A stretch of DNA of 64,000 nucleotides from a virus, in the IMG/VR virus record IMGVR_UViG_3300031964_000784; one strand, 5' to 3'. A model generated the notes under the pieces. The model was given only the letters and a program-made list of their open reading frames with translations. It ran no database searches and was not told the DNA's origin. This document shows, one piece after another, positions 1 to 64,000 of this stretch. Numbering within the stretch: position 1 is the stretch's first letter; each line of letters begins with the position of its first letter. A program made the position numbers and the translations under genes.

Positions 1-1
1 C

Positions 2-436
2 GACTCAAAGCTCGTTACCGCCAACAACTTCTACGACAAGACCGGCTGCCTGACACCGTTTGCATTCTTGGAATGCAAGATTCTCACGGGCGACACGTCT
101 GATTGCATATCGGGCGTGGGCGGCATCGGTGAAAAGGGAGCGCCAGAGTTCATCGCTGAGTTCGGGGGTGTTCGCAATTTCTGGAAGCTCTGTGAGAGCG
201 GCAAGTTCGAGCCAAAGAAAAAGGCTCATATCAATTTAGCGACCGGCCCCGGCCGTGCGCTTTATAAGCGCAATTTCCAACTGATGCAATTGCTGAAGGT
301 TGAAGCGCCGGCGAAGAGCGATACCAAGCTCGACCTCGGCAAGTTCGACAAAGAGGCTTTCGCGACTATCTGTTCGGAGCTGGCGTTCACTTCCATCCTC
401 AGAAATCTGGATGAATTCGTAGCAAATTTTCAATAA
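2..436 (+). CDS. 5'-3' exonuclease / phage RNase H-like flap nuclease, C-terminal part (5'-truncated by window edge)
   Basis: Frame is open from base 2; H3TH motif ILTGDTSDCISGVGGIGEKGA. Confidence 0.85.
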   Translation, partial: DSKLVTANNFYDKTGCLTPFAFLECKILTGDTSDCISGVGGIGEKGAPEFIAEFGGVRNFWKLCESGKFEPKKKAHINLATGPGRALYKRNFQLMQLLKVEAPAKSDTKLDLGKFDKEAFATICSELAFTSILRNLDEFVANFQ

Positions 437-445
437 GGAAAAGCC

Positions 446-1528
446 ATGTCGACAACGACAGTAGCACCAGCAACAAAACTGAAAGCACCAAAAGGCGGGG
501 CCATTGAAGACCTGATTAGCGCTCTCGATGCAGCGGTAGGCGGTAATGACGACAATGCGGCGGTCACGCAATTCATCGACACCGGCTATGCGCCATTGAA
601 CGAAGCAATTTCCGGTCGTTACGACGGCGGGTTGCCGTACGGTCGTATGATCGAAATGATGGGCGAACCCTCATGCGGGAAAACGGCTCTGGCGACTGAG
701 TGGATGGTCAAGACGCAACAGATGGGTGGCGTAGCCGGCTTCGTTGATTGGGAGCGCAGCTTTGACGTTGGCCTGGCAAAAGGATTCGGGTTGAATGACC
801 AGCGTCCATATTGGTTTTACCACAAAGCGGAAACGTGGGAAAGCGGCAACACATGGGCAGCGCGCGCCTGCCGTGCGATCCGCGCATCTAAAGCACTCCC
901 GCCCGAAGCGCCAATCCTGTTCGTGTTCGACTCGATCGCGTCGGCTATTCCGCACTCGATGCTGTACGACGCCAAAGGCAACAAGCGCGAGATTGAATCC
1001 TTCACCATGAATGACACATCGGCGCTTTCCCGCGTCACGTCCACGACATTGAAGGTGATGGCGCAATACTGCGAAGAGTTCAATGCGACCTTCCTGTACT
1101 TGAACCAGATTCGCTTGAAGATCGGCGTTGTGTTCGGCGATCCGCGCACCACGCCTGGCGGCAAGGCGATGGAGTTCTACGCAACAAACCGGATCATGCT
1201 CGGTCGCGAAAAGATCATGCAGACGGTAGCAGGCGGCAAGGAATTCGTCGGGCAGAACATCAAGATGGAAGTCGTCAAGTCAAAGCTGACCAAGCCATTC
1301 AAGAAATGCGAAATCCGCATGGCGTTCGATGATGACGGTGTGGCGCGGTTCGACACAACCTACTCGCTGATCGAGGAGTTACTGGGGCAGAAAAAGCTGA
1401 CATCGCCCAAGAACGGCTATGTCGAGTGGGAAGGCAAGCAATTGAGCAAGCGAGCGCTGGCTGACCTCATTAATGAAACCGGCATCATCGGTAAATTTAA
1501 TGCGATGTTGGAACCAGCCACGACGTAA
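446..1528 (+). CDS. recA: RecA/UvsX-like recombinase
   Basis: GGLPYGRMIEMMGEPSCGKT Walker A, FVDWE, LFVFDSIA, LNQIRLKIGVVFGDPRTTPGGKAMEFYA are RecA signatures. Confidence 0.95.
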   Translation: MSTTTVAPATKLKAPKGGAIEDLISALDAAVGGNDDNAAVTQFIDTGYAPLNEAISGRYDGGLPYGRMIEMMGEPSCGKTALATEWMVKTQQMGGVAGFVDWERSFDVGLAKGFGLNDQRPYWFYHKAETWESGNTWAARACRAIRASKALPPEAPILFVFDSIASAIPHSMLYDAKGNKREIESFTMNDTSALSRVTSTTLKVMAQYCEEFNATFLYLNQIRLKIGVVFGDPRTTPGGKAMEFYATNRIMLGREKIMQTVAGGKEFVGQNIKMEVVKSKLTKPFKKCEIRMAFDDDGVARFDTTYSLIEELLGQKKLTSPKNGYVEWEGKQLSKRALADLINETGIIGKFNAMLEPATT

Positions 1529-1589
1529 CCCCAAGCAACTCCCCTCTATAATCAGATAGACGCTTGTCGGATTATAGAGGAGTAGCACA

Positions 1590-1970
1590 ATGGTTGAAAC
1601 ACAGGTAATTGGCTTCATTCCACCGATGGTCGGCCTTGACGGAGAGTTCAATACCTTCCGTCTGGGTCAGACCCTCGCCAAGAGACTCGCCGCAGGTGAC
1701 GAGGTATTCTTGATGAATGAAAAGACGAAGACGGTCTTCGGCAAGGCAGTGGTAACGAGTATCGAAACTGGATTGTTGGGCGAGCTGTGTTTGATCCACG
1801 CGCACAAGAATCACACGGAAGTTGGCGGCGATGACCCGATTCGGGCGCCGGAGAGATTGTTTAAATATATTCAAAAGATTTACGGGCCGCACATTGCAGA
1901 GCATGGCAAGAAAAGTGTGGTGCTGTCGTTACGGAGATTAGATGAACCCATCGGAAGAAGCGCTGATTAA
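1590..1970 (+). CDS. hypothetical phage protein (possible ASCH/PUA-like fold)
   Basis: RBS GAGGAG; FNTFRLG...GDEVFL...FGKAVV pattern loosely ASCH-like. Confidence 0.6.
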   Translation: MVETQVIGFIPPMVGLDGEFNTFRLGQTLAKRLAAGDEVFLMNEKTKTVFGKAVVTSIETGLLGELCLIHAHKNHTEVGGDDPIRAPERLFKYIQKIYGPHIAEHGKKSVVLSLRRLDEPIGRSAD

Positions 1971-2301
1971 ACGTGCGTTAGGCCCCTCGCTGACGGAAGA
2001 CAGCGAGCTGCGGTTTGGTAAGCACAAAGGCAAGACGGTCGGAGACCTCTGCCGAATCGATCCGGCCTATCTTGTCTGGTTGCGCGACGCGAAGAAGGAC
2101 AATCGTGACTACTTCGCGTTTCCAATACACACCGTGCTTGACGCAGCGATTCTGTCAAGCAAGGCGCTCAAGAGGAAATTCGAACCCTGGAACGTCGTGC
2201 CCGAAGGTGACGACGTGATCCGGCCCATCAGCGATCAGCCACCACCCTGGATCGAAGCGCCGAATGGCAACGCCTATCGTGAAGCATGGGGCGCATTCTA
2301 A
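1942..2301 (+). CDS. protein with exonuclease X C-terminal-like (FGKHKG...P.YL.WL) motif
   Basis: LRFGKHKGKTVGDLCRIDPAYLVWL motif. Confidence 0.7.
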   Translation: MNPSEEALIKRALGPSLTEDSELRFGKHKGKTVGDLCRIDPAYLVWLRDAKKDNRDYFAFPIHTVLDAAILSSKALKRKFEPWNVVPEGDDVIRPISDQPPPWIEAPNGNAYREAWGAF

Positions 2302-2678
2302 TGGGTCGCGAGCTACATTCAGTCAATGGCAAGATCATGGGTGCGTGGTACGAGACCGCCACCGGTAACAAGCTGTATCTTGCGCACCGCGTCAACCGGC
2401 AGATTCACCGCGTTCGCAATGCCTGGTGCGTCGACCTGGCAATACTGGAAAAGTGCAGAACGCGTGACGTGACCGCAATTGGCATCATCAAGCGGGAAAA
2501 AACGCTGAAGATGGTATGGCTGTCACTGGTCGAGGACTTCTTTGGTGACGAGTCGTTCGCCTATTTTGACCAAGTTCGACAGCGCGGATTACCATTGAAC
2601 AAGTTCCGGGTAGATCCGCTAAAGAGTCAGGAATTCATCGAATCCTTTATCAGATTGCCTAAAGCAAGAAGTCAGTAA
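2301..2678 (+). CDS. hypothetical phage protein
   Basis: ATG overlaps the upstream TAA (translational coupling); ORF in operon. Confidence 0.7.
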   Translation: MGRELHSVNGKIMGAWYETATGNKLYLAHRVNRQIHRVRNAWCVDLAILEKCRTRDVTAIGIIKREKTLKMVWLSLVEDFFGDESFAYFDQVRQRGLPLNKFRVDPLKSQEFIESFIRLPKARSQ

Positions 2679-2685
2679 TGACTTA
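2668..2685. promoter_or_regulatory. palindromic operator
   Basis: GAAGTCA-GTAA-TGACTTA; TATAAT at 2692. Confidence 0.75.
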
Positions 2686-2726
2686 TTAATGTATAATAGT
2701 ATCTTAATGACTAAGAAGGGCAAAAA

Positions 2727-3122
2727 ATGATCTTAACAAGCGCATTGCTGTGTTTAAGCCTCAATTTGTACCACGAATCACGCGGAGAAATGATACCTGG
2801 ACAGTACGCTGTCGCAATGGTCACGATGAATCGCGCCAATAGCAACCCGGATAATGTTTGCAAGGTCGTTCTAAAGCCGCATCAGTTTAGCTGGACGACA
2901 AAGATGGTGAAGGGTAACCAGCTAACACAAGCTGGCGAACCGAAAGAAGAGCATGCGTGGTCGGTAGCGCAGACGATCGCCAAAGTAGTGCTGTCGGGCC
3001 GGTTTCGCGACTTCACCGATGGAGCGAAGTTCTACCATGCCAACTACGTGAAGCCAAAGTGGCGTCTGTCGATGGTGCAAACAAAGGTACTTGGACATCA
3101 CATTTTTTATCGTCAAGCATAA
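2727..3122 (+). CDS. SleB-like cell wall hydrolase (Hydrolase_2 family)
   Basis: CLSLNLYHESRGE...GQYAVAMVTMNR...VCKVV..PHQFSW...TDGAKFYHA...LGHHIFY. Confidence 0.9.
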   Translation: MILTSALLCLSLNLYHESRGEMIPGQYAVAMVTMNRANSNPDNVCKVVLKPHQFSWTTKMVKGNQLTQAGEPKEEHAWSVAQTIAKVVLSGRFRDFTDGAKFYHANYVKPKWRLSMVQTKVLGHHIFYRQA

Positions 3123-3137
3123 GTATGTAGTGACTTA
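3120..3137. promoter_or_regulatory. palindromic operator
   Basis: TAAGTAT-GTAG-TGACTTA; first TAA is the stop codon of the hydrolase gene. Confidence 0.65.
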
Positions 3138-3150
3138 ACAGGAGGGAAGT

Positions 3151-4194
3151 ATGAAGCCTTATGGCGTTTTGAGCGACACCCACAACCATAACTGGTCGGC
3201 ATTTGCCACGACTGGCGCCGACGGCATCAACAGCCGACTGCACATGATTCTCGCGGAAACCGAGCGCTGCGCGGCCGAAGTGCTGAATGCGGGCGGCGAC
3301 ACCATGTACCACGGTGGCGACCTGTTCCACGTTCGCGGCAGTATTGCGCCGACTGTATTGAATCCGACGATGGATTGCTATCGCAGCATCATCGAGTCAG
3401 GCGTCAACATCATCATCAATGCCGGTAACCATGACCTTGAAGGCAAAGAGGCGAGCCGCGTGTCGTCGGCGATTACCGCGCTGGAGGGTATCGGCTGCAC
3501 GGTTGTCAACAAGCCAATCGTCAGGGGTAGCATGATGATCGTACCCTGGATTCCAAAGCTAGATGACCTGAAGATGACGTTGGAAGTTACAACGAAATTG
3601 GAGCGCGCAGACCACGACCTGCTGATTCATGCGCCGGTCGACGGCGTGATCGCAGGCTTGCCCGATCATGGGATGGATGGCGCATACCTGGCGTCGCTCG
3701 GTTACCGGCGTGTTTTCAGCGGTCATTACCATTACCACAAGGAAGTGGCGCCAAACGTGTACTCGATTGGGTCACTAACGCCGCAGACCTGGAGCGACAT
3801 CAACGCCAAAGCAGGTTTCCTGATCGTCACCGACGAAAGGGTGAAATGGCACGCTAGTCATGCGCCGTCGTTCGTTGAGATCGACGCCAGCACCGACCCG
3901 GACGATGTGCCGCTGATTGTCGACGGCAACTATGTTCGCTGCCGCATTACCTCGTCCAAGTCGTCGGACGTGGAAGCGATGCGCGAATACCTGACAAGCG
4001 TTGGCGCAAAGGGCGTCGTGATCCTGCCCGACGTGAAAGCAGCAACGGTCGCACGGGTTGGAGCAACGCTGACGGCCGGGTCGTCGCTGGAAGACAGCAT
4101 CAACGGCTATGTCAACACGCTCGGACACAAGAACGGCGGGCTGGTCGGTGCGCTGTGTCAGGACATCTTGAACACGGTAAGGAGCGTGGCATGA
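3151..4194 (+). CDS. sbcD: SbcD/Mre11-like metallophosphoesterase nuclease
   Basis: SDTH, GGDLFH, GNHD, GHYH calcineurin-like motifs; lies upstream of SbcC. Confidence 0.9.
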   Translation: MKPYGVLSDTHNHNWSAFATTGADGINSRLHMILAETERCAAEVLNAGGDTMYHGGDLFHVRGSIAPTVLNPTMDCYRSIIESGVNIIINAGNHDLEGKEASRVSSAITALEGIGCTVVNKPIVRGSMMIVPWIPKLDDLKMTLEVTTKLERADHDLLIHAPVDGVIAGLPDHGMDGAYLASLGYRRVFSGHYHYHKEVAPNVYSIGSLTPQTWSDINAKAGFLIVTDERVKWHASHAPSFVEIDASTDPDDVPLIVDGNYVRCRITSSKSSDVEAMREYLTSVGAKGVVILPDVKAATVARVGATLTAGSSLEDSINGYVNTLGHKNGGLVGALCQDILNTVRSVA

Positions 4195-4595
4195 ACGATC
4201 AGGCAGCACTGACGCGCCAGGAACGCATCGATCGCGGTCAGGCAAATCGTAAAGCGCGGGAGGAGCTTCGGAACGCGGTGCGTTTTTGCATGAAAGAGGG
4301 TGGCGTATCGCCGGCAGACATCAATAAGGCTGCGCACGATATGGCGGTAACGGAGGTGGGCCGCGTTTTGGGCAGTATCACCCTCAATCAGCTAGTGAGG
4401 AATGCTGTCGAGGTGGAAATCAGCCGACAAATGGGACTTGTGCAAAAGGCTTTGCCAGGCGGGCAGAAGATCACCGAAATGATCGCGTTGGCAATGCAGA
4501 AAGAAGCCTCACGGGTCGCTGCCGAATATATCAAAACAAACATCATCGTGTCCGTCAACGACGCCGGCGGGTACAAAGAAGGAGGGTCGTTCTAA
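4191..4595 (+). CDS. hypothetical protein
   Basis: ATGA overlap with sbcD stop; stop overlaps sbcC start. Confidence 0.65.
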   Translation: MNDQAALTRQERIDRGQANRKAREELRNAVRFCMKEGGVSPADINKAAHDMAVTEVGRVLGSITLNQLVRNAVEVEISRQMGLVQKALPGGQKITEMIALAMQKEASRVAAEYIKTNIIVSVNDAGGYKEGGSF

Positions 4596-6541
4596 TGGAT
4601 ATTACAGAACTCAGCATTAAAAACTTCCTCACGATCGGCGAAGCAGAGATCGCGCTGGACTCTCGCGGACTTTTGCTGATTCAGGGCCAGAACGACGACG
4701 ACTCAAGCGCCAAGTCGAACGGTGCCGGCAAGTCATCCATCGTCGACGCGCTGTGCTGGTGCCTCTTCGGCGAGACGGCGCGCGGCGTAACGGGTGACGC
4801 GGTAGTCAATGATACGGCCAAGAAAGACTGCGCGGTATCGGTAACGCTTGACGATGATGGCGTGTGCTATCTAGTCAGCAGGTATCGGAAGCACAAGGTC
4901 AACAAGAATCAACTGATGGTGTGGCAGATTCCAGCCGCAGGTTCGCCGATTGACCTGGCGAAGGGCACCGACAAAGAGACGCAGGAAGTCGTCTTGAAGA
5001 TTCTCGGTTGCAGCCTGGACGTTTTTAAAGGCGCGGTATATGCCGGTCAAGAGGCGATGCCAGACCTGCCAGGCATGACCGACAAGAATTTGAAGCTACT
5101 GATCGAGGAAGCCGCCGGCGTTGAGGTGTTGGCTGAAGCGTACAAGGAAGCGTCCACGCGGTCGCTGGTGGTCGAGCGGGAATTCACGGTGGCGCAGACT
5201 GCCCTGACGAGCCTGCAAGCGCGTCACGGGTCGCTGAATGCCGAGCTGGTCATCATGACAGCCGACATGGACATCTTCGAGGCGGGTCGCAAGGACAAGG
5301 CGCGACTGGAGCTGGCGAAGATCAAGCCGATGCAAGACGAAATCGACTTGCTGAAGGGGCGAATCATTGCATTTGACGAGCCGGCGCTTATCGCGGAACA
5401 GAAAAAGCTAGAAGCCAGTCTGGCCGACCATGCTGCGCAAGCGGGCGAGCTGAAGAAGCTGACCGACGCCGAGCGCGCCGCTGCCGACCATGTGAATATT
5501 GGGCGGACCGGCACGCTCTTGAAGAAAGACATCCACGACAAGCGCACGAAGGCGCTGGCTGACATCGAGTCGCAGATTGGCAAGCCATGTGGTGAGTGCG
5601 GGAAAGCCTACTGCGCTCACGATCTGGAAGCGGCCAAGGTAATGCAGCAAAAGCAGGTTGAAGCCATCAAGAAAGAGATTGTCGAACTTGCGACTGATGT
5701 GAAGACGCGGATCGTAACCCAGGCGACTGCGGCCGGCGCGGTTGAAGCCTTCAAAGCAACCATGACCGACGTATCGGTAGCGATGGCTGAAATCGGCACG
5801 ATACTGGGCACGATCGGCACTATTCAAAGCCTGCGCCGCAGGGTTGAAGACTTTGAAGCCAATATCGTCATCGTAAAAGCCGCAGCCAAGCGCCACCTGA
5901 CCGATGTCAACCCCTGGACAAAGGCGGTCGAGAACAAGACCGCCGACATTGGCAAGACTGAAGCGGACATGGCGACAAAGACTGTCGAATGCTTGGCGCT
6001 TGAAGAAAAGAAGGACATCTACGCAAGCGCGGCAAAGGTATTCGGGCCTGCCGGTGTACGGGCGCACATTCTCGATACGGTCACGCCATTCTTGAACGAA
6101 AGGACAGGTGAATATCTCGGTGCGCTGGCGGACGGCAACATTAACGCTACGTGGTCAACCTTGAGCAAGACGGCAAAAGGCGAGCTGAAGGAGAAGTTCA
6201 ACATCGAAGTGGTCAATGACAAGGGCGCCAAGTCCTTTGCGGGGCTGTCGGGCGGTGAGAAGCGCAAGGTGCGCCTGGCTGCCGCGATGGCGCTGCAAGA
6301 CATGGTGGCGAGTCGGGCAACCAAGCCAATCAATATCTTCATTGCGGACGAAGTGGATCACGCGCTCGACGAAGCCGGCTTGGAGCGCTTGATGGGCGTG
6401 CTTGAAAAGAAGGCAAAGGAGCGCGGCACCGTGTTGGTCATTTCGCACAATTCGCTGTCCGACTGGATCGATAACGTGATTACCGTCACCAAAACTGGCG
6501 GGACATCCAATGTAGCGGGGGCGACCGTTCGTGGCTTCTGA
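4595..6541 (+). CDS. sbcC: SbcC/Rad50-like SMC ATPase
   Basis: Walker A NGAGKSS, coiled coils, zinc hook CGEC, signature LSGGEKRKV, Walker B IFIADEVD. Confidence 0.93.
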   Translation: MDITELSIKNFLTIGEAEIALDSRGLLLIQGQNDDDSSAKSNGAGKSSIVDALCWCLFGETARGVTGDAVVNDTAKKDCAVSVTLDDDGVCYLVSRYRKHKVNKNQLMVWQIPAAGSPIDLAKGTDKETQEVVLKILGCSLDVFKGAVYAGQEAMPDLPGMTDKNLKLLIEEAAGVEVLAEAYKEASTRSLVVEREFTVAQTALTSLQARHGSLNAELVIMTADMDIFEAGRKDKARLELAKIKPMQDEIDLLKGRIIAFDEPALIAEQKKLEASLADHAAQAGELKKLTDAERAAADHVNIGRTGTLLKKDIHDKRTKALADIESQIGKPCGECGKAYCAHDLEAAKVMQQKQVEAIKKEIVELATDVKTRIVTQATAAGAVEAFKATMTDVSVAMAEIGTILGTIGTIQSLRRRVEDFEANIVIVKAAAKRHLTDVNPWTKAVENKTADIGKTEADMATKTVECLALEEKKDIYASAAKVFGPAGVRAHILDTVTPFLNERTGEYLGALADGNINATWSTLSKTAKGELKEKFNIEVVNDKGAKSFAGLSGGEKRKVRLAAAMALQDMVASRATKPINIFIADEVDHALDEAGLERLMGVLEKKAKERGTVLVISHNSLSDWIDNVITVTKTGGTSNVAGATVRGF

Positions 6542-7544
6542 AAATCTTAAACAAACGAAGATTAACCTGGCCGAAGGCTTAGTTCGGCCTCCATTTGATC
6601 CATATTCATCGCGCTTTCAGAGTGAACTGGCTCACTTAATGAGAACGCCAGGTGCAAGCACGAATAAGCCAGAAACGATGCTGATACTGCCGCGTCGGGC
6701 TGGCAAAACGTCCGCTTATGAAGCGCTAGGGGAAAAGTCGCCAGGTGGCAAGAAAACGCACGAGCCGGTATATATCTCAACGCCAAAGGGCGATTCTGAT
6801 TCTCTATTCGAGAAGTTCGTCTCCTCCGCCGGCGCGGCGCAAGCGGCTAGTCGGATGGCGAAAAGTGCAGCCGACATCGCATCGCTTATGTCAGAAACGT
6901 ACACGACAACATGGACGACCGGCCCGCCAACGCCTGCACTCACGGTAGCAGGCATAGCAAAAATGAAAGCCGAGATCGATTCGTTTAAACGTACGGATCG
7001 TATTTCGGAAATGGCAAGCGACATAAAGAAAGCAGAATTGGAGAGCATGATGGCAACAAGGAAATCAGCCGCAGAGGTCGCGGCAATCACCGAAGCGATG
7101 GGTGAGTTGGTCGCCAAGGTCAATACCTGGATTGAGGAGACGAAGAGCAACAGCGAGGATATGGACAGTCTCGTTGGTGGCAATATCCAAACGGTCGTGT
7201 CCTTGAAGGGGCCAGGCTCACTGACGATCAAGAAAGACGGTCAATACAGCAAGGCGCCGCATATCGGTGGCGAGGAGTTCACGTTGGCCGGTGTCTATTT
7301 GGGCAAGCGCGGCACCATTATCGGCCAGTTCGAGCCTGCAACCAAAGGCGCCTACGATTACCTGGAAATGACGGTCGGTGAGGCGGCGGACCTGCTGAAC
7401 GGCTTCGGAGAAATCGCGGTCGAGTGCGTTGAGGATGGCTTGTTCGTATCGATCAACAAGATTCAACAGGCGGCCACGGCCGCACATGAAATCGAAGCCA
7501 ACAAGTCGAAGTTCAACGAATACGCCACATTCGGGAGCTGGTGA
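6531..7544 (+). CDS. hypothetical phage protein
   Basis: 337-aa ORF coupled to sbcC; ends FGSW. Confidence 0.7.
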   Translation: MASENLKQTKINLAEGLVRPPFDPYSSRFQSELAHLMRTPGASTNKPETMLILPRRAGKTSAYEALGEKSPGGKKTHEPVYISTPKGDSDSLFEKFVSSAGAAQAASRMAKSAADIASLMSETYTTTWTTGPPTPALTVAGIAKMKAEIDSFKRTDRISEMASDIKKAELESMMATRKSAAEVAAITEAMGELVAKVNTWIEETKSNSEDMDSLVGGNIQTVVSLKGPGSLTIKKDGQYSKAPHIGGEEFTLAGVYLGKRGTIIGQFEPATKGAYDYLEMTVGEAADLLNGFGEIAVECVEDGLFVSINKIQQAATAAHEIEANKSKFNEYATFGSW

Positions 7545-7960
7545 TGTTTGGACTTTCATCAGCAAGGGCGACCGGCGTGGGTGATGGGCACATATCGACT
7601 TCGGTCGCCAACTATTCATCGGCGCCACTACCGCAACGGGAAGAGTTCACGTTACCGCTGACGGAGATTCGTGCGGATAACGAATTCAACAACAACTCGC
7701 TTCGCATTACCTTGAAGTCTTACATGGCGCCAGAAATGTCGTTGCCAGGCATGTCTTTTTCCGACTTGTCTAAGCTATCCGAGCGAGGCGGTTTGGAGGT
7801 CGCAATTCGCCCTCGCGGCAGCCAGGCGTTCGGGCCTAGCAGTCTCCTGGCCGATACGAACCGCATCACTACGTTGGAGGCGTCGGTGGCGGCATTAACA
7901 GTGGAACTTGAGGATTTACGCAGGAAAGCAAAGGATATGCCGCAATCGGCAGTTTGGTAA
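7541..7960 (+). CDS. hypothetical protein
   Basis: GTGA overlap; short C-terminal coiled coil. Confidence 0.6.
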   Translation: MMFGLSSARATGVGDGHISTSVANYSSAPLPQREEFTLPLTEIRADNEFNNNSLRITLKSYMAPEMSLPGMSFSDLSKLSERGGLEVAIRPRGSQAFGPSSLLADTNRITTLEASVAALTVELEDLRRKAKDMPQSAVW

Positions 7961-7977
7961 TCAACCAGGAGCAACAA

Positions 7978-8595
7978 ATGAGCAAAATGAAAATCATCGG
8001 TTTCGACCCTTCAATGAGCAATTGGGGCGTCGCCAAAGCAACGCTGGATCTCGATACGCTGAAGATCACGGTGGACGAGCTGGCGGTCGTTCAAACCGAG
8101 AACGAGAAGGACAAAAAGATGAAGAAGGTCGTCCGCAAAAACAGCGAAGACCTGGAGCGGGCCAAGCTGCTGCATGCCGGCGCAATGGGTGCGGTCGAGG
8201 GTCGCTGGCTGGCGTTCGTCGAAGTCCCGGTCGGCAGCCAATCTAGCCGCGCGATGGCGTCGTATGGGGTCTGCATAGGCGTACTCGCGGCGGTCGGTCG
8301 CGCAGTCCCGCTGATTCAGGTCACGCCAACCGAGGTCAAGGTCGCCGGCACCGGCATCAAGACGGCCACGAAGGAAGAAATGATCGAGGCGGCGATGAAG
8401 AAGTACCCAGAGGCACCGTGGCCCACAAAGAAGATCAAAGGTGTCGTCACGCCGATCGCCAGTCAATGCGAACACATGACCGATGCTGTCTTTGCCATTG
8501 AAGCGGGAATCGCCACCGACGAATTCCGGCAGATGATCGCCATGTATAAGTCCACTCCGATGTTTACGCGGGCGCTGGCAACGGAAGAAGTTTAA
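7978..8595 (+). CDS. RuvC-like Holliday junction resolvase
   Basis: KIIGFDPSMSNWG, VEVPVGSQ, VTPTEVK...ATKEEMI, EHMTDAVFAI. Confidence 0.85.
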   Translation: MSKMKIIGFDPSMSNWGVAKATLDLDTLKITVDELAVVQTENEKDKKMKKVVRKNSEDLERAKLLHAGAMGAVEGRWLAFVEVPVGSQSSRAMASYGVCIGVLAAVGRAVPLIQVTPTEVKVAGTGIKTATKEEMIEAAMKKYPEAPWPTKKIKGVVTPIASQCEHMTDAVFAIEAGIATDEFRQMIAMYKSTPMFTRALATEEV

Positions 8596-8612
8596 TTTTG
8601 CGCCTTATATGG

Positions 8613-8630
8613 TAAGTCGCTAGTGACTTA
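8613..8630. promoter_or_regulatory. palindromic operator upstream of RNR
   Basis: TAAGTCG-CTAG-TGACTTA; CATAAT at 8633. Confidence 0.8.
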
Positions 8631-8673
8631 CCCATAATCTATCCCCCAACAGTTTAACTACCACAAGGTATTT

Positions 8674-11166
8674 ATGAAACATCTGGCAACACCCGCAAGA
8701 GAATACGCACCTGGCATGGGCATGGCGGTCGCGGACCGCACCATCAACCGGAAGATTACGCGACAGGTGCCGCTGTATAAGAAACACGTTGATTTGCCGC
8801 GCCGTGATGACATTTCGCTGGACAAGGAAGTTGCCGACTGGTGTAAGTCCAACAATCTCGTGATCGACAGCTATGAAGTGCCGCATGGTGACGGCGAAAT
8901 CGTCGAAGTGATCCTGTACGTGGTTGGCGAGGTCGAGGTTGAGAAATGGGAAGATGTGGCGTATCGGGTCGCCTTCGGCAACTCGCTGCTGCACCCGACA
9001 GCGGAAGGCGACACTCTGTACGACGCTGCGGCACGCCGCAATGCTGAATTTGAAACCATGCACCATCACTTGCGCCAGGCATCGATCTTGATGTCGGGTC
9101 GCCACTTGCAGCACGGTGACGAGACTCAACCTACCCGCAATATGGAGGTCTTCACGAACTGCTCGACTAGCGCGGCGTCGTTTCTGACCTTCTATCTGCT
9201 GCTGAACGGTTCAGGTGTCGGTCGCTCCTATGACGACGACATGCAAGTTCTCGACTTCGCTAGTCTTCCGATCGTGACATGCGTTTGCGATGCGAGCCAT
9301 GCTGACGTTCAAAACGGCACGATCAATGTGCTGGATGTGCGTACCGCGCGCCACTTGTATCACGACAAGGCTGTTCATTACTTCGAAGTGCCGGACAGCC
9401 GCGAAGGTTGGGCCAAAGCGCTCGAAAAGATGGAATTGATGGCGTATCAGTGCATTTATCGCAATGACGTTTTGTTGTTGGACTTCAGCAAGGTTCGTCC
9501 GAAAGGCTCGCCAATCATGGGAATGCAAGGGCGACCCGCGTCCGGCCCGGCTCCGTTGATGTCGGCCATTGCCAACGTGGCAAAGCTGCGCGACGCTGGA
9601 ATGTCTCGCTGGCGCTCTGCGATGTATGCCGATCACTATCTGGCCGAATGCGTTCTGGTAGGCGGTGCGCGTCGTGCTGCCCGCATGGCGACAAAGATTT
9701 GGCGCGACAAGAATGTTCTGGAATTCATCGCGGTCAAGCGCGGCGGCTTCCTCTGGTCGAGCAATAACAGCGTATTGGTGGATCAGGAATTTTGGGACGC
9801 GGTGATGAAGGCGCAGGTGCTTCTGGGCGCAGGTGCAGAAAGCTATGAACAGCTTTGGCGCGACCGTAAGATTAATGCTCTGGAACTGCACGCCTGTAAT
9901 GTATTTAATGCCGTTTGCGAAGCCGCGTATCACGACGGAACCGGCGAGCCTGGCTTGATCACGGTCGATAGGCTGACCTATTCGGACGAAGGCACAGAGG
10001 TTCTGTTCGATGGCAACTTTGCCGAGTCTGAGCGCTATAAGCTGGAGCCGGCAACGCTCGAACTGACTGCGGCACTCGCGAAAGCGTGGCAGGGCTGCCG
10101 CTATAAGGTTATCACCAACCCTTGCGGCGAGATCGTTCTGTCGGCGCTGGGCGGCTACTGTGTCATCGCTGACGTGGTGCCGTACCATGCTGGAGCTACC
10201 GGCCTGAAAGGCGAGACCCGCAAACTTACAGTTTGGGATGCCGACGCCGAAGACGCCTTCCGCACCGCAACCCGCGCGCTGATTCGCACCAACCTGATGG
10301 ACAGTCTGTACCGCAAAGAGGTACAGCGCACCAACCGGATCGGCGTCGGCATTACTGGTCTGCATGAATACGCCTGGGCGCGCTTCGCTTTCGGGTTCCG
10401 CGACATCATCGACGAAGTGAAGTCGAAGGCATTCTGGCTCACGCTGTCACGCTTCAAACGAGCGGTTCAGGACGAGGCTGCTGTTTACTCGGCACTGATT
10501 GGCGTCGTCGCGCCGCATACCGACACGACCATCAAGCCGGCCGGTACGACATCCAAGCTGTTCGGGCTGACGGAAGGCGCGCATTTGGCGTCGATGCGGG
10601 AGTTCTTGCGTTGGGTGCAGTTCCGTAACGGCGACCCGCTGATCGAGGAATACCGCGTCAAGGGCTACCCTGTCCGTGAGTTGCGTATCTATAGCGGTAC
10701 GACGATTGTCGGCTTCCCGACGCAACCGACGATCTGCCAGCTTGGCATGGGCGACCTACTTGTCACGGCGGCAGAAGCTACACCGGAAGAGCAATACCAA
10801 TACCTGCGCTTGCTGGAGAAGTATTGGATTACCGGCGTTGCGGAAGACGGCGTGACTCCATTGCGCGAGACAGGCAATCAGGTGTCTTATACATTGAAGT
10901 ATAAGCCGACTGAAGTCAGCTTCGAGGAGTTCAAGTCAACCCTGTTGGCTGGTCAATCCACGATCCGCTGCTGCTCGGTCATGCCGCAAACCGACACTTC
11001 GGCGTACGAGTACACGCCGGAGGAAATGGTGTCCAAGCATGAGTACGAAATGATCGTCAACGCGATCAAATCGGACATCAAGGAAGAGGTTGGACTGGAA
11101 CACGTCGGCTGTGCCGGCGGCGCCTGCCCGATCGACTTTGGCACCAACGAGGCGTCGGAATCATGA
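8674..11166 (+). CDS. nrdJ: class II (adenosylcobalamin-dependent) ribonucleotide reductase
   Basis: LMSGRHLQ, FTNCS, LNGSGVG, VGGARRAARM, TNPCGEI, RIGVGITG, TIKPAGTTSK; no beta-subunit gene nearby. Confidence 0.85.
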   Translation: MKHLATPAREYAPGMGMAVADRTINRKITRQVPLYKKHVDLPRRDDISLDKEVADWCKSNNLVIDSYEVPHGDGEIVEVILYVVGEVEVEKWEDVAYRVAFGNSLLHPTAEGDTLYDAAARRNAEFETMHHHLRQASILMSGRHLQHGDETQPTRNMEVFTNCSTSAASFLTFYLLLNGSGVGRSYDDDMQVLDFASLPIVTCVCDASHADVQNGTINVLDVRTARHLYHDKAVHYFEVPDSREGWAKALEKMELMAYQCIYRNDVLLLDFSKVRPKGSPIMGMQGRPASGPAPLMSAIANVAKLRDAGMSRWRSAMYADHYLAECVLVGGARRAARMATKIWRDKNVLEFIAVKRGGFLWSSNNSVLVDQEFWDAVMKAQVLLGAGAESYEQLWRDRKINALELHACNVFNAVCEAAYHDGTGEPGLITVDRLTYSDEGTEVLFDGNFAESERYKLEPATLELTAALAKAWQGCRYKVITNPCGEIVLSALGGYCVIADVVPYHAGATGLKGETRKLTVWDADAEDAFRTATRALIRTNLMDSLYRKEVQRTNRIGVGITGLHEYAWARFAFGFRDIIDEVKSKAFWLTLSRFKRAVQDEAAVYSALIGVVAPHTDTTIKPAGTTSKLFGLTEGAHLASMREFLRWVQFRNGDPLIEEYRVKGYPVRELRIYSGTTIVGFPTQPTICQLGMGDLLVTAAEATPEEQYQYLRLLEKYWITGVAEDGVTPLRETGNQVSYTLKYKPTEVSFEEFKSTLLAGQSTIRCCSVMPQTDTSAYEYTPEEMVSKHEYEMIVNAIKSDIKEEVGLEHVGCAGGACPIDFGTNEASES

Positions 11167-11249
11167 TTGAGTGGCCCGACATTGCTCTTCCGCCGGTCAA
11201 TCTCTGGAATGTGCCAAGCGGTCCAAACCGATAAGATTGCCTGAAAAGA

Positions 11250-11267
11250 TAAGTAAGTAGTGAGCTA
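11250..11267. promoter_or_regulatory. palindromic operator (degenerate)
   Basis: TAAGTAA-GTAG-TGAGCTA overlapping TATAAT at 11266. Confidence 0.6.
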
Positions 11268-11315
11268 TAATATAAGGGTAGCGGGTTGAAAGACTCGCTC
11301 CCTTTGGAGACCAAA

Positions 11316-11552
11316 ATGAGCAATGTGATTCAGTTTAGCAAACCGAGCAACGTCGTCCAGCTACCTACGGCGCGAGCAGAAGAAAAGCCAGCCGTCGAGG
11401 CACCTATCGCGGTAAATCCGACAACTGAAGTGGTTCGGGCGCTTTTGTTCTACGCGCGCCAGGGTTGGGATGGTGGCGCTAAAGCGAAGAAGGCACTGGT
11501 CGCAATGGGAGTGGTGGCGCAACCGCAAGCATCTGAGCCGGAGTCCGCATGA
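11316..11552 (+). CDS. hypothetical protein
   Basis: RBS GGAG and upstream TATAAT; LLFYARQGWDGGAKAKKAL. Confidence 0.65.
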   Translation: MSNVIQFSKPSNVVQLPTARAEEKPAVEAPIAVNPTTEVVRALLFYARQGWDGGAKAKKALVAMGVVAQPQASEPESA

Positions 11553-11662
11553 AATTAACGCTGGGCGACATGGTGGCGATTGGATGGGTGGCAGCGGTCG
11601 TAATTACCTCGGTGACGATTGCGGTAATTTTGGAAACAAATCGCAAAACCAGAACTTCCTGA
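11549..11662 (+). CDS. small membrane protein
   Basis: ATGA overlap; 37 aa with one hydrophobic segment (below ORF-track cutoff). Confidence 0.45.
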   Translation: MKLTLGDMVAIGWVAAVVITSVTIAVILETNRKTRTS

Positions 11663-11706
11663 ATGTGGTTTGTACCATGTTTATACAGATTTACAGAAAT
11701 GGAGAA

Positions 11707-12072
11707 ATGATGAAAAAGAACTACCTTGCATTGGCCGTTGTTGCACTTCTCGTCGCCGGCTGCGACCAACCGCGTACGCAATATGTGCAATCAGCGCCGA
11801 CGCAGTATGTCGATCAAGCGCCGCAATACGCTCAACCGGCACCGCAGTACGTGCAACAGCAGCCGGTGGTCGTCCAGCAGCCGTCGGGCAATCACGACAT
11901 GCTTCTCGGCGCGATGGCGGGCTACATGGTGGCCGGTGCGCTGCATGGCGGTAACGGTGGAGGAGGGCATGACTATGGAGGCCATACGATCATTCAGCAA
12001 AAGACCATTGTCGTCAATCACTACCATGCGCCGGCGGTAGTGCGCCCCGCACCATCATTCCGTCGCCGTTAA
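11707..12072 (+). CDS. Q/P-rich lipoprotein
   Basis: RBS GGAG; signal peptide ending LVAGC; repeated (T/P)QY(V/A) units. Confidence 0.7.
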   Translation: MMKKNYLALAVVALLVAGCDQPRTQYVQSAPTQYVDQAPQYAQPAPQYVQQQPVVVQQPSGNHDMLLGAMAGYMVAGALHGGNGGGGHDYGGHTIIQQKTIVVNHYHAPAVVRPAPSFRRR

Positions 12073-12101
12073 TTCGCAGATTTACAGAAACAAGGAGAGA
12101 T

Positions 12102-12932
12102 ATGACAATTACCGCAAAAGTGATCGAGGACTCGATCAGCGAGGATGGCAAGGGCATTACGACGCTACAGCTTTGCTACCCGCGTTTCATCCACGCCGAG
12201 TTCATGACGCACCGCGTTTTCAGCCGCAACGCATCGAGCAGCCGCGCAATTCCGGTCGCAAAGGTTATCGAGCAGGTGCGAACCAATCCGGCCATGCCGA
12301 TCCATTGGGGCAAGAATCAGCCAGGCATGCAAGCGAGCGGGCAACTGACCGGTGTCGAACTTGACCTGGCTAAACGCGAATGGCTGCAACTGGCTGACCG
12401 CGCCGCCTACACCGCTGAATGCATGGTCGAGCTTGGATTGCACAAGCAGGTTGCCAACCGCATTCTGGAGCCATTTCAGCATATCAGCGTTATCGTCACC
12501 GCGACCGATTGGAAGAACTTCTTCGCGCTGCGTGACCATCCCGACGCGCAGCCTGAAATTCGCGAGCTGGCGATTCAGATGGCGGCGGCGATGTACCAAT
12601 CGACGCCAACCGTGCGTAAGCGCGACCGCTTTGATGCGTTTAGCTGGCATTTGCCGTACATCACGGACAACGAGCGAGGCACCTACGTACCGGAATACTT
12701 GGCGAAAATATCAGGCGCGCGCTGTGCCCGTGTTTCGTATTTGACACACGAAGGCAAAGTGCCGGATCGCACCAAAGACTTGGATCTTTACACGAAGCTG
12801 GTCGGATCGGTGCCGCTTCACGCGTCGCCCATCGAGCATCAAGCCTATCCATTGCCGCTGCCATCACAGCGGTCGAACAACTTCGTCGGCTGGCGGCAAT
12901 ACCGTCAACTGGTCGAACAAACTTTTCAATAA
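12102..12932 (+). CDS. thyX: FAD-dependent thymidylate synthase
   Basis: HAEFMTHRVFSRNASSSRAIP, HKQVANRILEPF, ARCARVSY, HASPIEHQA. Confidence 0.93.
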   Translation: MTITAKVIEDSISEDGKGITTLQLCYPRFIHAEFMTHRVFSRNASSSRAIPVAKVIEQVRTNPAMPIHWGKNQPGMQASGQLTGVELDLAKREWLQLADRAAYTAECMVELGLHKQVANRILEPFQHISVIVTATDWKNFFALRDHPDAQPEIRELAIQMAAAMYQSTPTVRKRDRFDAFSWHLPYITDNERGTYVPEYLAKISGARCARVSYLTHEGKVPDRTKDLDLYTKLVGSVPLHASPIEHQAYPLPLPSQRSNNFVGWRQYRQLVEQTFQ

Positions 12933-12946
12933 CCACAAGGAAACAC

Positions 12947-13582
12947 ATGAACTCGAAAGAATACATCGCCAACGCAATCAAGACAGAATCCGTACCGGCC
13001 AGCCTGAGCGTCGACCAGATCGTCCTGCATCAATTCGTCGCTACCATGATTACGGTGGCGGAATTGGCAAACCAAATGAAGCGCAAGCTCTTCTACGGTA
13101 AGCCGCTCACGCGCGAAGCTATCGTTCCGCTTTTGCTCAAAGTGAACGACAGTCTCCGAAATGTCGCGATTTCAATGAACAGCGAAGAGCTTATCAATCA
13201 GCCTATTCCGCAACAGACGTTTGAAGCCTTGCTGGCCGAAGCCGGCGTTCCAAACCACCCGTACGCAGGGGTCAAGTTGGAAAACCTGAACATTCGCCTG
13301 TTGCACTCAGCGTTGGGTATTTTCAGCGAATCCGGCGAGCTGCTGGAAGCGTTGCAAACGCAGTTTGAAACCGGGAAGCTGGACAAGGTGAACTTCGGCG
13401 AAGAACTAGGCGACATTGACTGGTACAAGGCGATCGGTCATGACGAATCCGGCGTCGATGAAGTCGATAACCGAATCCTCAACATCGCCAAGCTGCGTTT
13501 GCGCTACCCAGGCAAGTTCTCGGCAGAGGCCGCGCTTAACCGCAATCTGACAGGCGAGCGTCAGGTTCTCGAAGCAGCATGA
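12947..13582 (+). CDS. MazG-like nucleotide pyrophosphohydrolase
   Basis: LHSALGIFSESGELLEAL...NFGEELGDIDWY...NIAKLRLRYP. Confidence 0.8.
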   Translation: MNSKEYIANAIKTESVPASLSVDQIVLHQFVATMITVAELANQMKRKLFYGKPLTREAIVPLLLKVNDSLRNVAISMNSEELINQPIPQQTFEALLAEAGVPNHPYAGVKLENLNIRLLHSALGIFSESGELLEALQTQFETGKLDKVNFGEELGDIDWYKAIGHDESGVDEVDNRILNIAKLRLRYPGKFSAEAALNRNLTGERQVLEAA

Positions 13583-14217
13583 GCCTGATCAGCCTGGTTG
13601 GAGCGCACCGCACCGGCAAAACGTCGCTGGCGCGCGCCTACGCCGAGAAGCATGAGATTACCTTTCTGGAGACATCCGTATCGGCAATCTTCCGCGAACT
13701 CGGTCACGATCCGGCTGGCGATTTCGACTTCAAAACGCGTCTGATGATCCAGGAGGAGATTCTGACGCGGGTTGATCGAATCTATGCGGAGCAAGATCCT
13801 GCGTTGCAAACCATAACCGACAGGTCACCGTTGGATATGGCGGGCTACCTGATGGCTGACGCGATCGGCAAGTCGGTGCAGGGAAGGGATCAGAAGCATT
13901 TCAAAGCCTACATGGAGAAGTGCTTCGAGATCACCAACCGACGCTTTTCCACCGTCATCTTGGTGCAGCCAGGCATTTCACTGGTCAAGGCGAAGGGGAA
14001 GGCGGCATTGAATGAGGCGTACATCGAGCATCTGAACACCCTGATACTTGGGCTGACGGTGGACGAGCGCCTGAAGGTGCCTCACTTCTACTTGCCGCGT
14101 CGATGTCTGGAAATGGCTGACAGGGTTTCGTCAGTCGAAGGGGCGCTGGGGAGGGTGACGAACGTGGCGAGTCGACACCTTGAAGAGTACGTTGCCAATG
14201 GAAGTTTTATCCATTAG
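13579..14217 (+). CDS. P-loop NMP-kinase-like / AAA_28 protein
   Basis: GAHRTGKTSL Walker A; ITDRSPLD motif. Confidence 0.75.
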   Translation: MSLISLVGAHRTGKTSLARAYAEKHEITFLETSVSAIFRELGHDPAGDFDFKTRLMIQEEILTRVDRIYAEQDPALQTITDRSPLDMAGYLMADAIGKSVQGRDQKHFKAYMEKCFEITNRRFSTVILVQPGISLVKAKGKAALNEAYIEHLNTLILGLTVDERLKVPHFYLPRRCLEMADRVSSVEGALGRVTNVASRHLEEYVANGSFIH

Positions 14218-14231
14218 TTCGTCGGTCAGGA

Positions 14232-14275
14232 TAAGTAAGTAATGACTTGTTTGTCCTGACCGCAAGTTTTACACT
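14232..14275 (+). promoter_or_regulatory. operator overlapping -35 of sigma70-like promoter
   Basis: TAAGTAA-GTAA-TGACTTG; TTGTTT-17-TACACT. Confidence 0.75.
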
Positions 14276-14320
14276 GAATTTGTCGGTTGCGCAGGTTGCG
14301 CGACCTATTCGGAGAAATAA

Positions 14321-14737
14321 ATGAACCTTCCAACTATCCGCGAAGAACTCGACCGCAAGACTTTCGAGACTATCGAATGGCTCGCTGTCAGTCACGATCT
14401 GGGGAAGATTACAGACGGCCAATTCAATACCGGTGTCGATGCTGTCTTCATGAGTGTGGCGGGCTTGGTCAACTACTCGATCATGGAGATTGTGTCGGCC
14501 GCGTCGCGCAGTATTGACCGGCATGACTTGAAGGTGCGCCGGCACTTTGCCAGGCTAGGCGTAGTCGTCACGCTTGAATGGGCGGCCGGGGAGGGTAACT
14601 ACCGATGGGTAACACGCGCCTCGAACGACTCAATTTTAGAGGACAAAGTGAAAACCTTCGACACGCCTGCAATGGCGCTGGAGAAGATGAATAAGGCCGC
14701 CGACCGTTTGATCGGCATGGCATTTACTGAACTATAG
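14321..14737 (+). CDS. hypothetical protein
   Basis: RBS GGAG, preceded by promoter and operator. Confidence 0.7.
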   Translation: MNLPTIREELDRKTFETIEWLAVSHDLGKITDGQFNTGVDAVFMSVAGLVNYSIMEIVSAASRSIDRHDLKVRRHFARLGVVVTLEWAAGEGNYRWVTRASNDSILEDKVKTFDTPAMALEKMNKAADRLIGMAFTEL

Positions 14738-14745
14738 GAGAAACA

Positions 14746-15090
14746 ATGCAACTGCACATACCGCCACTCGGTGCAAAGTTGACTCTGGCGTCCGACTGGA
14801 CATTCGAGCTGTACCTGGAATACCGTAACGGCGCCATGATCGAGGCAATGAAAATCCACTTCGACAAACGCAAGTTCGGCGACGGAGAAATGTACTTGGA
14901 TTGGAATACCAATCAGCACAAGCCGGCCACGCTCCCCGCCGGCACCGAACTGATCGTTCGCCGGTACTACATTCGCTTGGGGCAAAGCGCCTTCGACAGC
15001 GTGACGTTCAGCGTCAAGGTGGGCAAAAAAAGTCATCGCTTTTGGGTGAAGCTGGCCGACGCCAACAACATCGAGCTGGCGCCGGCATGA
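14746..15090 (+). CDS. hypothetical phage protein
   Basis: RBS AGGAG; HIPPLG..LTLASDWTF...LPAGT.L.V.R.YIR pattern recalled from phage hypotheticals. Confidence 0.7.
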   Translation: MQLHIPPLGAKLTLASDWTFELYLEYRNGAMIEAMKIHFDKRKFGDGEMYLDWNTNQHKPATLPAGTELIVRRYYIRLGQSAFDSVTFSVKVGKKSHRFWVKLADANNIELAPA

Positions 15091-15668
15091 AGGCGCCAGT
15101 AACCTATAGCAGATTCATGCCAAAAGATAATGCGGACGCATGGCTGGATTATCTTTGGACAGGACTCGATTGGGTGCGCCACGACAAGGTGCCGCGCCGC
15201 GAGTATTACTGCAACGCGAAAGGCAAGCCGTATAGCTATGGCGTGAAGGATTTCGCCAGAACGTACAAGCCGCAGGTAATCAACCCGCGCTTGGCGTCAC
15301 TGTGGGCGTCGGTTGAGGAATATGTCGGCTGCGAGTTCGAGGTCTGCTTCCTCAATGGCTACGAAAACCAGTCCGATCACTTGGGCTGGCACAGCGACAA
15401 CTCGCCGGAAATGGATGACAGCCGGTCAATCGCAATCCTTACTTTTGGCGCCCAGCGAGAAATATGGTTCAGGCGGACGCCGGAGATACGATTCACCCGC
15501 GATGTCGTACCTGACATGGATCTGGAAAGACTCACGCTTGGGAACGGCAGCCTGTGCGTAATGGCGCCAGGTATGCAGGACACGCACCAGCACCGAATAC
15601 CAAAGGCCAGCTTCGTGTGCGGCAAGCGCATAAGCCTGACTTTTCGCGGCTTCGTGGAGACGACATGA
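15087..15668 (+). CDS. AlkB-like 2OG-Fe(II) dioxygenase
   Basis: CFLNGY...LGWHSD (HxD), THQHRIP (H), RISLTFR. Confidence 0.9.
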   Translation: MKAPVTYSRFMPKDNADAWLDYLWTGLDWVRHDKVPRREYYCNAKGKPYSYGVKDFARTYKPQVINPRLASLWASVEEYVGCEFEVCFLNGYENQSDHLGWHSDNSPEMDDSRSIAILTFGAQREIWFRRTPEIRFTRDVVPDMDLERLTLGNGSLCVMAPGMQDTHQHRIPKASFVCGKRISLTFRGFVETT

Positions 15669-15892
15669 GCCAATCGAGGCGCTTGAGCGCGGAAGAGATC
15701 ATCGTCAGCACGACCATCGGCTTGGGAATCTCCATGATTCTCAACGTGACGGCGGTGCCGGCGATCCTCCACACGCCTGTCAACTTCACCGCAAACATGA
15801 CACTGCTTGCCGTTTTCACAGGCGCGTCGCTCATTCGCGGCTACGCGATGCGCCGCTGGTACAACTGGAGGGCGAACCGTGCGAGTGACTAG
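15665..15892 (+). CDS. small two-TM membrane protein
   Basis: ATGA overlap; two hydrophobic segments; SLIRGYAMRRWYN. Confidence 0.65.
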   Translation: MSQSRRLSAEEIIVSTTIGLGISMILNVTAVPAILHTPVNFTANMTLLAVFTGASLIRGYAMRRWYNWRANRASD

Positions 15893-16304
15893 CACATCAA
15901 TTGCCGCGTTCCACACTGCGCCAATCATTTCGATGCGTGAGCAGGTGTTGGAGGTCATCGAAAGCTTTGGCGCCGCCGGCTGCATTACCGATGACGTTAT
16001 TGCTCACTTTTCCAAGACGGCAAAGACGAACACCGGGAGAATCACCGGACGGTTCTCGGAGCTGGAGAACGAAGGCAAGATGGTTCGAGTAGGCGACACG
16101 CGCCCAGGCGCGTCCGGTAAGCAGCAGATGATAATGCGAGCGACGGCGCATGCCGCGACCATGAAGCCGGTGTTTGGCAAGACGAAGAAGAATCCTTTCC
16201 TAGCCGGTATGAAGCATGCGGCGCGCATCGTACTGGCGGCGGGAGATTACCCCGAGGCGCGGGCAGCGCTTAAACGTGAACTGATAAAGGCAGCAAAACG
16301 ATGA
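15879..16304 (+). CDS. winged helix-turn-helix protein
   Basis: REQVLEVIESFG..G.ITDDV...ITGRFSELENEG...GDTRPGASGK. Confidence 0.65.
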   Translation: MRVTSTSIAAFHTAPIISMREQVLEVIESFGAAGCITDDVIAHFSKTAKTNTGRITGRFSELENEGKMVRVGDTRPGASGKQQMIMRATAHAATMKPVFGKTKKNPFLAGMKHAARIVLAAGDYPEARAALKRELIKAAKR

Positions 16305-16663
16305 ACGACGCGATGAACCGATTGAATCAAGTGGCTTTTCTCATTGGTGGGATTGAAGCAGCAGAGCCGACCGAGACGGATCGCCCGTGGCCCTTCAAAG
16401 GTCAGGAGCTTGAAGCCTGGATGGCAGTCGTGCCGGATGAGGAAGACCCAGCCTTCTGCTACGTCGAAGTGATGTCGGCACCAGAGGAGGTGCGAGAGGT
16501 TATGTATGACGCGTCCGGCACGGTTGTTACGGAAGAAGTGTTCGACATGGACGAAGTGCCGGTCATTCATGGCTTGTACAAGGTCAAGCTGAAGTTTTGG
16601 CAGGAGGGCAGCGGCGAGGATATGGACTTCGGCTTCAACATCGTATCGAAGGAGAAAATCTGA
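16301..16663 (+). CDS. acidic hypothetical protein
   Basis: ATGA overlap; strongly D/E-rich. Confidence 0.65.
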   Translation: MNDAMNRLNQVAFLIGGIEAAEPTETDRPWPFKGQELEAWMAVVPDEEDPAFCYVEVMSAPEEVREVMYDASGTVVTEEVFDMDEVPVIHGLYKVKLKFWQEGSGEDMDFGFNIVSKEKI

Positions 16664-16705
16664 AACTTGCCGAGCAAGTAGTCGCGTAATCGTAAAAGTT
16701 TGCGC

Positions 16706-16730
16706 TATAATATAAGTAAGCACTGAGTTA
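16706..16730 (+). promoter_or_regulatory. -10 box followed by operator
   Basis: TATAAT 16706; TAAGTAA-GCAC-TGAGTTA 16713-16730. Confidence 0.7.
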
Positions 16731-16764
16731 TAGTTAATTCAGATCAACCAAAGGAGAATCCATT

Positions 16765-17376
16765 ATGGCAAGTCAACGCCTCACAAATCAACTGCGTACC
16801 GAAATCATCGACAGCGCTATGGTCGGCGCATTCAAGAAAGAGCGCGAAGCTAATAAACAGGCGCGCATTGACCTGACCGGCCGCGTCTATCGGAGGCTTG
16901 TCACCGAAGAGCAAGAAAAGGCGATGAAGAAATTTCCTCCAGGTTTCTTCCACTCTGGTTCCGGCACGAGGTACATCTACATCGGCGCCGACGACAGCAA
17001 GACGAATCGATTTACACTCGACTTCGGCACAGTGAGCCGCATGCTTCCCGCAAACTGCCAACACAACTTTACCGTCATTGACGCAAAGATTAACCAGCAA
17101 GCCGACAAGATCACGGAAATGGACGAGTCGATCAAAAATCGCACCAACGAATTGCGCGAAAAAATCAGCCAGGTCGTCAACTCTGTTGGATCTGTCGCCA
17201 AGCTGCTTGAAGTGTGGCCCGAAGCAGAGCCTTTCATACCGGTTGCCTCTGCGCCGGTCAAGTCAAACCTGCCGGCAGTCATCGTCAAAGACCTGATGGC
17301 GGCCCTCATGAGCGCCAAAGGCGAGAAGCCGGCCAAGTCGAGCAAGACGTGCGACAGCTTCGCGCTGGCAGCGTAA
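16765..17376 (+). CDS. Nmad5-like (nucleotide modification associated domain 5) protein
   Basis: RLTNQLRTEII N-terminus and SVAKLLEVWPEAEPFIP...NLPA motif. Confidence 0.7.
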   Translation: MASQRLTNQLRTEIIDSAMVGAFKKEREANKQARIDLTGRVYRRLVTEEQEKAMKKFPPGFFHSGSGTRYIYIGADDSKTNRFTLDFGTVSRMLPANCQHNFTVIDAKINQQADKITEMDESIKNRTNELREKISQVVNSVGSVAKLLEVWPEAEPFIPVASAPVKSNLPAVIVKDLMAALMSAKGEKPAKSSKTCDSFALAA

Positions 17377-17415
17377 GAATTCGTTTTAACCTTCACAACA
17401 ACAGGAGAAGTAAAG

Positions 17416-17844
17416 ATGGCAAAAGTAACATTGTTCCGCACCACCGACGGCCAACTGCACGAAACAGAGGCGGCTCACGACGCTCACCAGCGCCGGCTGC
17501 GCGCTAAACCGGCACTGGAGGCGCTAGTCGAGAATACGCTTTGGTCATTCAACGCGATCGAGGCGAATGGCGGCAAGGACAAAGATATTATATTCCGTGA
17601 CCAGCTTGCCAACTTCATCAACGACCACGCCGACAACATTCGCAAGATCCTGACGGACTCGCTGACGGCCAAGCGCGCACCACGCAAGCTGAAGTCAGTT
17701 AAGCCGGCTACCACTGTCGCGACACAATCCGCCGCGTTCGTAGCCGCATCGAGCGATGTTGCCGGATCGGTCGATGCGGCGAAGGCACACCCGTTTCCAG
17801 GCGAGCAATACTTTCTGAACGCGGGCAACAAGGCGGCAGCCTAA
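17416..17844 (+). CDS. hypothetical protein
   Basis: RBS AGGAG; FRTTDGQLHETEAA motif. Confidence 0.65.
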   Translation: MAKVTLFRTTDGQLHETEAAHDAHQRRLRAKPALEALVENTLWSFNAIEANGGKDKDIIFRDQLANFINDHADNIRKILTDSLTAKRAPRKLKSVKPATTVATQSAAFVAASSDVAGSVDAAKAHPFPGEQYFLNAGNKAAA

Positions 17845-17867
17845 CCGTTTAACCACGTCCTCGTCGG

Positions 17868-17885
17868 TAAGTAATCGGTGAGGTA
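17868..17885. promoter_or_regulatory. weak operator
   Basis: TAAGTAA-TCGG-TGAGGTA. Confidence 0.45.
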
Positions 17886-17904
17886 TTAAATTTTAGAGGA
17901 ACAC

Positions 17905-18243
17905 ATGAAAGACTACTTTCGCTTCGTCGCCATCGTCCTGCTGATTATCTTGACGCTTGGGCTATTCGGTTTCGCCGGCAACCTACTGGGCTTCTTCAGC
18001 TTCGCCTTCTTTGCACCAAAGGTCGAGCAGGTTCGCTACAACACGTTCAAGAACGGTCAAGCCTACAACGACGGAATGATGCACGACCTGGAAGACGTGA
18101 AGATGGAATACAACAACGCCACCCCAGACCAGAAGGTCATGTTGCGCGCCATTGCTTTGCGCCGTTTAAGCGTCTACGACACCAACAGGTTACCGCCTGA
18201 CCTTCAACAATTCTCCCTCCAACTTCAAGGAAATGCCCAATGA
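17905..18243 (+). CDS. membrane-anchored phage protein
   Basis: N-terminal TM; FAPKVEQVRYNTFKNGQAYNDGM. Confidence 0.75.
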   Translation: MKDYFRFVAIVLLIILTLGLFGFAGNLLGFFSFAFFAPKVEQVRYNTFKNGQAYNDGMMHDLEDVKMEYNNATPDQKVMLRAIALRRLSVYDTNRLPPDLQQFSLQLQGNAQ

Positions 18244-18752
18244 AAAAACTAACCCTCGCTTTCGCCGTTATATTCACTCTGGCCCTTGCCGGCTGCGAAG
18301 AGCAATCCCCGCGTCCGGTGCCGGCCGATGTCCAGCAACGCCAGCAGCAGGAACAAATCTCGCAGCAAGGCAACGCCGTCGTCGGCATGCCTGCCATCAC
18401 ACGCTTCGCCGAGAAGAAAATGATGCGCGATATCCTCGAAATGCGCGACAAGATGGTGCCAACCACCACGTACACGCTGGACATGAATGGCAAGCTGCAC
18501 AAGCTCTGCGACAGCCTGGGCTTCGGGCTGCCAGGGGCTACGCAGTACACCAACCCCGCCAAGATCGACTGGCGCGGCGACAGCACTCACGGCTATGCCA
18601 GCGGCGTGATTCCGCAGGCAGACCCCAATGGCTTATTTTCACCTTCGTCCGATGAGGGAACTTACGTTATGTGTAAAGACCCGCATAGCGACAAAATTGC
18701 GCCGGTTCGCATGGAGCCACGCACGATCATAAGTCCGTTCCCGCTGGACTGA
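18240..18752 (+). CDS. phage lipoprotein
   Basis: Lipobox LAGC; CDSLGFGLPGATQYTNP...PQADPNGLFSP...GTYVMC. Confidence 0.8.
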   Translation: MKKLTLAFAVIFTLALAGCEEQSPRPVPADVQQRQQQEQISQQGNAVVGMPAITRFAEKKMMRDILEMRDKMVPTTTYTLDMNGKLHKLCDSLGFGLPGATQYTNPAKIDWRGDSTHGYASGVIPQADPNGLFSPSSDEGTYVMCKDPHSDKIAPVRMEPRTIISPFPLD

Positions 18753-18762
18753 GCCTTTACCC

Positions 18763-18784
18763 TGCCGATAGTTCGCTATCGGCA
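18763..18784 (+). other. 9-bp RNA hairpin with UUCG loop (no U-tract; stabilising/processing element?)
   Basis: TGCCGATAG-TTCG-CTATCGGCA. Confidence 0.55.
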
Positions 18785-18822
18785 CGAGTAAGAGTTTAGA
18801 CGTTCAATCACAGGAGAAAAGC

Positions 18823-19353
18823 ATGACCACAGCAGCAAAGATACCGCAGCTTGGCAATACCGTTCGTGACACCATCACGGGCTATACGGGTATTGCCGCG
18901 CAACAGTTGGAGTTAATCAGCGGCACGATCCAATTCGCCGTTCAGCCCAAGATCGACAAGAAGGCAGAGAGCGGGAAGTATCCCGACGCCACCAACATCG
19001 ACGTGCAGATGTTGGAGTTCGTAGACGATGGTGTGGCCGCCCGCGTCACGCAGCCGACGGCAATCATACCGTTCGAACTTGGCAATACCGTCAAGGACAC
19101 AGTAACGGGATTTACTGGAATCGCTACCGGCAAGCACACCTTCATCAATGGCTGCGTCTACTTTTCGGTAACGCCGCCAATGTCGAAGGAAGACAAGGAA
19201 AAGGGCACCCAACCGGAAGCTGGCTTCTTTGACGCCGGCAGGCTCGCACGTACCGGCAAGGGCGTTGCGCAAAGCTATGTCAAGGCGCCAGAGGTGGAGA
19301 AGACAAAAGAACGACCAGGCGGGCCATCCACGCGCGCACGTCGCGCTAATTAG
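18823..19353 (+). CDS. hypothetical protein with tandemly duplicated domain
   Basis: LGNTVRDTITGYTGIA / LGNTVKDTVTGFTGIA repeats. Confidence 0.75.
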   Translation: MTTAAKIPQLGNTVRDTITGYTGIAAQQLELISGTIQFAVQPKIDKKAESGKYPDATNIDVQMLEFVDDGVAARVTQPTAIIPFELGNTVKDTVTGFTGIATGKHTFINGCVYFSVTPPMSKEDKEKGTQPEAGFFDAGRLARTGKGVAQSYVKAPEVEKTKERPGGPSTRARRAN

Positions 19354-19435
19354 ATTGTGAACTTGCCTGCGGCCCGACGCGAGCGCCTGGGTCGCAACTT
19401 CAGAATGTAGTCATTCGATCAACGAGAGGTAAATT

Positions 19436-19573
19436 ATGTTTTCATTTGGATCGCACTTAATCGCTTATCAGATGTGGTGCCAGTGGGTGTTGAACCCCTG
19501 GATGAATGCCGTCGAAGTCGGGATGAACGTCGCTAACGCGGCCAAAGTCACGATTGCCGAGATCGAATCGTGA
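19436..19573 (+). CDS. small hypothetical protein
   Basis: RBS GAGGT; 45 aa; stop overlaps exonuclease GTG. Confidence 0.45.
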   Translation: MFSFGSHLIAYQMWCQWVLNPWMNAVEVGMNVANAAKVTIAEIES

Positions 19574-20112
19574 CCCGCATTCTTGGACTGGATCTTGAAA
19601 CAACCGGACTGGAGCAAGACAAAGGCCACCGGATCATCGAGATCGCTTGCCTGACGTATGACTCCGACACGCGGGAACTCCTGGACAGCTATGTGCAACG
19701 AATCGACCCTGAAAGACCAATTGACGCGAAAGCGCAAGAGGTACACGGGATCAGCTATGCCGAGCTTGTGGGGCAGCCAAAGTGGGAAGCTGTCGCACCG
19801 ATAGTTGCAAGCAAGATGGCGGGCGCACAGATCATGATTGCGCACAATATGAACTTCGATGGCCCGTTCATCGGCGCTGAATTGCTGCGCATTGGTTTGA
19901 CACTGCCGGACATCTTGCCGTTTTGCACAATGGCGAGCGCTCGCTGGGCCTGTCACGATGGCAAGTTTCCGAAGCTGGGCGAACTGTGCTTTGCGCTCGG
20001 CGTTGAGTATGACCCATCGAAGGCGCATGGAGCGTCATACGACGTTGAGGTCATGATGGAATGTTTCTGGCGCGGCCTTGATCGCGGATTCTACAAAACG
20101 GAGGCAACATGA
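19570..20112 (+). CDS. DEDDh 3'-5' exonuclease (DnaQ-like)
   Basis: LDLETTG, IAHNMNFD, HGASYD motifs. Confidence 0.92.
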   Translation: MTRILGLDLETTGLEQDKGHRIIEIACLTYDSDTRELLDSYVQRIDPERPIDAKAQEVHGISYAELVGQPKWEAVAPIVASKMAGAQIMIAHNMNFDGPFIGAELLRIGLTLPDILPFCTMASARWACHDGKFPKLGELCFALGVEYDPSKAHGASYDVEVMMECFWRGLDRGFYKTEAT

Positions 20113-20378
20113 CGAAAATGCCATTTCAAACGCCAGTTGATATCACAGATCGTCACTATTTGGTCGCCACCGACCGGGAATTAATTTGCACGATTGGCGA
20201 CGCCACGCCGGAAGAAAAATGTTGCATTGTTACAGCAATCAACGCACACGAGGATTTGGTTATGGCACTGCAAGGTTGCTTGACGATTATCGACATCTAC
20301 CGGCGCGTGTCAGGTGGTGACGGGGATTTGACTGCGGCGGTAGCACGAGCAGCGCTCAAGAAAGCTGGCGCGTTATGA
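20109..20378 (+). CDS. hypothetical protein
   Basis: Coupled ORF; IVTAINAHEDLVMAL...ARAALKKA phage motif. Confidence 0.6.
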   Translation: MTKMPFQTPVDITDRHYLVATDRELICTIGDATPEEKCCIVTAINAHEDLVMALQGCLTIIDIYRRVSGGDGDLTAAVARAALKKAGAL

Positions 20379-20617
20379 AGCCGGCCGAGCGCACCATTAC
20401 CTATGTCGTGTATCCAGCCAGTTACCGGCCAGGAGGCGATCGCAAGAATGCCAAGACCCTAACGCAAGCAAGGAGGCAGGCACAAAGGTACGGGGTCGGC
20501 GCGCAAATCTGGCGCAACATCGTCACCAGCCACAACAGAAAGGCGAAAGCTGACCGCCGCGCCCGTGTGTCAAGTTGCTCGAATTTCTCGCACTTTTCGA
20601 CGTTGAGGATTCTATGA
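20375..20617 (+). CDS. basic hypothetical protein
   Basis: ATGA overlap. Confidence 0.5.
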   Translation: MKPAERTITYVVYPASYRPGGDRKNAKTLTQARRQAQRYGVGAQIWRNIVTSHNRKAKADRRARVSSCSNFSHFSTLRIL

Positions 20618-20976
20618 TCGACCAATACATCGAGGCGGAAATTCTACTGGCGGATTTGCTTGGTTACAAGTGGATACCCGGCACATCGAAGCACCGGACA
20701 GGCGCGACGTGGGAAGAATGGGAGTGGATAGGGCCGGTAGGATACGTTCATCCGAAAACTTCGTCATTGACTCAGCCGTGCCGGAACAATGGGGATGCCT
20801 TTGAGCTGATGACCGAGCATAAGTGTGAGCTGGTCTATATGGCGGACTGCATTCTCATTGCGACAAACTGCGGGCCTGCGGCGGAAGGCACAAATTACGA
20901 CGAGCATCCTGACATCATGGCGGCAAGTCGCTTTGCGATCGTTAAGGCGGTGATCGCGAAATTGGAGTCGAAATGA
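20614..20976 (+). CDS. NinX/phage ABA-sandwich-like protein
   Basis: LADLLGYKW...DAFELM...ASRFAIVKAVI pattern. Confidence 0.55.
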   Translation: MIDQYIEAEILLADLLGYKWIPGTSKHRTGATWEEWEWIGPVGYVHPKTSSLTQPCRNNGDAFELMTEHKCELVYMADCILIATNCGPAAEGTNYDEHPDIMAASRFAIVKAVIAKLESK

Positions 20977-21206
20977 CCACGGTCAACTTGAACGACACAT
21001 TTGCTGCCACGTTGACCGAAACCGGCGCGATATGGTGGAACGCGGCCTTCGACAATATACCGGCTCAGTATCGCTCGCCGCCTGCGAAAGCTGGCGACGT
21101 AATCAAGATTCAATTGTGGGTGCTGATGCAGGTCTTTGGCACTATGATTTTCATGGGAATGGCCGAATTGCCATTTCAAGGCAACGTAATCGAGCGAATG
21201 GAATAA
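20973..21206 (+). CDS. small phage protein
   Basis: VNLNDT...LTETG...QLWVLMQVFG...PF pattern. Confidence 0.65.
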   Translation: MTTVNLNDTFAATLTETGAIWWNAAFDNIPAQYRSPPAKAGDVIKIQLWVLMQVFGTMIFMGMAELPFQGNVIERME

Positions 21207-21369
21207 AGAATAATGGTCAAACCGCAACCATCGGCGGTTGGTCTTCGGGCCTGATGCACCTCCGCGTAGCTGACACGCGTATTACGATGGATCAGCGAAC
21301 AGTAGCCAAAAGCTGCGCATGGGTAGCGCGGTAATCTGATTTTGGCTTTTATGAATTGAAAGGACGATT

Positions 21370-21825
21370 ATGAGCAAAGCGAAATACATCAACCGCGAAG
21401 GCGCTCACATCCCTTTGGTGGCCTGGACAAAGCTGCAAGCGGACGAGAGTTACCGCACCGTCCGGCAATACGACAATGGCGTCGTCCAAGTGACACTGCT
21501 CTGGTCAGGTAGGGTAAGCGCGTCCGATGCGCAAACCTACGAGGAATATTGGCCCGTGTACATCTTGCTGGTCAAGAACTATAAGCCAGACGGCAGCTTG
21601 GCTGTTGATCCGGCAGATAGTGACAAGACATTCCCGAATGAGGGGAAGGGTATCGCCGCCTACGAGGAGTTCCTGGTGAAGTGGACGGAATGCGAAACAA
21701 GCGAGCATACTGGCGAATTCATTGAAGAGGGTAACGACTTGGCGCCAATAGTGCCGCCGCCACCTCCAGATCCGAACAAGCCGCAAACCGAAGCGGTAGA
21801 GCTTGGCAGTACGGGAGCATGGTAA
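21370..21825 (+). CDS. hypothetical protein
   Basis: RBS AGGA; Pro-rich acidic tail ending GAW. Confidence 0.7.
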   Translation: MSKAKYINREGAHIPLVAWTKLQADESYRTVRQYDNGVVQVTLLWSGRVSASDAQTYEEYWPVYILLVKNYKPDGSLAVDPADSDKTFPNEGKGIAAYEEFLVKWTECETSEHTGEFIEEGNDLAPIVPPPPPDPNKPQTEAVELGSTGAW

Positions 21826-22109
21826 TGGAAAATCTACGCAAAATCGTTTGCTCCGCAATTCGGCAGACATACAAGACAGAAGTAATCATCGTCGTCGGCC
21901 GTCGTCATTGGGACGCTACGATGCATGCGACATTAGACAGGCTAAACGCGCATCTATCGCCGCCGTCGTTCTGGGATCAAGGCTTCATCGACCAGAAAGG
22001 CGTCTTTCTTAACAGAGAAGAGGCTTGGATTGTCGCCGAAGCGGCGGGTCAAATCATCCGACGGGTGGGTGGCGACGGCATCGAGCTGTACAGCGAAAAC
22101 CTTTACTGA
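21819..22109 (+). CDS. small phage protein of unknown function
   Basis: IVCSAIR...GRRHWD...QGFIDQKGVFLNREEAW...GQI...LYSENLY. Confidence 0.75.
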   Translation: MVMENLRKIVCSAIRQTYKTEVIIVVGRRHWDATMHATLDRLNAHLSPPSFWDQGFIDQKGVFLNREEAWIVAEAAGQIIRRVGGDGIELYSENLY

Positions 22110-22143
22110 GCCAGACGCTCCGATACTTTCTTTCGAGGACTTT

Positions 22144-22168
22144 GGCGACCTACGGGTCGCCTTTTTTT
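22144..22168 (+). terminator. intrinsic terminator
   Basis: GGCGACC-TACG-GGTCGCC-T7. Confidence 0.85.
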
Positions 22169-22213
22169 CATGACGCTGCTAGAATGAAAATTCGTCAACT
22201 AATGGAGATCGAT

Positions 22214-22396
22214 ATGTCGTATGGGCCATATGCAGGGAATAAGTTTAAGGTGGATGAGGACATCAGTGTCGGCTTGGCAAGCGGAGACAAAATAGTTGGC
22301 AAGTTTGTTGAAGCCAGCGGACATACCTTAATAGTGAAAGTAACCGATGGCTCGAAGGTTTACTGCAATATGGACCACGTAGAATCTATGTGTTAA
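22214..22396 (+). CDS. small Sm/LSm(Hfq)-like protein, autonomous moron
   Basis: RBS GGAG; extended -10 TGcTAGAAT at 22177-22185; ISVGLASGDKIVGKFV...TLIV...VYCNMDHVESM beta pattern. Confidence 0.6.
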   Translation: MSYGPYAGNKFKVDEDISVGLASGDKIVGKFVEASGHTLIVKVTDGSKVYCNMDHVESMC

Positions 22397-22418
22397 GTTA
22401 TTTTCAGCATCACCGGAC

Positions 22419-22441
22419 AAGGCAACTTCGGTTGCCTTTTT
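22419..22441 (+). terminator. intrinsic terminator
   Basis: AAGGCAAC-TTCG-GTTGCCTT-TTT. Confidence 0.85.
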
Positions 22442-22722
22442 CTTTGCCTGTCATTCTCCAAAGTAGGTGCGCTAGTCGCGCGCCCACAAATTGTCATCAG
22501 TCAAAACGCAGCCGTTAGCCGACACGGACGTAGCCTGCATTTCCCGTTACTGTGCCGAAGGTGGGGCGTCATACTTCAATCATCGAAACAACAAGCAGAC
22601 TAAACAAGCGGGGCAGGTAAAGAAAAGCAGCCAAGTGATTCAGTTGCGACGCCACTACCCGATTGAGAAACTGATTGTGTTGTATCGAAATTAGCGCAAT
22701 TCAACCTATTGAGGAGATTCAC

Positions 22723-23595
22723 ATGACATTAGCAACAAACGCCGCAGTTGAAGTTCTCGTTGGAGACGACAGCAACATGATCGACGAATTGCTCGCCGGT
22801 CTGTCCGACGAGATTGAAATTGAAGGCTTCAATGCCGACGGCGGGGAAGTGATCGAGTCGGTGATCGAAGCCGCGATGCCTTTGGTCGACGAAGCCGCGC
22901 TCGAAGCCGCTATCGAGGGTGTTGAGCGTAAGGAAGCGAAACAGGCGCTTTACGCCCAGCAGAAGTCGAATGACGCCAGCGATGGTGTTGCGCCAGAAAC
23001 AACGGTCGAGAGCTTGACGACCCCGGCAGATCCAAAAGCGAAGAAGTCGAAGGAGGCCAAGCAACCGAAGCCACCAAAGGAGCCGAAGGAAAAGAAGGCG
23101 CCGGTGCCGACCTCGGTCTCACACAAGCCAGGCGATCTGTTGCTTGCCAAGCTCGGTGCCGCCGCAAACGACTACTTGGTCTTCAGCTTGGCAGACGCCG
23201 GTTCGTTATCGAACGAGGAACTGGCGGTAAAGCGCGCTGAATTCGTCGAAGTCATGAACAACCGGGAAGGCATTGCCATCAAGGTTAAGGAAAAGGCGAT
23301 TCAGCTCTTCACGACACTGGTCAAGGGTGGACAGATGAACAAGGTCATGGCTGCGGCCTTCATGTTGTTGGCGACAGAGGGTAGCTTGACATCGGGCGGC
23401 AAGGGCAACTTGGAGACAGCATTGCGCGCATCCGGTTTGTCCGAGCGCACGTCGGCATCGCAAAGCAATCAAATCTTCATGCTCTTGCCGCTGTTGAATC
23501 TGACGGTCAAGTCCAAAGGGGTCATGTCACCAAATCCCGATAGCGCCTTGCTGCCGACGATCTATGCGAATCAAGGCTTGACGCAAGCGGTTTAA
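22723..23595 (+). CDS. hypothetical protein (acidic N-terminus, K/P/E linker, helical C-terminal domain)
   Basis: RBS GAGGAG; 290 aa. Confidence 0.75.
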   Translation: MTLATNAAVEVLVGDDSNMIDELLAGLSDEIEIEGFNADGGEVIESVIEAAMPLVDEAALEAAIEGVERKEAKQALYAQQKSNDASDGVAPETTVESLTTPADPKAKKSKEAKQPKPPKEPKEKKAPVPTSVSHKPGDLLLAKLGAAANDYLVFSLADAGSLSNEELAVKRAEFVEVMNNREGIAIKVKEKAIQLFTTLVKGGQMNKVMAAAFMLLATEGSLTSGGKGNLETALRASGLSERTSASQSNQIFMLLPLLNLTVKSKGVMSPNPDSALLPTIYANQGLTQAV

Positions 23596-23649
23596 TTGAA
23601 CAGGGAAGGGCGGCCGGCACCGCCCGATTCAACCACATAGGAGAATGAA

Positions 23650-23994
23650 ATGATCGACAAGTCCAAACTCGAAGCGTTGCCGGCAGAAGCCCTATTCAAG
23701 CTGAAGGCGGCGATTGATGAGGTGGCAGAAAAGCGCAAGCGCCAATTGTTCAAGACAGGCGCGGCGGCGACATTCACCCATTCGACAACGGGCGAGAAAA
23801 TGCGCGTAATCGTAATGCGCGTCCACACCAAGAACATTAGCTGCGTAGAGGCTGACGCACACGGCATGCCGCTCTACAACAAGAAATGGCGCATCGACCC
23901 GGCGTTCCTGATGCCGTATTTCGCACCGAAGAAGCCAACGATGCCGGCTGCGGGAGTCGGAAATGATAGACCCGCGCAGATCGCCGCATGGTAG
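23650..23994 (+). CDS. hypothetical protein
   Basis: RBS AGGAG; followed by terminator. Confidence 0.7.
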   Translation: MIDKSKLEALPAEALFKLKAAIDEVAEKRKRQLFKTGAAATFTHSTTGEKMRVIVMRVHTKNISCVEADAHGMPLYNKKWRIDPAFLMPYFAPKKPTMPAAGVGNDRPAQIAAW

Positions 23995-23997
23995 ACC

Positions 23998-24017
23998 AGG
24001 AGCCGCAGGCTCCTTTT
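23998..24017 (+). terminator. intrinsic terminator
   Basis: AGGAGCC-GCA-GGCTCCT-TTT. Confidence 0.7.
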
Positions 24018-24041
24018 GTTTGGTCGATTCGCATCCTTGGC

Positions 24042-24257
24042 TTAGTGAAAGCCCATGCCGAACTGCTCGCCAATATGCGCGGCAGGGTTCTTGTCCTTGA
24101 TGTTGGACAGGTCAAGAATCTTCCGTAGTGGAACTTTGCCATATTGAGGCTTGCCGCCTCGAATTACTAAGGTGAAGTCGAACTGTTCCTCGATGTCGTC
24201 GTAAGCGGTCAGCGTGACGACCGAGCCTGCCACTTCTTCAGGTGTGTATTTCTTCAT
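24042..24257 (-). CDS. hypothetical protein (opposite-strand insert)
   Basis: 71-aa ORF in small minus-strand island. Confidence 0.45.
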   Translation of the reverse strand: MKKYTPEEVAGSVVTLTAYDDIEEQFDFTLVIRGGKPQYGKVPLRKILDLSNIKDKNPAAHIGEQFGMGFH

Positions 24258-24404
24258 TTTTCGCCTTCTGCATTTACGATTTTCTGTAATTCTATCGCAG
24301 AAGCGACCATAGCCAATGACCAGATCGCGCTGTGCCGCATAGGATTGGTCTGGTCGGTATCTGTATAGCGGTCGATGCTTCCAGCGCTCAAAGCGCGTTT
24401 AAAT

Positions 24405-24707
24405 CTAAGGCTCGCTTTTGTCGGTTGGTAGCATGGCAAGCCGCGCTAAATTGGCTGCCGCCTGCTCACTGAATCCGTTTTCGATAAGTTCGCGCCTGAG
24501 TTCGTCTGGTGTTTCGGCGTGTATATGCATTGGGTCTCCAGCCAACACCGATACGTCGGTATCGGCAGCGCCGTCGCCTAGCATCCCATCTTCGATGAAG
24601 GTGGTTTCAACACGCAGCGAACGGCCTTGCTCATCGTTGTGTTCCTTCAATACAACCGTGCGCCCATCTTCGGTGCCAGTATGAATGTGACTCCAGCCAT
24701 GTGACAT
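24405..24707 (-). CDS. acidic hypothetical protein (opposite-strand insert)
   Basis: RBS GGAG upstream of ATG at 24707. Confidence 0.6.
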   Translation of the reverse strand: MSHGWSHIHTGTEDGRTVVLKEHNDEQGRSLRVETTFIEDGMLGDGAADTDVSVLAGDPMHIHAETPDELRRELIENGFSEQAAANLARLAMLPTDKSEP

Positions 24708-24800
24708 ATTCTTCTCCAGTAATGTGGGCGCTAACATTAGCGCGGAGGGTAATCATACCTGAAACGTATCCTGCTTGCCGCCGACACTTGCTTTGGAAAA

Positions 24801-24874
24801 TAAGTCATCAGTGACTTGACTACGATTGAAATGTGTAAGACAATTCGAGCATTGGATAAGTAATTGGTGACTCA
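24801..24874 (+). promoter_or_regulatory. promoter bracketed by two operators
   Basis: TAAGTCA-TCAG-TGACTTG 24801; TTGACT-17-GACAAT; TAAGTAA-TTGG-TGACTCA 24857. Confidence 0.8.
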
Positions 24875-24939
24875 CTATTGCCAATAACCGAACGAGATAA
24901 TGAATTTGTCGCGACGTGCGACACAACGGGAGAAAGAAT

Positions 24940-25173
24940 ATGACATTGGACACGGTACAGGTAAGCATTGCGCCAGGTGACGCGCTTGCCATTCTGAAGA
25001 AACTGGATGACCGAGGCGAGACTTGGCAACTGATGGGTCTTGCAAGCGGCGGCGAATCGAGCTACACGCTGGAGCTGAACGTCGACGGCTGCGACGGCCC
25101 GACATGTATCGTCTTGCGCAACGACGGAACCTGGACAGCATCAACACACATTAGTCTCGGAGAGGCGAAATGA
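24940..25173 (+). CDS. hypothetical protein
   Basis: RBS GGAG; first gene after double-operator promoter. Confidence 0.6.
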   Translation: MTLDTVQVSIAPGDALAILKKLDDRGETWQLMGLASGGESSYTLELNVDGCDGPTCIVLRNDGTWTASTHISLGEAK

Positions 25174-25541
25174 GCGACAAGATCACAAGTGCGGATCTGA
25201 GCGACCAACTCTCCGGCTATCACGGTGGCGATCAGACCTATTTTCACAATCTTAATCAAAACGTCATCTACACGTCTGGCGTTCGACACTTTGCGCAGTC
25301 GGCAGGCGCCTACTGGTTCCTCGACATCCTCGCTACCGAGCCGAAGATTCGTCGCCAGGGGCAAGACTTTGCGCTGATCTTGCTGACCGTCAAGGACAAG
25401 AAGGCGAAGATCATCGTCACCGACGGCAATGACGGTACGCCAGGCATCTTCAAGCGCAACATCGATTTCACCGACTGCCCCGAAGGCGAATGGAAGTTCT
25501 ACTTCGAGAACGGCACAATCATGCTGCCAGGGGAGCGTTGA
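25170..25541 (+). CDS. DUF6876-like protein
   Basis: VIYTSGVRHFAQSAGAYWFLDIL...TDGND...FTDCP..EWKFY..NG.IMLPGE. Confidence 0.7.
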   Translation: MSDKITSADLSDQLSGYHGGDQTYFHNLNQNVIYTSGVRHFAQSAGAYWFLDILATEPKIRRQGQDFALILLTVKDKKAKIIVTDGNDGTPGIFKRNIDFTDCPEGEWKFYFENGTIMLPGER

Positions 25542-25542
25542 C

Positions 25543-25704
25543 ATGGATCAGCAAATAAGGCCCGCATTCGACGAAAAGAAGTTCTTGGAGAATCTGGTGC
25601 TGGATGAGCATCGCGAGGCGTATGCGCGAATGGACAAGCAACAGCAGATGGTCGTCCGATTCGCCTACAACGCCGGTTGGTTCAGAGCGGCGAGCGTGCA
25701 ATGA
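25543..25704 (+). CDS. small hypothetical protein
   Basis: In-operon ORF, 53 aa. Confidence 0.5.
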   Translation: MDQQIRPAFDEKKFLENLVLDEHREAYARMDKQQQMVVRFAYNAGWFRAASVQ

Positions 25705-25880
25705 GCCGAGCGGACATCCAGGTATCGGTCGGCGGCCTACGCCAGAAGTTCATCGACGGAAGCGCACCGACAGCGGAATACCTCGAACGTGTTTTCGCGA
25801 TGGTTGGCGAATGCGCCGAAATCGAAGAGCGGGTTGGCGACTTGGAACTCGAAGACTATCTTGCGGAGCGGCGCCCATGA
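25701..25880 (+). CDS. small acidic hypothetical protein
   Basis: ATGA overlap. Confidence 0.5.
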   Translation: MSRADIQVSVGGLRQKFIDGSAPTAEYLERVFAMVGECAEIEERVGDLELEDYLAERRP

Positions 25881-26071
25881 GCAACGATTACGACCTCAAA
25901 TGTCCAAAATGCGGGCAGCGCAACAAGTTCGCAATAGTCGCGCACCACACAATCAACATCAATGGCGACGACATCGACCATGACGACAGCTTGACATGGG
26001 AAAACGACGATACGATTTCCTGCGGCAAATGCAGCCATCAGGGAACTGTCAAATCATTCGAGGAGGACTGA
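25877..26071 (+). CDS. zinc-ribbon protein
   Basis: CPKC...CGKC. Confidence 0.65.
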   Translation: MSNDYDLKCPKCGQRNKFAIVAHHTININGDDIDHDDSLTWENDDTISCGKCSHQGTVKSFEED

Positions 26072-26072
26072 T

Positions 26073-26321
26073 ATGGGACTTGGCCCAACCAAACGTATGC
26101 GCGGCACGTCCGAGCGAAAACTTCGACGCCGGCGTTTTGTTGCGTGGGGCGATTTCGCGAAAAATAACGCCAGAGGTGAGTCCGCCAAACTACATTGCGC
26201 CGGTGTTGATGAATTGAATATGACAGCGATTGCGCGCCGACGCGGGAACGTGCCACTGGCGCGGTACTGCGTGCGCTTCTCCAAACGCTTTCGCGAGCTG
26301 GCCGGCAAGGTGCTGCCATGA
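26073..26321 (+). CDS. basic hypothetical protein
   Basis: In-operon, Arg-rich. Confidence 0.5.
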   Translation: MGLGPTKRMRGTSERKLRRRRFVAWGDFAKNNARGESAKLHCAGVDELNMTAIARRRGNVPLARYCVRFSKRFRELAGKVLP

Positions 26322-26466
26322 GTCTTGGCCCAATCAAAAACGGCAAGCACATGCCGATCACGCCGCGAGACGGCAAAGCGTGGTGTGATGTCGTCAAGAA
26401 AGAGCGGCTGCCGAAGCCGCCAGCACCAACCGGCAGCTATTTGTGGCTAAACCAGGAGAGCAAGTA

Positions 26467-26811
26467 ATGGCATACATCGTAATTAACGGTCGACTGGAAA
26501 GAATTCACCGAAACCGTTGGAATGGCAAAACTAACGCGGCGCAGATCATCGGCTCGCGCATCAATGAAAAGGCGAAGGCCGCACTCAAAGGCATTAAGGA
26601 TGGCAATTGCAATATTACCGCCTGCCAGAAACCTGGCGCGACGTGGTGGAACATCAGTACGCGGGCCTACTATTGTGCGTATTGCGCCAGCGAAATCAAT
26701 CGATGGAGCAAATACGATGATGGTGTCGAGATTTGCTTCTCGAACCGCGAAGATGGAGAAGCGGCGCAGGGGGACATTTGGAAGGCGCTGCGGGAAAAGC
26801 AGGTGGCATGA
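26467..26811 (+). CDS. Cys-containing phage protein
   Basis: GNCNITACQKPGATWWN.ST.AYYC.YCA.EIN. Confidence 0.65.
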   Translation: MAYIVINGRLERIHRNRWNGKTNAAQIIGSRINEKAKAALKGIKDGNCNITACQKPGATWWNISTRAYYCAYCASEINRWSKYDDGVEICFSNREDGEAAQGDIWKALREKQVA

Positions 26812-27020
26812 ACACCAAGCAACGCAAAGCGCATAAGAAGGCGTTGGCATTTGAATTGAAGAACGGCGCCGACATCCGACGTGCGCAAGACAGAGCGCGC
26901 GCCGAAGAGATGAAAATCGATAGGGCATTCGACCAATTGTGGATCGAGCTGAAAGCAGAATTTACAGCCTACCTGAACTGGCGCAAGCAAGTGCCAACCA
27001 CGTCGGCAGACCCTTGGTAA
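26808..27020 (+). CDS. hypothetical protein
   Basis: ATGA overlap. Confidence 0.5.
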   Translation: MNTKQRKAHKKALAFELKNGADIRRAQDRARAEEMKIDRAFDQLWIELKAEFTAYLNWRKQVPTTSADPW

Positions 27021-27032
27021 TAGGAGAACGAA

Positions 27033-27227
27033 ATGAACATGAGAGCGCAGCCAGCGGAAGCAGCGGCCAGGCAAGCAAAACGTCCAGCCTACGGCATGGG
27101 AAGTAGTCAGGAGCGTTTTTACTATAAGACGCATGGCAAGCCATTGATGAAAGAGCCTGTGCAGCGGGAGCCTGACTTCGATCATGTCGAGCATCTTTGG
27201 CTGTCTTGTTGGCTAAGTCACCGCTGA
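27033..27227 (+). CDS. hypothetical protein
   Basis: RBS AGGAG. Confidence 0.5.
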   Translation: MNMRAQPAEAAARQAKRPAYGMGSSQERFYYKTHGKPLMKEPVQREPDFDHVEHLWLSCWLSHR

Positions 27228-27231
27228 CATA
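27214..27231. promoter_or_regulatory. palindromic operator
   Basis: TAAGTCA-CCGC-TGACATA directly upstream of the 36-bp repeat. Confidence 0.7.
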
Positions 27232-27236
27232 TTGCA

Positions 27237-27272
27237 GCCACAGACCGGTTGCGACAATGTAGTTATCGAAAC
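27237..27272 (+). repeat. 36-bp promoter/leader repeat, copy 1
   Basis: GCCACAGACCGGTTGCGACAATGTAGTTATCGAAAC; 31/36 identical to 28887-28922. Confidence 0.8.
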
Positions 27273-27290
27273 AAACAAGAGGTAAAAGAA

Positions 27291-27953
27291 ATGCAAACCA
27301 CAGTTTTCGAGTGGCGCGAAGATCGCGAGTTTGGCGGCGAGGGCTGGATACTCAAGGGCTTCCCAGACTTCAATGCAAGCCAGGGTATAGGCATCGCGCA
27401 CGACACGCTTGAACACTTCGCCGGTGGTGACGGTAGCCTGAGTCATGAAATGTTGGCCTTTGGCTCGATGCTGTACATGCGCGGCGAGAGTGGCTGGTTT
27501 CACCAGTACGGAAATGCGAGAGGCGCTGCTGACAACATGGGCAGCGATATCGCCCGGTTCCTGGACGAAATGAGCTATCAGGACATGGGGCTGCGCAACC
27601 CAGGCAGAACATACGCATTGCGGGATGGACTCGAAGACGATTTGCAGGCGATTCTGACCAAAGGCTTGAGCGACGCGAACGAGAACGCCAGATACAACGG
27701 CAGTGAAGTCGCCACTGTTTTCACCCGCGATTACAAGATCGAATGGATGGCCGGCTGGATGAGGCGTGGTTACAGAATGTGTAAGAAGCGCTGGCCTGGC
27801 GCGAGCGCATCCGACATGAGCTGGCTATTCAGACAGATCCAACGCGATATCGATCGGCGCTTCAAGGAAGGTAATCACTACGAGGAACTGCACGTTCGCG
27901 TCAATCCAACGACACGCGAATTCCAAATCAACCGCCGCTATCAGGATGAGTGA
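27291..27953 (+). CDS. hypothetical phage protein
   Basis: RBS GAGG; FEWREDREFGGEGW...GIAHDTLEHF. Confidence 0.75.
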   Translation: MQTTVFEWREDREFGGEGWILKGFPDFNASQGIGIAHDTLEHFAGGDGSLSHEMLAFGSMLYMRGESGWFHQYGNARGAADNMGSDIARFLDEMSYQDMGLRNPGRTYALRDGLEDDLQAILTKGLSDANENARYNGSEVATVFTRDYKIEWMAGWMRRGYRMCKKRWPGASASDMSWLFRQIQRDIDRRFKEGNHYEELHVRVNPTTREFQINRRYQDE

Positions 27954-27960
27954 GCCAACT

Positions 27961-28224
27961 ATGAGCGAAACAATCACAACATTGGATGCGCGCCGCATTG
28001 CAAGCGAATGGCATGACGGCCAGGCAAGTGCGCTGTACGCCTTCGGCAGCTCCGGTACGATCATTTCAGGCTTTCTCGGTGAAGTGCGCCGCGCCTGCGC
28101 GATGGCAGAAACACAGAAGCAAATGGGCCAGCTTGACGCCGAAGCCTATTGGGAAATGCAAGACCTGCTTGCTTTTGCCGAGTATTACTCCGACTCGCGC
28201 TATTCCGACATGCCGGTGAGCTGA
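27961..28224 (+). CDS. hypothetical protein
   Basis: ARRIASEWHDGQASALYAF.SSG pattern. Confidence 0.6.
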   Translation: MSETITTLDARRIASEWHDGQASALYAFGSSGTIISGFLGEVRRACAMAETQKQMGQLDAEAYWEMQDLLAFAEYYSDSRYSDMPVS

Positions 28225-28226
28225 CC

Positions 28227-28496
28227 ATGACCAGAATAATCATGGGCAGCCGCAGGGGCGAGCAAATCGAAAACATCGATGTCGGCGAGGAAATGACAAG
28301 GTGCGGACACTGTGGCGGGCGAACTGGAATTGCAATTCAAAACGATGACGGTAGCCGTGAGGAGACTTGCCTGGGCTGCGGTCAGCGTTACCACGTCGAG
28401 GACGAGACCTTCGTCGAATGCCAACAGATTGCGGCGACGCTTGAAACCAAGCGGAACCCTGCCGGCGCCAACCACCCCAATTTTGGAACATTTTAG
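28227..28496 (+). CDS. zinc-ribbon protein
   Basis: CGHC...CLGC. Confidence 0.55.
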   Translation: MTRIIMGSRRGEQIENIDVGEEMTRCGHCGGRTGIAIQNDDGSREETCLGCGQRYHVEDETFVECQQIAATLETKRNPAGANHPNFGTF

Positions 28497-28506
28497 GAGA
28501 ACGACC

Positions 28507-28872
28507 ATGATTTTGAACAAACAAGAAGCTGCATTGGTACTCGCCGGATTGCGTTTGCTGCAATTTGATCTTGAGTACAAAAGGGAGAAGTGGCCCAAAT
28601 TGTTTTTTCACATACTTGCCGAAGTCGAAGATACCGAAGGAATGATTGATAACATCGATCGCCTGTGCGAAGACAAGATCAACGTGGTGGCGGAGCCGGC
28701 CGATCTGGAAACAAAGGATGGCCGGATTGTTCGCCACATTCTAATTACCGGCAACCCGGTCGACGGCTTGCAGTTTACAGGCCCATTCAATTCTCAGGCA
28801 GAAGCGGACGATCAAGCCGAAGGGTATAGCGATACCGATTATTGGATTGCTGACCTACTTGGCCCGATGTAA
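28507..28872 (+). CDS. hypothetical protein
   Basis: RBS AGGAG; ILITGNPVDGLQFTGPF. Confidence 0.65.
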   Translation: MILNKQEAALVLAGLRLLQFDLEYKREKWPKLFFHILAEVEDTEGMIDNIDRLCEDKINVVAEPADLETKDGRIVRHILITGNPVDGLQFTGPFNSQAEADDQAEGYSDTDYWIADLLGPM

Positions 28873-28886
28873 CCAGCCAATTCAGA

Positions 28887-28922
28887 GCCAAAGTCTGGTT
28901 GAGACACTGTAGTTATCGAAAC
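28887..28922 (+). repeat. 36-bp promoter/leader repeat, copy 2
   Basis: GCCAAAGTCTGGTTGAGACACTGTAGTTATCGAAAC. Confidence 0.8.
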
Positions 28923-28942
28923 CAGACAACGAAAGAAACGAA

Positions 28943-29125
28943 ATGGGCGCACCTAGACCACTGACGTCCGAACTGATCGCAGAGATCGCCGAACACGCCG
29001 AAGCCAGCGGTGCCGATCTCAACGACATGATCCGCGCCTATCGACTCGGCGGAATGGATGCCGTTGTGAGCCACGGTTCCTTTGTGTCGATGCTGCCAAT
29101 GCTTACCTTTAGGGCCAAATTATGA
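28943..29125 (+). CDS. small hypothetical protein
   Basis: Follows the leader repeat. Confidence 0.5.
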   Translation: MGAPRPLTSELIAEIAEHAEASGADLNDMIRAYRLGGMDAVVSHGSFVSMLPMLTFRAKL

Positions 29126-29454
29126 CCAACGAACAACGCATTGAACTTGAACGGAAGATCGTTCGCCACCTGATCCGTGCCGCCAAAGAGGCCGGATGGA
29201 ACGTCTGCAAAGTGGACGACGGCGGCGATGAACTGGTAACTGTCCGCAATGAGACTGAGGCGATGGATGCAATCTTCGCCGTCGACGAATCACGCCTGAA
29301 GTTCACCAACGGCACAGTCAATCACACCGTCCTGATCGTCGGCGGCAACGGCATCGACATCATCGCGGATCACTCCTATGTCGACGGTGACGCCGACGGC
29401 TTTGAGGCATTGATGAACAGGGTTGCCGCATACGTGGAAACACTGGACGAATAA
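29122..29454 (+). CDS. hypothetical phage/MGE protein
   Basis: ERKIVRHLI...GW.V..VDDG...AMDAIFAVDE...GNG.DIIADHS. Confidence 0.7.
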   Translation: MTNEQRIELERKIVRHLIRAAKEAGWNVCKVDDGGDELVTVRNETEAMDAIFAVDESRLKFTNGTVNHTVLIVGGNGIDIIADHSYVDGDADGFEALMNRVAAYVETLDE

Positions 29455-29472
29455 TTGAATAGGAGAAGCAAC

Positions 29473-29646
29473 GTGGGAAAAATTGAAGTCAACAGTTACC
29501 TTTTCACCATGATGGCGATTGGCGCCATTGTTTTCTGGGGCGTGGTTGCCGTCTTCATCGGCGACATTCTTTGGTGGATTGTGCGCGCCGAAGTGATGCA
29601 GATCCACGCACGTATCGCCAACTGGCGTGATCGGAACAAGGTATGA
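29473..29646 (+). CDS. small membrane protein
   Basis: RBS AGGAG, GTG start, one TM segment. Confidence 0.55.
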   Translation: MGKIEVNSYLFTMMAIGAIVFWGVVAVFIGDILWWIVRAEVMQIHARIANWRDRNKV

Positions 29647-29999
29647 AAATCAACACTCACTACTTCAGCCAACATATCAAGAAGTATCGCAGGCTGACAA
29701 AAAGCGAACAGCGCAAGGTGGACAGGCAGATTGAACATTTTGGCGCCTTGTACAATTTCGCTCCAACCGCCCGCCAGGCAAAACAGGTGATCCAGGAACG
29801 CCTGAACTATCTGGAACAGAACCGGATCTCGGAGACGATCTACGGCTTTTTCACCGAAATCTATGAGGTGGAGATTCACGCCGAAGGCAAGTCGAAAGAA
29901 GAGCAGGACGCGGCGCTACAACAGGCGCTCGCCGAACACCGGGCAGGCAAGTCGGTTGCGCTGTACACATCCAATCTGAGTAGTCAAAACGATAAGTAA
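29643..29999 (+). CDS. hypothetical protein
   Basis: ATGA overlap. Confidence 0.6.
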   Translation: MKINTHYFSQHIKKYRRLTKSEQRKVDRQIEHFGALYNFAPTARQAKQVIQERLNYLEQNRISETIYGFFTEIYEVEIHAEGKSKEEQDAALQQALAEHRAGKSVALYTSNLSSQNDK

Positions 30000-30006
30000 G
30001 TTAACA

Positions 30007-30032
30007 AAAAGGCATGAGCGTTTATGCCTTTT
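30007..30032. terminator. probable bidirectional terminator
   Basis: AAAAGGCAT-GAGCGTTT-ATGCCTTTT. Confidence 0.6.
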
Positions 30033-30345
30033 CCATCGATTCGTAAATCCTCGGATAACTAATTGATTATAAACAACATTCTTCCAAGAAACGCGCATCC
30101 ACTGCACAAATACTGCACGTCCCTTTGAGACCGAAATGAGCGTTTTTAAACCTGATAACGCTGAGCTACCGCAAGCGCACCAGATCACACCAGAAACGAC
30201 GAACGCATGCAAGACGAACCGAACCGACTCAAACAAACAGAACCGCTCAAAACGTCTTTAAACGCATTTGGCAACATACCGCGAATTCGACCAAAGCCAT
30301 ACCTACCTTGCGACAATGAACTATCAAACCATGAAAGGGAAAACA

Positions 30346-30642
30346 ATGCAGCCTGACCCAGAGCAAATCAGAATCGCCGATAACATGAACCGGGAATACC
30401 CAGGCATGAGCAGAGAGGATGCGCTGAATCGCGCAAGCCAAATCCTGACCGGTATTGCAAACCGAGCAAAAGGAATCCTAGAGCCTGATCGCCCGAATCC
30501 GTATCAAACAGCTATACCGCCGAAGAAGAACACGCCAGAGCAAACACCGATCAGAACCAATCCGGCCAGAGCTACTGTCGGTGCCAAAGACCTGTACCAA
30601 CAAGGTATGATTGAAGCATTGAACCGATCAGGAGAGAAGTAA
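30346..30642 (+). CDS. hypothetical protein
   Basis: RBS-like AGGGA; A-rich coding strand. Confidence 0.5.
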   Translation: MQPDPEQIRIADNMNREYPGMSREDALNRASQILTGIANRAKGILEPDRPNPYQTAIPPKKNTPEQTPIRTNPARATVGAKDLYQQGMIEALNRSGEK

Positions 30643-30888
30643 ATGCAAGACGAACAAGATGAACCAGGAACACCACTACCGGAAGAGTTCACAGACCTGG
30701 CCGACCTACGTGAACGATTGAAGAAAGCAGGCATGCTGATTACCGACGCTATGGAAGCTAAAGAGCGGGAAACCGAACAGCAAGAGACACAGGCAGAAGA
30801 GATCAACGACTTCCTGACCCGCGTAACACCAAAGGAAGAACCAATCGTCATACCGTCGTTCAGGATCAAAACAGGGAGACTTGAATAG
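30643..30888 (+). CDS. acidic hypothetical protein
   Basis: Directly abuts the upstream stop. Confidence 0.5.
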   Translation: MQDEQDEPGTPLPEEFTDLADLRERLKKAGMLITDAMEAKERETEQQETQAEEINDFLTRVTPKEEPIVIPSFRIKTGRLE

Positions 30889-31393
30889 AGGGATATACGG
30901 GAGGGAAGATGCAAGGGGAAAGCGAGCGCCGGCGAGCGTGATTGCGTAGGGCTAGTCCTTGATCGGCAGGCCAGGCAATGAGAGATATGCGGGAGGGGAG
31001 GGCGCCTGGTGGGAGTGGGTATAAGTATGGGGAAAATAGGCGAGCGTGGTCGGCTTGTTCTTCGGCGCCTTCCTCCCAACTCTACTTACACATCACGCTC
31101 GGCAAGTCTCGCTCAACCACCCACCGCATCGATCGATCCTGCCACCCGCCAAAAACGCTCACGCTCACATCGCCGGCACAAATCACGTCTTACACATTGA
31201 TTATAGTCGGCATCAGGCTACCCAGAAATCATTATTTACAGAAAGACAGAATTCATGGAAAAGCTCAAAATCGCCATTCCGCGACGCAAACGACGTGCCG
31301 GCGTGATGCCGACCAAGACCGAGCGCGACAAGTCGAAGGATCATCAGCGGTTGGGGAAACACAAGCAGAAACCGGATCACTTGAGGCAGGACT

Positions 31394-31549
31394 GACTTGG
31401 GGCCGGAGCCTGCTCGACTTGGGGTTACATCGACTTGGGGCCGGTTTGGTGTACTTGGGGCCGGAGGCTCTATCATAAAGTCTTATTAAAACCTTTAAAC
31501 CTATTACTACTTACTTATTAAGGCGAAAGTATAAGATTCCCCCAAGTGA
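31394..31549. repeat. iteron-like array plus AT-rich core (candidate origin/packaging-related site)
   Basis: (G/T)ACTTGGGG(CCGG) at 31394, 31416, 31432, 31452; AT-rich 31470-31535; inverted CCCCAAGT at 31540. Confidence 0.65.
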
Positions 31550-31782
31550 TTTTCACCCCAACAATAGCGCGGCTCCAAGGCAACGACGGCGCCAGGCTTT
31601 TCATAAATTTCACGTACAGGCGGATCGACTCAAGCGGGCCTGCACGCGCTCCTCGGCGATTCACCGCTAGGCAGATACCGGAATCGTGCCGGGGCGACCG
31701 TCAGGCTGCTGAAATCAAGCCGAACCGGTGCCAAGACGCGATAGCTATACTGTCTTCACTCAAACAACACGCGACGACCATC

Positions 31783-31983
31783 ATGAAGCCACTTCTGCTC
31801 ACCATCTTGATACTGACAACCGGATCGGCATTTGCACGCGGCGGCCATTCAACATTACCAGGCGCCAAAATCGATGTCGTCCGATCCGACGCCGCAGTCA
31901 AGCATGCGGAATCGATCAGGAAGACGCGTCGTCAGGAAGAGCGCAATGAAAAGCGTCTTGAGAAGCTATTTGCCGCCCATTGA
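31783..31983 (+). CDS. small exported protein
   Basis: Signal peptide MKPLLLTILILTTGSAFA. Confidence 0.5.
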   Translation: MKPLLLTILILTTGSAFARGGHSTLPGAKIDVVRSDAAVKHAESIRKTRRQEERNEKRLEKLFAAH

Positions 31984-32008
31984 CATAAGTCACTACTTAC
32001 TTTAGTAT
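31980..32008 (+). promoter_or_regulatory. sigma70 promoter with operator filling the spacer
   Basis: TTGACA-17-TAGTAT; TAAGTCA-CTAC-TTACTTT. Confidence 0.8.
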
Positions 32009-32130
32009 TGCCGGTCACGGCAATATGACGTAAACGGCGAGATGAAACAAGCCACTTTGCAGCCTACATCAAACCATCAAACTTCAATTACTGCATCGGG
32101 TGATGCAGACAACCAGACAGGGAAGACATT

Positions 32131-32271
32131 ATGAGTGCAATTGACATCGCCTACTACCGTAAGAAGATCAAGCAAATGGGCCGCTGGATTGGCGCGCGCT
32201 ATTTGCGCAACAAGGGCATTTCGTTCGAGCAAGCCTATTTCATCATGTTCAACTGCCGGCCGAGGTATTAA
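32131..32271 (+). CDS. small phage protein
   Basis: RBS GGGA; G.WIGARYLRNKGISFEQAYF; 46 aa (below track cutoff). Confidence 0.6.
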   Translation: MSAIDIAYYRKKIKQMGRWIGARYLRNKGISFEQAYFIMFNCRPRY

Positions 32272-32273
32272 TC

Positions 32274-32459
32274 ATGGCGCATCAGCTCTATCAACTCTAC
32301 GCGGTGGCGTTTTATGTCGTTGGCGCCTTCGTATTGGCAGCAATTCCGGTCGGCGCCGTCTATGGCCTGGATTGGTGTCACCGGAATGGCAAGTTCGGTC
32401 TCGGCTGCCGGACGTTGGCTCGCATCACAAGGATGGCCTCAGTTCGCCATTATCCATAA
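32274..32459 (+). CDS. small membrane protein
   Basis: RBS GAGGT; one TM segment. Confidence 0.5.
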   Translation: MAHQLYQLYAVAFYVVGAFVLAAIPVGAVYGLDWCHRNGKFGLGCRTLARITRMASVRHYP

Positions 32460-32474
32460 GTCATGGGTGAGTTA
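32457..32474. promoter_or_regulatory. palindromic operator
   Basis: TAAGTCA-TGGG-TGAGTTA; TAA is a stop codon. Confidence 0.7.
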
Positions 32475-32780
32475 AGCCGGCTGTGCCGGCTTCTCGTTGC
32501 CCGTGAGCTTTCCTCGGAATTGAAAACAGGAGTCCTAAATCGCCAGGCCAGCCTAACGCTAGCGCTGCATAGCGCTGAAGTGTTGGAGCGCTATAGCGCT
32601 GTAGCGTTTTAGTGTTAAAGCGCCACAGAAACACAGATCCACGGATTTCATCATTCCTACATTTGACCTTCGGTCTTCTGCGAATCAGCCTGCCGCCGAT
32701 CACTGCTGCCTGGCATGGGTCTTCATACTTGAATCTATCGCAACTGATTGCGAATTAATTAACTCTTCAAGGAGAACATC

Positions 32781-33008
32781 ATGTTTCATGCCTCAGTAGT
32801 CAATTCCATCAATGCTCACTTTGCCAATGCTGCAAAATCGTTTCACGCCGTCCAATCGATCGCCGTTCCAGCAACACCGGCTGACGACACCTATCTGTCC
32901 GACTATGACCCGATCGGCTACGACCACTTCCAGGAGCGCGCCGAGGTCGACATGCTGCGCGGCCGTCCACGTCATGCCAGGTCGATCCTGATGGATAGTG
33001 GCTCGTAA
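32781..33008 (+). CDS. hypothetical protein
   Basis: RBS AAGGAG after CATACT/ATCGCAAC promoter-leader. Confidence 0.6.
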   Translation: MFHASVVNSINAHFANAAKSFHAVQSIAVPATPADDTYLSDYDPIGYDHFQERAEVDMLRGRPRHARSILMDSGS

Positions 33009-33412
33009 TAGCGCAACGCTGCCGGTAACGCCTAAAAGCCGCCTATTCAGGCGGCTTAGTCATTAGCGCTGGAGCCTATGTGGCGCCAACCTTATCAGGA
33101 GTGGCATTCCTGCACACATAAGGCGGTTTGGTCAGTTCGGCATCAAGCGCTCGGATCGGCGCCTAAATGCGTCAAATCCTAGGATCGGTCGAAAATCCTC
33201 GGAATCGCCTACTGATATGAATGTGCAGGCGTGCATGTGCGAATATCATGCTTTTATTTGGAGCGTCAAGTGATTTTTACGTGTCCGCGTTAAAACAACA
33301 TGCAAAAATAAATCACACAAAAGCATGAAAACATATTGCATGAGAAAATAAAGCATGAGACTATGTGTCTACTGTATCGCGTGATGCAGACAACGAGATA
33401 AGAAAGCAAATC

Positions 33413-34195
33413 ATGACAACATCGACAACTAAAGCGCTGAGTGAAAAACAAATCGCCGCAAACGTAAAACGCGCCGCGACACTCGCAGCGAAGAAACTTG
33501 TAAAAGAGCAAGAAATCGCAACACTTGCCGCGCTCGAAGCATTGGTTCAACCTGAAACACTAGCAGCAATCGAACCTGAAGCGATTGAAGCAATCGCTGA
33601 AGAAACAAGCGAAGAAAAGCCCGGTTTTTGCGCTAAGTGGTTGATGGTCTTGAATTCGCGTATCGCTGAAGTGTATAGCAAGGACACAGAAAACGTGATT
33701 AAGTACATCACGAAATCGAGTGTTGCAATTGACAACACTGCATCAAAGCCACACTTTGCTGAAATCGCACGCACTATCATTGTTAAGTCACGTAATGCAG
33801 ACAACAAAACAAACAAACGCGATTTTGTTGCCGTCAAAGTGCTGGTGAAAGTCGCACATATCATGTGCGCGCTCGGCCAAGGTTTGAAAAGCGAAATTGA
33901 CAATCACACACAGATTATCGGCCACCAATTGCGCAAATTGATTTACTTGACGGCAATAACTGCAAAGGTAATTCAATGCAAACGCATTGTGTATGATGAA
34001 ATGGATACAGTGCAACAAATCGACCTGAAACACACTGCGAACTACCGGGAGGGTACAGTATCAACACAGGTATCTAGTTCGCGCCAGGCTCTTGATATTC
34101 TCGGTATTTGCTCAATCGTCAAAGGCAAGAAAGATGATGTTATCTCATTGCAAGAGAACGATCGCCGCAATGATTTTGTTGCATTGTTCGCATAA
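33413..34195 (+). CDS. hypothetical protein, remote paralog-like to 22723-23595
   Basis: 260 aa, AT-richer codons; FVAVKV.VKV...GTVSTQVSSSRQAL.ILGI. Confidence 0.75.
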   Translation: MTTSTTKALSEKQIAANVKRAATLAAKKLVKEQEIATLAALEALVQPETLAAIEPEAIEAIAEETSEEKPGFCAKWLMVLNSRIAEVYSKDTENVIKYITKSSVAIDNTASKPHFAEIARTIIVKSRNADNKTNKRDFVAVKVLVKVAHIMCALGQGLKSEIDNHTQIIGHQLRKLIYLTAITAKVIQCKRIVYDEMDTVQQIDLKHTANYREGTVSTQVSSSRQALDILGICSIVKGKKDDVISLQENDRRNDFVALFA

Positions 34196-34210
34196 GTCAC
34201 GACTGAGTTA
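34193..34210. promoter_or_regulatory. palindromic operator
   Basis: TAAGTCA-CGAC-TGAGTTA; TAA is a stop codon. Confidence 0.75.
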
Positions 34211-34264
34211 AGCAAGCGGGTAAAACCGCTTGCAATCAATCAAATCACTATAGGTTATACCATC

Positions 34265-34441
34265 ATGTCAGATTTTTACTTTGTCGCGCTAATCGAAGTT
34301 TTAAACGAATCGCAAGACCATGCAAACGTATTGCGAGCGCGCGAACAGATCAAAGCGAACCGGGTGGAGGCGATCAAGCGCGCACAGATCAAGCAAAAAG
34401 AATATCTTCAAAGAGATTTCACAGTCATCGATAAGAAGTAA
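34265..34441 (+). CDS. small hypothetical protein
   Basis: 58-aa ORF (below track cutoff). Confidence 0.45.
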   Translation: MSDFYFVALIEVLNESQDHANVLRAREQIKANRVEAIKRAQIKQKEYLQRDFTVIDKK

Positions 34442-34461
34442 CAAAACAATGTCAAGTGAGA

Positions 34462-34479
34462 TAAATCATTAGTGACTTA
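34462..34479. promoter_or_regulatory. palindromic operator
   Basis: TAAATCA-TTAG-TGACTTA. Confidence 0.7.
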
Positions 34480-34705
34480 TACGCAACGCTTGACAGGTTG
34501 AATGAGGAAAGGGCTTGACGGGGCAGAGGAATGAAAGTCCTAGAAGGATTCAGGCCCCTTGGTGGCCCTGCCTTCCTCGTTCCGACCCTGGAAATGAGAC
34601 CCTTATAGAAATTCCGGGAAAATCCGCCGGAGACTCCTTATAGATTCTTGCCGCGTGCTAACATCTATCCGCGCTTTGCTCACTGACCCGCAGCCACGGA
34701 GAAAA

Positions 34706-35395
34706 ATGATTATGAAGCTGTTTTCAATATTGTCGGTACTGGCAACGCTCCCAATTCTTACCTCTTGCACAAAGCAACACGATGAATTTGTCGGCACCTG
34801 GGGCAACGAATGGATGGGAGGGACGGTACATTTCGTCGTAACCAAAGATGGCAGCGACTCATTTATCGTCAAAGAGGTGCTTTTGGAAAATGGGGCCATA
34901 ATTTCGACGAGCGTGGGCAAGGTCGTTAATGATCAACTTGTCTTGAATGATGGCACCGGACTGTTTGGTAAGTTTGCCTACTCACCCTCGGAAAATGCAT
35001 TGGTGGTTATTAATCAGCCGACTTCACCAATCTATCGTCGTGTAGCCACATTGACCGCGAGCGACATAAGCAACGCAAAAAAAGAGATCGACGTAATAGT
35101 AAAGCCAGCTTTTGTTGCAACTGGAACAGCTTGTTCGACAAACTTTCCAGGGGCGCCCGACATCAGCAACGCAGTCCTTGGGTTGCCTTCAGCGTCAAGT
35201 ATGTCTGGCGCGTATATTGATTCTGTTTTTACCGGAGGCACTGAATCTGAGCCGACAATAACAGTCACCTTTAAAACGATTGGAAATGCGCTCCCTGCTG
35301 GGCGAACCTTGGTCTATAGAGGAGTTTGTTCGACGACAGGTCTTGCGTGGACGGTTAGCGGCACTGGATTGGAAATATTGAACGCGAAGGGGTAG
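34706..35395 (+). CDS. lipoprotein with C-terminal type IV pilin-like globular domain
   Basis: Lipobox LTSC; NAVLGLPSASSMSGAYIDSVF...TITVTF...GRTLVY...GLAWT resembles pilin head. Confidence 0.6.
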   Translation: MIMKLFSILSVLATLPILTSCTKQHDEFVGTWGNEWMGGTVHFVVTKDGSDSFIVKEVLLENGAIISTSVGKVVNDQLVLNDGTGLFGKFAYSPSENALVVINQPTSPIYRRVATLTASDISNAKKEIDVIVKPAFVATGTACSTNFPGAPDISNAVLGLPSASSMSGAYIDSVFTGGTESEPTITVTFKTIGNALPAGRTLVYRGVCSTTGLAWTVSGTGLEILNAKG

Positions 35396-35397
35396 AC

Positions 35398-35592
35398 ATG
35401 ACGATGAGAACCTATACTTGGTATCGATGTACTTGCGGCCATCGTGGTGCCGTGGTCGTCAGCGAAAACGACCAGCCTTACTCCAAAATGTGGGAAAGTA
35501 CGAGCTTGAAGGAACTCGCCGGCACATCTGAACACCCTGTTTGCCCCAAGTGTAAAGCCGTCCTGTCCGCATCGAACATCGAACACGAATAG
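35398..35592 (+). CDS. small zinc-finger protein
   Basis: CTCGH...CPKC. Confidence 0.6.
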   Translation: MTMRTYTWYRCTCGHRGAVVVSENDQPYSKMWESTSLKELAGTSEHPVCPKCKAVLSASNIEHE

Positions 35593-35601
35593 GGAAATGC
35601 C

Positions 35602-35751
35602 ATGACGCGCTTTATTATCTACAGCATCATATATTCTGCAATTTTCTGGCTCCTCTTCCCGCCTGGTGACAAGTCCTACGCTATCGTCGGCGGACTGCTA
35701 GTTGCGGCGGTGTCGATAGGCGTCTCGAAGCTATTCAAAATCGGCAAATGA
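35602..35751 (+). CDS. small two-TM membrane protein
   Basis: RBS AGGGA; 49 aa, hydrophobic. Confidence 0.5.
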   Translation: MTRFIIYSIIYSAIFWLLFPPGDKSYAIVGGLLVAAVSIGVSKLFKIGK

Positions 35752-35989
35752 CGCAATGCGACGGCTCGCTCAGTCAGCCTCTTGTATTCCCTCATGGCCT
35801 CGCCCAACATAAGCAGCGGGCCGTCGCCATACCAATCCTCGGTACAAACGGAGCATCCGAGAAAAGCCCCAGGATTTCCGTCGACTGACGCCTCTTGTAC
35901 GATCACCACGGAATAGCCATTAACTTGCGGAGTGATCGCGGTCAATTTTCGATTCATGTTCAATTTCGGTGTTTCCTGAGTTCCGCACA

Positions 35990-36322
35990 TCAGCAGCCAA
36001 TCCTTCGCAAGAAGAAATAATAGACCCACATTACCAATAACAATAGCCCGTAGATCAGAGTGGGCCGGACGCGTCGCGCACGATAGGATCGTATTGCCCC
36101 AACCACCAGAAGACCCAATATCAGTATCCCGGTAAGCGGAACAAAGATATCGGACATGTCGTCGCTTTCGGTTGGAAGATCGCAAAACGTCGTTACCTTG
36201 CCGTCATGAACCTCGCCCTCGAAAGCGTCGTATGGTGAGGTTGTCCCAATGAGTATAAGCAGCGCCACCAATAACGAGTATATTGGCGCGATTAGGGCCA
36301 TTAAGAATTTACGAACTTTCAT
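35990..36322 (-). CDS. three-TM immunity-like protein (DUF2645/YjeO-like)
   Basis: TM-loop(C...DD)-TM-TM with C-terminal W.YYFFLRRIGC. Confidence 0.6.
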   Translation of the reverse strand: MKVRKFLMALIAPIYSLLVALLILIGTTSPYDAFEGEVHDGKVTTFCDLPTESDDMSDIFVPLTGILILGLLVVGAIRSYRARRVRPTLIYGLLLLVMWVYYFFLRRIGC

Positions 36323-36323
36323 A

Positions 36324-37022
36324 TTAGATTCCCAGCAACCCTGTTACTTCCATGCGATGCTCCATCATTGACCTACCGTATGATGACCATTCGCGCTTCA
36401 GCGTATCTTTCGGTGAGGCCATTGAGTCTTTCAAATCCTTTATTGAGCGTGCCGTCCCTCGGTTATAGCGAATCCCCGCCACCATAAATTGCTCATCAGT
36501 AAGTCTGCGTGTATTGGCTGTTGGGTAGTCACGCAAAATCGTCTGCCGCAGGAACTTCGCTACAACGTCGATATTGAACACATCAGTTTCAAGACAGTCA
36601 GTCAGCTCTCCTTGCTGCTCACGAGTTAATGGCGCACCTTTGTAACCCATAGCCGATAATGCATTCCTTAACTGAATCTTGATCGCCCCTTCAGACGTTG
36701 CCATTGGATCACCCGTTCCTGGTACATACTGACGCAGAGGCAGGGCGAAATGATGTTTAATGTAAGGAGCCTTTCCACCAGCTTCATTGTAAGCGACGCA
36801 CCCGAGAAGATCGGGGGGTATCTGCTGCAAATTTGCCGAATAAAGTATCCGCAATTTGTTATAGGACACCCACGCCCTTTTATACGCCCATATTTGCTGC
36901 ATGCCGCCATGTGTATGTAGCCATTTCCAGTTTGGCGTAGCCCTCCCCGAGATCATTTGCCAAGTTGTCCATTTCGGAAAATTTTGCGGGGTGTACGTAC
37001 AAAATTGGTTCGAGTCTGCCAT
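36324..37022 (-). CDS. lysozyme-like fold antibacterial effector (T6SS cargo-like)
   Basis: IPPDLLGCVAYNEAGG, TSEGAIKIQLR, FNIDVVAKFL, GIRYNRG. Confidence 0.6.
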   Translation of the reverse strand: MADSNQFCTYTPQNFPKWTTWQMISGRATPNWKWLHTHGGMQQIWAYKRAWVSYNKLRILYSANLQQIPPDLLGCVAYNEAGGKAPYIKHHFALPLRQYVPGTGDPMATSEGAIKIQLRNALSAMGYKGAPLTREQQGELTDCLETDVFNIDVVAKFLRQTILRDYPTANTRRLTDEQFMVAGIRYNRGTARSIKDLKDSMASPKDTLKREWSSYGRSMMEHRMEVTGLLGI

Positions 37023-37256
37023 TGTCGTTTAACCATCGAAAGTAAAATTTTCGCTATTATACTTGGCTTTTCGACAATTGTTCACCTGTCATAAATGACA
37101 GGCTGCAATACACTGCCGCCGCAGATCGTTGCAGCACAAGCCGGCACGCACTTTCGCCATTACTTGCGCGTATATCAGAAACGCAATACAATGAAGCCTG
37201 ACAGAAGTGACGCACGGGGTCGTTCCCCTATTAAGGTTTCATGGAGTCCGCACTGT

Positions 37257-37329
37257 ACCACCGTCTTCCAAAGGATAGGCTGCCTCCCTAACGAAGAGGA
37301 GAATACCGGTTCGAGTCCGGTCGGTGGCG
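37257..37329 (+). tRNA. degenerate tRNA (Arg-like body; anticodon loop reads AAC or expanded ACG)
   Basis: Acceptor CCACCG/CGGTGG, perfect T-arm ACCGG-TTCGAGT-CCGGT, D-loop GGATAG; weak D-stem, mismatched anticodon stem, no CCA. Confidence 0.65.
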
Positions 37330-37384
37330 CTTTTACAATAAGGCAGGGCCGCATCCAGCAATGGGCGCGTTTCGTTAATCCCTA

Positions 37385-37490
37385 GATCAGTGGGGGCTTG
37401 CCGAATAAATTGATCAAGTTGACAGGGAAAAATGCATTCCGTGGTGGTGACTACTGCAAACGGAGGCAAGTCGTATAGTTATGCTTTTCC
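37385..37490 (+). ncRNA. candidate structured RNA downstream of tRNA
   Basis: Nested helices and an 8-bp GGCTTGCC/GGCAAGTC cross-pairing. Confidence 0.3.
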
Positions 37491-37493
37491 AGG

Positions 37494-37522
37494 GCGCCCT
37501 TCTTAACCGGAGGGCGCTTTTT
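37494..37522 (+). terminator. intrinsic terminator
   Basis: GCGCCCT-N10-AGGGCGC-TTTTT. Confidence 0.75.
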
Positions 37523-37538
37523 ACTTTCTGGCAACGCT

Positions 37539-37841
37539 ATGCTCGCTCGCGTCACACAATTCAGATATCGGGGCGTTCGCCGATCAGACCATGACATCAC
37601 CAATGACCCAGGCGTTGTTGGCAAGGTTTCCCTTTATTCCGTCGCAAACTACCTCCAGATGACGGTCTGCGACCCGAATGACGTTGGCATAGCGCACCTG
37701 TTGCTACCCGCCTTGTTCGAGCCGGTCGTCTTCAACATCATCAATGGCGGCATGCTCTTTCGCGGCTACCAGCGCGAGGGTGAGGGCAAGCACATGCCAA
37801 CATACTTCCAGGAGTGGCGTGTCGAGCCACTCCCACGCTAG
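37539..37841 (+). CDS. hypothetical protein
   Basis: LLPALFEP...FRGYQR...YFQEW.VE pattern recalled from prophage hypotheticals. Confidence 0.6.
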   Translation: MLARVTQFRYRGVRRSDHDITNDPGVVGKVSLYSVANYLQMTVCDPNDVGIAHLLLPALFEPVVFNIINGGMLFRGYQREGEGKHMPTYFQEWRVEPLPR

Positions 37842-37946
37842 GCGCCCATAATACCGATATTATCCGCTCCTTAAATACGTTTACACTGAAATACAGAAAG
37901 GCGCATAATCGTCTTTCCTCATTATCGTAAATGCAGAAATGGAGAA

Positions 37947-38588
37947 ATGATGATATTTGGAATCCTGAACCAAAAGGGCGGCGTCGGCAAGACCACGCTA
38001 TCCGTCAACCTGGCCGCATCATTGGCCCGCAATGGCAGCCGCATCCTTCTGATCGACGCCGACCCGCAGGGGAGCGCCCTGGATTGGGCGGCGGCGAGGG
38101 CCGAGGGCGCAGAAGTGACTGCCTTGTTCTCGGTGGTCGGCCTGCCCCGGCCATCTGTCCACAAGGAGATCGGGGCCTTGTCGGCCGGCTACGACCATGT
38201 GATCATCGACGGCCCGCCGCGCGTGACCGACCTGGCACGATCGGCCATGATGGCGTCGGATGTGATCGTTATACCGGTGCAGCCAAGTCCATACGATGTG
38301 TGGGCGGCTGCGGAGGTGATAAAATTGGTCAAAGAGGCTTCTGTATATAAGGAAGCACTGAAATCATGTTTTGTGATAAACCGCAAAATCGCAAATACTG
38401 CGATCGGTAGGGACATTGGAGCCGGTCTGGCGGCTTATAGCACGCACGTACTAAATGCGGCAGTCGCGCAGCGTGTCGTGTTCGCTGAAGCGGTTGCGCA
38501 GGGCAAGTCAATTTTCGAGATTGACGAGCGCGGGAAGGGCGCCAGGGAGATCCAAGACGTCGCAGACGAACTCATAAAGGGGTGGTGA
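37947..38588 (+). CDS. parA: ParA partition ATPase (short, type Ib/ParF-like)
   Basis: [34 protein letters not shown]; no N-terminal HTH. Confidence 0.95.
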
Positions 38589-38589
38589 A

Positions 38590-38811
38590 ATGGCAACGGG
38601 CGGCAAGAAGGTTGTAATCGGGGCGAAACCTAATGTCGCCCGAACGCCAGACAATTGGGTCGACGACAAAGCATCGTCCGACCCAACCAAGCGGCTGACA
38701 CTGGACATACCGGTCGAGTTGCACCGGAGGATCAAGGCCGACTGCGCGGTAAAGGATGCCAGTATGGTCGAGGAGATTACTAAGCTGCTGGAAAAGCGCT
38801 GGCCGAAGTGA
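38590..38811 (+). CDS. ParG-like ribbon-helix-helix centromere-binding protein
   Basis: KRLTLDIPVELHRRIKADCA...SMVEEITKLL directly after parA. Confidence 0.85.
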   Translation: MATGGKKVVIGAKPNVARTPDNWVDDKASSDPTKRLTLDIPVELHRRIKADCAVKDASMVEEITKLLEKRWPK

Positions 38812-38850
38812 CTACATGTGGCGAGAAGCATTTGATGAAGTCCCGGCTCA

Positions 38851-39183
38851 TTACTGCAAGTCGAGGGTCAGGGCATTCGCCATCGTTTCAAACTTTGCCT
38901 GCTCTTGCTCATCGGCACGAGTGCCGGCGGCGTCCATTGCCGTCATCCATTGCGCAAGCATTGCCTTGGCTTTTGGACGAATGGCATCTGACTGGAAGAA
39001 GCCGAGGATGTGCCCAGCTTCGAAGTCCCGCGCCCGCTCACAACTGGCCGGCAATAAGTTGTGACACATGCGCAGGTCGTTTCGCAGAACTTTGATCGCA
39101 AGCCGCTGCTGGTCGACGGAATCAGCCGCCTGCGTTGACGCAGCGCACAGCGCTAAGATGCCTACTAGAATTGCCTTTTTCAT
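38851..39183 (-). CDS. exported hypothetical protein
   Basis: Signal peptide MKKAILVGILALCAASTQA. Confidence 0.6.
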   Translation of the reverse strand: MKKAILVGILALCAASTQAADSVDQQRLAIKVLRNDLRMCHNLLPASCERARDFEAGHILGFFQSDAIRPKAKAMLAQWMTAMDAAGTRADEQEQAKFETMANALTLDLQ

Positions 39184-39208
39184 ACTCTCTCCAAAGTTGA
39201 GGCGAATT

Positions 39209-39499
39209 TTACACTGACGGGTTGCCACCAGTCATCTTTTCAAGCCACTCACGCTGCTCCGGCGTGAGGCTCTTGAGTTTCGCCAGGAGCGCCTTGTCAA
39301 CACCGCCGCGCATGTCAACCTTCTCTTCGCGCCGTCGGGTAAAGTAGGTATCCATTTCGTTCATGTCGGCATTGTCCAACATGACCTCGACGACTTCGCC
39401 CTGGCTGATCTTGTACTTCTTAGCCAGCTCGGCCAGGTTGCGCTGGTGTGGCTTGCTTGTGGTGATGGTGAAGCGCGCCGTCTGGTCTTCATCTTGCAT
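39209..39499 (-). CDS. hypothetical protein (possible DNA-binding)
   Basis: RBS GGAG; L.ELAKKYKISQGEVVEVMLD. Confidence 0.65.
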   Translation of the reverse strand: MQDEDQTARFTITTSKPHQRNLAELAKKYKISQGEVVEVMLDNADMNEMDTYFTRRREEKVDMRGGVDKALLAKLKSLTPEQREWLEKMTGGNPSV

Positions 39500-39586
39500 G
39501 ATAAATTCTCCCGTGATTTTCATTCGCATGCTTATTATAGCGCATGAAAAAAGCGCCCGAAGACGCTTTGTGATTGACGAGGGGTA

Positions 39587-39778
39587 TTAACTGATGGCGG
39601 CGTTGAAACCAATCTTGGGATCATCGTCTTCTTCCGGCGGCCCTTGAGCCAGCAGCCCGAACGGCAAGCGCTCGATCAGCAGCGGCAAGACCAGGATCAC
39701 CAGCGGATTGTGAGTCACGTACAGCGCCCCAAGAACGAAGAGCAGGATGGCTACATTGAAAAATACACCATGATTCAT
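39587..39778 (-). CDS. small membrane protein
   Basis: Two hydrophobic segments. Confidence 0.55.
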   Translation of the reverse strand: MNHGVFFNVAILLFVLGALYVTHNPLVILVLPLLIERLPFGLLAQGPPEEDDDPKIGFNAAIS

Positions 39779-39791
39779 AGGCTCTTTCTGA

Positions 39792-39809
39792 TAAGTTTTC
39801 GGTGACTTA
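39792..39809. promoter_or_regulatory. operator upstream of minus-strand operon
   Basis: TAAGTTT-TCGG-TGACTTA. Confidence 0.6.
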
Positions 39810-40063
39810 CTTTACGCGAAAACTGACAACTTGTGTATAAGGGTTCGTTGATTTCTGATAATATTACGCCACATTAACTTTGTTGCAGCTTCCACCATTT
39901 GGCCGTCTGGTCTGCTAAGTCAGGGATTCAGGGGCGGGAATATGACACTCATGGCCGACGAGTGCCCATTATTGCCTGCGCTCGGCAACCGTTTCGTAAA
40001 GCAACTTCAACCCTCCGGGTTGAAAACGCTCTTTAGAAACGGTGTATAAAAGTGGAGAAGTGT

Positions 40064-40237
40064 ATGAAATTCAAGGTTCTGTATCAAGTCAACGATGAGT
40101 TTGCAACTGACGTGATCGAGTCTAGCGTTATAAGTGGTCAGGCGTTTGCCGAAGCTATGAAGCCGCTATACGAGAGAGCGGGGGTCGAATTTCTAGGCGT
40201 GGTATCGGTCGCTGAGATAGATGTTGATGTTTGGTAA
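40064..40237 (+). CDS. small hypothetical protein
   Basis: RBS GGAG. Confidence 0.5.
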   Translation: MKFKVLYQVNDEFATDVIESSVISGQAFAEAMKPLYERAGVEFLGVVSVAEIDVDVW

Positions 40238-40376
40238 GTAATAATGGGCCGGGGTCAAACCTGGCCCATTTCCATTTTAGCGTGGGGCGGGTCTTGTCCA
40301 TTGGGCAAACTTGGCCGGCAATGTTATGCTCGGATGGCCCGCACTTTGCGGCACAGCGAACACTGAGTAGGCACGC

Positions 40377-41048
40377 ATGAATAAAATGACTGAAGCGGCG
40401 AGACTGGCGTGGCAGGAGGCTTATTTCGCGAGAATTAATTGGAAACATCACCTGCTGGATATTGCGAAAATGGCTCTGGCAGACTTCGAGCGCGATTTGG
40501 ACAGGGATCATCAAGATAAGCCTCGCTCAACAATCATCAGTGAGGAGGTTGCAAAAGGCTTGCATGACGACGCGAAGAAGGTGATATGGGGTGACTCAAT
40601 TTGCGTTAGCTTTGGCGCGAGACCAGTGGCAGGAATACCGGTGGTTTCTGTCAAAAGACAATCCACAATAATGTCAGAGGATTGCGCCTCATTGGTCATT
40701 TCGCAATTTATCTCGGGGTCTGTCTTTGCGATGATTTATCCGCCCTGTTCGGAAGTTTTAAAGCCTTCCAAGAAGTGCTATATGGTTGCCGTATGGCGCA
40801 ACCCTAGAACGGCAACTACAAAGCAAATTAGAGGTCTATTAGACTTGACACACAAGGTGGATTTGTTTTGCGGAACGGCAACTTACGGCAACAATACTGG
40901 CGCAAAGTTGATGGCGAAGTTACAGGCTAAGGATGAAGGTCTTAGTGGCGGCAAATCAAAAATAGGTGCCAATCTGAGGTACGCTTATTACGTGTTATCG
41001 GTGGCGCTTAAACTTCACGGAGTTCCCGTGCCATTCGGCATACCGTAA
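40377..41048 (+). CDS. accessory hypothetical protein (moron-like)
   Basis: AT-richer ORF convergent with the helicase. Confidence 0.6.
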   Translation: MNKMTEAARLAWQEAYFARINWKHHLLDIAKMALADFERDLDRDHQDKPRSTIISEEVAKGLHDDAKKVIWGDSICVSFGARPVAGIPVVSVKRQSTIMSEDCASLVISQFISGSVFAMIYPPCSEVLKPSKKCYMVAVWRNPRTATTKQIRGLLDLTHKVDLFCGTATYGNNTGAKLMAKLQAKDEGLSGGKSKIGANLRYAYYVLSVALKLHGVPVPFGIP

Positions 41049-41081
41049 GCGCTTGCGTAAAGTTGCCTCCCAGGGCGCTCT

Positions 41082-42830
41082 TCATGCCGCCAGTCTCAGC
41101 TTGCCGAAGCCCAGCGCTTCAAAGTCGAAGTCATTGCCAGCCTCCAGCACGTTTTCATCAAAGCCAGGCGTTCCCTTGATAATCGCCAGTCGTTGCTGCG
41201 CGTGGCCGCGCAGGTGAAGGTTGTGGCTGTCGTCGAAGTCGGTCACGAACGACTTGTTCGGGCCTGACTTCTTCGAGCGCAGCCCGCGACCGATCCGCTG
41301 GCGTAGCGCGACCTCGGCTTTGCCGCCGCCGGCGAGGCAGATATGACCAACCGAGGGCACGTCGACGCCGACGTCAAGGATCGTGGTGCCGATCAATACG
41401 TCGATCGTTCCGTTGCCCAGGCGAGCGAGAGCGGCTTTGCGGCCATCCTGATCATCCTCGCCCTGGATGAACATGACGCGTAGGCCGCGCGCGGCCATGT
41501 CCGTCGTAAGAATCTCGCCGTGCTTCGTCTGCTGAATCAGCACCATCGACGACAGCCCGTAGCGCGTCATGCGCAGGCACTCGTCGACGATCGCCTTGTT
41601 TCGGTACTCGTTGTCGACAATCCCGATCCGATAAGCTGGCTGCCAGCCGGTGTGTTTGTGCAGCTTGGTTGGTTTGTTCGGCAGCGAAATGATCTTGAAG
41701 TGCGGCTGCGCCAGAATGCCGCGATCGATCAGCATCTTCTCGGTTATCTTAATGGCTATGGGGCCAGAGCAAGCCATTAGGCGCATATTCGACTCTTCCG
41801 AGTCCTTCATGAATGGCGTAGCGGTCAGCGCCAACCGGTAGTGTGCATTCTTGCAGTGCTGAAGGATCTCGTAATAGCTATTGCCGGACGCTTCGTGTGC
41901 TTCCTCCAGGATCACCAGACCGAACATGCCAAGCAGGTTGATCGTCTGGGCGCGTTCCTTCATGTGCTGCTCAACCTTGATCGCGGCTTTGCGCTTCATG
42001 CTCGCCTCGGTAGGGCGAGCTGCCTCCTGCTCGATCTCGAAGGTGGCCAGCGCTGCGCGAATCTTCGGCTCTGGCATTTTAATCATCTCCAGATCCTTGC
42101 GCATCGTTTTTGCCGCCTTCAGCTCCCGGTTGACCAGCGCGTCCATCATTCGTTCCAGCTCAGACTCGACCGTCTGCTCTTCGAGACGCGCGATCAAGGT
42201 CTGGACCATGCCAACGCTCATCTTGCGAACCGCAGAGCGCTCTAACCCGTCCTCGGTAATGGTGTGCCCAAACTGACCATCGCCCAATACCGATACCTTG
42301 ATCTTCAGGTCGCGCTCGAACGACTCCTTCATCTGGTACATCAGGATGCCGCGCGTGGTTAGGAAGAGGGTAGGCATGCCGAGTCGAGCAAAGGCCATCT
42401 TTGCGATACGGGATTTGCCGCCGCCGGTAGCCACCTGGGCGATGATCTGTCCATGTCTAACCAGACGATTGACGACATCGTACTGATAGTCATAGCGCGG
42501 GTCGTCACCGAACGCATCAACGATCGGTTTGAGAGGGCCAAGCGGTGTCGGCAAGGGCTTTCTAACCTGATTGACCGTGTAACCCTGTGCGCGCAGCTTG
42601 GCCGCGACAAAATGCACGAAGCCGGCAGGGAAGGTGCCGTTCTTGAAGTGGAAAAAGCTACTTCGGCCATCCCACGTGCCGCCCTTGAAGGACGTCATGT
42701 GTTCGGCGCCGGCCACCGCGTACGACAAGATCGCCTGAACCTGCATCTTGACCTCAGTCGACGGTTTGTGCAGCTTTGCCACTGTCGCGTTGCTGGCAAT
42801 TGTAATTATTTCACGCATGGGGGTTGCCAA
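41082..42830 (-). CDS. superfamily 2 (DExH) helicase
   Basis: QVATGGGKS, ILEEAHEAS, ALTATP, ILDVGVDVP, RQRIGRGLR; helical insert. Confidence 0.92.
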   Translation of the reverse strand: MATPMREIITIASNATVAKLHKPSTEVKMQVQAILSYAVAGAEHMTSFKGGTWDGRSSFFHFKNGTFPAGFVHFVAAKLRAQGYTVNQVRKPLPTPLGPLKPIVDAFGDDPRYDYQYDVVNRLVRHGQIIAQVATGGGKSRIAKMAFARLGMPTLFLTTRGILMYQMKESFERDLKIKVSVLGDGQFGHTITEDGLERSAVRKMSVGMVQTLIARLEEQTVESELERMMDALVNRELKAAKTMRKDLEMIKMPEPKIRAALATFEIEQEAARPTEASMKRKAAIKVEQHMKERAQTINLLGMFGLVILEEAHEASGNSYYEILQHCKNAHYRLALTATPFMKDSEESNMRLMACSGPIAIKITEKMLIDRGILAQPHFKIISLPNKPTKLHKHTGWQPAYRIGIVDNEYRNKAIVDECLRMTRYGLSSMVLIQQTKHGEILTTDMAARGLRVMFIQGEDDQDGRKAALARLGNGTIDVLIGTTILDVGVDVPSVGHICLAGGGKAEVALRQRIGRGLRSKKSGPNKSFVTDFDDSHNLHLRGHAQQRLAIIKGTPGFDENVLEAGNDFDFEALGFGKLRLAA

Positions 42831-42871
42831 TCAAAAATATATGGAGTAAAGTATAAGTCAGTAGTGACTTA
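42824..42871 (+). promoter_or_regulatory. promoter with perfect operator over the start site (helicase/ParB divergent region)
   Basis: TTGCCA-17-TAAAGT; TAAGTCA-GTAG-TGACTTA 42854-42871. Confidence 0.85.
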
Positions 42872-42903
42872 TTTTCAATCAATCTGGGCGTATCCATACG
42901 TTT

Positions 42904-43554
42904 ATGCAACAACAATTCAAGCAAGGCTTCGCCAATCCCGCCGATCTGGTTCCAAATCCCTGGAACACGAACAAGGTGGCTCCCGAAAACGAAGCGAAAA
43001 TCGACGCTAGTCTCAAACGATTCGGCATGTTCAAACCGATCATCGTGCGCGAACTTGCCGATGGCACGCTTCAAATTCTCGGTGGCGAACACCGACGCGA
43101 CTCCGCAATCCGAACCGAACTTGGTCAAGTGCCGATCATTAACCTCGGCAAGATCACCGATCAGCGGGCCAAAGAAATCGGCATTGCCGATAACGGCAGG
43201 TATGGATCGGATGACACGCTTCAATTGGCTGAACTCCTTGAAAGTTTGGGCGGCGCTGACGAACTTGGTACGTTTTTGCCTTACTCCGACAACGACTTCA
43301 TGTCGATCTTCTCAAGTGTGAATATAGCTCTCGATGAGCTTGATTTAGACGACGACGTACCGCCCCCAAGTAAATCTTCCGAAAAAGCGGTACAGACCCA
43401 CGCGATCATGCGATTCAAGGTGCCGGTCGGTGACGTATCGAAAATCACAGAGCGCGTCGAGAAGGTCATGAAACAGCAGCGATTCCATGACGAGGACTCC
43501 CTCGCCAACGCCGGCAATGCGCTGGTACACATTTTCTCAACGGTGGAGATCTAA
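42904..43554 (+). CDS. ParB/Sulfiredoxin N-terminal domain protein 1
   Basis: L.PNPWNTN...SLKRFGMFKPIIVR...ILGGEHR. Confidence 0.85.
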   Translation: MQQQFKQGFANPADLVPNPWNTNKVAPENEAKIDASLKRFGMFKPIIVRELADGTLQILGGEHRRDSAIRTELGQVPIINLGKITDQRAKEIGIADNGRYGSDDTLQLAELLESLGGADELGTFLPYSDNDFMSIFSSVNIALDELDLDDDVPPPSKSSEKAVQTHAIMRFKVPVGDVSKITERVEKVMKQQRFHDEDSLANAGNALVHIFSTVEI

Positions 43555-43752
43555 ATGGCGCGCTGCAATGGCAGGGGCTTTGATTGCTGCGATAGCTGCG
43601 TCAATGCCGAGTTCGACCCGCAAGAGTGCGAAATGTGCGAAGACGGCGACAAGTGGGTAGCGGACGACGACGAAACTTGGGATGACAGCAACGGCGGCGA
43701 AGATATGACCGTCCGTGACTTGGCGAACATTATCTTTTTGAAGGCGGCATAG
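43555..43752 (+). CDS. small Cys-rich acidic protein
   Basis: CCDSC...CEMC. Confidence 0.55.
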   Translation: MARCNGRGFDCCDSCVNAEFDPQECEMCEDGDKWVADDDETWDDSNGGEDMTVRDLANIIFLKAA

Positions 43753-44450
43753 TGAAAAAACTTCTACTCATTCTCATGATGCTGGCGACTGCGGCGCTCG
43801 TTACCGCCGACCAGGCGCAAGAGATCAAGGTCGATGGTGGCCTGATCGACTTCACTGCGGCGCCATGTGGCAACTGGTATCAATGTAACCAGCCGACGTT
43901 ACCCTACACGCTGCGTTTGATTCAGCCGGCAGTCTCAATCGGCGTCTTCACGGAAAAGTCTGACGACTGGCAATTTGGCGTTGGCGTCGGTGACGATCGG
44001 CGAGCTACGGTTGATGCGACGATCAAAGACGTTGACGGCTGCAAGGTTCTATCCAAGTGCGGACCATCCTCGCAAATGCAGGGGCAGGGAATGTACCTGT
44101 ACCGGTACGCCGAGGCGCGTCGATACTTTGGTGACGCCTTTATTGGTCTTGACTTTGTGGATTCGCGTACGACCTATTGGAATTGCAACGGCAACTGGTA
44201 CGGCGGGCAAGACTTCTCTGTTGGCCCGGTAAAGTCTTGTGTCAAGTATCAGCCCAAGAACATACCTGGCTGGGGCCTCACTGCCGGCTATGAATGGGGC
44301 GCCTGGTATGGCGTCTTTAGGGTTCTCCCCACCGCCGCAAACAATTCACAGCCAGATGCGCAGGCGCCTGGCGGAACCACTTGGTATCGACCTATCACAT
44401 CAAGTTCGATCGGCTTCTCGCCATATTTCGGCCTCGGTCGCACATTCTAA
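43752..44450 (+). CDS. exported beta-strand-rich protein, outer-membrane beta-barrel-like
   Basis: Signal peptide; aromatic-rich strands; C-terminal YFGLGRTF. Confidence 0.55.
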   Translation: MKKLLLILMMLATAALVTADQAQEIKVDGGLIDFTAAPCGNWYQCNQPTLPYTLRLIQPAVSIGVFTEKSDDWQFGVGVGDDRRATVDATIKDVDGCKVLSKCGPSSQMQGQGMYLYRYAEARRYFGDAFIGLDFVDSRTTYWNCNGNWYGGQDFSVGPVKSCVKYQPKNIPGWGLTAGYEWGAWYGVFRVLPTAANNSQPDAQAPGGTTWYRPITSSSIGFSPYFGLGRTF

Positions 44451-44457
44451 GGAACGT

Positions 44458-44682
44458 ATGGAAAATCAACACAAGAAAATCAATGGCTACCGTGACTTGT
44501 CGCAAGCTGAAATCGACGCGGTGAACAGGGTCAAGCAAAAAGCAGCCGAAGTAGGCGAGCTGATCTCCGATCTGCGCGCTACGCCTGGCCTCGACCAGCG
44601 CTGGATCAACATCGGCGCCACAGAGCTGCAACAGGGCTTCATGGCGATCACACGCGGCGTCGCCCAACCAACCACATTCTGA
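44458..44682 (+). CDS. acb2: Acb2-family anti-CBASS cyclic-oligonucleotide sponge
   Basis: MENQHKKINGYRDLSQAEID..NRVK and RWINIGATELQQGFMAITRGVAQPTTF closely match the recalled Acb2 sequence, including Y11 and K26. Confidence 0.9.
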   Translation: MENQHKKINGYRDLSQAEIDAVNRVKQKAAEVGELISDLRATPGLDQRWINIGATELQQGFMAITRGVAQPTTF

Positions 44683-44684
44683 AC

Positions 44685-45365
44685 ATGACCACCAAGATTA
44701 CCAAATCGCCGGTTGAGCAGCGCGACATCGGCTGGCTACGCCCCTACGCGCTCAACGCCAAAGAACATGACGACAAGCAGGTCAGCAAGATTGCGGCTTC
44801 AATGGACAAGTTTGGATGGATTGGCAACCCGATCGTAGCCAACCCGGCCGGTGACATCCTGGCGGGACATGGCCGCCGGCTCGCCGCACTCAAGCGTGGC
44901 ATGAAACAAGTGCCGGTTGAGATTATCTCCGGCCTGACAGAAGAGGAAGAGCGCGCATACCGCCTGGCGGACAACCGCGTCGCTATTTCCAACATCGACA
45001 CCGGCATCCTTCAGCAAGAGCTTGCCGGCATGTCCTTTGACCTGGACGACATCTTCGACAAAAAAGAGCTGGACTTCATGATCGCCGACATGGGCGCCCT
45101 CAACAGTGACGCTTTTATCGCTGACCTGGACGCGGCAGTGACCAGACAGGTTGAAGAAACGGCCGCGACACTGGCCGCCGTCGATGGAAAGCAAGTCAAG
45201 ATCGAAAAGGCGCTCGGCTTCAAGTCGATCAAAGGCAAGGACGAGCGCTATGTGACCATTTTCATGTCACAGCTCGAAGCTGAGACCGGCAAGACAGCCG
45301 CCGAAGCCTTCATCGACTTCGTGAAACACTTTACTCCAACCGATACGTCACTGGTGACTGCATGA
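44685..45365 (+). CDS. ParB/Sulfiredoxin N-terminal domain protein 2
   Basis: LRPYALNAKEH...SMDKFGW..NPIV...ILAGHGRRLAA...AYRLADNR. Confidence 0.9.
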   Translation: MTTKITKSPVEQRDIGWLRPYALNAKEHDDKQVSKIAASMDKFGWIGNPIVANPAGDILAGHGRRLAALKRGMKQVPVEIISGLTEEEERAYRLADNRVAISNIDTGILQQELAGMSFDLDDIFDKKELDFMIADMGALNSDAFIADLDAAVTRQVEETAATLAAVDGKQVKIEKALGFKSIKGKDERYVTIFMSQLEAETGKTAAEAFIDFVKHFTPTDTSLVTA

Positions 45366-46012
45366 AATACATAATCAATAAGCGATTCGAAACCAGAGTG
45401 GAGCGCACGCCGCGCGTACTGGAGATCGCCGAAGCGTTCGGCCTTGGACTAGACGCGAAGGAATTCGTCGTCTTCGATAACGTGGAGCTTGAGGTCGAGC
45501 AGGGCGATGTCGTCTATATCACAGGCGAGTCCGGCGGCGGCAAGTCACTTCTGTTGCGCGAGCTGCGCACACAGATGGAAGCCGGCGGTCTGAGCGTGGT
45601 GAGTATCGACGACACCGAACTGCTCGACAAGCCTCTGACCGAGCAGATTGGCTCTAGCACAAACGAAGGCACCAATTTCATGGGAATGGTCGGGATGAAC
45701 GACGCCCATATCTGGCTGCGCAACCCGTCGCAACTCTCGGACGGTCAGCGTTACCGGTTCCGGCTCGCCAAAGCGATCGAATCGGGCGCAAAGGTTTGGT
45801 TCGCCGACGAGTTCCTGGCCGTCTTGGATCGCACCGTCGCGGTCAACGTCGCCTTCAACATGCAAAAGATCGCCAGAACTGTCGGCGCCACGCTAGTTGT
45901 TGCCACCACGCACTCGGACATGATCGACGACCTGGCGCCAACTCTGCGCATCATCAAGAAATATCGCGAAAAGGTGGAAATCATTCGCGCGCCAGAAGGA
46001 TACAAGCAATGA
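45362..46012 (+). CDS. stand-alone ABC ATPase (non-transporter)
   Basis: GESGGGKS, LSDGQRYR signature, FADEF Walker B, ATTH H-loop; no permease gene nearby. Confidence 0.9.
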   Translation: MKYIINKRFETRVERTPRVLEIAEAFGLGLDAKEFVVFDNVELEVEQGDVVYITGESGGGKSLLLRELRTQMEAGGLSVVSIDDTELLDKPLTEQIGSSTNEGTNFMGMVGMNDAHIWLRNPSQLSDGQRYRFRLAKAIESGAKVWFADEFLAVLDRTVAVNVAFNMQKIARTVGATLVVATTHSDMIDDLAPTLRIIKKYREKVEIIRAPEGYKQ

Positions 46013-46368
46013 AGGAAATTCTGCACGCCAACGCCGGCTCGTTCATGTCCGACGTGCTGGCAACTTCGTACCTGGAGCCGACAGTCGTGATGTTTTCGAC
46101 GAGCTGGTGCGCCCCCTGCAAGATCATGAAGCCGCTGCTGGAGCGCCTGTCTGTAGAGCTGTACTTCCAGCTTGTGATGGTCAACGCGGACGCTACCGAT
46201 AGCCGCAGTTTGCTCTCGTCAGAATCGGTTCGCTCGGTGCCGACAATCATCGTCTATAGCAACGGCAAACAGGTTGGCGAACAACTGGTCGGCAACAAGA
46301 CCGCCTTCCAAGTTGCGAAATTTCTCCAAGAAAATGGCGTCATAGGGAGCCAAGCATGTTCAAAGTGA
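46009..46368 (+). CDS. thioredoxin-like protein
   Basis: WCAPC active site; VRSVPT cis-Pro motif; ATGA overlap. Confidence 0.85.
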   Translation: MKEILHANAGSFMSDVLATSYLEPTVVMFSTSWCAPCKIMKPLLERLSVELYFQLVMVNADATDSRSLLSSESVRSVPTIIVYSNGKQVGEQLVGNKTAFQVAKFLQENGVIGSQACSK

Positions 46369-46541
46369 TTTGCGACTGCGCGTGCGGCCTGGCCGCCATG
46401 ATCATCGCCGCAATTGGCATGCTACTACTTGTGGCCTACGTCGCGCGAAACCAGCCGTTTGCGCAAGAACGGTCATTCGTACCCCTCCAATTGAAGCGCG
46501 CCTCCAAGCGCAAACTGGCAAAACTAAGGAAAAGGAAATGA
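46356..46541 (+). CDS. small membrane protein
   Basis: One TM plus basic tail. Confidence 0.45.
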   Translation: MFKVICDCACGLAAMIIAAIGMLLLVAYVARNQPFAQERSFVPLQLKRASKRKLAKLRKRK

Positions 46542-46843
46542 AGATGAACTCTGATCAATTCGTATTTTGGCTTGAAGGCTTTATCGCGTCAGCTCCAGGA
46601 ATCACTCACCAGGCGCGTGGCGAGATTCAGGCCAAGATCCAGCAAATGCGCGAACCCGCCCCGTCGCCATATCCGCAAATCTCGGATCTGGTGTACCGAG
46701 GCACTGGCCGCCTGGCGGACGGGATTGGCGAGACCGCGCTGCCTGTTTTCGTTGCCCAGGCCGCTCATGAGGGGCACTTCCCGCATATTGGCACCCGAAC
46801 GATGTCCGCTATCCACGACTTTGGTCTTGGCGAGCTTGCATGA
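46538..46843 (+). CDS. hypothetical protein
   Basis: MNSDQFVFWLEGFI phage motif; ATGA overlaps. Confidence 0.55.
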   Translation: MKMNSDQFVFWLEGFIASAPGITHQARGEIQAKIQQMREPAPSPYPQISDLVYRGTGRLADGIGETALPVFVAQAAHEGHFPHIGTRTMSAIHDFGLGELA

Positions 46844-47823
46844 ACGTGGTTACTGATACCGCTGACTGGCTAATCACCCGCCACGAAGTGCCGAGGAATC
46901 ACAGCTTTTCGTTGTTGCCTGAGATTTACGTCGAGCGCGGCACCAAGGAAGACTGGAATCTGCTGCACGAGCTGCACTATAAGGCGGAAAACCTTGGCAT
47001 CGGCCCGAAAATATTCCGCTGTGTGCTGCGCGGGCAGGTAATTGGCGTGGGCGTCATGACGGTGCCAAAGATGTTGCTGTCGGGTCGCAATGAGGTATTT
47101 GCCAACCTGCGCCCCAACGCCGGCGGACGGGATACGCGCATGATGAATCGCCATAGGGCGCAATGGATCAACGCACATTCCTGCACCAACAGTCGCCTTG
47201 TCCTGGACACGGTGTTTCGTGGCGCCGGCATCGCGTACCGGATGCAGAACTTGATGATGCGCATGACTGGCTGCCGGTATGTCGAGTTCCAGTCTTCGAT
47301 GTCGAAGTTCAATCCGTTCGCGAGCAAGGCCGGTCTGCGCTTCACCAGGCCAAGACGGTCGGCAAGCTACGTCAGCGGGCTGGAGTGGTTTAGGCGCTGG
47401 TTCGTCTGCACTCCCTCCGATTTCGTAGGCGTGATGGAGGAGCTGGAGGCTTTGCCGCCGGCAGCGCGCGACAAGTGCATCGCTGAAATGCGGAAGTTCT
47501 ATTACAAGTCCAGCTCGATGGAGAAGTCAGGCGATAACCGCGCCAATGGCACTTCCAGAGTTGACGCAATGGACGTTCCGTATCTGCTCAAGTCGGTGCA
47601 GCAGCTTGTTTTCGCCAGTCCGCTGTATGGCGTCTATGAGAACCCAGACTTCGGCCGCAAAGCCCTGCCAGCTCGACTGCCGCTCATTGCGTTCGATAAC
47701 CAGTCGACCGACGCCTGGCTGGCTCTGAACGCGGCTGAAGAGCAACTGAGCGCAATTAAAGCACATACACCATTGATTGATTTGAATTGGGACGAAGATG
47801 AAGCTGACGACAAAGCAGTATGA
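46840..47823 (+). CDS. GNAT-fold acetyltransferase-like protein (ABC-ATPase associated)
   Basis: DWNLLHELHY start; NSRLVLDTVFRGAGIAY acetyl-CoA motif A; MSKFNPF..KAG. Confidence 0.75.
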   Translation: MNVVTDTADWLITRHEVPRNHSFSLLPEIYVERGTKEDWNLLHELHYKAENLGIGPKIFRCVLRGQVIGVGVMTVPKMLLSGRNEVFANLRPNAGGRDTRMMNRHRAQWINAHSCTNSRLVLDTVFRGAGIAYRMQNLMMRMTGCRYVEFQSSMSKFNPFASKAGLRFTRPRRSASYVSGLEWFRRWFVCTPSDFVGVMEELEALPPAARDKCIAEMRKFYYKSSSMEKSGDNRANGTSRVDAMDVPYLLKSVQQLVFASPLYGVYENPDFGRKALPARLPLIAFDNQSTDAWLALNAAEEQLSAIKAHTPLIDLNWDEDEADDKAV

Positions 47824-48130
47824 ACTGTTACGGGTGATCTCTGCCGGCAATGGCCCAGATGATCCGGCTGACCTGGATGAAGTTCTGGAGCGGGTGCGCT
47901 ATGAGGCTTCCAAGCCTGGCTTGCAGTTCCAGATCCGCGCACTGATCGCTCACGGGTTGATTGCCAGACGGGGGATCGTCAAGCGCAGGGGCCGGCAGCG
48001 ACAGGTTCTCGAAGCGACCAAGTTGGGGCATGACTACATGGTGACGAACCGCGTGGTTGCCGCCGACTATTCCGGTATTGAAGGCGAGGGGCTTGATGAG
48101 GAGCCGGCGCTGGTCGATCTATCTATCTGA
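47798..48130 (+). CDS. LexA-DBD-like winged helix-turn-helix protein
   Basis: LTTKQYELLRVI...LDEVLER...LQFQIRALIAHGLI; no peptidase domain. Confidence 0.7.
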   Translation: MKLTTKQYELLRVISAGNGPDDPADLDEVLERVRYEASKPGLQFQIRALIAHGLIARRGIVKRRGRQRQVLEATKLGHDYMVTNRVVAADYSGIEGEGLDEEPALVDLSI

Positions 48131-48146
48131 ACCGAAGCGGCGCTTG

Positions 48147-48345
48147 TTGGGGCCGCGATGGTTTATTGTTAAATCATCACTTATCTTGTTTTTATGTCAC
48201 TTATCTTTTTCGGTCTCAACATAAATACTAAGTACATTTATTAAGTAGTAAGTAATAAGTAGTTTACGAAAACGAAGGCGAACCCCAAGTGAAGATAAGT
48301 GACAGCTTAACAACTCGCGGAAAAGATAAGTCACGGGTGACTTGA
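48147..48345. repeat. AT-rich locus with inverted half-site repeats
   Basis: TTGGGGCCG 48147; TCACTTATCTT at 48177 and 48197; CCCCAAGTGA 48283; AAGATAAGT(G/C)A at 48292 and 48323; TAAGTA tandem core. Confidence 0.7.
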
Positions 48346-48370
48346 TTAAATCCACAAACTAGGATACAGT
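48327..48370 (+). promoter_or_regulatory. terminase promoter with operator over -35
   Basis: TAAGTCA-CGGG-TGACTTG; TTGATT-17-TACAGT. Confidence 0.8.
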
Positions 48371-48449
48371 GGCTACCTAGACGGCATGTTTCACACGCTG
48401 TTCTAACGGGTGCCCTCTCCGCACCCTTTTTTTTGGCCGAAAGGTTTGT

Positions 48450-49076
48450 ATGGCAACAAGTAAGGTAGCGCCGGCTCCATCAAAGCTGACGCCGAAGCAG
48501 TGGGCCGAAATTGAAGCGCTTTGGGAAGCCGGAACGCTCACGCTCGAAGATTTGAGCAAAAAGTACGGCAAGGCGGTGTCGACCTTCACGCGGCACTTCA
48601 AAGCGAAGGGAACAAAGCGCGGCTCGGCACTCGACGAGGCGAAGCAACGCGCGGCGGAAGCTCTCAAACGCAACGCCGCCGGCGACGCTGCGATATTGGC
48701 CGCCCGCATCTTCGAGACCAAGGACGAAAGTTACAAAATGCAGACCGCTATACAGCGTCTCTTTTGGAACGAAGTGCTGATCGCCAAGAACAACGGCGTC
48801 GATATCGCCACACGTATGCCCAATATCAAGGCGATCAAAGAGATTTCCGCCGGGTTGAGCATTGTTCGAAGCGAGAAGTTCGCCATCCTCGGACTCGACC
48901 GTCCAGATGCGACTGATCCGTCTGAGTTGCCAGAGCTGTTCGTGACCGAGTTGACCGCTCAAGAAATAAAAGAGTTACGCGACAGAGACATTACTGAGCT
49001 AGATGACATTGTGCCCGCCCAGATCGCCCTTGATGACGCTCCAGACGACGAGATAGTCGACGAGAGCGATTCGTAA
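48450..49076 (+). CDS. terS: terminase small subunit
   Basis: N-terminal HTH (LTPKQWAEIEALWEAG..TLEDLSKKYG); directly precedes terL. Confidence 0.8.
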   Translation: MATSKVAPAPSKLTPKQWAEIEALWEAGTLTLEDLSKKYGKAVSTFTRHFKAKGTKRGSALDEAKQRAAEALKRNAAGDAAILAARIFETKDESYKMQTAIQRLFWNEVLIAKNNGVDIATRMPNIKAIKEISAGLSIVRSEKFAILGLDRPDATDPSELPELFVTELTAQEIKELRDRDITELDDIVPAQIALDDAPDDEIVDESDS

Positions 49077-49077
49077 T

Positions 49078-50322
49078 ATGGCGGTGCGCAACTCGCTCAC
49101 ACTGCACACCAAGCAAATGGAGGTGTACAAGTCCAAGGCGCGCTTTCGCGTCGTTGTAGCGGGTCGTCGGTGGGGCAAGACGGCGTTGTCGCGAGTTCTC
49201 ATCATTACGCGGGCCAAGGTCAAGAAGCGCAAAATCTGGTACGTGGCGCCTACATACCGGATGGCGAAGCAGATCATGTGGGTCGACCTGCTGGACGCAA
49301 TACCGAAAAAGTGGATTCGCAAGATCAACGAGACCACGCTGACGATCGTTCTGGTCAACGGCACCCGCATCGAGCTGAAGGGCGCCGATAAGCCGGACTC
49401 ACTGCGCGGGGTCGGCGTGGATTTCCTGGTGTTGGATGAATTTCAGGACATTAGCGAGATCACCTGGACGCAGGTATTGCGCCCAACTCTGGCCGACCGC
49501 CGTGGCGAAGCCATCTTCATCGGCACGCCAAAGGCATACAACTACCTTTACGACCTGTACAAGCGCGGGCAGGACTCGATCGCTGTCGCCAAGAATCTCT
49601 GGCAGTCATGGCAGTTCCCAACCATCACGTCGCCCTTCATCCCGCTGTCGGAAATAGAGGCGGCACGCGCCGACATGGACGAAAAATCGTTCAAGCAGGA
49701 GTTCGAAGCCAGCTTCGAAACGATGTCCGGTCGCGTCTACTACCCGTTCGAGCGCGACATTCATGTTGGCAAATACGCCTTCAATCCAAAACTGCCGATC
49801 TGGGTGGGGATGGACTTCAACATTGACCCAATGTCCACTGTCATATTCCAGCCGCAGCCAAATGGTGAGCTGTGGGCGGTGGATGAGATCGTGCTGTTTG
49901 GCTCGAATACCGAAGAAATATGTAATGAGCTGGAGCGCCGGTATTGGCGCAACCAGTTGCAAGTCGTGGTCTACCCCGATCCGGCCGGCGGTTCCAGGCA
50001 GCACGCGCGCGGCGAGACTGACGTGGACATTCTGCGCGAGAAGGGCTTCAAGCGGGTCAAGTATCGCAAGAAACACCCCGCCGTTGCTGACCGTGTGAAC
50101 GCGGTCAACCGAATGCTGCGGGCAGCAAATGGCGACATCAGGATGCGCGTAGACGAGAAGTGCAAGCACTTCATCAATGCGCTTGAGCAGACGATTTACC
50201 AAAAGGGGTCTCGCGACGTGGACAAAAAAGCGGGCGTTGAACACTCGGCCGATGCGGGTGGCTATTGCGTCGAGCTGGAATACCCGGTGCGCAAGGTTCA
50301 AATTGGCGGCATTTCTCGTTAG
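49078..50322 (+). CDS. terL: terminase large subunit
   Basis: VAGRRWGKT Walker A, LVLDEF, FIGTP, GMDFN nuclease motif, HSADA. Confidence 0.95.
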   Translation: MAVRNSLTLHTKQMEVYKSKARFRVVVAGRRWGKTALSRVLIITRAKVKKRKIWYVAPTYRMAKQIMWVDLLDAIPKKWIRKINETTLTIVLVNGTRIELKGADKPDSLRGVGVDFLVLDEFQDISEITWTQVLRPTLADRRGEAIFIGTPKAYNYLYDLYKRGQDSIAVAKNLWQSWQFPTITSPFIPLSEIEAARADMDEKSFKQEFEASFETMSGRVYYPFERDIHVGKYAFNPKLPIWVGMDFNIDPMSTVIFQPQPNGELWAVDEIVLFGSNTEEICNELERRYWRNQLQVVVYPDPAGGSRQHARGETDVDILREKGFKRVKYRKKHPAVADRVNAVNRMLRAANGDIRMRVDEKCKHFINALEQTIYQKGSRDVDKKAGVEHSADAGGYCVELEYPVRKVQIGGISR

Positions 50323-50326
50323 ACTG

Positions 50327-50355
50327 TTGACATAAGTCACTGGTGACTGTATAAA
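50327..50355 (+). promoter_or_regulatory. portal promoter with operator in the spacer
   Basis: TTGACA-17-TATAAA; TAAGTCA-CTGG-TGACTGT. Confidence 0.85.
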
Positions 50356-50363
50356 GGCAAACT

Positions 50364-52022
50364 ATGGCAATTAATTCCACATACGGCAATCAGGCTCCTG
50401 ACACGAGCATCATCCCGCCTCCTGGCTCCTCGATCGTGATCGATCCGGCGGACATTGACGGCTTTGCGCCGTTGTCGGATATGTCTGGCGACCAGAAGGC
50501 GCTGAAGAACCTGATTACGCGCAGGCACCCAGAATACGACGCTTATGAAAAGCATTGGCATTTTCTGGAAGCAACGTACGAGGGTGGCCGCGAGTGGTTC
50601 AGGAAACACGTCTTCCGGTACATCAAGGAAGGCGAAATGGAGTACAAGGATCGCCTGGAGCGGTGCTATCGCTTCAACCACACCCGCGAAGTAGTGGACT
50701 TGCTGAACAAGTACCTGTTCAAGCAAAACATCATTCGCAACGAGGCGGACGCCCCCGATAGCGTCAAGCAATTCTGGTTGAAATCGACCAAGAATGGTCT
50801 TGCCATTCGCGACTTTTCGCGACAGGTCTCCAAGAAGGCATCGATTTACGGCCGCGTCGGCGTAGTTGTCGACAATACCGGCGTCAATGGCGCCATCTCA
50901 AAGGCGGACGAAAAGGCGCTCGGCGTTCGCACTTACGCATACGTGGTCGGCCCCGAACAACTGCTAGACTATTCCTATGATGCGAACGGCGACCTAAACT
51001 GGATCACGATTCAGGAAATCTCACGCGACGACCAAAATCCATTCACCTCGAACGGCAAGCAGACACCGCGCTATCGTTTGTGGACAAAGACACAGTGGGC
51101 ACTGTACGAAGAGCAGACCCAGGCGAACAAAAAGAAAGTCATTGTCGAGATCGAATCCGGCACCCATGACCTCGGCGTGGTTCCGGTCATTTTGACGGAC
51201 AACATCATTACCGACGAGGATTATGTCGCGCCAGCACTGATCGATGACATCGCATACCTAGATCGCGCGGTCGCCAATTATCTGTCGAACTTGGATGCCA
51301 TCATTCAGGATCAGACTTTCTCGCAGCTCGCGATGCCGGCCCAGAACGTATTGCCAGGCGAAGACAATTATACCAAGTTGATGGAAATGGGAACGAAGCG
51401 CATGTTCCTGTACGACGGCGAAAGCTCCACCCAGCCGTTCTACCTGTCGCCAGATCCAAAGCAGGCGCAGATGATTCTGGCCGCCATCAACAAGATCATC
51501 AACGAGATTTACCACACCGTCGGCTTGGCCGGCGAGCGAACGAAGCAAGACAACGCCCTCGGCATCGACAATAGCTCCGGTGTCGCCAAGGCATACGATT
51601 TCGAACGAGTCAATGCGCTTCTGCAAGCGAAAGCGGACAGCCTTGAGGACTTTGAAAACAAGCTGGTGAAGTTGGTAGCGTTGTGGAATGGTGAAGAAGC
51701 GGCGGTCAAGGAAGACTACGTTTCCTACCCGGACAACTTCGACACCCGTGGGCTGTATGACGAGTTCGACATCGCGGCGCGCTTGATGCTGCTGACGGCG
51801 CCAGACTCAGTACGGCAACAACAGATGGAAACCTTAATCGACAAGCTCTTTCCGCAACTGGCAAAGGATCTGAAGGCCAAGATGCTGGCGGACTTGAAGA
51901 GTTGGCCGATTGATCCGGTAGAGCAGGCGGCGGCGATGGCTGCCGCCCAGGCGCCGGATCAGCAGGCTTTAGAGAAAGAAACCGACCGGGAGCAAGCGAA
52001 GGCTACCACGTCGGGGAATTGA
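50364..52022 (+). CDS. portal protein
   Basis: Position after terL; 552 aa; RHPEY...W.FLEATYEGG. Confidence 0.85.
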   Translation: MAINSTYGNQAPDTSIIPPPGSSIVIDPADIDGFAPLSDMSGDQKALKNLITRRHPEYDAYEKHWHFLEATYEGGREWFRKHVFRYIKEGEMEYKDRLERCYRFNHTREVVDLLNKYLFKQNIIRNEADAPDSVKQFWLKSTKNGLAIRDFSRQVSKKASIYGRVGVVVDNTGVNGAISKADEKALGVRTYAYVVGPEQLLDYSYDANGDLNWITIQEISRDDQNPFTSNGKQTPRYRLWTKTQWALYEEQTQANKKKVIVEIESGTHDLGVVPVILTDNIITDEDYVAPALIDDIAYLDRAVANYLSNLDAIIQDQTFSQLAMPAQNVLPGEDNYTKLMEMGTKRMFLYDGESSTQPFYLSPDPKQAQMILAAINKIINEIYHTVGLAGERTKQDNALGIDNSSGVAKAYDFERVNALLQAKADSLEDFENKLVKLVALWNGEEAAVKEDYVSYPDNFDTRGLYDEFDIAARLMLLTAPDSVRQQQMETLIDKLFPQLAKDLKAKMLADLKSWPIDPVEQAAAMAAAQAPDQQALEKETDREQAKATTSGN

Positions 52023-52098
52023 TTTTACCAACCGTCGGCCAAGAGAATGGCCGGCATTTTTAACTTTGACCTAGAGACTGGTCAGAAAGACTTTACAA

Positions 52099-52977
52099 AT
52101 GAAATTTAGCAAACTTTTGCAGTTCTTGTTGTTCGGCATCGCCTCCATGAAAATGGGTATCGACGGCGATGGTGGTGGCGACGGTGGCGCAGCCGCCGCA
52201 GCAGCAGCCGACGCAGCCGCAGCAAAGGCGGCAGAAGACGCCGCAGCGGCAGCCGCATCAGCAAAAACGGGCGACCCCGCCAAGCCAAGCGACCAGGAGG
52301 CGAAGCTCATAAAGGAAGTGATGCAGAAGAAAGAGGCGCTGCAACGTCAGCAAGCCGAATTTGACGCATTCAAAAAGCAGTACGAGGGCATTGATCCGGT
52401 CGCGGTAAAGGCCATGCTCGACGCGCAGAAGGAAGCGGAAACAAAGGCGCTCGAAGCAAAAGGCGAATGGGATCGTCTGAAACTGCGCATGGCGGACGAA
52501 CACGGCAAACAAACCAAAACCTTGCAAGAGCAAATCGACGCGCTGAAAGGCGAACTTGGCGCCAAGGATGGAGCGATCAACGAACTGTCGGTCGGTTCAT
52601 CGTTCGCGCAAAGCCCCTTCATCGCCGGCGAACTGACGCTGACACCATCGAAGGCTCGCGTTGTTTATTCCAGCCACTTCGAACTGGTCGACGGCAAAGT
52701 CGTAGGGTACGACAAGCCGAAGGGTGCCGCGAACCGTACCGCGTTGGTTGACAGCTTGGGCAATCCAGTCGCATTCGACGAAGCCTTGCGCAAGATCGTC
52801 GACACCGACCCGGATAAGGACTCGCTGCTGAAGAGCAAGGTCAAACCTGGCGCCGACTCACACAGTAAGAATGGTGTGGTCGTGAAGTCTCAACAGCAAG
52901 GCGAGCAATCGTCGCTGTCGAAAATCCAGCAAGGTCTGAAAAGCCTGAACGTGGTCAACAACAAGACGCCTTTATAG
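52099..52977 (+). CDS. capsid scaffolding protein
   Basis: Ala-rich N-terminus, coiled coil (KEVMQKKE...), position before capsid gene. Confidence 0.75.
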   Translation: MKFSKLLQFLLFGIASMKMGIDGDGGGDGGAAAAAAADAAAAKAAEDAAAAAASAKTGDPAKPSDQEAKLIKEVMQKKEALQRQQAEFDAFKKQYEGIDPVAVKAMLDAQKEAETKALEAKGEWDRLKLRMADEHGKQTKTLQEQIDALKGELGAKDGAINELSVGSSFAQSPFIAGELTLTPSKARVVYSSHFELVDGKVVGYDKPKGAANRTALVDSLGNPVAFDEALRKIVDTDPDKDSLLKSKVKPGADSHSKNGVVVKSQQQGEQSSLSKIQQGLKSLNVVNNKTPL

Positions 52978-52988
52978 CCGACATAGGA

Positions 52989-53032
52989 TAAGTCACGGGT
53001 GACTTTACTTTAACGGGCTTTTGTGTTATTGT
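52989..53032 (+). promoter_or_regulatory. capsid promoter with operator over -35
   Basis: TAAGTCA-CGGG-TGACTTT; TTTACT-17-TATTGT (extended TG). Confidence 0.8.
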
Positions 53033-53112
53033 TCCGTCATCCGTGACTTAGAGCGACTTAGGCATCGGCGAGTAACTTTACTGAATTTTTATTTTTATAA
53101 GGACATTCAAAA

Positions 53113-54027
53113 ATGCCTCTGTTAGCTTCCGAAGCCGCGCTACTGAGTAATAACCAGCTCGTCGCGGGCGTAATCGATCAGATCATCGAACGCGATGATA
53201 TGTTCTCCATTTTGCCGTTCGTCAAGGTTAATTCCAAGGCGTACGTGTATAACCGCGAAAACACACTCGGTACTGCCGATTGGTTGTCGCCGTATGCTGA
53301 CGTGAACGAATCCAGCTCGAACTTCACCGAAGTTATCGCTTCGCTGAAAATCCTGGCTGGCGACGTTGACGTGGACAAGTTCCTACAAACGACCGAAAGC
53401 GACACCAATGACCAGATGGCGATTCAGATCGCCAAAAAGGCAAAGGGCGTTGGCCTGATGTTCCATCAAGCCCTGGCTACCGGTTCGAGCGCGACCAACC
53501 CTAACCAATTCGACGGTTTGTCTTCGCTGGCGGCGCAAGCTGGCGGCACACAGATCGTTTCGGCTGGCGCCAACGGTAATGCGTTGACGTTGACCATGCT
53601 GGACGAATTGTGTGACGCGGTGCCGAACGGCGCTGACGTGATTGTGATGCGACGGGGTACGATCCGTGCATATCGTGCGTTGCTCCGCGCAACCTACGGT
53701 ACTGACGCAGTGCTGCAAATGATGGAAAACTTCGGTCGCCCGATGTTGACCCATAACGGCATTCCAGTGATCATGAACGAATTCTTGTCTGGCACTGAAA
53801 CCGCCGGTACAAGCGCTGGAAATACCTGCTCGGTCTACGCTTTGCGTTTGAACGAACTGGACGGCTTGCATGGTCTGTATGGTGGCGACAACGCCGGTAT
53901 CGTGGTTGAGAACGTCGGCACTGTTCAAACCAAAGATGCAACTCGCATCCGTTTGAAATGGTACTGCGGCTTGGCGCTGAAATCGACTCGTTCGATCGGC
54001 CAACTGTCGGGCGTAACAAACATCTAA
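53113..54027 (+). CDS. major capsid protein (HK97 fold)
   Basis: LPFVKV...YNRE, GDVDVDKF, FDGL, LDELCDAV, RIRLKWYCGLA. Confidence 0.9.
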   Translation: MPLLASEAALLSNNQLVAGVIDQIIERDDMFSILPFVKVNSKAYVYNRENTLGTADWLSPYADVNESSSNFTEVIASLKILAGDVDVDKFLQTTESDTNDQMAIQIAKKAKGVGLMFHQALATGSSATNPNQFDGLSSLAAQAGGTQIVSAGANGNALTLTMLDELCDAVPNGADVIVMRRGTIRAYRALLRATYGTDAVLQMMENFGRPMLTHNGIPVIMNEFLSGTETAGTSAGNTCSVYALRLNELDGLHGLYGGDNAGIVVENVGTVQTKDATRIRLKWYCGLALKSTRSIGQLSGVTNI

Positions 54028-54035
54028 GTTTGCGC

Positions 54036-54064
54036 TTGCAGATAAGTCACGACTGACTTAGAAT
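54036..54064 (+). promoter_or_regulatory. promoter with perfect operator in the spacer
   Basis: TTGCAG-17-TAGAAT; TAAGTCA-CGAC-TGACTTA. Confidence 0.85.
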
Positions 54065-54095
54065 AAGGCGGGTTCGCAAGACCCGCCTTTTTTTT
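54065..54095 (+). terminator. intrinsic terminator after capsid gene
   Basis: AAGGCGGGT-TCGCAAG-ACCCGCCTT-T-tract. Confidence 0.85.
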
Positions 54096-54113
54096 ACATT
54101 TAAAGGAACCGCA

Positions 54114-55004
54114 GTGAATCTTCAACTGACCCAAGCAGGCTACACCAATTTCACGGGCTTTATCGGCCCCGTACAGTTCATCAATGGCATTTCCGTCACC
54201 AGTCTGACCGACTCGATGCGCTCCGGCATCGCCGCCGTGTACGCGTGCAGCGACTACAACGCCACCACATCGACCGCAGTGTCAGCAAAAGACGTTACCA
54301 ACCCTGCCTTTAACCCCTTCGACATTTCCGGCGACACGGGCGCAATGGCGACAGCGGTCGGCAGCTACGACTTTGTGCAAGGGCTGGCAACCGTAACCAC
54401 GGCAGCAGCACTCGCGGCGGCAGCAACAGCACCAAGCAACATCGAAGTCACCGCAACGACCACACCGGCGGAACAAGCAATCATCCAGGCGCAAATGGAA
54501 GCTCTTGGCTTGCCAGTCATCATCCAGCCGAACGGCACCGTCTACAGCCCACCCGCAACAGTCTACGTGGCACCAGCGGCAGTGCCTCCAACTGGATGGC
54601 CGGCAGCGGCAGTCGGCGGTGCGGCAGAGGCGACCAATACCACTTCCGCAACTGAACAGGCGCAGATTGCCATTGACGCCCTTGCAGCGACGGCAGCGTT
54701 GACTGCGGCAAAGACTGCTTTGACAACAGCCCAAGCGGTTGAAGTGACGGCAAATTCAGCGTTAGCGGCAGCGCAATCGGCCAACGACACGGCGCAAGCA
54801 CTGTCCACCGAAGCGGCGAACGTTGAACTGGCAACGCCAAGTACCGGCAACGCAGCAGCAGCTACCGCAGCCGCCGCCGCCGCAGCAGCAACCGTGACCG
54901 CACTGGAAACTGCCCAAGAGGCCGCGACAGCAGCAGCTAAAGCGGTCAATGCAGCGGAAGATCAGTTGGCGGCCGCATCTATCCAAACCGGCGTTGTGAA
55001 CTAA
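54114..55004 (+). CDS. Ala/Thr-rich virion-associated protein (putative head fibre/decoration)
   Basis: N-terminus paralogous to 55017; long Ala-rich helical C-terminus. Confidence 0.55.
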   Translation: MNLQLTQAGYTNFTGFIGPVQFINGISVTSLTDSMRSGIAAVYACSDYNATTSTAVSAKDVTNPAFNPFDISGDTGAMATAVGSYDFVQGLATVTTAAALAAAATAPSNIEVTATTTPAEQAIIQAQMEALGLPVIIQPNGTVYSPPATVYVAPAAVPPTGWPAAAVGGAAEATNTTSATEQAQIAIDALAATAALTAAKTALTTAQAVEVTANSALAAAQSANDTAQALSTEAANVELATPSTGNAAAATAAAAAAAATVTALETAQEAATAAAKAVNAAEDQLAAASIQTGVVN

Positions 55005-55016
55005 TAGGAATACGAC

Positions 55017-55457
55017 ATGAAACTTAGATTAACTCAGCCTGGCTTCAGTAACTACAACGGTCAAATGGGCGTTGTGTTTTACGAAGCAGGCTTATCTAAG
55101 GGCGATGTTAGCGTAATGGATGCCGTTCGCATTTCGGCATCCATGCTCTGCGAGTGGGAGGACGGATCTAAACCATCCGTCACCCAATCGTTACTGGACA
55201 ACGCCAATACGCCCGCACCGATGTTCAAAACGGGCGCACAGGGTCAGCACGACTTGGCGCCTCAGAAAGACAGGCCCGTACAGGCCCAAGCGACTACGAA
55301 ATCCACCTATACGGTGGAAGAGTTGAGCGCGGTTGCTGACGCGGACGGCATTAGAGGGCTGCGCAAGATTGCCGACCCTCTCGGCATCAAAAGCAACTCG
55401 ATTGCGGAAATGATTAACGCGATCATCAATGCAACCCAGGCGCCAGCAAAGAGCTAA
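55017..55457 (+). CDS. virion morphogenesis protein
   Basis: MKLRLTQPGFSNYNGQMG; C-terminal small helical domain (GLRKIADPLGIK.NSI). Confidence 0.6.
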   Translation: MKLRLTQPGFSNYNGQMGVVFYEAGLSKGDVSVMDAVRISASMLCEWEDGSKPSVTQSLLDNANTPAPMFKTGAQGQHDLAPQKDRPVQAQATTKSTYTVEELSAVADADGIRGLRKIADPLGIKSNSIAEMINAIINATQAPAKS

Positions 55458-55460
55458 GAA

Positions 55461-56354
55461 ATGAAGACCTACCTGCAAGGAACGGCGGTCACGCTGACAA
55501 TCCCGCTCGTTGATCGGGCCGGAACCCCGCTCAACGTAGCCTCCATCGCCTATTACGTGGTTGACCAGGCCGGAAGCTACGTTTCTGACGACATCGAGGT
55601 GGAAGGGATCGTCGCGGTAACGTCAACATCGGTTCCGCTGGCGCCACTTGCAGGCTTCATCGCCGGCTCACCAACAGCAGTCGTCACCATGTCGCCAACC
55701 ATCAACACGATGGCGACATACAGCACGGCAGAGCTGCGCAACGTCCAGTTGCAGTGTACGCTGGCCGACGGCAACACGATTCTGGTCAGTGAAGCGTACG
55801 CGGTAACCCTGGCAGATCCATTGCAGGTCGGCATTAATTCGTTCATGACCTACGCCAACGCGGAATTCACCGCATTGAGCATTCCCAACATCCCAGGATG
55901 GGATGGCGCATCAGACAAAGACCGGATTGCTGCGCTAATCGACGCCCGCAGTCACATTTGCCAATTGAACTTCAGCCAACTGAATTCGAACGTGAATTGG
56001 GGCCAGGACAGCCTGTCATACGTTCCAGAGGGAACATACCCGACCAATTTCGCATCACCGGATGGCATGTTCCTGTTTAGCGGGAATCTGTCGTTCTTGA
56101 CGGTCGAGCAATTCGTCCAACTGCCGCCGCGCTTCCTAAACGCGCTGTACCTGGCGCAAGTAGCCGAAGCAGATGACATCTTGCAGGGCGATCCGGTAGT
56201 CAAGCGTCGGCAGGAGGGCATGATGCTTGAATCGATCGGCGAGTCCAAGCAAATGTATCGCCCCAGCAAGCCGCTTCAGCTCCCATGCTGCCGCCGCGCA
56301 CTAGGCTACCTGTCGTACTTCCTGTCATTTACCAAGGGGCTGACGCGCCGATGA
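55461..56354 (+). CDS. head-tail adaptor-like protein
   Basis: Position; NSFMTYANAE...AALIDARSHI pattern. Confidence 0.6.
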   Translation: MKTYLQGTAVTLTIPLVDRAGTPLNVASIAYYVVDQAGSYVSDDIEVEGIVAVTSTSVPLAPLAGFIAGSPTAVVTMSPTINTMATYSTAELRNVQLQCTLADGNTILVSEAYAVTLADPLQVGINSFMTYANAEFTALSIPNIPGWDGASDKDRIAALIDARSHICQLNFSQLNSNVNWGQDSLSYVPEGTYPTNFASPDGMFLFSGNLSFLTVEQFVQLPPRFLNALYLAQVAEADDILQGDPVVKRRQEGMMLESIGESKQMYRPSKPLQLPCCRRALGYLSYFLSFTKGLTRR

Positions 56355-57028
56355 ACAAGTACGACCAATTTGCCGCGCAACTGAGCGATGGCTACAAACT
56401 GTTTGCGCTGGCCCTGACCGGAATGTTCGCACAGACCGTCGCGGCAGGCGTCTCGCCCCATTCGATTACTCGGCTACAAAGCGACGGACTGCAAGCGGTC
56501 AACTCGTTCATGCAGATGTCCAGTGAATCGATCGACCACTACTTGATTACGATCGACGATGGCGTTGTCACGCGCTCGATGCGCGACCGTCAAAGCGCTT
56601 TTCTGGTCACGCTACGGGCGCTCACTACAAAAAACCTGACCAACACGGTGTTGCGCGCAAAAGGATCAACTACAGGGTTCGGCCAGATGCTCAAGGAAAC
56701 GGGCGCGGGCCTCTTCGAAGCACTGATGAAAAAGCGCATGGAGCAACCCTTCACCGCACGCGACTCTGCCGGCCGCAACTGGAATGCAGGCGCGCTGGTT
56801 AGAACCCAGGCCCGCGACCTGGCCTATCAGACCCTTATCGACTCACAAGCGGCAAAGATTGGCACGACCAGCGATCTGGCATCGGTATCGTACAGCGACA
56901 ATATGCACGACTTCTTTGGCCTGCGCTTGTCTCTCACCGGGGCAACACCCGGCTTTCAGACGCTTGCTTCGGTACGGGCGAAGGTTTTTCACCCCAACGC
57001 AAATGCGGAATTGGTGCCGTATGTTTAG
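56351..57028 (+). CDS. virion morphogenesis protein (minor capsid-like)
   Basis: ATGA overlap; RDSAGRNW...FHPNA. Confidence 0.55.
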   Translation: MNKYDQFAAQLSDGYKLFALALTGMFAQTVAAGVSPHSITRLQSDGLQAVNSFMQMSSESIDHYLITIDDGVVTRSMRDRQSAFLVTLRALTTKNLTNTVLRAKGSTTGFGQMLKETGAGLFEALMKKRMEQPFTARDSAGRNWNAGALVRTQARDLAYQTLIDSQAAKIGTTSDLASVSYSDNMHDFFGLRLSLTGATPGFQTLASVRAKVFHPNANAELVPYV

Positions 57029-57371
57029 ACCCAATGCCTACTGCACAATCCAACTGAGCGACGGCACAACGGATGTGTACGGTCAGCCGACCCCAGGATC
57101 TACCGTCACCGAGCGCTGCGCAGTCGTTAAGTTGATGATCGAAAACGAGAAGTCCTCGGTACGCGCAGACAGCTCCGCATCACGCGGCAGCGCCCTTGAG
57201 TTGGAAACGACCTCGGTCATTCTTCTGACGGCGCTAACAAAGGCGCATATCGACGACATCGTGACGATCGACGGCTACAGCTTCCGTGTCAAGGGTATGT
57301 GGCCGCGCGCCAATGTGATGGGCAAGCTCGACCACTACCAGACCGACTTAACCATGTGGGCGTCGACATGA
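57021..57371 (+). CDS. head-tail joining/closure-like protein
   Basis: Position, size, DVYGQP...G.LDHY. Confidence 0.55.
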   Translation: MFRPNAYCTIQLSDGTTDVYGQPTPGSTVTERCAVVKLMIENEKSSVRADSSASRGSALELETTSVILLTALTKAHIDDIVTIDGYSFRVKGMWPRANVMGKLDHYQTDLTMWAST

Positions 57372-57757
57372 ACCTTATGCCGCTTATTACCCTCCTGCAA
57401 ACAAGTGGGCTGGGCGTACCAGGACAGACGATTTTTCTCAACATGATGCCAGCGGAGGCGGATTCGGCTATTCTGCTGCGCAATCCGCTGTCGGGCACCA
57501 AAATCGACTATGAACTGCCGGACTATTATAGGTCTCAGTTTCAATTGATCGTACGAGGCAAGAGCTACAAGGCAGCGCAAGCGGTATCCGACCAGGCGAT
57601 CGCGGCGCTCACACTTGTCAATACGCAGGTTGGGACGCTGTACTTCAACTTCTGCCGACCAAAGACAGAACCGGTGGCGTTCCCGCTATCCAAAGGTAAC
57701 CTGATTGAGTTCAACGTCAACTTTGAAGTCAACTTCGTCGATACGACTCCTCCATAA
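57368..57757 (+). CDS. tail terminator/minor capsid-like protein
   Basis: TIFLNMMP...FQLIVRG..Y...FNVNF. Confidence 0.55.
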   Translation: MNLMPLITLLQTSGLGVPGQTIFLNMMPAEADSAILLRNPLSGTKIDYELPDYYRSQFQLIVRGKSYKAAQAVSDQAIAALTLVNTQVGTLYFNFCRPKTEPVAFPLSKGNLIEFNVNFEVNFVDTTPP

Positions 57758-58263
57758 TGGCTGTCGAATACGAAGGCACTGATGAAGTAATTCTCAGCTT
57801 CAAGCGCGTCGATCTGACCGCGCGGAACCTGTCGATGAAAAAGCTGATCGAGGCGGGCGCCGCCATTCAAGAACTCGCACAGAAGTTCGCCCCAAGGGAC
57901 GAGGCTAACCTGGAAAACGCGATCATGATGACGCCAGATCCAGATGCGTCACAGCCGCGTGGCGTCAATGGTCAGTTCGGAAGTTGGGCCGGAACCGAAG
58001 TAACGGTGTATGTCGATGGCGATGCACCTGTGCCAGAGCGCCCAGGCAAGACAGTTGGCGACTATGCCTACGAGCAGGAAACGCACCTTGAACCTGCTGG
58101 TAATTGGCAGCTCGGCGAAGGGTCGAGGCAAAAGCAGGATGGTCAGTCCGAAACTGTCGGTGGCGCCTATATGGAACGGGCATTCGATCAGATCACCGAG
58201 GGCGGCTTTCTGGATGACGCGCTATCGGTTTGCCTGACAGAGATTGTTGAATCGTTAAGCTAG
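57757..58263 (+). CDS. HK97 gp10-like tail completion protein
   Basis: AQKFAPRDEANLENAI...YAYEQE...GAYMERAF. Confidence 0.6.
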   Translation: MAVEYEGTDEVILSFKRVDLTARNLSMKKLIEAGAAIQELAQKFAPRDEANLENAIMMTPDPDASQPRGVNGQFGSWAGTEVTVYVDGDAPVPERPGKTVGDYAYEQETHLEPAGNWQLGEGSRQKQDGQSETVGGAYMERAFDQITEGGFLDDALSVCLTEIVESLS

Positions 58264-58280
58264 GAAGTTAGTCTGTTTTG

Positions 58281-58306
58281 TGGTATAGTAAGTCACCACT
58301 GAGTTA
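58281..58306 (+). promoter_or_regulatory. tail tube promoter (extended -10) with operator
   Basis: TGgTATAGT; TAAGTCA-CCAC-TGAGTTA 58289-58306. Confidence 0.8.
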
Positions 58307-58341
58307 TCTGGCACCCATACACCCTTTGCTAAGGAAATTTC

Positions 58342-59202
58342 ATGAGCGATACAAGAAACGTAAAACTTGGCGTCTGCCAGGTGCTTTACAATGGCGTTGA
58401 TCTTGGGTACACCCAAGGCGGCGTTGAAGTAACCGTTAAGACGGATACCCACAAGGTCAACGTCGATCAATTCGGTAAGTCGACCATCAACGAATACATC
58501 CTCGGTCGCGATATTAGCGCCAAGGTGCCGCTGGCTGAAACCACGCTGCAAAACTTGATCACGATTATGCCTGGCTCGATCATGGTAACCACCGGCGGCG
58601 GCGCTGCGGCATCCGGCTCGATTACCGTTGTCACTCAACCAGCTTCCGGCAGCACCATCGTCGTCAATGGCGTCACCTTCACGTTCGTCAGCGAACTGAC
58701 CGGCGCAAACAACCAAGTGCTACTAGGCAGCACCGTCGCCGCTACCGCAGCCGCATTGAACGAAGCGCTGGTATCTTGCACTTCGTTCGGTCAATTTGCA
58801 GCGGTATCGGAAGCGTCGTACGAAGTCACTGGTGCAGTTGTTGGCGTTACCTTCAACGTGACGGCGGCCGCTGGCAATGCGTTCACGCTTGGAGCAGGAA
58901 CAGCAGGCGCCGCAATCACGATGTCCGGCACAACTCTGTTGGGTGGCACCGATGGTATCAACGACTACGTTGCGGTCTCGAACGGCATCGGCACCAACCT
59001 GTTGACCAACGCGAAGCCACTGCGTCTGCACCCCGTTTCCAACGCAATTGGCGACACTTCGGACGATTTGGTGATTCCGTTGGCCGCAACTGCCGGCGCG
59101 TTGACCTTTGCCTACAACTTGGAAAAAGAGCGAATTTACAACGTCGACTTCAACGGCTACCCGAACTCGTCTACCGGCCAACTTTTTACGGTTGGAAACT
59201 AA
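58342..59202 (+). CDS. major tail tube protein with inserted domain
   Basis: VKLGVCQVLYNGVDLGYTQGGVEV...ERIYNVDFNGY; central Gly/Ala/Thr-rich insert. Confidence 0.8.
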   Translation: MSDTRNVKLGVCQVLYNGVDLGYTQGGVEVTVKTDTHKVNVDQFGKSTINEYILGRDISAKVPLAETTLQNLITIMPGSIMVTTGGGAAASGSITVVTQPASGSTIVVNGVTFTFVSELTGANNQVLLGSTVAATAAALNEALVSCTSFGQFAAVSEASYEVTGAVVGVTFNVTAAAGNAFTLGAGTAGAAITMSGTTLLGGTDGINDYVAVSNGIGTNLLTNAKPLRLHPVSNAIGDTSDDLVIPLAATAGALTFAYNLEKERIYNVDFNGYPNSSTGQLFTVGN

Positions 59203-59217
59203 GTCACAGGTGACTTA
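59200..59217. promoter_or_regulatory. perfect palindromic operator
   Basis: TAAGTCA-CAGG-TGACTTA; TAA is the tail tube stop codon. Confidence 0.8.
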
Positions 59218-59280
59218 AGCTAACTTTCAACCCAACCAAGCCCCGTCTTTTGGCGGGGCTTATTCACAAGGAAATACCAA

Positions 59281-59676
59281 ATGGCAAAGATTCTGAACCT
59301 TGACGCACTGACGCCGGCAGAGACACGCGAGTTAGTGCTTGGCGGCATCACGTACACGATTCCAGAAATGACCGTCGAGAACTTCATTCTGACGACTCAA
59401 GCAGCTCAAGCAATCCCCAAAGACGCAACCCTGGACGTGCAGATTGAAGCCACGGTCGACATGCTCGTGCGTAGCGTTCCCAACCTGCCGCGCGAGGCAT
59501 TGACTGGCGTTCCCTTGACTACCCTTTCCCAGATCGCCGCATTTGTTCGCGGTAACGATGTCCCAGATCAAACCGACACTTCCGCGCCAGCTCCGGCAGT
59601 CGCGACAGATGAAACTCCGGCGGCTGACCCGGCCTCAGACGCAACGCCAGATGGAGCGGCGCCAGCGGGAAACTAA
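59281..59676 (+). CDS. tail assembly chaperone (G-like)
   Basis: Between tail tube and tape measure; ends at slippery G GGA AAC. Confidence 0.8.
   Translation: MAKILNLDALTPAETRELVLGGITYTIPEMTVENFILTTQAAQAIPKDATLDVQIEATVDMLVRSVPNLPREALTGVPLTTLSQIAAFVRGNDVPDQTDTSAPAPAVATDETPAADPASDATPDGAAPAGN
59667..59673 (+). other. programmed -1 ribosomal frameshift site
   Basis: G GGA AAC in X XXY YYZ phase immediately before TAA; -1 frame is open to 60020. Confidence 0.85.
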
Positions 59677-60020
59677 CCGGCCCGAAGATTGAAGAAATCG
59701 ATTTCGGTTTCTTCTTCTGTCGGGTCATGCACTTTTATTCAATAAGTTACGCCGAAATGATGACGCTCCGGCTCAAGGCGTTTTGGCTTTTGAGTGGAAA
59801 CGTCGACCGAGTGATGGCGCAGGCAGATATGCGCAAGTTGACCATTGCTGTATGCGGGCAGGCTGGCGAAGCTGCAAAAGAATACAGAAAGCAACTGGTC
59901 ATCGAAATCGGGACGATTGTAAAGGCGGAAACAGTAGCGCAAAACGCGCCTTTGCCCTATGAAGCCGAACGTGACGTGGCTGGTTTTGAGGGGTTAAGGA
60001 TGCTTTCAAAAATGTTATAG
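59667..60020 (+). CDS. tail assembly chaperone frameshift extension (GT-like)
   Basis: -1 frame reads GKLTGPKIEEIDFGFFFCRVMHFYSISY... Confidence 0.75.
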   Translation, partial: GKLTGPKIEEIDFGFFFCRVMHFYSISYAEMMTLRLKAFWLLSGNVDRVMAQADMRKLTIAVCGQAGEAAKEYRKQLVIEIGTIVKAETVAQNAPLPYEAERDVAGFEGLRMLSKML

Positions 60021-60032
60021 TTCGAGGTCAGC

Positions 60033-63000
60033 ATGTCTATCGGCAAGGAAATCAAGGTCGTTTTAACCCTGGATGACGCGGGGTTCAGTGTAAAGACCAA
60101 GAGCGCTTCCGATACAGTCAAGCTGTTGGAAGCGGGACTCAATAGTGTCGGCAAGGTTGCCGAATCACTGGAGGGTTCCGTTTCTGATTTAACGGATAGC
60201 ATTTCCTCGTTCGGTGACGGCTTCAAGTCCGTCAACAAGAATCTCGAAGGTATCTCCAAGCAACTAAGCGAGCTTGGCGGCAAGTTCGCTAGTGTTGGCG
60301 AAAAGGCAGAAGCCGCGTCTGATGGCGTCGATACCCTTGCGGCATCCACCAAATCTCTTAACGCAGCGTCACCGGATCGCTGGGCAAAGCTCTATAGCGA
60401 GAGCCTGACAACGCTAGCGCCGGCAATTCGCAGCACAGTTGCCAGCATTCTCCAACTTGATGAAACAAACGCCGCCAGTGTCGCGGCAGGTAAGCGTGCG
60501 GCCGAAGGTACTGCCGCAAACCGTCTGAAGGCGCTGGAGGCGGAACGCGCCGGCAATCTCAAAATCATCGCCTCCCGCGAGGCCATGCTTGTAGAGCTGG
60601 AAGCATTGCAAGGAAAATTAAACCACCTGCATGGCGCGAATGTCGCGCCGGCCAAGAACTACTTTGGAAAGAACGCCGCGAAGGGCGAGCAAATCAAAGC
60701 GGAAGCCTTGCCGTTTGCGCAGGGGGCGAGCGAAGCGGAAGCTGAAGCAAAGCATGTGCAGGCAACCGTTGATGAAATGAAATGGAAGAATGCAGAGATT
60801 GAAAAATCGATCGCATTAATCCAAGAAGAGGCCGCTGCGTCATCGGTTGCTGCTGCCGTCGGAAAGGCAAATGCCGAAGAGGTGATAAAAATCACCCAGA
60901 TGAGCGCCAACGCTGCCCGCGCTGCTGATGCCGAGAAGCGCGCATCAGCGGTAGAGACGGCTCGAACTATCGCCGCAGCCAATCAAGAAGTCGCGGATGC
61001 GCAAAAGAGACACTTCGCGGAGCAAAAAGAGCTAGGCGCCCAATCCAACGATATGTGGAAAGGTTTGGCCGAACTCTACGCCGCCGGCAAGATAGAGGAA
61101 GCGCTAAAGGCTTCAGTCAAGGACGCTGACGAGTACCAACGCATCGTCGATCGTATGCGCGGCGCCGGAATTGACGGTGCCCAAGGCGCGAAGAACACGC
61201 TCGAACTGGCAAAAAAGGTCGAAGATGCAAATCCGAATCTGGGTCGAACCGATTCGCTGAAGATGACTATGGCGGCAACCGCCGGCACAGTAAGCACCGA
61301 CCAGAAGAACCTGGGCGTGATTGTTCCAGAGATAGCCAAGGTGCTGACCGTTCTGGAACGGGATTTTCCTGCGCTTGTCGCCAACAAGGAAGATTTCGCC
61401 AAGAACGTGATGGGCGTGATGGAGGCGCGCGGCATTACCCAAGACCCGAAAAAAATGCTCGACACGCTGGACAATCTTGCCCGCGCCATCACATTGAGCC
61501 AAGGGAAGATGGGCGTGCAGGATTACGAAACGCTGATGCGTCGTGGCGGTCCTGGTAATGCGGTTGCGAAAGACAACGAATCGATCCTTTGGGACTATGC
61601 GGCAGCGGCGCAATTCAAGGTTGCCGGCGGTGGTGGCGGGGGAGGCGCGGGCGGCGTGTCAACCTTTGCCACGATGCAGAAGCAATCCGAGAAACGGGCC
61701 GCTGGGGGTGTCGCCGAAACACAAAACGCAGTCGACCTTCTGACCGAGTTCGGCGTTATTGACAAGAGCCAGCTTCATAAGGCAAATGGGGTAGGTGACG
61801 ACGACTCGTTGCCGAGTCATTTTAAAACGGTTGCATACGCCGGATCTGAACACGCGGCCGAGAACATGACCAAGTTCGCAATGGACATGGTTAACGAGGT
61901 GAAGAAGAAGCTGGCAGCATCCAATCCCAACGACTTCCGCTTCTTTGCCCCTGGCGACGACAGAAAGTCAGATGCCGCTCAATCGAGAGCGTTCAACAAA
62001 TACGCCCAAAGCGCATTCAGTAACACAAGCGAATCGCAGTATTATTCGACGTTTGCCTCGCAGGGTACGCAAGACCGGATCGGGAAAGAGGTACAAGCAT
62101 CCAAAGACGCGCCCTCGTATGGCAAAGACCAGGAAGAGATAATGAAGTCCTGGGGGATGGCTGTACAGACGACAAACGCCCAATTGGAAAAGTTAGGCGT
62201 AGTTGTCGGCAACATCCTAATTCCAGTTCTCAAGCCGATGATGGAAGTCGTCACGTCCGTTGTGACTACGCTTCGCGAATTCGGCGAGAACGATCCAACT
62301 GCCGCCAAACTCGCTGTGATTGCCACAGCCGGCCTGGCTGTCAATATGGCCTTTCAAGGCTTCAAGAGTGTATTTGGTGTCGTTGGCAACCTATCGAGTG
62401 TGCTGAGTAGTGCGTCCAACTCTGCAAAGGGGATGGAGGTATCGACCAGCGGCCTTGCGACCTCTACCGCGAGCGCGCGCAAGGAAATGGTCGCCAATCT
62501 TGCAACCGCTGAAAGTTCGGCCCTCGCCCACCGCGAATTGGCACAAATTCAGCTTGCCGAGGCGCAGGCGACGGTATCAAACGCCAAAGGCTACGGTCAG
62601 TGGACAAGCGCAGTCAATCAGCTCATTCCGGCGCAAGCAAACGCTACGGCTAAAACAATCGCGCACACGACCGCGCAGACGGCATTGCAAAATGCACAGA
62701 AGGCATCAACACTTGGCGCGCGGGCATTGAATGGCGCGCTTAGTCTGTTCGGCGGCCCAATCGGTTTAATAATTACCGGGTTGACCGTTGCTATCGGGCT
62801 GTGGGATGCGTTCGGCGACCACGCCGCGACCGCTGCTGAAAAGGCCAAAGAGAAGACCGGCGAGGTTGTCGCGGAGGTCGATCAGGCGATCAAGCGCATG
62901 CAGGAAGAGCTGCAAGTTGCAAGCGGAGGCGAGAATGCGGTAGCCCGCAATAAGATTTCTGACAGCATTTCCTCTGACAAGACAAGTTTGGAGCAAGCGA

Positions 63001-64000
63001 AGCGGGATGCCGCAGCGGCCGAGCAAAACTTCGCAGACACTTCAAAACATGCCGGTGGAGATAGCGGCGAGGTGGCTATTGCCGCGAGCGCCAGTGCCGC
63101 AAGCAAAGCAGAAGCGGCGGTCAAATCGCTTGAGGATGGGATAAAACTCAAGGAGCAGAAGCTCAACGACTTGAACGAGCAAGAAAACAAGAACATTCTT
63201 GCTCGCGCAGCCAATACTGCAAAAGCGGCCGAACAGGCGCAGAAGCTATTATCGGACGCAACCAAGGCGGGCGCGGCGAAGGCTGACGCTACGAAGGGAG
63301 GGGCGACCCCGGCCGACCCTGGCGCCTTTACGCCGCCTAAGTCGAACTTTTCGCCAGTAAGTAAAGAACGCGCACCCGCAGAAGATCCACTGACAGCGGC
63401 GCTCGCTACCGCCGCAGCCAAGGTCGATGAGCAACAGATCAAGTTGGAGTCCATTATCAGCGGCGGCGAGAAGCTGTCCGATCTGAATGCAGAAGCAGCA
63501 GCAGTTATTGAGGGAAACCGCAAAGCTGGACAATACGACACGACTTCAAGAGATAGCAAGGGCAAAGAAACGCGATCCACGCCAGGCGCAGATTCGTCGC
63601 GCATCGCCGACCTAAAGGCCCAAACAGCCGCCAATATGCTGTTGGCCGAGCAGATCAAAGCCGTTACCTTTGCCAATGAGCGTGTCGCCGCCGCACAGGA
63701 TGAAACAGACTTTGCGATGGATCGCCTCGATGATGGCAACTTGTCCAAGCAAACCGACGCCTTCCGCGCGCTGACGCGGGAACTGGATCGGGCTGAAGAG
63801 CGACTTGGCGCCGGCGCAAAGGCATTTGAGGCGTGGGGTCAAAAGAAGGACAAGGCGCTTTTGGGGCAGGCGCTTGCCGACGGCGCGAACCAGGCCGCAA
63901 ACGACAAGCAGTCGCAAAAGACCGACACCAGCGGCATGTCACACAACGAAGCCATTACGTCAGAGCAAGGTGACGCCAACAAGAAGATCAATGACGTCCT
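60033..64000 (+). CDS. tape measure protein (3'-truncated by window edge)
   Basis: Frame 60033 consistent at spot checks through the end (>1300 codons), Ala-rich helical; follows chaperones. Confidence 0.9.
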   Translation, partial: MSIGKEIKVVLTLDDAGFSVKTKSASDTVKLLEAGLNSVGKVAESLEGSVSDLTDSISSFGDGFKSVNKNLEGISKQLSELGGKFASVGEKAEAASDGVDTLAASTKSLNAASPDRWAKLYSESLTTLAPAIRSTVASILQLDETNAASVAAGKRAAEGTAANRLKALEAERAGNLKIIASREAMLVELEALQGKLNHLHGANVAPAKNYFGKNAAKGEQIKAEALPFAQGASEAEAEAKHVQATVDEMKWKNAEIEKSIALIQEEAAASSVAAAVGKANAEEVIKITQMSANAARAADAEKRASAVETARTIAAANQEVADAQKRHFAEQKELGAQSNDMWKGLAELYAAGKIEEALKASVKDADEYQRIVDRMRGAGIDGAQGAKNTLELAKKVEDANPNLGRTDSLKMTMAATAGTVSTDQKNLGVIVPEIAKVLTVLERDFPALVANKEDFAKNVMGVMEARGITQDPKKMLDTLDNLARAITLSQGKMGVQDYETLMRRGGPGNAVAKDNESILWDYAAAAQFKVAGGGGGGGAGGVSTFATMQKQSEKRAAGGVAETQNAVDLLTEFGVIDKSQLHKANGVGDDDSLPSHFKTVAYAGSEHAAENMTKFAMDMVNEVKKKLAASNPNDFRFFAPGDDRKSDAAQSRAFNKYAQSAFSNTSESQYYSTFASQGTQDRIGKEVQASKDAPSYGKDQEEIMKSWGMAVQTTNAQLEKLGVVVGNILIPVLKPMMEVVTSVVTTLREFGENDPTAAKLAVIATAGLAVNMAFQGFKSVFGVVGNLSSVLSSASNSAKGMEVSTSGLATSTASARKEMVANLATAESSALAHRELAQIQLAEAQATVSNAKGYGQWTSAVNQLIPAQANATAKTIAHTTAQTALQNAQKASTLGARALNGALSLFGGPIGLIITGLTVAIGLWDAFGDHAATAAEKAKEKTGEVVAEVDQAIKRMQEELQVASGGENAVARNKISDSISSDKTSLEQAKRDAAAAEQNFADTSKHAGGDSGEVAIAASASAASKAEAAVKSLEDGIKLKEQKLNDLNEQENKNILARAANTAKAAEQAQKLLSDATKAGAAKADATKGGATPADPGAFTPPKSNFSPVSKERAPAEDPLTAALATAAAKVDEQQIKLESIISGGEKLSDLNAEAAAVIEGNRKAGQYDTTSRDSKGKETRSTPGADSSRIADLKAQTAANMLLAEQIKAVTFANERVAAAQDETDFAMDRLDDGNLSKQTDAFRALTRELDRAEERLGAGAKAFEAWGQKKDKALLGQALADGANQAANDKQSQKTDTSGMSHNEAITSEQGDANKKINDV

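Follow-up and report, generated by a model that had tools for sequence, protein, structure and literature searches.

The Aravind group predicted that an ABC ATPase-coupled GNAT places an acyl group on a DNA base (restated in PMC7824862, section 3.4.7, which cites its ref. 136), and the function of the COG2401 or 'MK0520'-type family, which unites the two domains, is itself only predicted. The only characterized ATPase-coupled GNATs that act on a nucleobase are TmcA and NAT10 (PMC13219725, discussion), with a RecD-like helicase as the ATPase, RNA as the substrate, and no ParB partner. Mu Mom (PDB 8bv8) is a GNAT-fold phage enzyme that acts on double-stranded DNA after replication, but it needs neither an ATPase nor a ParB, and its donor is Gly-tRNA rather than acyl-CoA (PMC13219725). 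ParB-fold proteins occur beside or within other modification systems: a phage thymine dioxygenase needs its cognate ParB for action on double-stranded DNA (PMC13229309), GTP binding is documented for an acetyltransferase-fused ParB-fold protein (PMC12704722), and in ParB-DNA methyltransferase fusions (phrog_498; PADLOC MTase_II PDLC03229) the ParB module is N-terminal.

Here, we analyzed a viral locus at 42904-48130 of a 64,000-nucleotide stretch of DNA (the window), in which an ABC ATPase and a GNAT-fold protein are encoded with two ParB-fold proteins and a small winged-helix (wHTH) protein. The locus belongs to a siphovirus or phage-plasmid of the SSU5 type that comes from a peat metagenome; we know of no modified base in SSU5-type phages. 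The locus shares with the COG2401 or 'MK0520' type an ABC nucleotide-binding domain (NBD) and a GNAT-fold domain with intact motifs in a viral setting, but the pair is split, with three cargo genes between, and is joined by the two ParB paralogues and the wHTH protein.

Operon layout, conserved core and cargo

The 11 plus-strand genes at 42904-48130 form one phage operon, with all ten junctions between -26 and +7 nt, in agreement with the translational coupling proposed in an earlier sequence-only reading. That reading also recognized two ParB/Srx proteins without a centromere-binding HTH, a soluble ABC ATPase with no permease, a WCAPC thioredoxin, a GNAT fold with an FRGAGIA motif A, and a wHTH protein; all of these are in place and are borne out below, although its title omits five of the 11 ORFs (four besides a Cys-rich miniprotein).

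The operon is preceded by a promoter-like site and a perfect palindrome, ATAAGTCA-GTAG-TGACTTAT (42853-42872), lying within a 73-nt divergent intergenic region. The candidate plus-strand sigma-70-like promoter (TTGCCA-17-TAAAGT, 42824-42852) abuts the palindrome on its upstream side and is overlapped by a divergent promoter-like site for the minus-strand SF2 helicase gene (41082-42830), which is syntenic throughout all relatives; both promoter-like sites come from a consensus scan only. The palindrome, previously described as the perfect operator at which the operon starts, is confirmed, but the window has 17 AAGTCA-N4-TGACTT sites (0.1 expected), this one included, and the motif is a phage-wide control element rather than a cassette-specific one.

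The plus-strand terS (48450-49076) and terL (49078-50322) genes are the downstream neighbors (48450-50322), and the cassette adjoins terS/terL in every SSU5-type relative. It precedes terS, but not 'directly', as had been stated: 319 nt separate the end of the operon from the start of terS, and a plus-strand terminator-like hairpin with a T8 tail (48408-48434) stands at the end of this AT-rich spacer, 16 nt ahead of terS. The cassette is a transcription unit separate from the terminase genes.

The operon is a mosaic of conserved core and variable cargo, the core comprising ParB1, ParB2, the ABC ATPase, the GNAT and the small wHTH protein. The first four, together with terS, are present in 65/65 related viral loci, and the wHTH gene was found by tblastn in 56 of the 65. 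SSU5 and phages of Rhizobium, Pseudomonas, and Stenotrophomonas have all five core genes; other inserts accompany the core in SSU5, RHph_X66, and nickie, and the Stenotrophomonas phage BUCTxx99 has the bare five-gene core. The six cargo genes have been inserted between core genes and are not pathway steps, and apart from the thioredoxin gene they occur in 0-25% of related loci; the Cys-rich miniprotein gene is found in 16/65 loci, and the thioredoxin gene is common (62/76) but dispensable.

The Cys-rich miniprotein (43555-43752, plus strand; 65 aa) is a zinc-ribbon-like accessory protein with two CxxC pairs and no family match in Pfam and phrog searches. It is followed by a 232-aa secreted outer-membrane beta-barrel-like protein (43752-44450, plus strand; 0/65 loci) with a signal-peptide-like N-terminus, a C-terminus ending in GRTF, and Atlas feature matches of 0.97 to OMP beta-barrel clusters, which is cargo of the moron type. 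A 74-aa accessory anti-defence protein (44458-44682, plus strand; 9/65 loci) has an Acb2/Tad1 hairpin domain of the cyclic-nucleotide sponge type (PF24729 E 6e-17, 62 bits against a cut-off of 27). The remaining accessory genes encode a 61-aa single-pass membrane peptide recognized by its hydrophobic stretch (46356-46541, plus strand; 0/65 loci) and a 101-aa protein (46538-46843, plus strand; 2/65 loci), for which Pfam and phrog searches gave no family match and Atlas matches were to viral hypothetical proteins only.

The ABC ATPase, GNAT and ParB proteins

The ABC-type ATPase (45362-46012, plus strand; 216 aa; PF00005 E 9e-13, phrog_293 E 4e-46) is a plain transporter-type NBD without a coiled coil. 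Across 64 orthologues, there is no variation in the Walker A and Walker B motifs, the LSDGQ signature, or the H-loop His, and an N-terminal segment (residues 15-38) is also invariant; the cassette has no permease, its sole membrane ORF being the 61-aa peptide. The GNAT-fold protein (46840-47823, plus strand; 327 aa; phrog_886 E 3e-128; AF2 pLDDT 85) has a helical insertion at about residues 177-258 and a motif A, FRGAGIA, at residues 126-132 (47215-47235), in which R127, G128, and G130 are invariant; there are 12 invariant residues over 26 homologues with identity down to 22%. The model matches many GNATs by VIA with Z values of 10-11. A specific likeness to Mom, as had been suggested, is not upheld: dozens of unrelated GNATs match as well as the Mom structure does (Z 10.0, rmsd 3.4 over 141 residues), and the cassette GNAT has no match to the Mom Pfam family.

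Homologues of the window GNAT are named 'ABC-type ATPase fused to a predicted acetyltransferase domain' in sources, and fused ABC-GNAT proteins of about 470-490 aa are present in other viruses. At least 24 contigs carry a single 1,260-aa ORF that joins a family-B DNA polymerase, an ABC ATPase, and a GNAT; its ABC part has 45% identity to the window ABC (E 8e-60), and its GNAT part, which retains the HY and FRGxG motifs, has 29% identity to the window GNAT (E 1e-21). Further ABC-GNAT fusions neighbor DnaB, primase, MCM, gyrase, and RecA genes. The ABC and GNAT proteins of the window are the split form of the ABC ATPase-GNAT system, and the proposal that they act together, as in the fusions, is supported in outline.

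ParB1 (42904-43554, plus strand; 216 aa; Pfam ParB_N E 2.3e-8, phrog_723 E 1e-59) and ParB2 (44685-45365, plus strand; 226 aa; phrog_930 E 8e-68) both have a ParB/Srx N-domain, followed in ParB2 by a C-terminal helical domain. Neither paralogue varies in the NTP-binding boxes II and III, the invariant residues being G60, G61, H63, R64, D96, N97, and R99 in ParB1 (62 orthologues) and G61, H62, G63, R64, D96, N97, and R98 in ParB2. A profile search gave no ParB HTH or C-terminal family match at E≤0.1 for either protein; residues 106-133 of ParB2, a linker of low confidence in the model, may hold an HTH. Foldseek matches to the ParB2 AF2 model (pLDDT 83) are Noc/ParB/KorB N-domains. The ParB-methyltransferase fusion families match ParB2 (phrog_498 E 4e-33; PADLOC MTase_II E 5e-20), their ParB module aligning with residues 3-160, but the cassette lacks a methyltransferase domain and its catalytic partner is the separate ABC-GNAT pair. 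Compared by description, the cassette ParBs also resemble the cognate ParB of 5mYOX, which is also short, combines a nucleotide-binding domain with a helical one at the C-terminus, has no recognizable DNA-binding domain, and has its gene next to that of a DNA-modifying enzyme; the 5mYOX enzyme is an Fe(II)/2OG dioxygenase rather than an ABC-GNAT, and it has one ParB in place of two (PMC13229309).

No ParB is fused to ABC-GNAT among the fused proteins scanned, so the ParB link consists of synteny and a weak complex score. In complex prediction, ParB2 against ABC+GNAT scored 0.56 and the best control 0.00, with at least 76% of contacts agreeing between runs and partner pLDDT of at least 70; swapping out the GNAT chain reduced the score to 0.00. 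Of 80 solved complexes, 58 reached the mark used, as did two of 110 mismatched pairs; with scores limited to 0.60 or lower, it was reached by only seven of the solved complexes and by both mismatches. The ABC, GNAT, and ParB complex that had been put forward for structure prediction thus gains weak support for a possible ParB2 association. The fifth core protein (47798-48130, plus strand; 110 aa; phrog_900 E 2e-14) has an acidic tail, and its Atlas model resembles PadR/MarR folds (TM 0.62-0.71).

Alternative readings of the cassette

We tentatively favor the possibility that ParB1, ParB2, ABC ATPase, GNAT, and wHTH protein constitute one ATP-dependent, ParB-assisted acyltransferase that puts an acyl mark on a DNA base; we infer DNA as the target, acyl-CoA as the donor, and ParB as the loader. 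Most GNATs acetylate proteins or small molecules, and the GNAT fold alone does not reveal the acceptor, which counts against DNA acylation. It is conceivable, if unlikely, that the ABC-GNAT pair acetylates a protein, with the ParB and wHTH proteins only tethering it to DNA; the target could be a protein of the host, one that serves phage replication or packaging, or the ABC and ParB partners themselves. The phiKMV protein Rac reportedly acetylates RNA polymerase, and Eco1 is said to acetylate the Smc3 ABC head. Proteins are the substrates of most characterized GNATs and of the majority of the best structural matches (RimI, Naa10/50/60, and protein acetyltransferases), but these matches fail to discriminate the acceptor because all Z values are tied at about 10; the DNA polymerase fusion equally fits a modified replisome protein. 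Phage GNATs that modify host proteins are reviewed in PMC7824862. Two observations point instead to nucleic acid: ABC-GNAT is strictly accompanied by two ParB-fold proteins that share homology with the ParB module found in DNA methyltransferases, and the neighborhoods are consistently those of DNA metabolism.

The position beside terS/terL in SSU5-type relatives and the conserved ParB NTP-binding boxes would also fit a role in DNA handling, in which the ParB clamps and ABC dimer act on replicated phage DNA, organizing it, marking it, or holding it for the terminase or replisome, and the GNAT-fold protein is a cofactor-sensing or structural subunit without a covalent DNA mark. ParB and SMC-type ABC proteins cooperate in chromosome organization, which provides a precedent. 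We regard this as quite unlikely: the ABC protein is a transporter-type NBD lacking the coiled coil, and the invariance of GNAT motif A argues for catalysis. Phages with homologous terL and portal proteins (31-45% identity) lack the cassette, and 319 nt and the terminator-like site lie between cassette and terS. The coupling to packaging suggested previously is likewise not sustained, since the cassette is transcribed separately, homologous terminases work in phages without it, and the fusions lie in replication modules.

RNA is a third candidate substrate: in the manner of TmcA and NAT10, the cassette would use ATP to acetylate N4 of cytidines in tRNA or mRNA, which might tune translation or shield tRNAs from host anticodon nucleases. 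Foldseek places the GNAT domains of TmcA and NAT10, which are ATPase-GNAT fusions, near the top of its matches (ranks 5-6, E about 3e-4). We consider this very unlikely, as the ATPase here is of the ABC rather than the RecD type, the partners are ParB-fold, the neighbors are DNA replication or packaging genes, and the polymerase fusion is hard to reconcile with an RNA target.

The earlier reading went further, with all named genes, including the thioredoxin and Cys-rich miniprotein, forming one redox- or metal-dependent DNA-modification pathway. The thioredoxin (46009-46368, plus strand; 119 aa; PF00085 E 1e-17, 64 bits; WCAPC at residues 33-37) is a frequent but dispensable insert. A redox-active (CxPC) thioredoxin-like ORF lies exactly in the ABC-to-GNAT slot in 62/76 loci and never in other slots, which is the point in favor of this pathway; a cargo reading incompletely explains why the thioredoxin, at only 30% median identity, keeps this slot in 82% of the clade. 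The gene is missing from 14 of the 76 close loci (in one of them, L010, the ABC and GNAT genes overlap directly). Nor is it present in SSU5, RHph_X66, nickie, or BUCTxx99, or in any fused ABC-GNAT form, and the same holds for the Cys-rich miniprotein in these phages and in fused proteins. Median identity is 30% for the thioredoxin against 65-72% for the core, with Spearman values of 0.39 against 0.70, and its evolution is uncoupled from that of the core. The window also encodes a class II (B12-type) ribonucleotide reductase (8674-11166, plus strand; PF21995 E 1e-12, PF02867 E 1e-8), as do 5/5 complete relatives checked, and most plausibly the phage thioredoxin reduces this enzyme. Insert slots of the same kind house anti-defence genes, Acb2/Tad1-like here and Tad2-like in RHph_X66. 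With the Cys-rich gene as scarce as it is, the extended pathway is highly improbable and its redox or metal step is not supported.

Plasmid partition, in which the two ParB proteins would segregate a phage-plasmid prophage, is suggested by their ParB_N domains and by database names ('ParB-like partition protein') but can hardly be the function. The cassette has no ParA and no ParB HTH or C-terminal dimerization family match, and its 32 bits with TIGR00180 fall far short of the cut-off (58). It always includes ABC-GNAT and adjoins virion genes, and the ParA-like gene of RHph_X66 is separate and elsewhere.

Proposed mechanism

The DNA-acylation reading that we tentatively favor is not new, being already a published prediction in section 3.4.7 of PMC7824862; the ATP-driven acyl transfer to DNA proposed from the sequence stands in outline, through the ABC-GNAT fusions, the homology of ParB2 to ParB-methyltransferases, and the ParB requirement described in PMC13229309. 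Adenine N6 acyl groups are unstable by calculation (PMC13219725), which makes it unlikely that a simple acyl mark on adenine would last. In the proposed reaction, the GNAT domain would bind an activated acyl donor, for which the invariance of the pyrophosphate-binding motif R-G-x-G-x-A makes acyl-CoA the most likely candidate, and ATP-driven closure of the ABC dimer would position or open the substrate, much as the helicase domain of TmcA/NAT10 helps the GNAT to acetylate cytidine N4. The two ParB-fold NTP switches would bring the enzyme onto double-stranded phage DNA or activate it there, in parallel with the cognate ParB of phage thymine dioxygenases, and the reaction would leave a DNA base with an acyl mark.

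Operon layout and control sites

The cassette comprises 11 plus-strand open reading frames between 42904 and 48130, in which ParB1 (42904-43554) is followed by a 65-aa Cys-rich protein (43555-43752), a 232-aa secreted protein (43752-44450), a 74-aa Acb2/Tad1-hairpin protein (44458-44682), ParB2 (44685-45365), an ABC ATPase (45362-46012), a thioredoxin (46009-46368), a 61-aa membrane peptide (46356-46541), a 101-aa protein (46538-46843), a GNAT-fold protein (46840-47823), and a winged-helix protein (47798-48130). Neighboring genes are spaced by only -26 to +7 nt at all ten junctions, and the translational coupling claimed in the sequence-only reading is therefore real.

The cassette diverges from an SF2 helicase gene (41082-42830, minus strand), and the 73-nt region between them contains a promoter-like site (42824-42852) followed directly by a perfect palindrome, ATAAGTCA-N4-TGACTTAT (42853-42872). 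The perfect operator proposed for the start of the operon is present, but it is not specific to the operon; allowing up to one mismatch, the window has 17 copies of AAGTCA-N4-TGACTT where 0.1 would be expected, mostly in intergenic positions and in the early and virion regions alike (for example, at 2669, 24802, 42855, 48328, 52990, 54044, and 59201). It looks like the predicted binding site of one phage-wide regulator.

Downstream, an AT-rich spacer of 319 nt (48131-48449) separates the cassette from terS, and includes several ATAAGT(G/C)AC half-sites, one full palindrome (48328-48343), and, only 16 nt ahead of the start codon of terS, a strong terminator-like hairpin trailed by T8 (48408-48434). 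This spacer and hairpin set the cassette apart as a transcription unit separate from the terminase genes; the spacer itself may serve as a pac/cos region or as a point where entry into the late operon is regulated or antiterminated. The window sequence was recovered only from peat metagenome runs, where it is stored as contigs, and no RNA runs are listed. Elsewhere in the window, the phage encodes a RecA-like protein (446-1528), an SbcCD-like pair (Metallophos and SMC_N ATPase; 3151-6541), a ThyX-type thymidylate synthase (12102-12932), and an AlkB-type 2OG-Fe(II) oxygenase (14901-15668).

Core and cargo genes among related loci

A scan of IMG/VR identified 80 related loci with GNAT identities of 62-83%, 65 of which span the interval from the helicase gene to terS. 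ParB1, ParB2, the ABC ATPase, the GNAT-fold protein, and terS are present in 65/65 loci each and the winged-helix gene in 56/65; the Cys-rich protein is found in 16/65, the Acb2-like protein in nine, and the 101-aa protein in two, with the secreted protein and the membrane peptide in none of the 65. The same five core genes lie between the helicase gene and terS in the distant cultured phages SSU5, Rhizobium RHph_X66, Pseudomonas nickie, and Stenotrophomonas BUCTxx99, and the BUCTxx99 cassette consists of these five and nothing more. Conservation across phage-plasmids had been proposed as a check; carriers of the core form a super-group of ~105-120 kb phages and phage-plasmids (of Salmonella, Klebsiella, Escherichia coli, Rhizobium, Pseudomonas, and Stenotrophomonas) together with many uncultured viruses.

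The contents of the gaps between core genes differ from phage to phage. In the window, the 74-aa protein matches the complete profile (1-58) of PF24729 (E 6e-17; 62 bits against a cut-off of 27), a family score that places it as a predicted member of the Acb2/Tad1-hairpin sponge family, of anti-defence type; in RHph_X66, a cassette gap contains a Tad2-like protein (L001:7431-7724; PF11195, E 2e-16). These varied contents, two anti-defence types among them, mark the cassette as a conserved scaffold interrupted by slots for cargo, and the slots look like hot spots for counter-defence genes. The 232-aa protein has a signal peptide, a C terminus ending in GRTF, and language-model features that score 0.97 with outer-membrane beta-barrel proteins; it is unique to the window phage among the 65 relatives, and so is likely a cargo gene (moron). 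PADLOC reports no defence system in the cassette, only ParB-methyltransferase and weak ATPase matches.

ABC ATPase, GNAT-fold protein, and their fusions

The ABC protein is a plain transporter-type nucleotide-binding domain (PF00005, E 9e-13), with Walker A, signature, Walker B, and H-loop invariant in 64 orthologues, as is a segment ahead of the domain (residues 15-38). As the sequence-only reading had it, this is a soluble ATPase; the operon encodes no permease partner, its sole membrane ORF being the 61-aa single-pass peptide that is absent from all 65 relatives, and the missing partner speaks against an ABC transporter. The label 'ABC transporter' is carried by the GNAT and ABC genes in many records.

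The 327-aa GNAT-fold protein matches phrog_886 (E 3e-128) and no Pfam family at E<=0.1 or NCBIfam family, and its homologues are named 'ABC-type ATPase with predicted acetyltransferase domain' in database sources. Its AF2 model (pLDDT 85, pTM 0.78) has a GNAT fold with a helical insertion at about residues 177-258, and a structure search returned 137 chains at Z>=8; among the matches listed (Z 9.3-11.2), all are GNATs. Within motif A, FRGAGIA, residues R127, G128, and G130 are invariant in homologues down to 22% identity, as are H46, Y47, R83, R119, E149, and N158, and a search of PDB sequences with the alignment profile gave only weak GNAT motif-A matches (best E 0.015). Both the fold and the motif A claimed from sequence are therefore upheld, as is the winged helix, which is PadR/MarR-like by structure match.

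The parallel with Mom drawn in the sequence-only reading finds no specific support. Mom (8bv8) matches at Z 10.0, tied with many other GNATs, and the Mom family PF25680 has no sequence match to 46840-47823; Mom itself is characterized by catalytic R111 and S124 and a tRNA-dependent glycyl transfer. The cassette agrees with the COG2401-type ABC ATPase-GNAT proteins, in that the window ABC protein has all ATPase motifs intact, the GNAT fold carries the acyl-CoA motif A (Z 10-11 to GNATs), and the pair lies in the same operon in 65/65 loci, with fused orthologues known.

An exhaustive profile search recovered many of these fusions, proteins of ~450-500 aa with an N-terminal ABC domain followed by a GNAT-like domain. 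A further form, P0196 (L092:6001-9783 and L093:6001-9783), is a single 1,260-aa ORF in which the exonuclease and polymerase domains of a family-B DNA polymerase precede ABC and GNAT domains; it is present on at least 24 contigs, in a viral replication module with Prim-Pol, RecA/Rad51, 5'-3' exonuclease, and SbcC-like genes. Its C-terminal part shares 45% identity with the window ABC protein (E 8e-60), N-terminal segment included, and 29% with the window GNAT (E 1e-21), retaining the HY and FRGxG motifs. Other ABC-GNAT fusions adjoin DnaB, DHH, gyrase, primase, and MCM-type genes. Further odd fusions (P0181; P0169) have an intein with LAGLIDADG inside the ABC domain, or a TFIIB-like repeat.

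The fusions and their settings indicate that the ATPase and the GNAT-fold protein are one enzyme, tied to DNA metabolism. The sequence-only reading coupled the cassette to packaging, which is not supported: the cassette is transcribed separately from the terminase genes, and it is absent from Pelagibacter, Vibrio, Ralstonia, and Komagataeibacter phages with homologous terL and portal genes (31-45% identity). The pair therefore belongs with DNA metabolism generally and is not an obligatory part of packaging.

ParB proteins, predicted acyl transfer, and its rivals

Both ParB proteins have the N-terminal NTP-binding domain of canonical ParB, recognized by family match in ParB1 (ParB_N PF02195, E 2.3e-8; phrog_723) and by fold in ParB2, which matches phrog_930 (E 8e-68), and they share 30% identity within this domain only. 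In the ParB2 AF2 model (pLDDT 83), residues 1-103 form a confident ParB/Srx domain, best matched by Noc, ParB-CDP, pNOB8 ParB, and KorB; the linker after it is modeled with low confidence, and residues 148-216 form a helical C-terminal domain. In each protein, box II (G-x-x-R) and box III (D-N-x-R) show no residue changes across about 60 orthologues, so nucleotide binding is probably retained by both. The earlier proposal that they lack a centromere-binding HTH stands insofar as neither has an HTH_ParB or ParB_C Pfam match, but the fold of ParB2 residues 106-216 is ambiguous in the model.

Phages also encode fusions of ParB to a DNA methyltransferase, and ParB2 residues 3-160 match the ParB part of these (phrog_498, E 4e-33; PADLOC MTase_II, E 5e-20). 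NCBIfam has nothing specific for ParB2, the GNAT-fold protein, or the winged-helix protein. The ParB2 orthologue in nickie, gp158 (L088:2798-3490), is annotated 'DNA methyltransferase' despite being only 230 aa, a label that seems to be inherited from the ParB-methyltransferase PHROG. There is precedent for ParB-fold proteins acting with DNA-modifying enzymes: a phage thymine dioxygenase acts on dsDNA only with its cognate ParB-fold protein, which lacks a DNA-binding domain, and such 5mYOX-type activators consist of a nucleotide-binding domain and a C-terminal domain (PMC13229309). ParB-fold proteins bind CTP, ATP, or GTP, and fusions to methyltransferases and acetyltransferases exist (PMC12704722).

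Modeling a complex of ABC, GNAT, and ParB had been suggested. ParB2 against ABC plus GNAT scored 0.56 (best control 0.00), with contact agreement between runs of at least 76% and partner pLDDT of at least 70, and the score fell to 0.00 once the GNAT chain was replaced. Of 80 solved complexes, 58 reach the mark, as do 2 of 110 mismatched pairs; scores at 0.60 or under include only seven of the solved complexes and both mismatches. The predicted ParB2-GNAT contact is thus a weakly supported hint only, and what ties the ParB proteins to the ABC-GNAT pair is chiefly their strict synteny, together with the resemblance of ParB2 to homologous ParB-methyltransferase modules and outside precedent.

We consider it most likely, albeit tentatively, that the ParB proteins would load the GNAT enzyme onto phage DNA, where it would use ATP to acylate a base with acyl-CoA as donor. 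The closest working analogue is TmcA/NAT10, in which an ATPase assists GNAT acetylation of cytidine N4. The ATP-driven acyl transfer to DNA in the sequence-only reading gains from the one-enzyme fusions and their DNA-metabolism settings, but it is not new: PMC7824862 restates a prediction by the Aravind group that an ABC ATPase-GNAT puts an acyl group on a DNA base. By sequence, the cassette belongs to this kind, already predicted in print, whose function is a prediction only. The literature searched gave nothing relevant on COG2401/MK0520-type ABC-GNAT proteins or on the SSU5 ParB-ABC-terminase genes, and the prediction is cited here through PMC7824862. As to the base, calculations find acyl groups at adenine N6 to be unstable, and the Mom reaction needs a rearrangement and uses Gly-tRNA as donor (PMC13219725). 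A fuller version is more doubtful, in which the ParB1/ParB2-ABC-GNAT core would write an undescribed acyl mark, such as N4-acetylcytosine, on replicating phage DNA, ParB-loaded and ATP-driven, in some viruses fused to the replicative polymerase, with the slot-faithful thioredoxin of this clade perhaps a dedicated partner.

Most characterized GNATs act on proteins, and fusion to a DNA polymerase would also fit a replisome protein as the target; we regard protein acetylation by the pair as unlikely. A non-covalent role in DNA handling appears a little less probable again, the invariant motif-A residues speaking for catalysis. RNA acetylation is improbable. Both TmcA and NAT10 are among the structural matches of the window GNAT; they fuse a RecD-like helicase domain to the GNAT, whereas the ATPase here is an ABC nucleotide-binding domain.

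The sequence-only reading further suggested a redox- or metal-dependent step involving the thioredoxin and the Cys-rich protein. The thioredoxin is canonical, as described (PF00085, 64 bits against a cut-off of 23.5; WCAPC active site), and in a profile search of 76 loci a CxPC thioredoxin-like ORF occupies the ABC-to-GNAT slot in 62 and neither of the other two cassette slots in any. It is missing from 14 of these 76 close loci, including L010, where the ABC and GNAT genes overlap directly, and from SSU5, RHph_X66, nickie, BUCTxx99, and the fused ABC-GNAT proteins. Median identity between loci is 30% for the thioredoxin, against 65% for GNAT, 72% for ABC, and 56% for ParB2, and pairwise identity correlates with that of GNAT at a Spearman of 0.39 for the thioredoxin and 0.70 for ABC; repeated capture or fast drift would account for this divergence despite slot fidelity. 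A class II ribonucleotide reductase (RNR) is encoded at 8674-11166 of the window, and all five complete relatives examined encode an RNR large subunit. Tracking of the class II enzyme by the thioredoxin was rejected, since it occurs with class I-like or class II enzymes and one relative has RNR without a thioredoxin. Phage thioredoxins and glutaredoxins have the established role of reducing RNR, and because of the absences, the divergence, and the RNR, the thioredoxin is best read as dispensable cargo with this ordinary client. A redox-dependent eleven-gene pathway is accordingly very improbable. Plasmid partition merits almost no credence, for the proteins share the N-domain of canonical ParB but ParB1 scores 32 bits against a TIGR00180 cut-off of 58, ParB2 has no match to it, and no ParA-type gene lies between 41082 and 50322.

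The sequence-only observation is confirmed, and its interpretation is upheld in part. The window represents no new kind of system; its worth lies in being an expanded example, from a phage of a peat metagenome, and in the core-versus-cargo statistics it provides. To these counts the analysis adds a description of how the thioredoxin slot behaves, the fusion to a polymerase, and the weak ParB2-GNAT docking signal. For annotation, three labels in habitual use need correcting ('ABC transporter', 'partition protein', and 'DNA methyltransferase'), and the gaps between core genes emerge as places that gather anti-defence and other cargo genes. The biochemical question is easy to test in cultured relatives. 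If the published prediction is true, the module would modify DNA bases by an enzymatic route not seen before, an acyl transfer dependent on ATP and ParB; this would have a bearing on how phages evade restriction and on the growing role of ParB-fold switches beyond chromosome segregation.
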